From Balanoglossus misakiensis (Eukaryota; Animalia; Hemichordata): 64,000 nt of DNA. Below, in pieces: positions 1 through 64,000 of the stretch. The stretch's first letter is position 1, and each line of letters starts with the position of its first letter. The DNA is taken from assembly GCA_040954595.2 (NCBI GenBank), contig CM082597.2, positions 6,969,849-7,033,848 on the forward strand, written 5' to 3'. Below the pieces are notes generated by a model, which searched no databases, was not told the origin of the DNA, and saw only the letters and a list, made by a program, of their open reading frames with translations. The translations under genes and the position numbers were made by a program.

Positions 1-39
1 TTTACACAGGTTCAACTGTACATGTATATGTAAACATAC

Positions 40-3000
40 CTGATATTCTTTCAGCTTCCACTGCAAACTCTTGACAAACTTGTCTCATAAAGTCCGCACT
101 TCTGTCATCCAAAAAGAGTCCAATGTAATTTGCAGAATCAAAATATTCAAGATTAACCACTTCTGGACTATTCAACTGAAGTTTGTCAACTGTTTTTTGC
201 AGAGCATGTTCCAAATGAGCTACACTGCTGTCTTCACACTGTAAAACAAAAATATTCACAATCAAAATAAACAATCTTGTCTTGATCAAACTTGAACATT
301 TCAGGTATATTAGTATAGGATTGAACTATATATTTCTTTTAATACTAATAAACTTTTTGGTCATAAAGATTATTTCGCACTTTTTGAAACATACACATTG
401 TACTGCATTGAAATTTAGTATAGGTAAGAGATCGGACCAAATTCAGATTTATTTATTTTGTCCAACATGTGGAATATAGAAATTACTCACATTTAAATTT
501 GAGCCACAGAAGAAATGACATAGAGTGTTTGACTGGTTGAGGTTATTCTGATTCACACTTTCATTTCTAGTTTTATAAGTGATGGCACCTCAGAAATGAA
601 TTTGTAGGGTGTAGTCAAGTAGAACTGACCCCAAAATTGGCATAACCGTGAAGTACGGTACAAATGCGATTTTTTTGCAGAAAATGATAGTTGAGGGGGT
701 ACTGACTCGGAATCAGGTTGATGCCACCTTGGCACCCTTGAGCATTTTTTTTAATAAACGTTTTAAGCCACGCCCACATTTTAAATCTTATAATTACAAA
801 GCCAAAAATGCAATTCATATAAATAATGTCTTGTTTGGTATCAAACTAAAGCTAATGACATGTGAAAAGTAAATATGAACATTATAAGGTTATACGGTCA
901 ATGTCAAGGTCATATAAGGGCATATTAACATTAAACTGGCCACGTGGGGGGGGGGGGGGTTAAATGGACAAAGTCTCTCTCTCTCGCTGCCCTTTTTCCA
1001 TTAATTATGTTTGATACAAGACACCATTTATGTTAATGTACATGAAAAACTCGCCAAAATGAATAATCGGTGTTAACCATTTATTCATTTTGGCGAGATT
1101 TTTACTTTCATATCCTACAAACGGGATGGAAGTTGTGTGTGGTTGAACGTTGATTCACTATATATCCACATGTACATGTAGAATAACAGAAACGATATCT
1201 AGTATCAAACATAATAATTTAATTAATCGAAAAAACGCAGCGAGAGAGAGACTATGTCCCTTTAAACTTCAGCATAAACAAATACCAAAGAATCCACCCA
1301 CATTTTGCCGCTCACTCAGATAGTTCCCTGTTAATTACTTGATTTAATCGATTTACTAACTGTGCATATTCAGAGGCAAATATTCCTCAAATATCCTAGC
1401 CAAATTTCAACATTGTAGTTTATTCAGATATCAACATTTAATTTTTCACACTTTTCAACTTTCATTTTAGGGGGTTTGGACGCAAAGAAATACATTTTGT
1501 TAGTTGAACTAATGTGACAATCTGAAATGGTTCCTAATTTGATGGCCATAATTTTTTGCCTTTAATTCACATGCATCTACTTCCCAATATTGGACTGACT
1601 TTGCATGGTGTTATTCATATTTCTGTAACCTAATCCGTTTTAGCAAACCCCAGGGACTTATGTCATACCACTGGTCTGTGTGCTGTGTGTCTATCTGTGC
1701 CATTGATATCACAAGAGTTATGACTTGAACTCAACTTTGATTGTCAAAACTTTGAGAAAGAAAGTTGAAATACCAGATTAGGAAGTCAAGTTGAAAATAT
1801 CTGGCTGAAGTTTGGCTTGGATTACACACCATAAAAATAGTTGTTTTACAAACAGCAATATGAACTATGTAACCACTGTTCTACATGACAATTAATTTTG
1901 GATTATAGATACTATGACTGATTACTTCATGGATGTGTACTGAAAGGGAAAAAGTCTCTCTCACTCATTGCCCTTTTTACATTAACTATGTTTGATGCAA
2001 GAGAATTTACATACTTCGTCCTAATGAACTAAAACAACAATATATACTGTAAAACACTTTATTTTCGCGAGTTGAAACTTTCGCGATATCGAGAGAGGCC
2101 ACTGTTTCGCGAGATAAATTTTTGCATTCTCTTATTTCATTCACTGCATCGTTACCTTCAAAAGAAATTTACGCGACTTTTTATTTTCATGCTATTTTGG
2201 CTCTCGCGTATTTCACGAAAATGTATTGCTCGCGAAAATCAAGTGTTTTACAGTATTACCTGAAAGAATGAGCAGAGAGTGACGTGTGGAAATAGATTAT
2301 GTGCTCCATTGCGTCCACACTGAGCGAGAGATTTATCCCAGAAATCATTGAGCTGCACACCGATGTCCCCAGCTGGGCAAGCGTAGAGAACATACTCCCT
2401 AGCAACCCGTTGGTCTAATTCTGGATCATGTACGTGCGATAATAACCTGAGAATAACAAAAGATGTGGGCATCCTTTAAAGTTAAACCGATGAAAAAATT
2501 TAAAACTATGTACAATAATGTTTGGAGAAGACTTCTCGGTCTTCCGCCATTTTGCAGTGCATCGGGTATGTTTGCTACAAACCATGTATTGTCACTTGGT
2601 GAAGTTTTTAGACGCAATATGTACAGTTTTAAGCGTAGACTCGAAAATTCTTCTAATGTTTTACTTGATGCGATCTGTTCATCAGATAGAGCGACTGACA
2701 GCATATTTTTCAAACATTGGCGAAAGCAATTGTATATCATGTAATTTTGCAGAGTTTTTTTTTGTGTGTGTGTGTCTCAGTTTCAGATTTTCCAGAGTAT
2801 TTTCATTAGTGTTTTTTTTTTCTTCTCTCTTTTGGGTATATGGACTTTTTTTTAAAGTCTGAAATAAAGTATTATTATTATTATTATTAAAAGAATTTAT
2901 CAGTGTTTTTGCTAAGGCTAAAGGAGCACCGGTAAATGACTTGGGAATCCCGGTAAAGCTCCTGCTATCTACATGTACTAACATGACTGCATTGATCTAC

Positions 3001-5797
3001 CAAGAGGAACCCCAGTACGCGGTAAAATGACTGGGGAACCCCGGTAACATTTACCTGGGTACTGCCCTTAACAAATACACTGTTTATCAATCAATAAGGC
3101 GCAGAGTTACTCAAAATCAAATTGGTGTCTTTTTGTTGATTTTTACATTTGTTGTAATTGTATATTAACCCTAATGCTGCCAAGTCAGTTGAAACTGGTT
3201 TGATTTCCAGGGTGCCTAGAATCCAGGCTCCCAGGCCTGTTAGACTGCCAAGTGTGTGTTAATCAGTAGGGCCTATACAAGACCCTCAGACCAATACAGT
3301 GCAAACCAGTGTGATTTGGTACATTTTTCGGGGGGCTCAGACTGCCAAGTGTGTCTAAGTACATATGAGAGCCATGTCAAGACAGTCAAAATACGTTTTA
3401 GAAGAAAAAAGTGGCAAATTCGTATTTTAAGGGACTTGACACTCTGAACAGGTATGACACCCAGTAGCATTAGGGTTAATTAATCAGTGTCATTTTCCAG
3501 ATTTGTATCAGTGTTTTTGTTAAGGGTGGTACCTAGGTAAAATCTACCGGAGTTCCTCAGACATTTTACTGGGGTTCCCCTGGGTGTATCAATGTAGTTA
3601 TATTAGGGGGTTGTAGTAATGTTACCAGGATTCCCAAATCCATTACCAATGTTCCCCAACCTTAGCAAAAACACTGTGTATATCAATGAATTTTAAATAC
3701 AAAAATAAACAGAAAGCATGGTGTTCCTATCCTTCTTTTTTCAGGTACCATAAAGCTGGTCTGCTGTCTGCCTGTAATCTGTAATGTTACTCATACTCAC
3801 CAATCAGAGGCTAACTGTACACCTTTGTTTCCAGTAGCTGCAAGTGCCTTTTCACTGTAAAAAAAAATGAAGTGTAATTATAGTGACTATAATTTGTTAG
3901 ACTGATTTGAGTTTATTAAATTTTGCATTTGACACATTCAATTGAAATAGTGGACTGCCTTTACTTCCTTCTAATATAATAATATGCACAGTGGTATAGG
4001 TAAACTTCAGTTTTGTCTTTTTAAACCCAATTTCCCGATCGCTGACCCCTTTAATTACTTTCTTTCATAACAGAAGAAGGAGACATGTGTTTGATATGAG
4101 CTGCACGTGGATCTGGGCAAATGTATGTGATCTGCGATACCTGTTGCAAACAAAAAAATGACATTTCTATGATTGGTACTGAAATCCTTGGGATAAGTCG
4201 AACGAGAAATCCACCACATTTGTTTATCAACTCATGAAAACTACTCAGTTGAGACAAGGACAAATCTTGATTTGAAGTACAGCTCAGACAAGATGTCACA
4301 TGTCAAAAAAACAAGAAAGTATATATGTTGTAGCATAGCAACCAATCTGCTGAAGTGACATGATTGATCACAGAGACTCACAAATTATTATCAAAATCAT
4401 TAATATTAGACATTGCAGAAAAAGGGTTAGCATCTAACATCTTGACATTGACATCTCCTACTCACAAGACACACCACAAAGAAATCTGCAACCTGCAAAG
4501 CATGGCATTAAAGGGACAAAGTCTCTTTCTCTCTCGAGTCTGCCCTTTTCCAATTAATTATGTTTGATACATGACACTGTTAATGTTATTCTACATGTGG
4601 ATATACATGTATGTAGTGAATCAACGTTCGACCACATACAACTTCCATTCTGTTTATAGGATATGAGAGTAAAAACTCACCCAAAATGAATAAAAGGTAA
4701 AGAACGATTATTCATTTTGGGGAGTTTTTTCACTTTCGTGTCTACAAGCGGTATGGAAGGTGTGTGTGGTTGAACGTTGATTCATAGTATATATCCACAT
4801 GTAGAATAACATAAATGGTGTGTTTATCAACATATAATTAAAGGTATACGGTCACCTATACAAATTTAGCCACAGTTACCATGGTAAATCGAGATCTAAC
4901 CAATCACAGATTTTCAGTGGGTGGCACACGCGAAAATAAAGTGTTCTTTAGAACACTCAAATACGCCATTTCAATTATATATGGCGATATGTAAATTGGA
5001 GGTGACCGTATACCTTTAATGGAAAAGAGGCAGTGAGAGAGAGACTTTGTCCTTTTAACCTTTCTTCTATCAACAAAAACGATGTGTTACTTGACAGACA
5101 TCGACAGCCCTTGATGACTCAGTGACCTCACGCGTCCACTGCACTGTGACAGGAAGTGACAATGCTGTGAACATTATTTGCAGGTTCAGTCTGGAAAAGC
5201 AATCGATTGTGGGCACACTGGCGAAATCGTCAAAACTTGAATTATCGCGTTAAATATACGGATCGTGAAAAGAACATATTGTGTTTCTATAACTTCAGTA
5301 TAGCTATCTATCCAGCCAGTGTTAATTCTGGGACTACAAAACCAGGGGTCCACCACTGTTTCCTCTTTCCGGGTAGAACTAAATGTACGCCTGTCTGTTT
5401 ACATTGCAATCTCTGGTGTTATTTTGACTGAACGATGACGTGCATCACAGAGAAACGCTCGTCCAAGCTTTCAAGTCTCATGTCGTATATAACTGACAGC
5501 GTAGAGAAGCCAATGCTGCAGCTGTCAGCGTGTAACTAAGACTCTGGGAGACGGGGACAAACTTGGGAGGAGCCCATCCCACGACATTTGACAACTTCCT
5601 GGTACGAGACTTTCCTCTCCATGTCACGACTGGTCGCGATTGCAGCAAAGCGAACGGCTAAATATTTTACTACGAAGACCTACTTACATCCTGTGTTTGG
5701 AAAACCCCATGTTCATAAGAATCTGCAACGAAGACAGGTTCTTTTTGATGGTCGCTGCATCTTCGCTACGTCTCCTTGTTGGAAGTTTTGCAGCCAT
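40..5797 (-). CDS. UBASH3B: UBASH3/Sts (TULA/EPPase-like) protein, 5' exons (UBA and 2H-phosphoesterase domains); gene continues off the left edge
   Basis: Phase-consistent GT-AG exons 5797-5688, 3854-3801, 2446-2260 and 238-40 give [10 protein letters not shown]...[58 protein letters not shown]...[19 protein letters not shown]... The UBA MGF motif, DWLLSH, REYVLY and the PHVTL (HxT) 2H motif are characteristic of this family. The symbol indicates the family only. Confidence 0.9.
964..1261. mobile_element. Fold-back MITE with TTAA target site (Kolobok-like), internally deleted copy
   Basis: TTAA|ATGGACAAAGTCTCTCTCTCTCGCTG ... CAGCGAGAGAGAGACTATGTCCCT|TTAA. Same family as 4512-5054, with a further partial end at ~1943-2005. 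Confidence 0.75.
2047..2253. mobile_element. Tc1/mariner-type MITE with TA target site
   Basis: TA|CTGTAAAACACTTTATTTTCGCGAG ... CTCGCGAAAATCAAGTGTTTTACAG|TA; ~25-bp terminal inverted repeats (TIRs). Confidence 0.8.
2463..2890 (+). mobile_element. 5'-truncated non-LTR retrotransposon (RTE-X/CR1-like ORF2 C-terminus plus 3' tail)
   Basis: ORF 2463-2744 ([21 protein letters not shown]...[11 protein letters not shown]) resembles the C-terminus of LINE ORF2. It is followed by a T-rich 3' UTR, AATAAA and an (ATT)n tail, with a possible AAAAGA target-site duplication (TSD). Confidence 0.75.
2901..3082. mobile_element. hAT-like MITE with 5-bp TSD, copy 1
   Basis: TTTAT|CAGTGTTTTTGCTAAGG ... CCTTAACAAATACACTG|TTTAT. 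Confidence 0.75.
3169..3475. mobile_element. piggyBac-like MITE
   Basis: TTAA|CCCTAATGCTGC ... GTAGCATTAGGG|TTAA; internal direct repeats AGACTGCCAAGTGTGT. Confidence 0.7.
3509..3676. mobile_element. hAT-like MITE with 5-bp TSD, copy 2 (opposite orientation to copy 1)
   Basis: TGTAT|CAGTGTTTTTGTTAAGG ... CCTTAGCAAAAACACTG|TGTAT; the interior is a reverse-complement homolog of 2901-3082. Confidence 0.75.
4512..5054. mobile_element. Fold-back Kolobok-like MITE carrying a nested insertion
   Basis: TTAA|AGGGACAAAGTCTC ... GAGACTTTGTCCTT|TTAA; long imperfect palindrome centred near 4700. Confidence 0.8.
4842..5015. mobile_element. Nested Kolobok-like MITE (174 bp)
   Basis: TTAA|AGGTATACGGTCACCT ... 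AGGTGACCGTATACCT|TTAA; perfect 16-bp TIRs. Confidence 0.85.
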
Positions 5798-6199
5798 TTT
5801 CAATGTTGTAGACCCACTAGGACCGTGTGAACTATTACTTCTGTGTAAGATCCCCTAGCCTGGTGACAAAAGACTGCGGATTCTTTCAGTGTAGCGCAGC
5901 CAGCGGCGGGAATGGGACAGGAGCCGTAGACTTATTGGGACACAGAGCTTCTTGCAATGAATTATTACAGAAAGAAATATATTATAAAGAAGAGAGTATT
6001 ATTAATCCCCCAACCAGCACAGCCCGGGCTTGCAGGTTCACGTACCGTTGCTTGGATAAGCTGATACATGCAAGGCGGCTGGCCGCCACTGGCACTACAC
6101 TAACTAACGTTTATACGGGAAACTGTGTAGCCCGCAGCCCACAAAATAAAAAAAACACGTCGCCGTTCCCTACATCTGATGTTAATCAGAATGGCTTAC

Positions 6200-6553
6200 C
6201 TCTACCAATCCTTCATCCGGGAGATAGTTCATACTGTTGAAAGTGCATTGCTTGATATTCGGTTCTTGCATTATCCAGGACATCTCTTTCACTGTAGTCT
6301 TCACTATGTCTTTTAACTTAGCCATTGTAAGAGCTTCTTCGTTACCCTTCAAAGACAAAATAAATAATGCTGTCGACTGTAATTACAATAATTCATCCTC
6401 CGATTAATTCCTTAAATTTCATGACCTATAAATTCGTGGTTAATGGTTATGTTAAATGGAGAATATTATTTTGATGCATTATTTCCGGTCGTTACTTACA
6501 AAACATACTAACATACACACACATATACGCGCACACGCACGCACACACCCACC

Positions 6554-6592
<39 letters not shown>

Positions 6593-9500
6593 GCACACAC
6601 CCCACCCCCCACACACAAACAAACAAACAAACAAACAGAGCTACAATATTTCTTGTCAAATGTATGTAATGGTTTTTAATATGCTACTTTGCTGTTGTAA
6701 CCGCTACGACCAATCATGGTTTAAAATTACCGGACTGCCATTTACAAACTAAACACGAGGCCCTTTACAGATCACATTTACATCACATCGAAATACCTAG
6801 ACTCTCTCACAGCCCCTCTCGCCGTCCATGCAGGCTTATGGTCTGATTGCATGTGTGCCCGGCGAGCTCGAGAGGTTCGCTGCAAAACACCATATGGGGC
6901 TTCTCCTTTGTTAACCGGTTGAGGGCGCGTCAGTGAAGAGCCCTGTAGGGAACCGTGGGTTGTGCGAGAGTCTACAAAACTCCCTACTACATGTCACAGT
7001 TTAACTCGCGGGTCACCAGCGCTGCCTACTCGACGGAATGGTTGAGGTAAGCCAGGTAGAAATTGAATTAACTGATTAATATTGATTGCTACCGTTTTTT
7101 ATGAACTAATGCAAGGGAACGTTTACTTTCAAGAAACTGGTTTAGCCACCGTTGTCTCTGCTATGACTTAGGGCCTGGTCAGAATTAACAGGGGGGGGGG
7201 GAGGCCGGTGCGATTCAAAATCCGCATGCATGAAAAATACTGACCCTCCACTGATTTCTTGCACAAAAAATGCTGACCCTCCCCCTTCTCCATGAACAAA
7301 ATCAAGTGACCCTCCCCACAATATCCGATGATTCATTCTGATTTGTACAATCAGATATTACTCAGTCAAACCAGGCAAAGTTCACATGTGTACAGATAAT
7401 TGTAGACCACTATTAAATACACCTCAGTTAGTTATTTGCTTGTTTCCTCCAAAGTGTGACATTTGCAGTACATGAATACTTTGATTCCTATGGTTTTTAA
7501 ATATTGATTTTGAAATTTTCACTCTAATTCCTCAACATACTTTTCCTAGATAAGTAGAGTTATATGTACTTCATATCATTGTTAGTATCTAAAACAGAAA
7601 AAGTTATTAAATGGACAACCTCGATGATACAAATCATGGAGAATTGTGGGTAAAATATCGTACTGTGCTCCCCTTCCCTTAAGAAATTAGGGTTAGGGTT
7701 AGGGTTAGGGGATTTAAGATCACATACTGGTACATGTGTATGTTTTGTGAGTTGTGTGATGTATTTTGTAGTACAAGGGATGTCAATACATCCATACAGG
7801 AGTGCCTATATGAGCGCAAGTCCCTTTTCACGATTTCTCTGTAACACTTCAAATTTTTGACATTATCGGTGTCATCCTTGCACAAAAATTAGTGACCCTC
7901 CCCTTGACAAGTGCCCAAAATGTAGCGGCCCTCCCCCAAACCGCTGCATGAGAAATGGTGACCCTCCCCCCAATCGCACCGCCCCCCCTGTTAATTCTGA
8001 CCAGGCCCTTACATATGAAATATGAGTTGTATAGTAGTCAATTGTACTACAATTTGCAATGTAATTTTACCGCATCCGTGATTTCTGCTATACCCATGCA
8101 TCAACTACAGAAATCATGGCCGAATGATTGGGTTACGGTCAAAGGCTAACTATTGAGATGCGCAAACGGTAGAAATGTATCAAGGCTGGAACGGGAAGAA
8201 AGAGTCGGGATTTATTTATCTATAAATGCCGATATTTTGTCTAGTGGAAAAATGTTGGGCTGCAATCAAATATACCTCACTTGGGAAGAGGACGGAATTA
8301 TTATTTTTTTTTGGGGGGGGGGGTTCGAAAATTCTGACACCATGGGACACCTGTAAGATATTTTGAATGCCGAGTGGTACTTTTTCAAAGATATATATAT
8401 ATAAACAGTATATATGTAATAAATAAACAAACCAAAGTTCAATTCAGGTGACGTGGCTCGGCTGATGTCCCCGTGTTACATGAGACTACTTAGTGACTGA
8501 CCGTGACTGACCGAACTAGATTTAGGTCAATGCATTGTATATTGAGTGCACCTCGTCGGGGGTGGGGGTGTTGATTTACTCATGACCTGAATTGTATTTA
8601 GGCCAATCATGACTGGAATTATGTGAAAGCCATTGCTGGTAAGTCGTGTAATTAAAGTAACAAGAATATTAGTATCAAAGCTATTTTAACAGGTACTTTT
8701 ACAAGGAAATTTTACCATAAAAGTTGAGTTTCTGTTTTTTTTGTCATATTGCAGCTTGGTACGAAGTGAAGGGTTTTCTTCACTATACAGACACAGTGCC
8801 AAGTCTGTTATATTTATCTAAGAAGAATGACGAATACGCTGAGGTTTGTTTGCATCGTGATAATATGTTTCCTGTCAGTAGTAATTCTACGAGTTTGGAT
8901 AGGTATGTATATACGTGATATGTAGATATTACAGCACGTACGATCGATCAGAATTCATTGCTGCTGTAAACTCTTTTTCAATTTGAAATAAAACGCGACT
9001 TCTTACCGTATTTTATTTTCAGGCTTTTCCAAGGAAGGGCGATCAAACACACTCTTGGAATATGCGACAAAAGTACATTTGAAAGATGCTCCGGTAAGGA
9101 TCAACACGTATGCAGGTTCCTCCACAAGTCGGCAATCATTCTCTGCCATCTCCTTTAGTAAACAATGTCAGACAGATTTCCTTCAAACATGCTACAAGAA
9201 CAATGTAGTACAAGTCACCTTTCAAGGATAAAACTTTTCTAAACATTATCAGCCCTTTTGCAGACATGCCCTGACTTCATACCATGATTTCTTCCAATCA
9301 GCGTGAAATCAGCGGGGAATATGTCATTGACAATGATTTGTTGGTCGTGTGTCTGGCATGCACACCGTTTTTGCGACGTGTTTACTGAACACAAACAGAT
9401 CCCAGTAAAAACACGTTTGTTTCTTTTAATTACAGACCACCTTTCCAACGCACCGTTCTCTCTTGAGCGAGATCTTTAATCAAAGAAGATATAATGTGGA

Positions 9501-10694
9501 ACTCGGTTGCAAACATTTCATGAACGACAGAATGGACGAGGAGAACACGCGGCCAAATGTAACCCTGCAAGATAAACGCCTGATAGTTGACGACAAACAT
9601 AAAATAATGTTCTGCATTATTGCCAAGGTCGGCACATCCCAGTGGAGATATACATTTTTGAAACTTGCCGGAACTTTGCGCCCGGACAAAGGAGTACATT
9701 CTCAACCTCTCAAAATGGCCCAGAGTTTTATGCCGAAATACAAAAACTACACCAAGATCATGTTTGTACGACATCCATTTGAGCGGTTGCTGTCCGCTTT
9801 CCTTGATAAATTTATAGAAAACCCCGAATATAGGTTCCTAAAGGCGTATGGTAAGGACATACGGCAAGTCCCAAACCAAAATGGATCAGTAGATGATAGT
9901 TTAACCTTCGACAAATTTGTGACCTTTTTGCTGAAAAGAAAGCCTAGCAACATCCACTGGAAACCATACTACAAAGCATGTGATCCTTGCAGAATAAGGT
10001 ATGATTATATCGGAAAATTGGAGAGTCTTTATGCTGACGCGCAATACATTTTCAATGCAACAAATGTAACCGTCGAGATTAATGCAAAAGGTCCAGGCCA
10101 CGCGACAAATAGTTCCACCAAGATCAGAAGTTTCTACAGACAGCTGAGCAAGGAACAAGTACTTGGACTATATGAGATGTATTACGAGGACTTTATATTG
10201 TTTGGGTATCCATATCCACGTTTTTATCTGGACATGGCTACAAGCTGAATACTTCGAGTTGTGTAAATTGTATTTGTGGTGGGATTTTCGCACTTCCACT
10301 TCTCATTCCACTTCACTTCAACAGTTCTTGACTGCTTGTGGTTGTTTTTATTTTTCATGGAATATTTTACTAATTGACATCTGGTCTTTTCTTCGTGGGA
10401 AACTGTTATGTATATTTCTTGAAACGTAGCTACGTTGTATGTCTCTGAATACTTCTCTGTAATTATGGAATTTCAGCGAATAAACTATTTAATTTCCAAG
10501 GCGTACACGATTAATTGGGCCAGTGTAGAAAACTAAAATAACGCTGGCAATAGTAACGGTCATGCTGAACTGAAAGTGTCATCCAGTGAAATCGAACTTG
10601 GGTCAACAGGTCTATGGGGCACACCATTGACGTCGTACATACGTGTGGCAGGCGTGCATCGTTCATATGGCAGTGCCCCGAGGATACACACACA

Positions 10695-10750
<56 letters not shown>

Positions 10751-11419
10751 CATACATACATACATACATACATACATACATACATACATACATACATACA
10801 TACATACATACATACATACATGCATGCATGCATGCATACACATGTCATGTCTCCCAATTGTGGGTAATACACGTTCTCGGGTGAGGGTGAAGGTTGATGA
10901 AGAGACGGGAACACATGCGGAGTGTAGATTTAAACGCCGATGACTTTATTTAGAAAGGTCAGCCGTGGACATACAGGACAAGCCTGCAGTCCCGGCTGGA
11001 CCAGCGGAACGACCGCACTCCTAGAATTCTCGAACTGAACTCCTTTCTTACCAAGATACAGAATCATTTTTAAACACATCAAACTGCCCGCGTGGGGTCT
11101 TTACAAAACACTATTGTTCTTCGCCCAAGCTGTGAACGCCGGTAGTCAAAATGTAAATTAGTTACAGCTAGCCACCAGTATGTAAAATTCTTTATGTGAG
11201 TGTGAATTGGTGATTTCGGATGGAATTTCTGGCGTCCCCGCAGCCCCTAACAACGTCATATTGATGTCATGACACACAAAAACAGAATGTAATACATATT
11301 GAAATAACAATATTACATACCTCTTCGTCCGTCAGCAAACACATGTCACAATTTGCGTTACCGTGATTTACGATAAAAACCCATGTTGCAAGAAGACAGG
11401 AGAAACGAATAAATACCAT
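6200..11419 (-). CDS. Orphan secreted or membrane protein, first two coding exons (3' part unresolved)
   Basis: Exon 11434-11321 has a strong acceptor, GCCATGG start at 11419 and GTATGT donor, and encodes a signal-peptide-like MVFIRFSCLLATWVFIVNHGNA followed by NCDMCLLTDEE. An open phase-0/0 exon at 6346-6200 (GNEEALTMAKLKDIVKTTVKEMSWIMQEPNIKQCTFNSMNYLPDEGLVE, donor GTAAGC) is phase-compatible. Joining the two exons is an inference. Confidence 0.5.
6512..6638. repeat. Compound microsatellite (CA)n/(CACG)n/(CACC)n/(AAAC)n
   Basis: Directly visible. Confidence 0.9.
6798..6974. mobile_element. ~175-bp MITE; the same family is captured in the long units of the tandem array
   Basis: TIRs TAGACTCTCTCACAGCCC ... 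GGGTTGTGCGAGAGTCTA. Reverse-complement homologs lie at ~23250-23400, 27400-27560, 30780-30937 and 34195-34353. Confidence 0.75.
7171..8008. mobile_element. PIF/Harbinger-like non-autonomous element (838 bp)
   Basis: TTA|GGGCCTGGTCAGAATTAACAGGGGGG ... CCCCCCTGTTAATTCTGACCAGGCCC|TTA; 3-bp TSD and subterminal TGACCCTCCCC repeats. Confidence 0.85.
8827..10248 (+). CDS. Carbohydrate sulfotransferase (Sulfotransfer_2 family, CHST11-like), ~319 aa, type II Golgi membrane protein
   Basis: Exons 8827-8902, 9023-9093 and 9436-10248 are in phase. N-terminal TM segment MTNTLRFVCIVIICFLSVVILRVW; 5'-PSB CIIAKVGTSQWR; 3'-PB FVRHPFERLLSAFLDKF; also HWKPYYKACDPC, YDYIGKLESL and YYEDFILFGY. Confidence 0.93.
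10686..10842. repeat. Compound microsatellite (CACG)n(CATA)n(CATG)n
   Basis: Directly visible; explains the low-complexity ORFs at 10511-10943. Confidence 0.95.
10843..11274 (-). mobile_element. Solo LTR (Gypsy-type, 432 bp)
   Basis: CACA|TGTCATG ... CATGACA|CACA: TG..CA ends with a 7-bp inverted repeat and a 4-bp TSD. AATAAA on the minus strand at ~10945-10950. Confidence 0.7.
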
Positions 11420-11901
11420 GGCTTCAAAATACCGCTGAAGAGAAAAGCACAAACAAACTATCGGCCACAAATCTGTAAGAAGAAAAATTACATACTTGAT
11501 CGATATGCTAAGAAATATATCAAATTTAGCCAACAGTTTTAACAACTAGTTCGAAGTATCGAGCAAGCATAATACTAAGAGGAAAAATTAATGCAACGAC
11601 CTGTTAATTTTCAAATTATGCAAGTTGTCTTTCATTACTTGAGAGCTACTTTATCAATCCACTCCCTCATGTTTGAAAATAAAAAAGTGCAGTATTCTGG
11701 CTGAAAATTCGTCCAGGTCAGAAACTTGTTCAGACAGGCAGTGACATAATTTTGAAATAGGACATTTTACAGATATCCCTGTGTGTTCTAATAGAAATAA
11801 ATAAAATTGCATAACGGTATTGTTATTACAAAGCGATGGGCAGTAGCTTTAGACAGATGTTAGCCACCGGACCAGGGATGGAATACAGTGTTAGAGCTTA
11901 C

Positions 11902-11982
11902 CTGCTGGCGAAAATTCTAGAAGCGACGTGCAGTATGCGTTGTGCAGCGAATTTATAAACCTATTCAAACAGGTTGACGTCA
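11902..11982 (-). promoter_or_regulatory. Putative promoter and non-coding first exon of the orphan gene (CRE, TATA, splice donor)
   Basis: Perfect CRE palindrome TGACGTCA at 11975-11982, TATAAA at ~11952-11957, and a strong minus-strand donor CAG|GTAAGC at 11902/11901. Confidence 0.45.
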
Positions 11983-12270
11983 TTAATATGCACAGAAAGA
12001 AGTCATTTACAATTATCGTCTTGTTGACGGACATGAATTAATATATGTGAGTTTCTCCACCTGGCCAGGATCGAACTGATAAATGTTCCATTGGGGAGTG
12101 ACAAGAGAATTCAATACCAGAAAATAAGATCGATAGAAAAGTGAAAAATGTTTATGTAGCCGCTGTGTTTATGCGACCGTCCTTCGAATTGCGACATTCA
12201 TTGCCATTATGTTTTTGGTTTCTTGGTTTCTGTCCAGGAAATAATCTTGGTTCAGAGTGTTGCGACTATG

Positions 12271-12725
12271 AGGTTATTACGAAAATACCGCAAAGTATGC
12301 ACGAGGACATTAGCGCTGAGTATCGCCCGACGCGTATAGCGGAGGGCGATGCGCTGCGCTAATGTCCGAGTGCATACTTTGCGGTATTTTCGTAATAACC
12401 TTATTATTATACATCTTACATCTCCGATAGTTCTTGTTTTGCATGTTACTTGGTTTTCAAAACGCCCAAAATGCCGATACAATCGATCGAAAACCGCTCA
12501 GTGAGCAGCCATCTTTCTTTTTTGTTTACGTACGTGCGCGTGCATTGGAGTGGGGGCGCCTTGAAACCGTCCGCATAACAACGCATACCTGTACACGGTG
12601 AGTTGGGGCGCCTTGAAACCTAAAACTTATTTAACGCGCGTTCCGTACGTACCGTTCCGTACGGCTTTTTATTGCACGCCAAAATCTATTGTTCTCGGCA
12701 CTAGATGTATAATAATGAATAATAT
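12271..12725. mobile_element. Palindrome-ended (Crypton-like) non-autonomous element
   Basis: Hairpin 12271-12401 with perfect 32-bp arms, followed by ATTATTATACATCT, whose inverted copy AGATGTATAATAAT lies at ~12703-12716. The interior is CpG-rich. The family assignment is an inference. Confidence 0.55.
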
Positions 12726-15700
12726 GTAACAGCTGTTCAAATAATATAAACAACCTGATAGTTTGTGCCATCATTGCATCATAACATGTTTTTGTAATGA
12801 TGCTGACTTTGGACAGACATGACAGAGCTCGAACACATCTACACACATTCTCTATTGAGAAAACTCTTGAATAGGATTGTGTTTCAGAGAACAGATAACC
12901 AGGGTGTTGAATTGTCAGTGACTTCAATTCAGATGTGTCTGATAGACCACAACAGATTTGTCTCTGCAATTCAGTCAAAGCACTGTTCTCTTCTAGCAAG
13001 ATAGATTCCACCTCAGTGACATCACACGTCTGTTCAATATAACAGTACAGTTTAGTGTCTGTTTTGACATTGACATACTTTAATTTACATTCACTCTTAG
13101 TTTTGGTGTTGTCGTTGAAAGTCATGAAAGGGAAATATGTACTCTTGAAAGTGTCAGGGGAAATCAAGGCGGGGAAATGTGTAGCCTTTAAATTGTCAAG
13201 ATAGGCTAAATCTAAATCATATTTCAATGCAAATGGAAGTTTGATGATTTTGGATGAGTTGCTGCATCTTCCATATGCAGTTAAGTGGTCACCTACAAAC
13301 TCCAATTGACGAATAACCATGCCAGCAACCACAAATCTATTAATTGCTGCTGATATTCTATGAGCACCAGATATCATACGATATGGCAGGACAAATGTTT
13401 CAACATGTCGACAATCTTGAACAATATTGCAAAAGTCCTTTGCAAAGCTATAATCGCCAATGCACCCTGAAACATAGGTAAAAGTATGGGCATTCACTGG
13501 AGCCAAACTATGTAATATTTGTTGACTGCAAGGCCAGGACAATTCCCGCCGATTATCACAAAATCTGACATTGTTGAACCTATATAAATCTGAAAAGGCC
13601 AATATGAATTGTGTCACAACACCAAAGTTCCCCCAACAGAATTTGCAGGAACATAGAGATATCTGTGCATCTAAAGAAATGCTCTCCTCGTCTGTCGACA
13701 GACATTCACAAAGTACTTGATGAAGTCCGACGGGGTCACAACTTAATTTACAAAAATCAATTACAATTTCATGATTTTCAATCTTGGCAATAATCTGGCA
13801 GTTAGGTTTTGAGCAGAGTGTACAGTCCCCCTGGCAACTAGGTTTTAAGTGCACATGTTTTGGTGTATGGGGTTGACATTTCTTCATCAAACCATGTATA
13901 GTTTTGATGAAATCTAACTTGACATATCGTACTGCCAAACTAACTTCTTTGGCTCTAAATTTGAGTAAGTCTGAGATTATGCCAGTGATACGACAATCAC
14001 TTTTACGAGTGAAATTGGTGTAACCATATGAAAATGACAACGACAGCTTATTAAATTCGACTGATATTGCATCTTTCACCATTGCTTTTACATCAGACTC
14101 AAGGTTCTCATCATTTAAGTTACATTTGACATCCATGTCCACTGAAACTCTGTCACTATCAATGGATTCATTCTGTAAAAATAACTGAAACTGATTAAGG
14201 AAATCTGCATTCTGTTTATACATCTTGTAACACAAGCTAGAAAACCTTTCAAGTTGAAACCTGGCAGTGAGATCTTGTTTACCCCTAAAGTTACTATTCT
14301 TACCAACTTCCAAAGAAAACGAACCGATTGATTTACTCTCACAGAGTGCTGTATGTAATTTGTTCAAGAATGCTGCTGGTACATTGCAGTAAGGTAATTT
14401 AATGTCAAGTTGTTTGGCTGTAATCTGTGATATGCATTCGACTATACCAGTGGTGTACATTATGTCATCTTTATGGCGGAGCTCTGAACTCACACTGGAG
14501 AAGTCCATTGACAACTTACAAAACTTTACCTTGGCCACTCTTCTGTGCATGTCCTGTATGTCAGAAATGTTCATGTCTTCCAAACTACCAGAATATGTGA
14601 TGTTCATGTCTAAAGTAACTTCATCATTATTTATAGATGCATACTCTGAAAGTGCTTGATAAACGCTCACAAAATCAAAACTCTTGCCATCTTGAAAGAA
14701 ATGGATTTTAAACTTTCCAAACTTGGCAGTGACAGTATCATCAATCTTTACATCTTTTTCTCTCTTGGTACCATCACAGCTGAATCCTACATCAACTGAC
14801 CTAATTGACCTACACTCACACAACACTGCATATGTAGTTTTCATGAATTCTATACTGTCCATTGGTAATCTTTCAATGACCAGATTGTTGGCAGTAGTCT
14901 GTGACAGACATTGGACTATACCTGCAAGACCCTTGATACTAGCAGAATCAGAACCTAATTGTCTTTCGGAGGTAGCAAAAATGCCAGTGAGATCAAATAA
15001 GTTCAGTGACAAAGTGTTAAACTTAAAACCAACTAAATTCACTCTTGCAAGCATAGCTTGTACAGCAGCTGCAGACTTGACCCTGAAATCACACTTAATT
15101 TCCATGTCTAGTTCAAGTTTATCATTACTCACATATGCATACACTAAAAGACAGTAATATAGTCTCACAATATCAAACATCATGTTACGTGTCTTGTAAC
15201 ATAAATTAAAATGTGCAAACCTTGCCTTAATACAAATTTCCTGGTTAATTTTTTTTAGCCCAATTGCATGATGTAACATTTTAGGCCAAAAAGGACCCCT
15301 GTTCCATTTCATACCTGCATCATCATAAAATTCAACATCAACTGACCAAAAAGACTTATTCTTACATAACTGAGTAAGTACAGCTTTTAAAAATTCCATG
15401 TCGCGAATCAGGAATCCTTCAATCACAATTTTTAGTTTGTTGGCAGTAATTTGTGATAGACATTGGATTATGGCAAAAAGAAAATATATAGCTACGGTGT
15501 TCAAAACATTGAATGTCAATGACAGATATTCAAAATCAACCAAAGAAACTTCTGCCAGCAAAGACTGTATATCAGACTTAATGTTCTTATTATTGATATT
15601 ATAACTGACTTCAATTTCCCGCCTAACTCTGTTAATCTTACCATATTGAGAAAGAAACTTGCACAGATCTGAAAAATCAAAATCCCTGGTATTTACAGTG

Positions 15701-18700
15701 TATTTGCCATTAAAGCAACTGTGCTTCCCCTCAACATCAAATGTACTTCTGTCAAAGGATCTGAAACTAGTTTGCCTTGACTGCTGGAAAGATTTGACTT
15801 CAATGGCAACTGATCCTAGAGACCGATTTCTACACAATGATTCATGTACAGCTTTTATAAATTCCATATCTCCGAAAGGTAACCCATTAATCACAAGATT
15901 GTTGGCAGTAATTTGTGACAGACATTGGACTACACCTCTAAGACCATGATAACTGAGCTCAGTATAATTCTTGAATTCCAATGCTAAATTATCAAATTCA
16001 ACTGATGTCACTCCTCTCAACAAAGTCTCCATGTCAGAATCAGTGTTCTCATCTTTAAAACCACATTTGATACCCACATCTAGAATAAGTTTCTCATTAT
16101 GAACAGATGCATACTGTGAAAACATCTCACACAAACTGGATAAATCAAAATTTAAAGTATCTATGCGGTAAAAGCTTTGAAAATGTCCAAATTTAGCTTT
16201 GATGTTTGGTTTATTCTGTGATTCCAAACCAGCATGCACATCAACTGACCCAAGAGACTTATTCCCACATAATGATGCATGTACATTTTTTATGAACTCA
16301 ATATTCCCTACAGGTAACCCTTTAATGACAAGCTTGTTGGCAGTAATCTGCGACAGACATTGGACCATACTTGTCAAAGAGTTGATGTCTGTAGTTTTAG
16401 AATCAGAAGATTTCAATGACAGATTATAACAATTATAATCAGCCATGATATCAAGTTGTGTTTTCCTGTGTTGTGGGGAATAAAAACTGACTAACACACT
16501 ATTTGTCAGGTTACTGCCTTCGTTAATGTTTACAAGTTTTAAAACCTCATAATGCTCAACAGGTAACCTATGAATGTCAAATCGTTCAGTGATCTTTGAC
16601 AAACCTTCGACTAGACACTTGACATTATGCAAATGAAAGCTTTTCATGTTTGAATTATCATAATTTGAAACAGTCACTTTAATCTCCACATGTTTTGGAC
16701 ATTTCAACTCTTCATCTCTAGCAGTAGTGGCATTTGTTTCAGAACATATTTCATTTATAAAATCAAAATTGGACACATACTTCAAAGTGACATCGGATTG
16801 ACTTATATCATATTTTATATTTATAGTCCATCTCCGGCGTATATCCCCCCTATGTTCAGTTTTGAATGAGTCAAAAATATTTCTGAATGTATCTGCTGTC
16901 AAAGAATTGGATGCAGACATCTCCAATGTGATGATTTCAGAACTGATATTTGGGCATTTCAAAAGCACTGTGTTGACATGTAGCATGTATTTGTCAGAAT
17001 GGTCATCCATGATGTCATTAAGGTCTATTGTCAGATATTTGGGTAAAAACTTAGAACAGTAAAATATTGTTTCCTCAGATTCACAACCACTTTCATACAA
17101 CATTGGCCTTGCATCAAAGGATTTATCTGAAAAAGACTTTCTCTCCCAAACCTTGAATACTTCACCAACATTGTTTTGCAAGTGACCACCAAGAAACTTC
17201 AACATTGCATCATTCCTAAGTAAATAATCTCCAATAACTGAAAATGCAACAGAATCTTCAAATTCTTTATGGTTACTAGTGCATAGATTGGAAATGTACA
17301 ATGAAGCAAAATATTCCTGAAATGTGAAATGATAAAAGTTATAGCTTGGAGGTCGAGAGGTTTTTGTCAGAAGTCCCAACTTCTGTAAGTGTGGATGATC
17401 TGAAATTTCTTTTTCACTGAAAGAATATTTACCAGACTTCAAAGCAGTATATGAGAGTTTACTTAAGTAGAGAATTTCATCCCTGATTTCATCACCCTTT
17501 GGATCAATAATGTTATCTTGTTTTTCACAGTATCGGTTTACAACATGATCAATTAACTTTTCATAAAGTCCTGTGATTGTGTGTGGTAGTTTCTTTGTTT
17601 TCATCCAAATATCACATAACATCAAAGTATTCAAAGGACTCTGCAAAAATCCATACAAAATGCTGTCGTGGATGGATGTCTTCAATTCATTGATAAAACT
17701 CTCAACTGTTTCTGGTGTTACAGTTTTATCCTTTGAAGACATTGCATTTATATGCTTTTTAATAAAAGCTTCTGCATTCTCTGTATCAAAACCCTTAATC
17801 AACAATTGTCTCTCATACATCTGTTTGGAGTTCTTGTCCCTGATTTTCCGAGATGTTACAATTACTGGGCAGTCAGGCAGCAGTTGTCGTTTTTCTCGGA
17901 TCATTTCCTTAAAGTACACTGGGAGATCATCAATACTGACTTCATCAAGTCCATCAAAGACAAAACACACTTGTGATTGATTGCTTTCAACAAAACTCCA
18001 TATCTCATCTGCTCCTTCAACATTTTGTAACAAGCAATCAAAAACTGCATCTTTAAGACCTTTTTTCTGATTATTTTCTGAATGGTATTTATGTAGATCT
18101 TTCAATTCAAAATGAAAAAGAAGCTTGAAACAATTGAGAAAATTTACATTGCCGTTTGCCCAATCATATGCCAACTTTTTACAAAGAGTTGACTTACCAT
18201 ACCCTGGATCACCTTCTATTAAAATTCGTCTTGGATTTTCACATTCATTACATGGTGAGAATAATTCTTTGATTGCAAAATCTCTCAAATGTCCATCTTT
18301 GGTTTGTAATTCTAATTCAATGTAGATATCTTCAAGTTTCAATCTCTCTGTTCCATCCCACCATGGTAAGGGGAGAATGTTGGACTGTCTCTTGTAGTAT
18401 TCTTGCAACTTTTGTTGGCACTTGATGACAACATCTGAAATTATTATCATTGAATATTTCTGTATTACTGATCACATTAACCAAAGTATCATGGAGCAAC
18501 AGCCAACAATTCATCACATGTGATTTTTGAGCGTTTTATTTGAATGAAATGGCCCCTCAACATCTTTGAACATCATTAAAGTGATTCCTGATAAAAAAAA
18601 TTCAAGCACTGATAACAAAATGATGGATGGGCTCAGATGTCTTTTTATGATTGAGACCAGGAAATATAATTCTGTCACCCACTTCATTTTATAAAGGACT

Positions 18701-20678
18701 AATTTCAACAAGGAAAACAATAGTTTTGGATCAAACCGTAGTGGTGAAAGGGTTCAACCAATTCATGGTGAGAAACTTACCTGGTGTGGTTTTCATGGTT
18801 GGCATGTTGAAGAATGGAGTCTCAGAAGTGCTGGGTTGGTCACCCTGTTGAGAATCTATCAAAATAAAAAAAATAATGTATAACAACTCTTTAATAATCA
18901 TTTCTCTTCTTTGACACAAATTAACCCATTCATTGCAGCTGTTGTAAATAAAAAACACTGCTACATTTATAAGCAGTAGTTACAGGTAAAACCAAATATA
19001 GAATTTATTATCGAACATTGACATACGTACTATTCAAATCTTGTACCTTTTTTGGACTATAATTTCTCCACATCTTTTCCACTGGTGCGGAAAATTTGAA
19101 CACTAGTAGATGATAATTTCAAAAGTAAGTTTACCTGCGGTTGTAGTGTCCTCAACAGCTGGATCAGTTTGTTGCCTAGGTGAAGGTGACTGTTGTCTTG
19201 ATGTCAAGGGATAATGTGCATGTTTGTCTATGTGGTGTTGTATACTTGTGGTTTCACCTTCTGGATCTTTCATCATTGTCTTCATCTCTATCTGTGTTGC
19301 AGCTGAACTAACTGCACTGCTAGCAGCAACATCACTGACATATGAGATACCTGAAGCATGTGAAAAATCACATTGGTGCATTAATTTTGCGTGGAATTCT
19401 TTTTAAAGTATATTTCAATCTAATACTTTAAGCACTCAAAATTTCTTTGACCACTATTTCTTTTCAAAATTAAGTTTTTATTTCACCTCCATATGTTTGG
19501 CCACCAGGTCTTAAAATTAAATGATTGCATTCAAAACCTTATGAAGGATAACAAAACATTTCTGATGTTATGTTAATGAGGACATCATCTAAACATGACC
19601 CTTTGCTTTGTGAATGACACTTTTTTTTATAAAGGGTCAGATGAACTCAAAATGCATGCAGTGTGTTTCAGTCACTTTGACAGAGCTAAATATATAGGCT
19701 GCCTACATCACTTCATCTATTTTCGCACTGAAACTTGTGTTAGTGGCCACCTCTATATAGTGGCCTCTTTGTCCCTGAGCAAAGAACATTTGTGCATAAA
19801 AGCCAAGAAAGCCTTGATTGGCCTCTATAAATTTAATTCTGGTTGAACATTAAGGGTGATTCTGGTATTAAATGCAAATGTAAACTTGTTACTTAGTAAA
19901 TTATGCAAGTCCTTACCATAAGATCCTGTGGTTGATACTTGAGTTTTGGACTCTGCTTCTCTTGTCACTTCATCATATGGATAGTCTTTGTCAAACTTTT
20001 TCTCATATCGAACTTTTACATGCTTCGCTAAAATGTAAAGTCCGGCATTTTTCAAGAGCTGAATAAGAGTTTCAGGTTTATCCCTTGATAAATGTCCAAA
20101 TTTTAACAACGTTTCAAACAAAAGAAATGCACGTTTCTCTCTCAGAATTTCTTCCCTTTTAACTGCAGGTATTGAAGGATCCAATATAGCACCCAGTCCA
20201 TCAACCAATTTAATCAGGTCATCTTTAATGCATAAAAGAAAAGATTATACATTAAACATTTTCCGGAAATAATGCTCTCCTGAAATTCAATGTAACAGTT
20301 GCAATCACTGTCCAAAATTCAATAATATTGAAACTTTAAGACATGAAAAAGTTTCTTGACAAAATATCCCTTGTTAGCCGTATGGGATTATATCATGAAA
20401 CAGAATGACTTGGATACATGTATTAGTACAAGAAGTATGAATGATTCTGTGTGCGACCATGTATTCATACAGTATCCTTGTGCCAAGTTTGCATAAAAAT
20501 TAGTTCAGGCTTGTGTGAGTTATAATGTCTGTGGTCGCAGCCCTGCATGTTGATAGATAGATATCCATGAGTGTCTTCAAGTGTCACTGGAGTAAAAACA
20601 TTCACATGTACACTCACCACCTACAATATCATCTGCCAGCCTACTAAGATACACCTTAAACAGATCAAATCCTGCCAT
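12631..20678 (-). CDS. NLR/STAND protein: DED, low-complexity linker, NACHT, long C-terminal repeats; ~2153 aa
   Basis: Phase-1 exons 20678-20618, 20222-19917, 19350-19135, 18855-18781 and 18434-12631 (6462 nt). DED-like N-terminus MAGFDLFKVYLSRLADDIVGDDLIKL...IPAVKREEI...LLFETLLKFGHLSRDKPETLIQLLKNAG. NACHT motifs: Walker A ILIEGDPGYGKST, Walker B FVFDGLDEV, sensor 1 VIVTSR, SPLNTLMLC, and winged-helix FYHFTFQEYFASLY. Confidence 0.92.
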
Positions 20679-23600
20679 CTTTGGTTATATTTCCAGCTCA
20701 CTTCAGTGTGTGGAGTTCTTCAAAGTGTTAACAAAAGAACACATTATACATCTGTCACACCTATCAAAGAACAAATGAGTGTCAAATAATAATAAAAAAT
20801 TAGACCTGAATTGTTTACTATTGCTTTGATAATTCATAAGTTATATAAAATATAAAAAAATTGTTTACCAACATTGTCACATTATGGTAAATACATGTGA
20901 ATCGATTATGTGAATCAATAACTTTTTTTTATCAGCATTGAATTTGTCAACAATAACAGTGGCCCCATCACACACAAACATGCACACTGCATTTAACTGT
21001 GGTTTATTTGCAGTTTCACCCTGACAAATTTCACCTAACAATGTTCATGTAAACTTGTATTCACCCAGGAATGCTCTATGCCACTCTAGACCAATCACAG
21101 TCTGTCTACTTTACCAAATGATCACGCACCAATCAAATGTTTTGTTGCCAGTACCTTTAGGTGGAGTTCACCTATATCTGCCATCACCAATATATTTGAC
21201 GAGAACTGACTAGACTTTCAACACAAATATATGATACTTCCAGATTTCTGAGCGAGGCCTGTATAGTCTGTGAGTTTTCTTCAACAACCAATTATACAAG
21301 AATTGATAATGATTTCCCTCTAACAACACATATTTCTTCGTAATTTAGAATTTAGTACAAGGAAATAGAAATTCCATGAGTAACCTCAGATGACCTCTGC
21401 AATACCTCTGTGGTACTGTTTCACACAGGTGAACAATTACAAATAATCATAATTTTGCAGTGATATTGATTCTATTTTCAGTTATATCACGTTCTCATGC
21501 ACTTATTTACACTACCTATCCAAAATTATAGCGCTTAATTATGCAAAAAAAACCTGCAAAAAATCTCACTTACTTTTTATAGTGGATGCCGACATGAAAC
21601 TGCAGCACCACCACCCCAGTATAAAGAGTTAATCAATTATCATTAACATCAATAGTTAAAGATTTCTGAGACGCCCTTTACAGTTGGCACTACGTGCTAC
21701 TTGCTCACCAAAAACTTTGTCAGGAGAGCATTCAATTTAGTAAATAAGACATAAAATCAGGTCCAATATAATTAAAACAGTACTGGGCATGAACTCAGGC
21801 CTAGCTCGCCTAGACAAAAGTTTGGGTGAAAACATGACTAAAAGTTGATGCTTTAAAACGCTGTTTAAAACTTGAAGGTACCTGAAGTCCCACATAAACA
21901 GCTTTTAGGTAGAGCAGCGAGCTGGGACAATCTGTTTAGGCTGGTCACAAAGTAATAAAGTCCTACGGGTTAATGTTTAACAGTCTACGGGTAATTGGTT
22001 GGCATGTACATGATAAAAAACTTTGGCTCAGCGACATTCTGCACAGAGGTGACATACTGAACAGAGGCAACATTCTTCCTCGACTGGAAGCAAGTGTTTT
22101 CTTGATCTCCTGTAATTCTTGATAGGTATGAAAAATATATGCATGAGGAATCATTTAAATTGACTTGTTGAACATTTGTGCTTCAAAATTATAATTTAAG
22201 TGGTAAATCTATTAATTCTGGCTGTTCAGTGGTCACTTTAGGTTGACATATTAATATAGCTATACTTCCTTGTATCAAATTAGGGATCAGGAAAACACAC
22301 ATTTTAATAGAAGGGAAATATTATTGTTCGTAGTACTTTGGGTTGTTCAGCTACATTCTTAGACTAGGCTTGAATCATTACGAGTTCTGAAAGTAGTTTA
22401 AATTTGTGTTCAAACTTAACTCTCGCTCTCAGACCATTGCTTCAGTGACGCAGTACCAGTACTTAGCAAATTCACCCAACAATATAATGGTTGTATTCAG
22501 CCACTCCCTTGGTCCCTCCCTTGATCAGATCTATATGGACTTGTGGAAACTGAAACAATGGCAGTTCATTCGACTATTTAGTAAGAGACCAGTTGCTTCA
22601 GGTCAGTGGTTATGTATATAACTCCATATGGTTGTCTTTTTCTCAATAACCTACAGCCAAGGGTGTCGTAGAGTTTTGATAAAATGTTTTGTCCAATGTC
22701 ACATCATCAAATATGGGAGAACATTTTAATATCCCCAATGATGTACTTTGATTAGGTACATGTATATAGTTGTGAATTTCTCAAAAATGGAACATTTACA
22801 ATTTAAATGTTTAATTGATCCACAATCACACCACTCAAGTAATCACAAATTAATAAGAGTTACCATGGTGGCAGGGGTAGTGTAAGTGTGTGCCTTTCTT
22901 AATATGGAAGAGAATCCACAGTACCGGTAGTTGATGTTTTAAAATTCAGACGACAATCAATTAAATGATTTGTTTCCCTAGCCACAATAGCTGCCACGTT
23001 TAACATATGTTTAATCAGTAGAATTCTTCAGTCTTCTCCTTACCTTTAGTCAAGAAATGACACTATTTTGACTTTGTGGGGTTTTAAATACCCATGATAG
23101 TTTCGATCTCCTCTAATGGGCAATTGATACAAACATACAAACAAACAAATGTGATCATATTTGTAAACAAATTTTTCAAACATTTTTTTGTTTATTATAT
23201 CAATCAATAACATCAAACAAACAAACAAACATACACAATACAAACAGAGAGCTCTCACAGCCCACAGTTCACTACAGGCTCCTCACTGATTCCCCCTCAA
23301 CCGTTTAGCAAAGCCCCATATGAAGTTGTGTAGCGAACCTCTCGCCTGGTACACATGCAATCAGAGTATAAGCTTGCATGGACGAAGAGATGGGCTGTGT
23401 TATTGTAAGCCTAGCTGTCTTCAGTGGAAAGGTTTATGACACTGTAGACCAATCACAGTCTGTCTACTTTACCAAACGATCGCGGACCAATCAAATGTTT
23501 TGTTTCCAGTACCTTTTAGGTGGAGTACAGCTCTATCTGCCCACACCAATATGTTTCACGAGAACTGGCTAGACTTTCAACGCAAATATGTGATACTTCC

Positions 23601-26600
23601 AGATTTCTGAGCGAGGCCTGTATAGTCTGTGAATTTTCTTCAACAACCATTAATACAAGATTTGATAATGATTTCCCTCTAACAACACACATTTCTTCGT
23701 AATTTAGAATTTAGTACAAGGAAATAGAAATTCCATTCGTAACCTCAGATGACCTCTGCAATACATTTGTGGTACTGTTTCACACAGGTGAACAATTAAA
23801 AATAATCATAATTTTGCAGTGATTTTGGTTCTCTTTTCAATTTTATCACGTTTTCATGCACTTATTTACATTACCTATCCAAAATTATAGCGCTTAATTA
23901 TGCAAAAAAACCTGCAAAAACTCACTTACTTTTTATAGTGGATGACGACATGAAACTGCAGCACCACCACCCCAGTATAAAGAGTTAATCAATTATTATT
24001 AACATCAATAGTTAAAGATTTCTTAGACGCCCTTTACACTTGGCACTGCGTGCTACTTGCTCACCAAAAACTTTGTCAGGAGAGCATTCAATTTAGTAAA
24101 TAAGACATAAAATCAGGTCAAATATAATTAAAACAGTAATGGGCATGAACTCAGGCCTAGCTCGCCTAGACAACAGTTTGGGTGAAAACATGACTAAGAG
24201 TTGATGCTTTAAAACGCTGTTTAAAACTTGAAGGTACCTGAAGTCCCACATAAACAGCTGTCTGGTAGAGCAGCGAGCTGGGACAATCTGTTTAGGCTGG
24301 TCACAAAGTAATAAAGTCCTACAGGTTAATGTTTAACAGTCTACTGGTATTTGGCATGTACATGATAAAAAACTTTGGCTCAGCGACATTCTGCACAGAG
24401 GTAACATTCTGAACAGAGGCAACATTCTTTCTCGACTGGAAGTAAGTGTTTTCTTGATCTCCTGTAATTCTTGATAGGTATGAAAAATATATGCATGAGG
24501 AATCATTTAAATTGACTTGTTGAACATTTGTGCTTCAAAATTATAATTTAAGTGGTAAATCTACTAATTCTGGCTGTTCAGTGGTCACTTTAGGTTGACA
24601 TTTTAATATAGCTATACTTCCTTATAGCAAATTGGGGATCAGGAAAACGCACATTTTTAATAGAAGGGAAATATTATTGTTCGTAGTATTTTGGGTTGTT
24701 CAGCTAAATTCACAGACTAGGCTTGAATGATTATGAGTTCTGAAAGTAGTTTAAATTTGTGTTCAAACTTAACCCTCGCTCTCAGACCATTGCTTCAGTG
24801 ACGCAGTACCAGTACTTAGCAAATTCACCCAACAATATAATAGTCGTATTCAGCCACTGCCTTGGTCCCTCCCTTGATCAGATCTATATGGACTTGTGGA
24901 AACTGAAACAATGGCAGTTCATTGGACTATTTAGTAAGAGACCAGTTGCTTCAGGTCAGTGCATGGTTATGTATATTACTCCATATGGTTGTATTTTTCT
25001 CAATAACCTACAGCCAAGGGTGTCGTAGAGTTTTGTCCAATATGTCACATCATCAAATATGGGAGAAAATGTTAATATCCCCATCATGTTCTTTGATTAG
25101 GTACATGTATATAGTTGTGAATTATTCAAAAATGGAACATTTACAATTTAAATGTTTAATTGATCCACAATCACACCACTCAAGTAATCACAAATTATAG
25201 TTACCATGGTGGCAGGGGTAGTGTAAGTGTGTGCCTTTCTTAATATGGAAGAGAATCCACAGTACCGGTAGTTGATGATGTTTTAAAATTGGTGACAATC
25301 AGGAGGAATGTATAAACATTGAAATGATATTTGCCCACACCAATATATTTGACGAGAACTGACTAGACTTTCAACGCAAATATATGATACTTCCAGATTT
25401 CTGAGCGAGGCATGTATAGTCTGTGAATTTTCTTCAACAACCATTAATACAAGATTTGATAATGATTTCTCTCTAACAACACATATTTCTTCGTAATTTA
25501 GAATTTAGTATAAGGAAATAGAAATTCCATAAGTAACCTCAGATGACCTCTGCAATACCTCTGTGGTACTGTTTCACACAGGTGAACAATTAAAAATCCA
25601 TCAAAATTTTGCAGTCATCGATTCTGTTTTCAGTTATATCACGTTCTCATGCACTTATTTACACTACCTATCCAAAATTATAGCGCTTAATTATGCAAAA
25701 AAACCTGCAAAAACTCACTTACTTTTTATAGTGGATGACGACATGAAACTGCAGCACCACCACCACCCAGTATAAAGAGTTAATCAATTATTATTAACAT
25801 CAATAGTTAAACATTTCTGATACGCCCTTTACAGTTGGCACTACGTACGTGATACTTGCTCACCAACAACTTTGTCAGGAGAGCATTCAATTTAGTAAAT
25901 AAGACATAAAATCAGGTCCAATATAATTAAAACAGTACTGGGCATGAACTCAGGCCTAGCTCGCCTAGACAACAGTTTGGGTGAAAATATGACTAAAAGT
26001 TGATGCTTTAAAACGCTGTTTAAAACCTGAAGGTACCTGAAGTCCCACATAAACAGCTTTTAGGTAGAGCAGCGAGCTGGGACAATCTGTTTAGGCTGGT
26101 CACAAAGTAATAAAGGCCTACGGGGTTAATGTTTAACAGTCTACTGGTATTTGGCATGTACATGATAAAAAACTTTGGCTCAGCGACATTCTGCACAGAG
26201 GTAACATACTGAACAGAGGCAACATTCTTCCTCGACTGGAAGTAAGTATTTTCTTGATCTCCTGTAATTCTTGATAGGTGTGGAAAATATATGCATGAGG
26301 AATAATTTAAATTGACTTGTTGAACATTTTGCTTCAAATTTATAATTTAAGTGGTAAATCTACTAATTCTGGCTGTTCAGTGGTCACTTTGGGTTGACAT
26401 TTTAATATAGCTATACTTCCTTGTAGCAAATTAGAGATCAGGAAAACACACATTTTAATAGAAGGAAAATATTATTGTTCGTAGTACTTTGGGTTGTTCA
26501 GCTAAATTCTTAGACTAGGCTTGAATCATTACGAGTTCTGAAAGTAGTTTAAATTTGTGTTCAAACTTAACTCTCCCTCTCACACCATTTCTTCAGTGAC

Positions 26601-28626
26601 ACAGTACCAGTACTTAGCAAATTCACCCAACAATATAATAGTTGTATTCAGCCACTCCCTTGGTCTCTCCCTTGATCAGATCTATATGGACTTGTGGAAA
26701 CTTAAACAATGGCAGTTCATTCGACTATTTAGTAAGAGACCAGTTGCTTCAGGTCAGTGGTTTTGTATATAACTCCATATGGTTGTCTTTTTCTCAATAA
26801 CCTACAGCCAAGGGTGTCGTAGAGTTTTGATAAAATGTTTTGTCCAATGTCACATCATCAAATATGGGAGAATATTTTAATATCCCCAATGATGTACTTT
26901 GATTAGGTACAAGTATATTGTTGTGAATTTCTCAAAAATGGAACATTTACAATTTAAATGTTTAATTGATCCACAATCACACCACTCAAGTAATCTCAAA
27001 TTAGAGTTACCATGGTGGCAGGGGTAGTGTATTAGTGTGTGCCTTTCTTAATATGGAAGAGAATCCACAGTACCGGTAGTTGATGTTTTAAAATTCAGGT
27101 GACAATCAATTAAATGATTTGTTTCCCTAGCCACAATAGCTGCCACGTTTAACTTATGTTTAATCAGTAGAATTCTTCAGTCTTCTCCTTACCTTTAGTC
27201 AAGAAATGACACTATTTTGACTTTGTGGGGTTTTCAATACCCATGATAGTTTCGATCTCCTCTAATGGGCAATTGATACAAACATACAAACAAACAAATG
27301 TGATAATATTTGTAAACAGATTTTTCAAGCATTTTTTTTATTATATCAATCAATAACATCAAACAAACAAACAAATAAACATACACACTACAAACAGAGA
27401 GCTCTCACAGCCGACAGTTCACTACAGGCTCCCAACTGATTCCCCCTCAACAGTTTAGCTCAGCCCTATATGAAGTTGTGTAGCGAACCTCTCGCCTGGT
27501 ACACATGCAATCAGAGTATAAGCCTGCATGGACGAAGAGATGGGCTGTGAGAGAGTCTACGTTATTGTAAGCCTAGCTGTCTTCAGTGGAAAGGTTTATG
27601 ACACTGTAGACCAATCACAGTCTGTCTACTTTACCAAACGATCGCGGACCAATCAAATGTTTTGTTGCCAGTACCTTTAGGTGGAGTACAGCTCTATCTG
27701 CCCACACCAATATGTTTCACGAGAACTGACTAGACTTTCAACGCAAATATATGAGACTTCCAGATTTCTGAGCGAGGCCTGTATAGTCTGTGAATTTTCT
27801 TCAACAACCAATTATACAAGAATTGATAATGATTTCCCTCTAACAACACATATTTCTTCGTAATTTAGAATTTAGTACAAGGAAATAGAAATTCCATAAG
27901 TAACCTCAGATGACCTCTGCAATAACTCTGTGGTACTGTTTATCACAGGTGAACAATTAAAAATCCATCAAAATTTTGCACTGATATTGATTCTATTTTC
28001 AGTTATATCACGTTCTCATGCACTTATTTACACTACCTATCCAAAATTATAGCACTTAATTATGCAAAAAAACCTGCAAAAACTCACTTACTTTTTATAG
28101 TGGATGACGACATGAAACTGCAGCACCACCACCCCAGTATAAAGAGTTAATCAATTATTATTAACATCAATAGTTAAACATTTCTGAGACGCCCTTTACA
28201 GTTGGCACTACGTGCTACTTGCTCACCAAAAACTTTGTCAGGAGAGCATTCAATTTAGTAAATAAAACCTAAAATCAGGTCCAATATAATTAAAACAGTA
28301 CTGGGCATGAACTCAGTCCTAGCTTGCCTAGACAACAATTTGTGTGAAAACATGACTAAGAGTTGATGCTTTAAAACACTGTTTAAAACTTGAAGGTACC
28401 TGAAGTCCCACATAAACAGCTTTTAGGTAGAGCAGCGAGCTGGGACAATCTGTTTAGGCTGGTCACAAAGTAATAAAGTCCTACAGGTTAATGTTTAACA
28501 GTCTACTGGTAATTGGCATGTACATGATAAAAAACTTTCAATTGGCTTAGCGACATTCTGAACAGAGGCAACATTCTTTCTCGACTGGAAGTAAGTGTTT
28601 TCTTGATCTCCTGTAATTCTTGATAG

Positions 28627-29652
28627 GGGACCGTTCAGTTTTTACGGCAGGGGGGGGGGGGGGGGGGGGCGGCAAGTTTGTGTCATCGGTTCTCAAAATC
28701 AGGCCGACCCCCCCTTCACCCAGGACCAAAAAATGATGACCCCCCCTTTGACAGACCCAAAAATATGATGGACCCCCCCCCCATGCCCAAAACATTCGCC
28801 GTCCTGATCCTATGTACACTGTATGCAATAAAGGGAATGAGGCTCCTCACACCTCAATTCTATATTTCTTAAAGTATTATTGAAGTATATAATAGTATAT
28901 CGTTGCAATAAAGAAATCTATGAATAAATTAAAATGACAAGTCAATACAATAGTTGCTAGAATTGGTAAAACAAGAAAAGTGGCGGGGTGGGCGTGAAAG
29001 AAAATTTTGTAAAATACGGTGCTCAAAGTTGCAATTTAATGAACTCAAAAGCAGATTAATTCAATGTTAGGGAGGACAAATTTTAATTTTGCTACTCCAC
29101 TCAAAGTAAGCATCGGGGTTGGGGTGGCAAGAAGTCTGCCCGGCCTGGTGCACTAGATAAATGATATGTGGCGAAGAATGGAGGGGGTGTCCCCCTCCCA
29201 CATTTTGTAAAATAAAGGGCGCGAAACTGCATTTTTATGAACTCAAAAGCAAATTATCTCAATGTTTGGGAGGACCAATTTTACTTTTTGCCACTCCACT
29301 CAAAGTTAGAAGATTTGGCGTCATCTTGTCATGACATCATTTATAAAACTTCTAGTATATAGAAGATGCAGCGCTGGTACACTAGACAAACCAGCAAAAA
29401 ATGCAATGTGGCGGAGAATGAAAGGGGTGTCCCCCTCCCACATTAGAAAATTTTGTAAAATAAAGGGTGCGAAACTGCAATTTTGTGGACTCAAAACCAA
29501 AAGTTGGGTGGCAAAAGTATGTGACCCCCCTAAACGTTTAAAAAAAAACAGATGACCCCCCCCCCTTGTGGACTTCAAAATTCAAGTGACCCCCCCCCCC
29601 CTGGATTTTGCCGCCCCCCCCCCCCCCCCGGCCGTAAAAACTGAACGGTCCC
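28627..29652. mobile_element. PIF/Harbinger-like non-autonomous element inside an array unit, copy 1
   Basis: TAG|GGGACCGTTCAGTTTTTACGGC ... GCCGTAAAAACTGAACGGTCCC|TAG. The empty site CTTGATAGGT is present in the other complete units. Confidence 0.9.
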
Positions 29653-32016
29653 TAGGTATGGAAAATATATGCATGAGGAATCATTTAAATTGACTTGTTG
29701 AACATTTTGCTTCAAATTTATAATTTAAGTGGTAAATCTACTAATTCTGGCTGTTCAGTGGTCAGTTTGGGTTGACATTTTAATATAGCTATACTTCCTT
29801 GTAGCAAATTAGAGATCAGGAAAACACACATTTCAATAGAAGGAAAATATTATTGTTCGTAGTACTTTGGGTTGTTCAGCTAAATTCTTAGACTAGGCTT
29901 GAATCATTACGAGTTCTGAAAGTAGTTTAAATTTGTGTTCAAACTTAACTCTCGCTCTCACACCATTTCTTCAGTGACACAGTAGCAGTACTTAGCAAAT
30001 TCACCCAACAATATAATAGTTGTATTCAGCCACTCCCTTGGTCCCTCCCTTGATCAGATCTATATGGACTTGTGGAAACTGAAACAATGGCAGTTCATTG
30101 GACTATTTAGTAAGAGACCAGTTGCTTCATGTCAGTGCATGGTTATGTATATAACTCCATATGGTTGTCTTTTTCTCAATAACCTACAGCCAAGGGTGTC
30201 GTAGAGTTTTGATAAAATGTTTTGTCCAATGTCACATCATCAAATATGGGAGAACATTTTAATATCCCCAATGATGTACTTTGATTAGGTACAAGTATAT
30301 AGTTGTGAATTTCTCAAAAATGGAACATTTACAATTTAAATGTTTAATTGATCCACAATCACACCACTCAAGTAATCACAAATTAGAGTTACCATGGTGG
30401 CAGGGGTAGTGTATTAGTGTGTGCCTTTCTTAATATGGAAGAGAATCCACAGTACCGGTAGTTGATGTTTTAAAATTCAGACGACAATCAATTAAATGAT
30501 TTGTTTCCCTAGCCACAATAGCTGCCACGTTTAACATATGTTTAATCAGTAGAATTCTTCAGTCTTCTCTTTACCTTTTGTGAAGAAATGACACTATTTT
30601 GACTTTGTGGGGTTTTCAATACCCATGATAGTTTTGATCTCCTCTAATGGTCAATTGATACAAACATACAAACAAACAAATGTGATAATATTTGTAAACA
30701 GATTTTTCAAGCATTTTTTTTATTATATCAATCAATAACATCAAACAAACAAATAAACATACACACTACAAACAGAGAGCTCTCACAGCCCACGGTTCAC
30801 TACAGGCTCCTCACTGATTCCCCCTCAACCGTTTAGCAAAGCCCCATATGAAGTTGTGTACCGAACCTCTCGCCTGGTACACATGCAATCAGAGTATAAG
30901 CCTGCATGGACGAAGAGATGGGCTGTGAGAGAGTCTACGTTATTGTAAGCCTAGCTGTCTTCAGTGGAAAGGTTTATGACACTGTAGACCAATCACAGTC
31001 TGTCTACTTTACCAAACGATCGCGGACCAATCAAATGTTTTGTTGCCAGTACCTTTAGGTGGAGTACAGCTCTATCTGCCCACACCAATATGTTTCACGA
31101 GAACTGAGTAGACTTTCAACGCTAATATATGACACTTCCAGATTTCTGAGCGAGGCCTGTATAGTCTGTGAATTTTCTTCAACAACCAATTATACAAGAA
31201 TTGATAATGATTTCCCTCTAACAACACATATTTCTTCGTAATTTAGAATTTAGTACAAGGAAATAGAAATTCCATGAGTAACCTCAGATGACCTCTGCAA
31301 TAACTCTGTGGTACTGTTTCACACAGGTGAACAATTAAAAATCCATCAAAGTTTTGCAGTCATCGATTCTGTTATCAGTTATATCACGTCCTCATGCACT
31401 TATTTACACTACCTATCCAAAATTATAGCGCTTAATTGTGCAAAAAAACCTGCAAAAACTCACTTACTTTTTATAGTGGATGACGACATGAAACTGCAGA
31501 ACCACCACCCCAGTATAAAGAGTTAATCAATTATTATTAACATCAATAGTTAAACATTTCTGAGACGCCCTTTACAGTTGGCACTACGTGCTACTTGCTC
31601 ACCAAAAACTTTGTCAGGAAAGCATTCAATTTAGTAAATAAGACATAAAATCAGGTCCAATATAATTAAAACAGTACTGGGCATGAACTCAGGCCTAGCT
31701 CGCCTAGACAACAGTTTGGGTGAAAACATGACTAAAAGTTGATGCTTTAAAACGCTGTTTAAAACTTGAAGGTACCTGAAGTCCCACATAAACAGCTGTT
31801 AGGTAGAGCAGCGAGCTGGGACAATCTGTTTAGGCTGGTCACAAAGTAATAAAGGCCTACAGGGTTAATGTTTAACAGTCTACTGGTAATTGGCATGTAC
31901 ATGATAAAAAACTTTGGCTCAGCGACATTCTGCACAGAGGTAACATTCTGAACAGAGGCAACATTCTTTCTCGACTGGAAGTAAGTGTTTTCTTGATCTC
32001 CTGTAATTCTTGATAG

Positions 32017-33068
32017 GGGACCGTTCAGATTTTACGGCAGGGGGGGGGGGGCGGCAAGTTTGTGTCATCGGTTCTCAAAATCAGGCCGACCCCCCCCCCC
32101 TTCACCCAGGACCAAAAAATGATAACCCCCCCTTTGACAGACCCAAAAATATGATGACCCCCCCCCCACGCCCAAAACATTCGCCGTCCTGATCCTATGT
32201 ACACTGTATGCAATAAAGGGAATGAGGCTCCTCACACCTCAATTCTATATTTCTTAAAGTATTATTGAAGTATATAATAGTATATCGTTGCAATAAAGAA
32301 ATCTATGAATAAATTAAAATGACAAGTCAATACAATAGTTGCTAGAATCGGTAAAACCAGAAAAGTGGTGGGGTGGGGGTGGGAGTGTCCCCCCCCCTCC
32401 CACATAAGAAAATTTTGTAAAATACGGTGCTCAAAGTTGCAATTTAATGAACTCCAAAGCAAACTAATTCAATGTTAGGGAGGACAAATTTTAATTTTGC
32501 TACTCCACTCAAAGTAAGCATCGGGGTTGGGGTGGCAAGAAGTCTGCCCGGCCTGGTGCACTAGATAAATGATATGTGGCGAAGAATGGAGGGGGTGTCC
32601 CCCTCCCACATGAGAACATTTTGTAAAATAAAGGGCGCGAAACTGCATTTTTATGAACTCAAAAGCAAATTATCTTAATGTTTGGGAGGACCAATTTTAC
32701 TTTTTGCCACTCCACTCAAAGTTAGAAGATTTGGCGTCATCTTGTCATGACATCATTTATAAAACTTCTAGTATATAGAAGATGCAGCGCTGGTACACTA
32801 GACAAACCAGCAAAAAATGCAATGTGGCGGAGAATGAAGGGGGTGTCCCCCTCCCACATTAGAAAATTTTGTAAAATAAAGGGTGCGAAACTGCAATTTT
32901 GTGGACTTAAAACCAAAAGTTGGGTGGCAAAAGTATGTGACCCCCCCTAAACGTTTAAAAAAAAAACAGATGACCCCCCCCTTGTGGACTTCAAAATTCA
33001 AGTGACCCCCCCCCCTGGATTTTGCTGCCCCCCCCCCCCCCCCCCCGGCCGTAAAACTGAACGGTCCC
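32017..33068. mobile_element. PIF/Harbinger-like element, copy 2 (same insertion site in the next unit)
   Basis: Near-identical TIRs, same TAG TSD and same position in the unit as 28627-29652. Confidence 0.9.
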
Positions 33069-36000
33069 TAGGTATGGAAAATATATGCATGAGGAATCAT
33101 TTAAATTGACTTGTTGAACATTTTGCTTCAAATTTATAATTTAAGTGGTAAATCTACTAATTCTGGCTGTTCAGTGGTCACTTCGGGTTGACATTTTAAT
33201 ATAGCTATACTTCCTTGTAGCAAATTAGAGATCAGGAAAACACACATTTTAATAGAAGGAAAATATTATTGTTCGTAGTACTTTGGGTTGTTCAGCTAAA
33301 TTCTTAGACTAGGCTTGAATCATTACGAGTTCTGAAAGTAGTTTAAATTTGTGTTCAAACTTAACTCTTGCTCTCACACCATTTCTTCAGTGACACAGTA
33401 CCAGTACTTAGCAAATTCACCCAACAATATAATAGTTGTATTCAGCCACTCCCTTGGTCCCTCCCTTGATCAGATCTATATGGACTTGTGGAAACTTAAA
33501 CAATGGCAGTTCATTCGACTATTTAGTAAGAGACCAGTTGCTTCAGGTCAGTGGTTTTGTATATAACTCCATATGGTTGTTTTTTTCTCAATAACCTACA
33601 GCCAAGGGTGTCGTAGAGTTTTGATAAAATTTTTTGTCCAATGTCACATCATCAAATATGGGAGAACATTTTAATATCCCCAATGATGTACTTTGATTAG
33701 GTACAAGTATATAGTTGTGAATTTCTCAAAAATGGAACATTTACAATTTAAATGTTTAATTGATCCACAATTACACCACTCAAGTAATCTCAAATTAGAG
33801 TAACCATGGTGGCAGGTGTAGTGTATTAGTGTGTGCCTTTCTTAATATGGAAGAGAATCCACAGTACCGGTAGTTGATGTTTTAAAATTCAGACGACAAT
33901 CAATTAAATGATTTGTTTCCCTAGCCACAATAGCTGCCACGTTTAACATATGTTTAATCAGTAGAATTCTTCAGTCTTCTCTTTACCTTTTGTGAAGAAA
34001 TGACACTATTTTGACTTTGTGGGGTTTTCAATACCCATGATAGTTTCGATCTCCTCTAATGGGCAATTGATACAAACATACAAACAAACAAATGTGATAA
34101 TATTTGTAAACAGATTTTTCAAGCATTTTTTTTATTATATCAATCAATAACATCAAACAAACAAACAAATAAACATACACACTACAAACAGAGAGCTCTC
34201 ACAGCCCACGGTTCACTACAGGCTCCTCACTGATTCCCCCTCAACCGTTTAGCAAAGCCCCATATGAAGTTGCGTAGCGAACCTCTCGCCTGGTACACAT
34301 GCAATCAGAGTATAAGCCTGCATGGATGAAGAGATGGGCTGTGAGAGAGTCTACGTTATTGTAAGCCTAGCTGTCTTCAGTGAAAAGCTTTGTGACACTG
34401 TAGACAGTCTGTCTACTTTACCAAACGATCGCGGACCAATCAAATGTTTTGTTGCCAGTACCTTTAGGTGGAGTACAGCTCTATCTGCCCACACCAATAT
34501 GTTCCACGAGAACTGACTAGACTTTCAACGCAAATATATGAGACTTCCAGATTTCTGAGCGAGGCCTGTATAGTCTGTGAATTTTCTTCAACAACAAATT
34601 ATACAAGAATTGATAATGATTTCCCTCTAACAACACATATTTCTTCGTAATTTAGAATTTAGTACAAGGAAATAGAAATTCCATAAGTAACCTCAGATGA
34701 CCTCTGCAATACCTCTGTATACTTTATCACACAGGTGAACAATTAAAAATCCATCAAAATTTTGCACTGATTTTGATTCTATTTTCAGTTATATCACGTC
34801 CTCATGCACTTATTTACACTACCTATCCAAAATTATAGCGCTTAATTATGAAAAAAAAACCTGCAAAAACTCACTTACTTTTTATAGTGGATGACGACAT
34901 GAAACTGCAGCACCACCTCCCCAGTATAAAGAGTTAATCAATTATTATTAACATCAATAGTTAAACATTTCTGAGACGCCCTTTACAGTTGGCACTACGT
35001 GCTACTTGCTCACCGAAAACTTTGTCAGGAGAGCATTCAATTTAGTAAATAGGACATAAAATCAGGTCCAATATAATTAAAACAGTACTGGGCATGAACT
35101 CAGGCCTAGCTCGCCTAGACAACAGTTTGGGTGAAAACATGACTAAAAGTTGATGCTTTAAAACGCTGTTTAAAACTTGAAGGTACCTGAAGTCCCACAT
35201 AAACAGCTGTAAGGTAGAGCAGCGAGCTGGGACAATCTGTTTAGGCTGGTCACAAAGTAATAAAGGCCTACGGGGTTAATGTTTAACAGTCTACTGGTAA
35301 TTGGCATGTACATGATAAAAAACTTTGGCTCAGCAACATTCTGCACAGAGGCAACATATTCTGAACAGAGGCAACATTCTTTCTCGACTGGAAGTAAGTG
35401 TTTTCTTGATCTCCTGTAATTCTTGATAGGTATGCAAAATATATGCATGAGGAATCATTTAAATTGACTTGTTGAACATTTGTGCTTCAAAATTATAATT
35501 TAAGTGGTAAATCTACTAATTCTGGCTGTTCAGTGGTCACTTTAGGTTGACATTTTAATATAGCTATACTTCCTTGTATCAAATTAGGGATCAGGAAAAC
35601 ACACATTTTAATAGAAGGGAAATATTATTGTTTGTAGTATTTTGGGTTGTTCAGCTAAATTCTTAGACTAGGCTTAAATCATTATGAGTTCTGAAAGTAG
35701 TTTAAATTTGTGTTCAAACTTAACCCTCGCTCTCAGACCATTGCTTCAGTGACGCAGTACCAGTACTTAGCAAATTCACCCAACAATATAATAGTCGTAT
35801 TCAGCCACTGCCGCTGTCCCTCCCTTGATCAGATCTATATGGACTTGTGGAAACTGAAACATATGGCAGTTCATTGGACTATTTAGTAAGAGACCAGTTG
35901 CTTCAGGTCAGTGCATGGTTATGTATATAACTCCATATGGTTGTATTTTTCTCAATAACCTACAGCCAAGGGTGTCGTAGAGTTTTGATAAAATATTTTG

Positions 36001-39000
36001 TCCAATGTCACATCATCAAATATGGGAGAAAATTTTAATATCCCCAATCATGTTCTTTGATTAGGTACATGTATATAGTTATGAATTTCTCAAAAATGGA
36101 ACATTTACAATTTAAATGTTTAATTGATCCACAATCACACCACTCAAGTAATCACAAATTATAGTTACCATGGTGGCAGGGGTAGTGTAAGTGTGTGCCT
36201 TTCTTAATATGGAAGAGAATCCACAGTACCGGTAGTAGATGATGTTTTACAATTGGTGACAATCAGGAGGAATGTATAAACATTGAAATGATATCTGCCC
36301 ACACCAATATGTTTCACGAGAACTGACTAGACTTTCAACACAAATATATGAGACTTCCAGATTTCAGAGCGAGGCCTGTATAGTCTGTGAATTTTCTTCA
36401 ACAACCAATTATACAAGATTTGATAATGATATCCATCCAAAAAGACATGTTTCTTCGTAATTTAGAATTTAGTACAAGGAAATAGAAATTCCATAAGTAA
36501 CCTCAGATGACCTCTGCAATACCTCTGTATACTTTATCACACAGGTGAACAATTAAAAATAATCATAATTTTGCACTGATTTTGATTCTATTTTCAGTTA
36601 TATCACGTCCTCATGTACTTATTTACACTACCTATCCAAAATCATAGGGATTAATTATGCAAAAAAAAACTGCAAAAACTCACTTACTTTTTATAGTGGA
36701 TGACGACATGAAACTGCACCACCACCCCCCAGTATAAAGAGTTAATCAATTATTATTAACATCAATAGTTAAACATTTCTGAGACGCCCTTTACAGTTGG
36801 CACTACGTGATACTTGCTCACCAACAACTTTGTCAGGAGAGCATTCAATTTAATAAATAAGACATAGAATCAGGTCCAATATAATTCAAACAGTACTGGG
36901 CATGAACTCAGGCCTAGCTCGCCTAGACAACAGTTTGGGTGAAAACATGACTAAGAGTTAATGCTTTAAAACGCTGTTTAAAACTTGAAGGTACCTGAAG
37001 TCCCACATAAACAGCTTTTAGGTAGAGCAGCGAGCTGGGACAATCTGTTTAGGCTGGTCACAAAGTAATAAAGTCCTATGGGTTAATGTTTAACAGTCTA
37101 CTGGTAATTGGCATGTACATGATAAAAAACTTTGGCTCAGCGACATTCTGCACAGAGGCAACATATTCTGAACAGAGGCAACATTCTTTCTCGACTGGAA
37201 GTAAGTGTTTTCTTGATCTCCTGTAATTCTTGATAGGTATGGAAAATATATGCATGAGGAATCATTTAAATTGACTTGTTGAACATTTGTGCTTCAAAAT
37301 TATAATTTAAGTGGTAAATCTACTAATTCTGGCTGTTCAGTGGTCACTTTAGGTTGACATTTTAATATAGCTATACTTCCTTGTATCAAATTAGGGATCA
37401 GGAAAACACACATTTTAATAGAAGGGAAATATTATAGTTCGTAGTATTTTGGGTTGTTCAGCTAAATTCACAGACTAGGCTTAAATCATTATGAGTTCTG
37501 AAAGTAGTTTAAATTTGTGTTCGAACTTAACCCTCGCTCTCAGACCATTGCTTCAGTGACGCAGTACCAGTACTTAGCAAATTCACCCAACAATATAATA
37601 GTCGTATTCAGCCAGTGCCTTGGTCCCTCCCTTGATCAGATCTATATGGACTTGTGGAAACTGAAACAATGGCAGTTCATTGGACTATTTAGTAAGAGAC
37701 CAGTTGCTTCAGGTCAGTGCATGGTTATGTATATAACTCCATATGGTTGTATTTTTCTCAATAACCTACAGCCAAGGGTGTCGTAGAGTTTTGATAAAAT
37801 ATTTTGTCCAATGTCACATCATCAAATATGGGAGAAAATTTTAATATCCCCAATCATGTTCTTTGATTAGGTACATGTATATAGTTATGAATTTCTCAAA
37901 AATGGAACATTTACAATTTAAATGTTTAATTGATCCACAATCACACCACTCAAGTAATCACAAATTATAGTTACCATGGTGGCAGGGGTAGTGTAAGTGT
38001 GTGCCTTTCTTAATATGGAAGAGAATCCACAGTACCGGTAGTAGATGATGTTTTACAATTGGTGACAATCAGGAGGAATGTATAAACATTGAAATGATAT
38101 CTGCCCACACCAATATGTTTCACGAGAACTGACTAGACTTTCAACACAAATATATGAGACTTCCAGATTTCAGAGCGAGGCCTGTATAGTCTGTGAATTT
38201 TCTTCAACAACCAATTATACAAGATTTGATAATGATATCCATCCAAAAAGACATGTTTCTTCGTAATTTAGAATTTAGTACAAGGAAATAGAAATTCCAT
38301 AAGTAACCTCAGATGACCTCTGCAATACCTCTGTATACTTTATCACACAGGTGAACAATTAAAAATAATCATAATTTTGCACTGATTTGATTCTATTTTC
38401 AGTTATATCACGTCCTCATGTACTTATTTACACTACCTATCCAAAATCATAGGGATTAATTATGCAAAAAAAACCCTGCAAAAACTCACTTACTTTTTAT
38501 AGTGGATGACGAAATGAAACTGCACCACCACCACCCCCAGTATAAAGAGTTATTCAATTATTATTAACATCAATAGTTAAACATTTCTGAGACGCCCTTT
38601 ACAGTTGGCACTACGTGATACTTGCTCACCAACAACTTTGTCAGGAGAGCATTCAATTTAGTAAATAAGACATAAAATCAGGTCCAATATAATTAAAACA
38701 GTACTGGGCATGAACTCAGGCCTAGCTCGCCTAGACAAAAGTTTGGGTGAAAACATGACTAAAAGTTGATGCTTTAAAACGCTGTTTAAAACTTGAAGGT
38801 ACCTGAAGTCCCACATAAACAGCTTTTAGGTAGAGCAGCGAGCTGGGACAATCTGTTTAGGCTGGTCACAAAGTAATAAAGTCCTATGGGTTAATGTTTA
38901 ACAGTCTACTGGTAATTGGCATGTACATGATAAAAAACTTTGGCTCAGCGACATTCTGCACAGAGGCAACATATTCTGAACAGAGGCAACATTCTCTCTC

Positions 39001-42000
39001 GACTGGAAGTAAGTGTTTTCTTGATCTCCTGTAATTCTTGATAGGTATGCAAAATATATGCATGAGGAATCATTTAAATTGACTTGTTGAACATTTGTGC
39101 TTCAAAATTATAATATAAGTGGTTAATCTACTAATTCTGGCTGTTCAGTGGTCACTTTAGGTTGACATTTTAATATAGCTATACTTCCTTGTATCAAATT
39201 AGGGATCAGGAAAACACACATTTTAATAGAAGGGAAATATTATTGTTTGTAGTATTTTGGGTTGTTCAGCTAAATTCACAAACTAGGCTTGAATCATTAT
39301 GAGTTCTGAAAGTAGTTTAAATTTGTGTTCAAACTTAACCCTCGCTCTCAGACCATTTCTTCAGTGACGCAGTACCAGTACTTAGCAAATTCACCCAACA
39401 ATATAATAGTCGTATTCAGCCACTGCCGCTGTCCCTCCCTTGATCAGATCTATATGGACTTGTGGAAACTGAAACATATGGCAGTTCATTGGACTATTTA
39501 GTAAGAGACCAGTTGCTTCAGGTCAGTGCATGGTTATGTATATAACTCCATATGGTTGTATTTTTCTCAATAACCTACAGCCAAGGGTGTCGTAGAGTTT
39601 TGATAAAATATTTTGTCCAATGTCACATCATCAAATATGGGAGAAAATTTTAATATCCCCAATCATGTTCTTTGATTAGGTACATGTATATAGTTATGAA
39701 TTTCTCAAAAATGGAACATTTACAATTTAAATGTTTAATTGATCCACAATCACACCACTCAAGTAATCACAAATTAGAGTTACCATGGTGGCAGGGGTAG
39801 TGTAAGTGTGTGCCTTTCTTAATATGGAAGAGAATCCACAGTACCGGTAGTTGATGATGTTTTAAAATTGGTGACAATCAGGAGGAATGTATAAACATTG
39901 AAATGATATCTGCCCACACCAATATGTTTCACGAGAACTGACTAGACTTTCAACACAAATATATGAGACTTCCAGATTTCAGAGCGAGGCCTGTATAGTC
40001 TGTGAATTTTGTTCAACAACCATTAATACAAGATTTGATAATGATATCCATCCAAAAAGACATGTTTCTTCGTAATTTAGAATTTAGTACAAGGAAATAG
40101 AAATTCCATAAGTAACATCAGATGACCTATGCAATACCTCTGTATACTTTATCACACAGTTGAACAATTAAAAATAATCATAATTTTGCAGTGATATTGA
40201 TTCTATTTTCAGTTATATCACGTCCTCATGTACTTATTTACACTACCTATCCAAAATCATAGGGATTAATTATGCAAAAAAAAACTGCAAAAACTCGCTT
40301 ACTTGTTATAGTGGATGACGACATGAAACTGCACCACCACCCCCAGTATAAAGAGTTAATCAAGTATTATTAACATCAATAGTTAAACATTTCTGAGACG
40401 CCCTTTACAGTTGGCACTGCGTGATACTTGCTCACCAACAACTTTGTCAGGAGAGCATTCAATTTAGTAAATAAGACATAAAATGAGGTCCAATATAATT
40501 CAAACAGTACTGGGCATGAACTCAGGCCTAGCTCGCCTAGACAACAGTTTGGGTGAAAACATGACTAAGAGTTGATGCTTAAAAACGCTGTTTAAAACTT
40601 GAAGGTAACTGAAGTCCCACATAAACAGCTTTTAGGTAGAGCAGCGAGCTGGGACAATCTGTTTAGGCTGGTCACAAAGTAATAAGGTCCTACGGGTTAA
40701 TGTTTAACAGTCTACTGGTAATTGGCATGTACATGATAACAAACTTTGGCTCAGCGACATTCTGCACAGAGGCAACATATTCTGAACAGAGGCAACATTC
40801 TCTCTCGACTGGAAGTAAGTGTTTTCTTGATCTCCTGTAATTCTTGATAGGTATGCAAAATATATGCATGAGGAATCATTTAAATTGACTTGTTGAACAT
40901 TTGTGCTTCAAAATTATAATTTAAGTGGTTAATCTACTAATTCTGGCTGTTCAGTGGTCACTTTAGGTTGACATTTTAATATAGCTATACTTCCTTGTAT
41001 CAAATTAGGGATCAGGAAAACACACATTTTAATAGAAGGGAAATATTATTGTTTGTAGTATTTTGGGTTGTTCAGCTAAATTCACAAACTAGGCTTGAAT
41101 CATTATGAGTTCTGAAAGTAGTTTAAATTTGTGTTCAAACTTAACCCTCGCTCTCAGACCATTTCTTCAGTGACGCAGTACCAGTACTTAGCAAATTCAC
41201 CCAACAATATAATAGTCGTATTCAGCCACTGCCGCTGTCCCTCCCTTGATCAGATCTATATGGACTTGTGGAAACTGAAACATATGGCAGTTCATTGGAC
41301 TATTTAGTAAGAGACCAGTTGCTTCAGGTCAGTGCATGGTTATGTATATAACTCCATATGGTTGTATTTTTCTCAATAACCTACAGCCAAGGGTGTCGTA
41401 GAGTTTTGATAAAATATTTTGTCCAATGTCACATCATCAAATATGGGAGAAAATTTTAATATCCCCAATCATGTTCTTTGATTAGGTACATGTATATAGT
41501 TATGAATTTCTCAAAAATGGAACATTTACAATTTAAATGTTTAATTGATCCACAATCACACCACTCAAGTAATCACAAATTAGAGTTACCATGGTGGCAG
41601 GGGTAGTGTAAGTGTGTGCCTTTCTTAATATGGAAGAGAATCCACAGTACCAGTAGTTGATGATGTTTTAAAATTGGTGACAATCAGGAGGAATGTATAA
41701 ACATTGAAATGATATCTGCCCACACCAATATGTTTCACGAGAACTGACTAGACTTTCAACACAAATATATGAGACTTCCAGATTTCAGAGCGAGGCCTGT
41801 ATAGTCTGTGAATTTTGTTCAACAACCATTAATACAAGATTTGATAATGATATCCATCCAAAAAGACATGTTTCTTCGTAATTTAGAATTTAGTACAAGG
41901 AAATAGAAATTCCATAAGTAACATCAGATGACCTATGCAATACCTCTGTATACTTTATCACACAGGTGAACAATTAAAAATAATCATAATTTTGCAGTGA

Positions 42001-43091
42001 TATTGATTCTATTTTCAGTTATATCACGTCCTCATGTACTTATTTACACTACCTATCCAAAATCATAGGGATTAATTATGCAAAAAAAAACTGCAAAAAC
42101 TCGCTTACTTGTTATAGTGGATGACGACATGAAACTGCACCACCACCCCCCAGTATAAAGAGTTAATCAAGTATTATTAACATCAATAGTTAAACATTTC
42201 TGAGACGCCCTTTACAGTTGGCACTGCGTGATACTTGCTCATCAACAACTTTGTCAGGAGAGCATTCAATTTAGTAAATAAGACATAAAATGAGGTCCAA
42301 TATAATTCAAACAGTACTGGGCATGAACTCAGGCCTAGCTCGCCTAGACAACAGTTTGGGTGAAAACATGACTAAGAGTTGATGCTTAAAAACGCTGTTT
42401 AAAACTTGAAGGTACCTGAAGTCCCACATAAACAGCTTTTAGGTAGAGCAGCGAGCTGGGACAATCTGTTTAGGCTGGTCACAAAGTAATAAAGTCCTAC
42501 GGGTTAATGTTTAACAGTCTACTGGTAATTGGCATGTACATGATAGAAAAGAGATTTTTTACACATAGCTCAGTCCAGTAAAAATAAATTCATTGGTCAA
42601 ATAAAATTGTATGGTCACCGCCTTCTATTTTGAGATAAATGTAGTTAAATATTTTGCCCACAGACAATCAATTGGTGAAAAATGCTGTGTCAGCCGTTTG
42701 TTCTATTATCGATAAAATTCATGGCTCTGTATTTCAAAAACAAGCGCGGTGACCCCTATATTTTATTACAGATGTTCATTGTACATACAAAGGAGAATCC
42801 AAAAATCCACAATTAATTTTACTGAATGTACATCCTTAAAAGTAAAATAACATTTCTAAATTTGTTCTTTTTAGATGCAAAGCAATCAAGCAAACTTTTC
42901 TGAACTACATGTGTTGGTGGCACAAGAGTAAAATTCATAGAAAGAACTTTCCATTAATTTACATAAAAAAATCAATTGAAAGATAACAGAACAGCAAACC
43001 TTTTGTTATGGTTGCATTACATGTACATATAATAATAGAACACCATAGGCTAGGGTGACTCTGTTGGCGGTCTAGCGCTCTCTTGTTGTAC

Positions 43092-43121
43092 GGGATTTCC
43101 CGTCGTGAGCAGGGAAACTCC
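43092..43121 (+). promoter_or_regulatory. Tandem NF-kB/Rel consensus sites
   Basis: GGGATTTCCC (43092-43101) and GGGAAACTCC (43112-43121) both match GGGRNNYYCC. They lie 20 bp apart in a CpG-containing stretch 120-150 bp upstream of the ATG at 43241. Confidence 0.6.
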
Positions 43122-43240
43122 TCTAGTAATTTCAACGTTGTCCATTCATTTGCAGGAATAACACCAGTTTTAGGAAAGACTCAGCCACTGTGAGTTGATT
43201 GTTTGAATATACTCAAGCGATACTCTCTACATAAGACGGT

Positions 43241-46167
43241 ATGGCTGAAGGCAGGGCTAATTCACCGGGTAAGTTAAACACCTGCTGGTGCACACATGGC
43301 TATATCAAACCTCAGGGCTCAGGGCATGGTGTCTGATCAACACTGTTTAAAGGTGGAATTTTCAATCCCTGGTTCTCACATTAGTGTGTGTGTGTGGCGG
43401 GGGGGGGGGGGGGGGGGGGGGTTCTCCACCTAGCCCAAACATTAAATTACAATATGATTTGTTATAATGAAATTACAAACTGATCTCAGCCATTAATTGT
43501 CATCTAATCTAATCCTGAAACATTATATCCAGTGTGGCATGTCAGTTCATTTCATCATGTAGGCTCAAATATGGTAAAAACTTGAGAACAGCTGCACATA
43601 TCATGGTGATATTTGGTGTTGTAGATGCATGCGATGGATGCTCAGCTGCGATGTCTTTTTTGTGATCATATTGTTAAAAATATGCAAATGAGCTCAAAAA
43701 TCTTCCTTTTCAAAATTCCTTGTCCCACTGCTTTGAGATTTGGCTTGTAATTGTAGGTTCCCTTGGGTAATTTTTGTTCAAATTATGGCAAAATTTGCAT
43801 GTTAGAATTTTTGGGCAATTTTTGCTTGTTTTTTGGGGGGCATAAAACTACTTCTCTGAAACTGGCCCTTCTGATTGCTCAGAATTTTGTTACGATTGTT
43901 CTGAGGAGGTGGCATAAAGTATTAGATATGTTCAAATTTGGGTGAAATTGGTATTTATTGGCAATTTTTGACATGTTTGGTCGAAAATCTGCATCTTGTC
44001 TGATTTCTTTGAATCTCCCTTTGTCAATAATGGTGGCTAAAATTGCACAATGGCTGTTATCACTAATAAAGGAAGAGTTTGATCAGTTACTTACAATGCC
44101 ATCAGAAGAAAATTATGAAGATGAAATGTATCATCCAAAGCCATCAGAAAAAAAATACTGTAAGAAAAACATCATATGATGTGTGAAAATGTACTGAGTG
44201 GTTGCTGATGTACACTGGCGGAAGTTTGACGTCTCCACTAAGCAACGAAATTACATTTTAATGTCATAGCATTTGTATACTTTCATAGTTATCTGGTCAC
44301 TTACTGGGCATGCGTTTTGAAAGTTGAAGTTTACAAACATTATGTATATACAATGTATTGTCCGAAGGGTTAGGCAGTGTTCTTCAGAGAGATGAGAGAT
44401 ACAACAAGTTTGAAGATGGTTTTTCTGTGAAAACAGCTCGAGCTGTGGTGAAAGGAAGCACTACTGACCAAATTTTTTTTTTCGGTCATTTAAATTGCAA
44501 TACATATAAAACTATTTAAACCAGACATTATGGAATGAAGAAATTGTTCAGTTTACAGAGGTGTTTGTTTAATAGTGGTTCTTTTAACATGTGGTTCTAT
44601 GAGAAATGACTGGAAAATGTGTTCAGTACAGACATGTGTTCAGATTAGACAGGGTTCTGTGTAGACAAGTTTTACTGTACTTTATATCCGGAACAGGCAT
44701 TTAGCAGAACACTGGTTTATTTCTTAGAAGATTCAAATAATAACCATTTAGTGTATGACCAATAACAATAATGTGAATCATCAGCAAATTCTATGACATC
44801 TGCTTCTCCTATCACATGTTGTTTGCTGGGAAATTGCTATGCTGCTTTGAAATGAATAAACGTAACTACTTTAGCATTGGGAAAAAGCTCATCTTGTATG
44901 CAAAAAGCTTCCGAAGCTGTGAGATACCCAGATCTTTATAATTATTTCTCTTCGATTTTAAACAGGGGTTGACTGTACATTTCTTCTAATTGCAAGAAGA
45001 TGGCAGGAGGAGAAATGTGATGACTCTACATCGTTTGTCAATAGGCAGTTTGCTATACAGTTACAAAAACATGGATTTAAAGTCTTATCAACAGCCATTG
45101 AAGCAACAAAGGTTGAAGAAGAAGATGCAAAGAAAAATAATGTTACTTTAATCTTGCCATATGAAAATCCAAAAAAAAAGTATCAGAAAAAAATTAAGCG
45201 GGAGGATTGGTTGATGCATCCCAAGAAATTTTATAGGCATTTAAGTAAATACGAAGATGTAGTATCCTATATAGTTGGCCATGTTGGTGAAGAGGGGTCT
45301 CACACAGCTTCGGAAGCTTTTTGCATACAAGATGAGCTTTATCCCAATGCTAAAGTAGTTACGTTTATTCATTTCAAAGCAGCTAAGCAATTTCGCAGCA
45401 AACAACATGTGATAGGAGAAGCAGATGTCATAGAATTTGCTGATGATTCACACTCTGTTATTGTTACTGGTCATACATTAAACAGTTATTATTCAAATCT
45501 TTTAAGAAATAGACCAGTGTTCTGCTACCTGCCCGTTCCAGATATAAAGTATTTAGATCTCACTGTTCAATGTCCACAACCAGGTGCACTTTTTGAGATT
45601 TATAGTGTGGGGAATTATGAAGAGTACTTGAATCTCTGTGAGGTCATAGCTCCAGCTGTAGGAAAGGTAGCCTCTAATCGTTGTTTGATTGGTGTAAAAC
45701 AGCTATATTGGTACCTTATTAATGTTGATAAAGAAGTGATTTGTGATTTGAAAGGAAACTTACTTGGAAAATACAACTCAAAAGATCTTGAACTTCGTTT
45801 GTGTTCTTCAAGTGATTTTACTCCGGCATTGTTGAGAAGTTCCTTACTAATTGACACAAGCAAAGACTTGTTTTCACTGTCAGGTCTAAATGCTATCGCG
45901 GCTGGCGTTCCAGTACTTTTCCACCATACATCAAGTATTTCTGAGTTTTTAACACAGGACAAATATCTAAGTTCACCTTGTGAGAGAATTATTGTACTAG
46001 ATGAAGAAGTCTATCCTGGCCAATCATGGACTAGGAGAATTTCAACAGTTTTGAAGGACAGAGAAGGGGCATTCAAGCATGCAGAATGTGTGAGGGAAGG
46101 TCTGAAAAAATCCATCGAATGTGGTATGATAAAAGACTCACTTGATAAAATATTGGCTTCATTCTAA
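43241..46167 (+). CDS. Stand-alone GT4 (GT-B fold) glycosyltransferase-like protein of the NLR-associated 'conflict' type, ~409 aa, catalytic motifs degenerate
   Basis: Exon 43241-43268 (MAEGRANSP, G|GTAAGT) joins exon 44966-46167 in phase. Motifs: VNRQFAIQL..GFKVLST..EAT..EEEDA..NVTLILP, DWL, IVGHV, PNAKVVTFIH, LPVP, FSLSGLNAIAAGVPVL. AATAAA at ~47056. Confidence 0.8.
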
Positions 46168-48320
46168 CAAGCTGAACAAAATGATACCAGAATAGTGATG
46201 TCATGCATGCTTCTGTCTCTTAGACATTTCAATGTCTCCACACAGATATGACAATGTTGACCCAGTAGTTAACGTTACTTGGATAGTCAGCATGTTTTTA
46301 CAAAAAATTTGAAACAGTTTTAAGATTAGTGTCTTATAATATAGAAGTTTCATCAAAATTTAGTAACTAGACACACAGTTTATCTCTACATGTGTTTATT
46401 GATTTTGTATGTAAACATTGTGACAGATGACTTAGACTTTGAGTTTCTGTCCTAATTAAGTGACAACCATAGCATAATGCTAAATCAGAGTTCATTATTA
46501 ACGATTGTTCAATTGTAGGTCTGGGACAAGTAATTTACCCATTGAACTAGGAAATTTCATCATGTCTGATCAGGTTTTTTTTTGTAAAACAAAAACTTTT
46601 TATACGTAGTACACACTCATTCGAGCAATTTAACTGCGGCTGGGCGCACATCTGGCAACAAAAATGTTCAATGAACATGACATTAAATCAAAAAGTTGCA
46701 GTGGACATACTGTTGAGTCAAAGATATGCCGGCCTTGCTATTTTCACATACTCATTGTAGATGAAATAAGAGAACTTGTAAATTAATCCTTGCATAACAT
46801 TTGCCTCTGTTGATTTCACAAAAATTTCCTTTATTTTACTGACAGATCATTGTAAATTAATTTCTGTGTGTTGCTTGCTGACATGATGAAGGGCCTACTT
46901 CGATGTAGTGACTTTAGATAGAAATTTTGTATACTCAGCTGCACATGATTTTTATTATACGTATAAATCATAGATGCACATACCTGTAGTTTTACAAATA
47001 ATTTTTTTCAACTATGATGTATTTTTATATGTACAGAATATATTTTGTGTGACAAATAAACAGAATTGAGCTGATAATATCATTGCGATTCATACAATCT
47101 TATTGCCCATAAAATACATATATTAGCATTCTGTTGTAGTTTGTATGAATTCACTTGGGCCAGCCCTATGTATCACACTTCAAAATAATGCAGCTGAGAC
47201 AGTATACTTGGTGAAGAGAATGAGAACAAAAACATTAGATTATATACAAGTATGTATATGAAACATGCATAAAATATACTTCATTCTCATTATTACACAA
47301 AAGGAAAGTCTAGGACAACATCAATACAACATATATAAACTTTTCACAGAAAAATTATTAAACTTCATTAATGATTGCAAAGTATGCATTTTGAACAAAA
47401 AACTTTGCAAAGTAATGAGAGAGCAGGTACCCACAATCAAACTTTCATTTGTAGATTGAGTACACGTAAAGTATACTTTACGGTATATAAGGTGTTAATT
47501 TTATAGAAATAATGCAACTATATTTATACTTGTCGTGGGTTTTAGTCAAACACTCAATGCCATCTTGATCTTTGAAATACAGAAATGGGTCTCCTGCAAA
47601 AATGTGATTTAAGTTGACGGATAACATATTATAATTAGAAAATTCTTTGCATTTTATAGGTACAGCTTTGATAGAACAAAAGGCCATTTCCATGTCTGGT
47701 GTGAAACCTCGAAAACCTAGTAAGTGTAAAGTTACTCTGGTCATATCTGCTTGCCAATGTCACATGTGATTTTTATTCCAGTGTATACCTAAATTCGTGT
47801 TATTAATCCTCAAAGGGGACCACAGTGTCCTTGACGCTATTTTTCGTTTTGCAGTATGTTGTGTAATTGTGGTAGCCTGTGACACATGAGTATTCAGATG
47901 TTTGGGTGGGCATGTTCTTGCATAAAATAAGCGTCTTTGTTACTACAGGTAACCAGTTGATCATGTATGGAGCAATGTGTCACGTCTCTAGCTACAGTTT
48001 AGTAGCCCGCGATCTGAAGCAACATAACGGTGATCTTCAGGCATCCATGATCACGTAACAAAAAAGCTGATTTAGTGTTCATGCACACTGTAATGCGAAC
48101 CCTTCCAGTAAGCAAGGCAGTTCTGAATTGTGGGCGCACGCCTAACATTGTCTGTGTACGTGATGCAGACTACATGAACCTTTTACGCGTGGCTGTGAAA
48201 CGTATGACTAGCCTAAAAGAGTTCAATTTCTCTATGAACTGGGTGTCCTTACCTTAAATACATAGTATTTAAATCCATTCATTGTTGATTGTTTTCTTTG
48301 CTTCCATTTCTCCCAAACAG

Positions 48321-51300
48321 AGCAAATTTTTGTTCATGTCAGTAGTAAAGTCATCCATTCACCCAAAAGACAACAACATGCCAAAGAAAAGGAGAGTAAA
48401 ACTACGCTAGGATTGGACTCCACACACATTTTGCTTAATGAAAAGTACGGTGAACTAATTGATACAGTGCCAGCAGAGGATAAACTTGTTTTGGTAATAA
48501 AATGCCAAACTTTAGACCAATTACAAAACCTCTGGTATGGTGCGGGAGATGGTCAATTGACAGAACTAATAAAAAAAACAGTTACTGGCAGACTTTGATT
48601 CGGAGGAGCATGATACATATCATACATATGTCAAGAAATGGGAGTATGAAAAGTGTTACCAGGAGCTAGAATATGATCTGTCAGGTTAGTAATTATGAAG
48701 CTTGTACATTTGTGGTGGTTACAGTTGTTGTACGCAAGATTATGTGAGACCAACACTCAATAAAAATGGCTACCGCCAGAGACAGTGTTACGGCCGAAAC
48801 ACATTTTCAACGATCATTTACTAGTAAGATCAAGCAAGAATTTTTGTTCGCCACTCTGGTGAATAAAGTGCAAACAATTTTCGTCAATATGAATTTGACT
48901 TCGCGGTTGTGAATTTGGCAAGTGCTAGCTTATGAGCTAATGAAATTGAATTATTATACTATATATGCCACTTTCTTAAATAAACTGTGTGTAAATACAA
49001 ACTAGTCAATATAAACAATTTAAATTCTAGCATCAATATAGATAGGGCAGGTGAGATACATGTAGCCAAATATGCCCGATATGTGATGTCCATCTTTTAT
49101 GTTGAACTTGATAATGATATGGGTATGATCAAACCAATACAGAATCATCCTCCGTGACAAGCTCTATCAAAAGTTATGATGTGGACCTGACTGATAAGAG
49201 ATGTATAGTTAAAAAAAGTACTAACAGGGTAAGTAATTCTTGATATTTACATGTACTTTCTGCATACCTCCATCCATCCATTCACACATACATACATACA
49301 TACATACATACATACATACATACATACACACATACATACATACATATAGAGTTGTACAACATTAGTACATAACATAGGAAACATAGCTAAATGACTGGTA
49401 CTGTTTATTTTAATTCCAAATATTGCATTTCTCCATTTCAGTCTCAATCCATATTGCACAAAGCGGTTGATGAAAATAATCTGTCAGAGGCTCGAGTGTT
49501 GATCAGTCATGGAGTCAATGTCAGTGCCAAGGATAAGGTATTAAGTAACATGCAAGCTTATACTTACCATCAAAATGATTTACCAAATGATTACAAACAA
49601 ATGATGAAATGAAAGAATATAATTTTATGCAAGCTTTGTTATCTGTAAGTTGAGATCTGTAAATGTATGAGTTCCAAAGTCTGATACCAGATTCTATTTA
49701 AAGTAATTAAGCATGATATGATGCAATTGTGATCTGATGTGATGTCGATGATGTATTTGAACTGCTAGGCTAGCTGGGTTCATGACTATGAAAGAACAGA
49801 GGAATAATTTACAAAACAAGCATGCAGAGTCAACACAGGGATGATTCAACAGACAAATCCAGGCACGAACCTGTAGTCTAAATTAAAATTGGATGGGATG
49901 GGAAAGCTAGTGAATCTAAGGGAACTTATGGTTGATCACGGCTGACCTGCTGTCATTGAATTAATTTATGGGAGTGTCTTAATAGGCATGCTGTTCATTG
50001 ATAGGAATTAAGGATCCAAGAGCTAGTTGAAGGCAAGCTTGCTTGGAGATACTGTTGATCAATCATGAGTGTACATGAGAATAATATAATCTCACACACC
50101 AATGACCTGGGATCATATTTCTCACATGAGTTGGGGATTTTTTGTCCTACACTCCCCTGCAGCTCGTGTAGGACAAAATATCCGTGACGAGTGTGAGAAA
50201 CATGATCCCAGGTTCTTGGTCTGTGAGATTATTTTTCTTACACGGTCACAAATTAGCCAAATTCGTGTTAGAAACATTGAATAATAGACTGTGTAACTGC
50301 AGTTTGGTACATCACCACATTCTATATTCATATCGATTAAGAGGAGTGACTAAAATATATGTATTTATTTACCAAGTGTCCTGATGTACTGTTGCAGTTC
50401 ACAATTGGATCTCTTGGAAAATGTTTGTGCTCATGCAATGAAACATTTAAAGTAATTTCCTGCAAGAGTTATTCACAGGTCTTAAGTCTATATTAAATTT
50501 TTGGTTGTTTTCCCTCAGTTTGGTACCACACCATTACACTGGGCAGCAAGAAATGACTGTAGTGATGACATGGTAAGACTTTTACTGCAATCCAATGCCA
50601 GCATCAATGTAAAGGACAATGTAAGTTTGTAATTAGAATCATTGTGTTATCTATCTTAGAAACTCAACATTTGACACGTACATCATTATCACTGTCAGAT
50701 TTTGTGGAAACATGCCTTGCTAAATTCTTGAACAGACTGTTACACAAAATACGGTCTAGCTGTGTGCAGCCATTCAAAATGTAATGGTCCTGATGTGGAT
50801 AGGCAATAATTTGCTAATGAACCCATTGCATTCTGGCTGTTATATCACTCTTCATTTTTTACAGGATGGTAACACACCTCTTCATTATGCAGTAAGGGAT
50901 GGCCATGTGAATACAGTGAAGTTATTATTGGAATACAAGGCTGATATCAGCATACAAAACAAGGCAAGTATTGTTTTAAAAAATACACCTTCAACATTAA
51001 CGCCACTTTTTTAATCTTTTCAAATTGTTGTTGTGCCAAAAGTAAGTAAAAATTATTCTTTTTCATTACCAGTGACGATTATTCATAGATCATACCTTGT
51101 ATGGGGCTAGGTTTGAACATTAGAGTGGATGAAAATAAATCAGTCTGTGCCTTTTTAAACTCACATGTTTTTTTAAAGTTATGTGGCCAACGCATTGAAC
51201 TGGGGTGGCTGGTACAGATATACTATTGTGCTAAATCCACAGGAGGTAAATATTGTGGATGAGGTTTGTGTAGCACATATAAATGTTATTTGCATGTTTG

Positions 51301-54300
51301 ACCCAGAAATAGAAATACTCTGTCAAGTTCTATAATATCATACATTGTAGACTAAGCTGTATGTAGATGAACAGCTTAGGCTCTTCATCTGTATCTGACT
51401 GATGTACCCGTAGATCTACTGAAGTTCTACTGTAGACCATCTTTAGATCTAACACACATGTTCAGTTTCTGTAAGGAAGAAAAAATAACCATATACATGT
51501 ATACTAAACACTCTAATCTGTCTTCTTATATCTTAGGCTGGCTATACCCCTTTGGATATTGCAGTAAATGAGTTAAAGGTATGTATTATGAGGCATTATA
51601 ATATACCTCATGCTAATATGTACTGTGTTGTGATTCGCCAGAATCCGTCACGTGATAGGAAAATATAATCGACTATGAATCCCCAGGGAAATAGCAGAAA
51701 AAATATAAACCAGTCATGTGACCAGCGTGAGTGTGCAGAGACGGTCACACCAATCAGCGTCACGTCGTCTGACACGATGGCCATGCACTGCTGAAGATGT
51801 CGTCTGCCAATCTCAAGAGAAAATTGCAAGATTTTCCCAACTGTTAGCATGAGGTTTATTATAAAACACCTATGGCCTGGCCTATAGTCGGGCCATAGCA
51901 GCCGTTTTTACCCCCTCGTGGCTGTGAGTTACTAGAATCATATGCTATTTCCCTCGGCCTGCGGCCTCGGGAAATAGCATGTGATTCTGGTAACTCACAG
52001 CCCCTCGGGTGTAATAAACGGCTGATATGGCCCTCATGGCCAGGCAATAGGTGTTCACTATAGTCCAGACAAGGCTATCATGTTAGTTTCTGTCACTTGA
52101 GCAAGACATGTTACTTTAATATTATTGCTTCTACGCGCGCGCAAACATGCAAAATTTGTCTCTCCAGGTTCACATGCAAGTGGGAGTTGTTCCATTTGAA
52201 TTTGAGGATTTCTGTTTGAAAACATTTAAGGCACTGTTATGCTAGTTCATGTATGTTGTAGTACAACTGTTACCAATCTGAGGAAAGTGTTCATATATTA
52301 CATCAATATTGCAACCCTAATTAAAAAAAGAGGTAATCCAGACATTGATGTATTTCATAATGTAATGTATGTGTACTCTTACTTAAATCCTTAGGGTTAC
52401 AACACAAGGGAAAAACTGTATACCATACTGACATTGCTCTTACGTTCCCACATTTCATCAACCAAGGTGAATTCTTATTTATATTTTGATACTGGGTACA
52501 CTTGATCTTGCAACAATTTAATGAATCTGCCACAGTATATGTATCCCGGGATATGTATGGCACTTATAATAGGACCTGCAAATATTTTTGTGTAACGTAT
52601 ATCAATAAAATAAATTATGTGAAGAATTCATTCCTCAAACATGCAAGAATATTAGTGCAGAAATCCAGAAAGTATAGAACCACTTATTTGATCTACAGAG
52701 TGGTTGATAAATTGTATCAGAGAATTGTATGAACTTTCTTGGTTAATATGAATTGCAAATGATAAAAATGAATTTATGAGATTAAATTGATTTGTGTAAA
52801 AAAATTATGCAAATGCTCCCCATATAGCATATTGTCTAAAATTCCTGCACTTGATAAACTTTGGGTGCATTCTTTTTTCAGAAACTATTTCGCAAAGCTG
52901 GAAAAATTGGAATCATCTTAATCGAAAAATCTGATTTGCCGAGTGAAGTCCTTGACTTATCAGACGATGCTTTGGATGAGAAGTTGACAGCAGTTTACAA
53001 CAGTGGCGAGAAAGCAAGTGCGGTTATACTTGGTGACAGCAATGCATTATCAAGGTTAGATGTATTATTGAAAGGTCGAGAATTAAGTTCATTGGTGTTA
53101 TGTAATGTCGATATCAAGGAGATGAGAAACATAAAGGTATCGGAAAGTCTCACTTTAATAAGTGTTAAGTCTTTTGATCCAGAGAAAGTGATTGGATGGC
53201 TTTTGCCTTCAGCTAGGTATTTCACCTGTATTAATACTAAGATCCCTGTACCATGGTCTATCCAACATCCTGGGTCATTTGACATACTAAATGTAAGTTA
53301 CTGTACCCTCCAAGTGAAAAAATCACCTCAAGCAGAGAGTAAAATGAAACTTAACAAAATACACATAGCTTGTGGGAGTGTTAAACAGTTGTTCTTAAAT
53401 AACAATGGTTTGACTGATCTGCAGGAGGACATCGGTTCAATTCCTGGTTTATCAACATTGGATGTGAGTAACAATTCAATTAAGAGAATACCACCATCGT
53501 TGAGCAAACTTGTTGATTGTGAATACATCAGCATAGAAGGAAATCCGTGCATAAACATACCACGTGATATTTTAAGGGATGGTAAGGAAGCCGTCTTCTC
53601 TTACTTGAAGGAATTTCTGAACACAAATACATTACCTAATAGGAATGTCAAGGTAGTTCTTGTTGGTCATGAAGGTGTAGGAAAAACAACTCTAGTGCAA
53701 GCACTGAAGGGTGAATCATCAGACGTGCAGAAAACTGATGGCATAGAAATCTCGGAAATGAATCTCAAAAGGAGAGATATAAAGTTGACCGTGTTTGATT
53801 TAGCTGGGGATGTAGATTTTCTGGAATCACATTCACTGTTTATTACAGATGACAGTGTCTTTTTGGTCACCTTTGACCTCAGCAAATTTGCCATTAGTTC
53901 AACAACGAACAAGGTGTCCTCTTCACATCAAATAGGGAGAGTGAAATTGTGGTTGCAGACCGTGTTTGCACATGCTCCAGATTCGCCAGTTATTCTGGTA
54001 GGTACCCATGCAGATGCACCAATGTTAAACAGGGCTGTACTTGACTTGATTTGGCGGACGGTTCATGATACACTTGTTGAAATGAGAGACACACATTGCA
54101 AGCACTACCGGCAAAATATGCGCAAAGATTGCTTAGTGTGTCAGAACCAAGATGTGCTGAAAAGAAAGAGTATGTTTAAGGGATTAGCTGGATATGTGAG
54201 TATTGATGGTGATGAGGAATTGGTTGATGAAAGTCCAATGCCTCCTTCAGAAGGAAGAGCTCTGACTTCTTTTCCACATATTGTTGGATATGTTGAGGTT

Positions 54301-56096
54301 TGCAGCACAGAAAAATTCCCAAATTGGATATTATACAAAGGGAATAAGAGCATTGCACAGTTGCAAAAAGCACTAACAAAGGTTTGTGATAATCTTTTGG
54401 AATCAACAAACCCAGAAATCCCCGAAAAGTGGAATCTCTTGCGAGAGAACTTAAAATCAGAACGACTGAAACGTCCAAACCCAGTAATGACCTTCAAGGA
54501 ATACCAGGATATTGCTGAAAACATTGGAATTGAAAAGGGTGTGACATTAGATAATGCAACCAGTTTTCTGTGTAGTCAGGGTGACATAGTGGTTGATCCA
54601 TCTAGATCTACTATTGGTGATAAGGGTCAGCATGGCCTCGTAGTACTCGATCCTCGGTGGCTGGCTAATATCTTAAGGACACTCATATCTTATGCAAGGG
54701 AAGATGGGTCTGGGGAATTCATTGATAACAATGGCATACTGTCAATGGAGAACATGGTAAAAGCCTGGGCAGACATCGAAAGTGAATATTGTGGCTCACT
54801 TTTAGATCTTTTTACATCATTGCGTATCTGTTTTGCATTTGGTGATGAACAGACATCAGTTGAAGGGAAGAAGGGTTTTCTGTTTCCTTGTAAGTTACCC
54901 GTTGGTCAACCGTCACAAGATAGTTGGTATCCATATCCCAAAGACAACGACAGACAGGCTAGTCACCTTTATCGATTTGGCTTTCTACCTCCAGTGTTTT
55001 TCTGTGATCTAATAGTAGCAGTCAACAGTGCTACCTTTGCGAAACTAATTCACCCAACATACACACGAAATAACATTGTGTTTCTTTGCAATGAAAGGTT
55101 GGAACCATGCGGCGAATGTGTCAAGTCAGGTGGTTTTGATGGCAGTGTTAATGCTGCGCACCTTGTGCGTTTTGAGTTGCTTTACCATAGCAACAGTATC
55201 CTTGCCAGTGCTAGGGGACCACAGGCTTGTTGCCTCCTGCAACAACTCCAAGGCATCATGAAGGATGTTCTCAACACCCCTCAGTACGCGAATGTTGATA
55301 TGAAGGTACCCGAGTCCCTATCATGCCCACATTGCATTGTTCAGGGTGAACCCTTCATCGGAGAAATGAAACAATGTGGAAGTAGTCTAATTTGCTCCAT
55401 TCATAAATCACAGGGTCACACATTTGACAGCAGATTAGACCTAGTGCAGTGGCGTGGTGTGGTGTAGAAAGACCAATTTTTACCCAGACTAGATTTGACA
55501 TGTCCAAAGACATGCGCTGCCCAAGTCACTTTGTTATGCTGTCGGTTAACACAGGCAGCCTATCAATTGTGGGTCAACTGACACAGTATGTGTTTTCCCA
55601 CTTCACTGATGGTTATGCAGTCCACTTGCTTTGTGAAAACCCACAACAGTTGCATTTCATTGATTCCCCAGGATATCGAGTTAGAAATGTAAATAGGTTT
55701 CTCAAGAAGTATGGCCCACATATGTGTAGAATTCTGAAGTTCATTGATGCAGCAGGTGGTCTGCTGAAGTTTATTCCAGATCCAACCGGTACTGCTGCTG
55801 CAGCAGCAAAGGCAGTTCCAGCAATCGCTGGGAAAGCAGGTAACTTACTGTCAGAATTCTTGGATGATTTGGGTAGCAACTATCCAGAATTGAATGACAT
55901 ATCCAAAGAGCCACTAAAAAAATCAGTGGAGGAGATAGAAAAGATGAAATCATCACCACACCGCAGAGAATTCCAACACTTTCTGGGTAAAGCTGACGAA
56001 GGTGAACAGTTTGGGGGTCTTCAGCCAATAGCATATGGCACGGGTGTAATTTGGGTTTGTGAAACTCACTTTCGTGAGCTGGCAAGTAAATACTAA
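48321..56096 (+). CDS. ROCO protein: TRADD-N-like, ankyrin repeats, LRR, Roc GTPase, COR, C-terminal domain; two frameshifts in this sequence (null allele, pseudogene or assembly error)
   Basis: Exons 48321-48684, 49143-49228, 49442-49537, 50519-50620, 50865-50963, 51537-51578 and 52882-56096. ANK: GTTPLHWAA, GNTPLHYAV, GYTPLDIA. LRR: LFLNNNGLTDL..LSTLDVSNNSIKRIP. Roc: GHEGVGKTT, TDGIEI, FDLAG, VGTHAD. COR: VVLDPRWLANIL, LFPCKLP, FLPPVFFCDLIV. Frameshifts at an A8 run (48571-48578) and a GGTGT duplication (55456-55465). Confidence 0.88.
49268..49345. repeat. (CATC)n/(CATA)n microsatellite
   Basis: Directly visible. Confidence 0.9.
50084..50233. mobile_element. Palindromic (Crypton-like) element end
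   Basis: Imperfect hairpin AATCTCACACACCAATGACCTGGGATCAT ... ATGATCCCAGGTTCTTGGTCTGTGAGATT. Confidence 0.5.
51596..52062. mobile_element. Palindrome-ended (Crypton-like) non-autonomous element
   Basis: Inverted repeat CCTCATGCTAA (~51607) / TTAGCATGAGG (~51844), then a ~200-bp hairpin 51862-52056 centred on CCCTCGGCCTGCGGCCTCGGG. Confidence 0.55.
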
Positions 56097-58500
56097 GCAG
56101 TCCATGGCACCAATACTAATGAATCTGATCAAAAAGCTCATAATAGTGTGTATGTCAATGTTCAACAAGGACCTGAAGCATCGGCCTTATTTATGTCCAG
56201 TTTCACATTCAGTCGGTTTCAACCATGACCTCAGAACTGATTGGTGTAATTGATGACAATTATACCAACAGATGCAGTACTTGTTGTTGTATGCAAACAC
56301 CTCCCACCTGTTGAACTCTCTCACCCAGTTATGTAACATGTAAACACTATGTGCCTGCTATATAAATTCACGGAACTGGCAAATTTGTCTGTCATTCACC
56401 CAATAGAATTCAAAATTCAAATACATCACTGACAAGGTACAGACCAGTGATCAGTGACCACCAAACGTAAATCATATATTGACACACTGTTATGTTTAAT
56501 TTTCATCATGGCAGTTTCCTGGAGAAGTGAACAATTCTTCTACCACACATTATGTGGCTTAGCTGTGAATAAACCGATATTCATCCAGAATGTCTTCTGG
56601 ATTTAACAATGTCTATGTGATCGAGAACACCAGATTAAGTTGCACCCTATTGAAACATTTGAATATGGAAACATACTATTCAGAGATTGCAATCTTGTGA
56701 CATAGGATTCACAGTAGCTGCTGTAACATACCAGTATATTGGTCTTCTACTGTGGTGTCATATTTGCTACATTTATTAATCAAATGACCCAGGTTATCTT
56801 GATAGACAAGTTCATGAAATGTAGGTATCGAGGTTTTATTTTGACAACTTTCTTTAGTTATACAATTTCATTGATATGGGCAAATACACATATTAATGAA
56901 AGTATTTGTGATCCATGAATGTACATCAAGTACTGTAATTTTGATATCTTCAGAGCTGGATTGAGTTTTGGGGGTAGTGGTATAGGGGTCACGATAATTT
57001 TGAGTGGGACAGATTTGCTGACCCACCCCAGCTGTAACAAATGAATGCTCCCTAAGCCAATGTTCCACTCAGAGCTATATTATTCCAATGAGTCCATTTC
57101 AGTCACCAGTTCCAACTGATATACAGTATGTTGCTTGGGGCTTAATGATTTAATTGTCAGTATGCCCTCTAGCTATTGGTCAACTTCTTGTTCTTGTAAA
57201 TTTCATGAAATAATATTGAATTAGTGCTTCACACATTTAATGTATTTCTAAAGATATTAATTCTTCTTAAAGTATACTGTAAGTTAACAGTTATGTAAAA
57301 TATTGTGGATTATATTATACCAGTATATTGATGGTGTAAATCACGCTATTTGATTGGTCGAGACATGACACGTGACCGTGATATACTAGCCATATGCCAC
57401 AGTCATATATCATAGTCAAAGAAAATGCCTTTTTAAAATGTTTTATGCATAGTTTCAATATACTGGCATAATATAATAACAATAAAACACCCCCAGCCAT
57501 GGTATACCACTCGATTTTGACCAGTTCAACTCCATATACGCACGAGCGATTGCCTACTTATCGTCTGAAAAGTACAAGTGATTGTTACAGATATAACACC
57601 TTTACCAAAGGGAGGTGATTTATATTCATACAAGATATAATTTTCCTCAGTGAATTTTTATATCCACTGCAACCGTTTATAATCCTTATAATTTGGTAAT
57701 TAACATTTGATAAAATAAATAAAGTTTTTATTTCAATGTGATTTTTGTCTTTGGGTAAATTATGCTAGTTCAAAGGCCTCATCATGTTCCAGCATTGCCA
57801 GACATGGTCATACCAACACGTTCTAGAATGTCTGAATAGTACAACTTACCGGTAGTAGCTGCAAGCAACAATTACTACCTCATTTTTGATTTCATTTTTT
57901 TTAAATCATTTACTGTTCAAGGCCTACGTCTTCTAGTTTGGAACATTATCTGGCTGTTTTGGCATACAAAGCTATTAATTGTAACCTGTTATGAAAGATT
58001 CTACTGACTGATTGGCAATTGATTGATTGTTTGGGCGATTGATTGATTAATTTAATTGGTTTAATTACTTGCCACATATTCCAGGAAAGGGCACCCGGCA
58101 CTTGAAATTTGGTACAAGATGTAACACCAACCCAAATCAACGTTTATAGGCGATGTGGAAAAGAAGAATGACAAGGTAAATTAGGGCTTAGATTTTAGAG
58201 TGTATTTCATGACATTTCACGCCATGCCAATTTTCATGTTGCTTGTAGTGAGTCAGGGGGTATCTTCGCATGTTGAAATAGTGTGTGTGAGCTTGGTAGT
58301 CTATCCATGCAGTTTCATTATTGGTCGTTGACAATATACTGTACATGGTATAGTGATGATTGAATTGTCTATTTATACATACTTAAATCTGAATCACCAC
58401 ACACTGCACACTACATGTGATTATTGTAAATCCGTACAGTATTTTGCAACTATCCATGCAGTACTTTGCAATGTCTGAAAAATTGGACGAATTTCGGAAT

Positions 58501-58648
58501 ACCTAAAAATGATGTGATAATATTTCAAGTTAAACAAAATTTTTTATAAGGCTTTACAATGCCTTTATTATACCTCGAATCGAGCACACGTAAAACACGT
58601 CAAACTGTAATTAAATGTGTAAGTATAGAAGTCAGAAGCGTACTTACA
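58501..58648. repeat. Dispersed duplicate of a kinase-gene intron (61170-61319)
   Basis: AAAAATGATGTGATAATATTTCAA...AAGGCTTTACAAT...GAATCGAGCACAC...ACACGTCAAACTGTAA...AAATGTGTAAGTATAGAA...CTTACA occurs at both positions. Confidence 0.8.
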
Positions 58649-60678
58649 GAACAGAACTGCTAACAGTGATGTAATGTGTGACTGGCATCAATAACATTAC
58701 CAATTTGAAAAAATAGTTGGCAGTCATACTGTTGTCTAGGTAATAATACCGAGAGGGTCAACTCCAGAGGGTGTCAATCTAGTGCATGTTCTTGCCAAAC
58801 CATTTGTTTCCGAATCAATGGTCAAATTATCCAGTATTCATACTCTGTGCTGCTTCTGCACTAAGCCAAATCGCGACCACACCGCATGTGATAGATAATT
58901 TAAACGAGTTGATATCGCATATAAACACAAGATTCAGTCCTCAACAAACACTAGCACCGAAGTCATGGACTTTATACACATGATGACTGACAATGAGGGT
59001 AACAGTATCTATTGATGACTGACCTATACTTTGTGACATGATAAACTGTTCATTCATCCCCCCTTAACATTTTCTGCCTCTCTGTCAATTGTTTGTAGGT
59101 GTAAACGTCAAAAAGGCGAAATTGTAACAAACTCAAACCCCCCAGTTGATAAAACAGTATGACTTTTATTCAAATCTATAATTTGTGTACTAGATGTGTG
59201 TGTCAAAATTGTTTATGGCAATAGGTTACATGGGTGAGAAAATATTCTTCCTCAATGTCAATCGGATATCCTGGATTAGGAAAAATGACCAATCAAGATG
59301 ACTTGCAAGAATAATCTGTGTGTGATTTTATCTTCAAGATTGTGAATGCTATGAGTTCCTGTTCATCCATTTGTTTTTGCCACATAAAATTTCAGTAGCA
59401 GTAAGATCTGAATACATGTATCTAAATTACAAATAAGTAAGGTAAAAATTGGGACTCTTTGGGTAACATGGCTCTTACAATGAAAGCTACAAAACTGTAG
59501 TTGATTGGTGACTACGTTTAATATCACGTGATGAAACAGCTGGTCATTGACCATTACATCTTCCATAGTACATCGAACATTGTGAGAGAACAATATTCCT
59601 CTGGAAAGTTTAAAAGTATTACTAACTAAAGGTATTATTTTTTCTATAATGACGTGGGTTTTCGGTAAGTAAATTGTTCCAAATAAACTATACTGAGTAA
59701 TATTTTTAAAAATTCTAAAGAGTATCTTGTTATACTAGGCTAAGAGTATTTTTTTTGTTTCAATGTTATGAAGAGATCTACCAAATGCTAACGTCAGCGG
59801 TGATTATTCAATACAATTTTTTCACGGCATTTTTGTACTGAAGCAAATGTGACATAAGTAAGGTCTTCGTTTGATTAGAGTAGCTAGAAAAAAACAGCTA
59901 TAAGATTAGACTTCAGTAGTTAGTGGGTGTACTTGAAATTTGTTGGTTTGAAGTCGATCATACCCAGCGGTGTATTTTGTTTTCTTTACGTTTAAACTGT
60001 AAACTAATGGATATTAATTATTTACCAGAGGATGGACATTGAGACACCGAGAGCGTAATTGTTCTTTCTGGTACATATTAATTATCTTTCAATCAGCATC
60101 ATTTTACACATTTGCGAGGCCACAACAAAACCTTGTATGTCTGTCGTGCTTTCCAACTTTAAAACGTAAGAGCGTAAGCCAGAGTTCAAGTACATTTTAT
60201 CATGCGCATGTTTAGCTATTAGTAGTAGCTGAGATATACAATGTTTTAAACAATAATCCACATTCATGTGGTAGGCATATGTATTACATAGCAAACATTT
60301 TTCTAAACTCCAACGAAGTTTCAGCCCGAGACTTTTCACACAGACTTGGTGGTGCCATTGATGTGGATGGAATGTGAATCAAACCTGTTTTAATACAATG
60401 AAAAAAAAAGAACTTTAAAAGGCATATGCCACTGGCTCTTGACTAACATTCACTTAGAGCCATATATGTTTAAAACAAGCTAAATCATCGCACAGTTCGC
60501 ACGATTGCACAGTTCACACCAAACAGATCGAGCACAACCACTATATACCCCTAACAGTGGCTTTATAATCCCCAGACGTTTCAAAAGGTTGCCTCTTAAA
60601 GCTGATTTTATCCAGTTGAGTTTTGCTGCTTAAGAACAATGGCAGAGATATCATTATAGACAAGAACTGACTTACATC

Positions 60679-63515
<2,837 letters not shown>

Positions 63516-64000
63516 CTAACCAATGAGAAGACAAAATAAAAATTGTATTCATTTGTACAGTAAATGAACATAACATAACAGCTCAGATTTCGTGTGGTAG
63601 TCGGTGGAGTGTAGCATGAAAAGTTTAGATGGAATATATACGTTTTACCCCAAATTTATGTTTTTAATTTTTAGAATATAAGTAACATCAACATTTACAT
63701 TTCATTAATTCCAGCCTAACACGTCATTATGTCAACAACGATTAATACATAGCGTACCTGCATTGATGGACTCATAGCTGTGTTGATGAGATAAATGTGT
63801 TCCTGTAAACAAATCACAGAGCGAGTATTTAGATAATAATGGGTAATACTTGAGTCATTCACTTATCTGTCAAGAACATACATGCAGTTAAATTAAGTGA
63901 CAAGTTTAAGTGACAAAGTTGCATACTTCTGACATTATTTTCGGCATTAATTTATTTTTGACAGCTTTTGAGTAGTTCTACTTTCTGAAACATGCCTAAC

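What the first reader, a model, noticed from the sequence alone, without database searches (positions are those of the whole stretch)
43241..46167. Stand-alone GT4 'conflict' domain with all donor-binding motifs degenerate (pseudo-enzyme)
Known: NLR-associated GT4 domains carry an N-terminal GG(I/L)ST.NR loop, a GR...KG UDP-sugar-binding motif and the E-x7-E signature EPFGL(V/T)GLEA. Seen: these read DDSTSFVNR, SVGNYEEYLNL and DLFSLSGLNA here, yet the ~409-aa frame is intact. Inference: a retained, catalytically dead GT-B protein acting as a glycan/nucleotide-sugar sensor, a decoy for pathogen effectors, or a regulator of active GT4-NLRs.
Basis: partly seen in the sequence, partly recalled or inferred. 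Interest (0 to 1): 0.7.

Follow-up and report, generated by a model that had tools for sequence, protein, structure and literature searches.

The report
Dead sugar-transferase in acorn-worm immunity
An intact gene in an immune gene cluster of a probable acorn worm encodes a sugar-transferase-shaped protein that lacks the residues such enzymes use to hold their sugar donor, as do its relatives in three acorn-worm families, so it is likely a binding or decoy protein and not an enzyme.

Summary
Confirmed. Two exons (43241-43268, 44966-46167) give an intact 409-aa protein that matches Pfam GT4-conflict over its length (E 5.7e-30) and folds as GT-B (pLDDT 92; best matches BshA, MshA). The GG loop, the phosphate-binding Arg/Lys pair and both Glu of E-x7-E are replaced. 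This is not recent decay: a 422-aa stand-alone Ptychodera flava protein (45% identical) has the same losses, and both sit in a 15-member clade (SH-aLRT 99.8 with motif columns masked) spanning three acorn-worm families. Most relatives are fused to TRADD-N-like and immune tails. 'Stand-alone' is likely but derived: a frameshifted TRADD-N-like exon lies 2.1 kb downstream, so a fused isoform or recent truncation is not excluded. Best reading: a non-catalytic binding module like bacterial GtfB/Asp1, probably damping or assisting the fused receptors. Ligand, expression and inactivity are untested. The family is known, and three of these relatives are catalogued as GT4 in a paper that treats the domain as an effector enzyme; their loss of catalytic residues was not found in seven literature searches. 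New variant of a known kind; interest 0.5.

The parts
43092..43121 (+). Two NF-kB-like sites about 120-150 bases upstream of the ATG (a third at 43418-43427 in the intron); putative inducible promoter
   Evidence: consensus pattern recalled, function inferred
43241..43268 (+). Coding exon 1 (ATG, 9 codons plus 1 base), strong donor
   Evidence: P. flava homolog has a similar short N-terminal leader ending in Pro-Gly
44678..44929 (-). Inverted, broken copy of exon-2 bases 45295-45551 inside intron 1 (91% identity, two stops, one 5-base deletion); would pair with the exon in pre-mRNA
44966..46167 (+). Coding exon 2: whole GT4-conflict (GT-B) domain to the TAA stop
45019..45045 (+). Replaced GG loop (DDSTSFVNR; residues 28-36)
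45604..45636 (+). Replaced Arg/Lys phosphate-binding loop (SVGNYEEYLNL; Arg to Asn226, Lys absent, loop two residues short)
45865..45894 (+). Replaced E-x7-E motif (DLFSLSGLNA; Asp310, Asn318)
46682..47060 (+). Candidate polyadenylation signals (ATTAAA 46682, AATAAA 47055) between the stop and the TRADD-N-like exon
   Evidence: use not shown
48321..48684 (+). TRADD-N-like exon with at least one frameshift near 48570-48600; relic or alternative tail of the GT4 gene
   Evidence: no Pfam hit for either frame piece at E 0.001

Best explanation
The gene encodes an intact 409-residue GT4-conflict domain without the residues that bind the nucleotide-sugar donor, so it is predicted to be a non-catalytic binding protein, likely the short, tail-less form of the acorn-worm GT4-TRADD-N immune receptors. 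Shown: fold class, motif loss, shared loss with relatives, open frame. Inferred: it keeps the two-lobed clamp and likely binds a glycan or protein surface in a cleft where acidic residues replace glycines and basic residues, as bacterial GtfB and Asp1 do; having no TRADD-N or death-type tail it would not signal alone, and would act by competing for, or presenting, the ligand of the fused paralogues, probably on immune induction through the NF-kB-like sites. My odds by step: not an enzyme 0.85; under selection in this lineage now 0.75; made as a stand-alone protein 0.65; ligand-binding modulator of the fused receptors 0.4.
For: Full-length PF20706 hit. Model pLDDT 92.2, pTM 0.92, two Rossmann lobes; top folds BshA and MshA, E about 1e-12. 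In characterised GT4s the Arg/Lys pair binds the pyrophosphate and the two Glu bind sugar and ribose (passages of PMC8760489; PMC3898925); all four are missing here. GtfB and Asp1 lack the two basic residues, Asp1 has Gln for the essential Glu, and both have an acidic cleft and bind substrate (passages of 10.1101/219105). P0006 (P. flava XP_070549310/1, 422 aa, 45% identity, E 2e-79) has Arg to Asp, Lys to Glu and the same Asp/Asn at E-x7-E, and ends 9 residues later. Window/P0006 identity is 72% in the quarter of columns most conserved in canonical members and 24% in the least conserved quarter (357 columns). The window protein keeps 29 of 45 columns that are at least 90% conserved in the 82 canonical domains. 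The intron copy gained 2 stops and a 5-base deletion in 257 bases while the 1202-base exon has none. No new polar cleft residue is shared across the 15-member clade. Poly(A) signals follow the stop, and the only in-phase internal donor is weak and would cut the last helix.
Against: No assay and no expression data. Active GT-B enzymes tolerate loss of one Glu and WsaF lacks the first Glu; His115 and His145 of the acceptor lobe are kept, and Arg20-Arg21 are matched by Lys-Arg in P0006. A TRADD-N-like exon 2.1 kb downstream is still recognisable and in phase 1 with the weak donor at 46124. That exon and the neighbouring Roco gene both carry frameshifts, so the cluster may be decaying or the assembly may hold indel errors. 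At three codons the exon differs from P. flava where the dead copy agrees with it, and differences are 7 synonymous to 11 non-synonymous (2 of them stops), which fits fast or relaxed evolution. Orthology with P0006 rests on the tree only; synteny could not be seen.
Confidence: 0.55

Rival explanations
1. It is the front of a longer GT4-TRADD-N receptor: a donor inside exon 2 (46124) splices to the exon at 48321, and the frameshift there is an assembly error or an allele.
For: Phases match. The exon's best local matches are the TRADD-N-like regions of the nearest degenerate relatives P0012, P0025, P0019, P0026, P0022 (E 3e-7 to 1e-3 among about 200 session proteins). 9 of 15 clade members have the domain at the N-terminus of a longer protein. 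GT4 before TRADD-N is the published hemichordate pattern. The break lies at or near an A-run.
Against: The donor scores 1.4 bits against 3.6-7.3 for four of five evident donors (the fifth scored -0.7; matrix recalled). It would remove a helix that is conserved in relatives and confidently modelled. The exon is about 8 bases short against relatives, more like real decay. The P. flava homolog is annotated stand-alone; 5 of 15 clade members are stand-alone.
Confidence: 0.18
2. It is bait: a mimic of the active GT4 effectors that binds a pathogen inhibitor and is watched by, or protects, neighbouring NLR or Roco proteins.
For: Fast divergence: mean identity 28% in the clade against 43% among 14 mostly canonical sister domains. 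It lies between a DED-NACHT gene and a Roco gene. The decoy concept of plant NLR immunity is recalled, not from a call.
Against: No pathogen inhibitor of these domains came up in the searches; a bait should resemble its model, and identity to canonical members is only 24-31%. Neighbourhood in an immune cluster is weak evidence.
Confidence: 0.12
3. It is a remnant: the GT4-TRADD-N gene was recently cut by a stop and is decaying with its neighbours; the open frame is chance.
For: Frameshifts in the TRADD-N-like exon and in Roco; three amino-acid changes on the exon side since the local duplication.
Against: 3 lesions in the 257-base copy, none in the 1202-base exon (about 0.005 if lesions fell evenly; 0.125 on the shared 257 bases alone; my arithmetic, and the exon was picked for being open). 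P. flava has an equally short form. Strong exon-1 donor and promoter-like sites remain. Even if true, the motif loss is older than the decay.
Confidence: 0.1
4. It is still an enzyme, with a different donor or reaction (a rebuilt active site).
For: The replaced residues are shared with P0006 (Asp310, Ser313, Asn318; DSTSFVN) and acceptor-side histidines are kept. Asp at the first position occurs in active GT20 enzymes (recalled). GT4 donor sites vary.
Against: No basic residue stands in the phosphate loop of the window protein; P0006 has acids at both positions; the clade shares no substitute catalytic residue. In 51 degenerate-group domains the Arg is kept once.
Confidence: 0.07

Closest known systems
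GT4-conflict domain, Pfam PF20706; metazoan GT4 and GT4-TRADD-N(DEDD2 clade) proteins of Kaur et al. 2021 (PMC8195603)
   Same: Full-length family match; same lineage and architecture class. Three near relatives (XP_006814349, XP_006811676, XP_002731836) are in that paper's supplementary lists as GT4 or GT4+TRADD-N.
   Different: The paper proposes the domain as an enzymatic effector that glycosylates invader or host molecules; here and in those three relatives the donor-binding residues are gone. This copy has no tail.
Streptococcal GtfB and Asp1 (non-catalytic GT-B proteins; 10.1101/219105)
   Same: GT-B fold kept, two basic residues lost, key Glu replaced by an amide, acidic residues at the cleft.
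   Different: Bacterial adhesin glycosylation and export, with an extra beta-sheet domain and a known partner; no homology beyond the fold was tested; no partner or ligand is known here.
BshA and MshA (retaining GT4 enzymes, PDB 6n1x, 3mbo, 3c4q)
   Same: Closest solved folds, TM-score 0.63-0.69.
   Different: 11-15% identity; they keep Arg/Lys and E-x7-E and are active.
Coral glycosyltransferase-NACHT-LRR/TPR/ankyrin expansions (PMC12314368)
   Same: GT4-type domains expanded in invertebrate immune gene clusters.
   Different: No NACHT is fused here; the window's NLR starts with a DED-like exon.

Membership tests
GT4-conflict (PF20706) domain family | Profile match above the curated cut-off over the domain | tested here: met
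   105 bits against 26, profile 13-375 of 385
GT4-conflict (PF20706) domain family | GT-B fold with two Rossmann lobes | tested here: met
Active retaining GT4 enzyme | Arg/Lys pair for the donor pyrophosphate | tested here: not met
   Asn226, Lys position deleted or Asn; Asp and Glu in P0006.
Active retaining GT4 enzyme | E-x7-E motif | tested here: not met
   Asp310-x7-Asn318
Active retaining GT4 enzyme | N-terminal Gly-Gly loop | tested here: not met
   Asp28-Asp29
Active retaining GT4 enzyme | Measured donor turnover | not testable with these tools
   needs an assay
GT4-TRADD-N (DEDD2-clade) fusion proteins | TRADD-N in the same reading frame | tested here: inconclusive
   Stop at 46165-46167; broken TRADD-N-like exon at 48321-48684; weak in-phase donor; no RNA
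GT4-NLR (glycosyltransferase-NACHT) | NACHT fused to the GT4 domain | tested here: not met
   The only NACHT frame is on the other strand 25 kb away and has no GT4 match
GtfB/Asp1-type pseudo-glycosyltransferase (works like, not member) | Binds substrate or glycan and partners an active enzyme | not testable with these tools
   Residue pattern is alike; binding untested

The most novel reading that the evidence does not exclude
Acorn worms turned a borrowed glycosyltransferase effector into a large family of dead-enzyme receptor domains, older than the split of their three main families, which sit at the front of TRADD-N, TPR, NHL, Bcl-2, ankyrin, LRR and PARP14-like proteins and recognise microbial glycans or proteins inside the cell; this gene is the free, tail-less decoy that tunes them. 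GT-B would then be a new pattern-recognition fold in animals.
Probability: 0.25. Interest if true: 0.8.

Novelty: new variant of a known kind. Interest (0 to 1): 0.5.

Why it matters
The GT4-conflict domain is read in print as an enzymatic weapon of invertebrate immunity, and none has been assayed in what I read. About a third of the domains retrieved here (51 of 152) form degenerate groups, and all 26 looked up are from acorn worms. That splits the family into testable active and inactive classes and suggests a shift from effector to receptor or adaptor (N-terminal in 27 of 51 degenerate domains, C-terminal in 55 of 82 canonical ones). A single-domain, well-folded 409-aa member is the simplest one to express and screen for a ligand.

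Tried and rejected
No whole genome was held, so paralogues and synteny in this species were not examined. RNA runs: none was listed; no evidence either way. Homodimer prediction: no verdict (score 0.23, mark 0.32). Word-indexed homolog search at near length found none among 4281 candidates; the longer-length search found 2 amphioxus Roc-COR-GT4 proteins; the full HMMER scan found 269, of which the best 150 were seen. Single-sequence PDB search gave nothing meaningful. Fusion of GT4 to the downstream Roco gene was considered and judged unlikely: four hemichordate Roco homologs (42-54% identity, 998-1355 aa) have no GT4 or TRADD-N match in the window, though proteins over 1507 aa were not searched. 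dN/dS against P. flava could not be computed: no DNA for it was at hand. Monophyly of all degenerate groups is only moderately supported (0.933 FastTree; SH-aLRT 78 with motifs masked) and long branches may attract; I rely on the 15-member clade only. One degenerate domain (P0032) falls outside, among canonical ones. No earlier scan finding matched the sequence or the first word set. Seven paper searches showed no report of inactive GT4-conflict domains; subscription journals are largely outside that library, and one supplementary file of PMC8195603 was not searched.

Full report
Observation. The window is eukaryotic, intron-rich DNA at 33-43% GC. A 401-codon open frame at 44962-46167 joins a 28-base first exon at 43241-43268 through an acceptor at 44966 to give 409 residues and a stop. 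Pfam GT4-conflict matches nearly the whole protein (E 5.7e-30). An AlphaFold model from a 58-sequence alignment has pLDDT 92.2 and two Rossmann lobes; its best solved matches are GT4 enzymes BshA and MshA. The three motifs are as reported and align to the canonical ones.

Loss of the donor site. In characterised GT4 enzymes an Arg/Lys pair holds the pyrophosphate and the two Glu of E-x7-E hold sugar and ribose; in some enzymes one Glu is expendable (passages of PMC8760489; PMC3898925). Here Arg is Asn226, the Lys position is deleted or Asn in a loop two residues short, the Glu pair is Asp310/Asn318 and Gly-Gly is Asp-Asp. Of 45 columns at least 90% conserved in 82 canonical domains the protein keeps 29; the 16 lost include the donor-site residues (the four key columns are invariant in that set by definition). 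I could not inspect the pocket in coordinates, so 'no shifted substitute' rests on alignment and secondary structure. The pattern matches what passages of bioRxiv 10.1101/219105 describe for inactive GtfB and Asp1.

Relatives. A full HMMER scan found 269 proteins at E 0.001; the best 150 were seen. The best is P0006, Ptychodera flava XP_070549310/1, 422 aa, 45% identical, with only this domain and the same losses, Arg and Lys turned to Asp and Glu. From the session's proteins 155 domains of 280 residues or more were cut and 152 had both motif regions; 82 keep all of Arg, Lys, Glu, Glu and 23 keep none. The set is biased by the degenerate query. The window protein and P0006 pair at full support inside a 15-member clade (0.958 FastTree; SH-aLRT 99.8 on 74 domains with motif columns removed). 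13 of the 14 other members were looked up and all are P. flava, Glandiceps talaboti or Saccoglossus kowalevskii, three families of Enteropneusta. The wider degenerate group has 51 domains, keeps the Arg once, and all 26 proteins looked up are acorn-worm proteins; its monophyly is only moderately supported. Tails seen on degenerate members include TPR, NHL, Bcl-2, ankyrin, LRR and PARP14-like modules, and one has an N-terminal DED (22 relatives scanned). Three of four canonical relatives looked up are amphioxus and one is P. flava; other tree labels for canonical groups are unverified. The window is therefore likely from an acorn worm other than the three named.

Selection. Identity to P0006 follows family conservation (72, 40, 37, 24% by quartile), and the neighbouring Roco is 53-54% identical to its P. 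flava homologs, so an open frame over that distance implies long selection. A local control exists: an inverted copy of 257 exon bases in intron 1 has two stops and a 5-base deletion, the exon none. Against this, the exon side carries three amino-acid changes where the copy agrees with P. flava, and the count is 7 synonymous to 11 non-synonymous.

Stand-alone or fused. The stop follows the last modelled helix, poly(A) signals follow at 46682 and 47055, and 5 of 15 clade members are annotated without tails. But 48321-48684 is an exon-shaped stretch whose read-through best matches the TRADD-N-like regions of the nearest degenerate relatives (two of them are labelled TRADD-N in the supplement of PMC8195603; Pfam gave no hit). 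It has at least one frameshift and is about 8 bases short. A weak donor at 46124 is in phase with it. So the short form is derived from a GT4-TRADD-N gene, and a fused isoform or a recent truncation is not excluded. The ankyrin-LRR-Roc-COR gene further on appears separate and has its own frameshift near 55460.

Context. A DED-like exon plus NACHT gene lies on the other strand, separated by a 21-kb array of 1.8-kb repeats. Three NF-kB-like sites lie within 340 bases around exon 1, of 11 distinct sites in the window; 14 strand matches against 2.6 expected (consensus recalled; five sites lie in a repeat).

Mechanism. Shown: fold class, motif loss, shared loss, open frame. Inferred: no transferase activity (0.85); a clamp that binds a glycan or protein surface; no signalling alone; action as competitor or helper of the fused paralogues (0.4). 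Rivals are a fused isoform, bait for a pathogen inhibitor, a remnant, and a rebuilt enzyme.

What is known. In PMC8195603 I read 12 of 17 matched passages including the GT4 section, section 11 whole and a term search of its supplements with one file unsearched. It describes GT4 before TRADD-N in hemichordates and proposes glycosylating effectors; I saw no mention of inactive copies. PMC12314368 (passages) reports coral expansions. Seven searches (listings only apart from the five papers named) showed no report of inactive members. Two unreviewed notes of this scan describe degenerate GT4-TRADD-N arrays elsewhere in this genome; they agree but are not independent support.

Verdict. Real, intact, and likely a pseudoenzyme; one member of an old acorn-worm radiation, not a singular case. 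New variant of a known kind, interest 0.5.

Noticed in passing
window 44678-44929 and 45295-45551: The inverted intron copy would form a 250-bp RNA stem with the coding exon (-464 kcal/mol for 911 nt, shuffles -198), with the splice acceptor in the loop. It could be an editing or silencing substrate or affect splicing; most likely a chance local inversion.
   Followed up: partly
window 21068-42550: Tandem array of about a dozen 1.8-kb units, 92-98% alike, with a few insertions, between the NLR and the GT4 gene; no long frames in it.
   Followed up: no
window 12631-20680, minus strand: DED-like exon, short exons, then a single 1946-codon exon with NACHT and internally repeated C-terminal units of no Pfam family. 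It may share the 43.1-kb promoter region head to head with the GT4 gene; untested.
   Followed up: partly
window 49442-56096: Ankyrin-LRR-Roc-COR gene with a frameshift near 55460 inside sequence conserved in four hemichordate homologs. The Glandiceps homolog P0162 begins with a Rho-like GTPase sequence by eye.
   Followed up: partly
window 9430-10248: Single-exon sulfotransferase frame (Sulfotransfer_2, E 1.7e-45).
   Followed up: no
P0050 (Glandiceps XP_077990954): A degenerate GT4 domain at the N-terminus of a full PARP14-like protein with RRM, KH, macro, WWE and PARP domains.
   Followed up: no
window 62675-63082, minus strand: Match to the C-terminal part of degenerate-GT4 protein P0134 (E 2e-8), outside its GT4 domain.
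   Followed up: no
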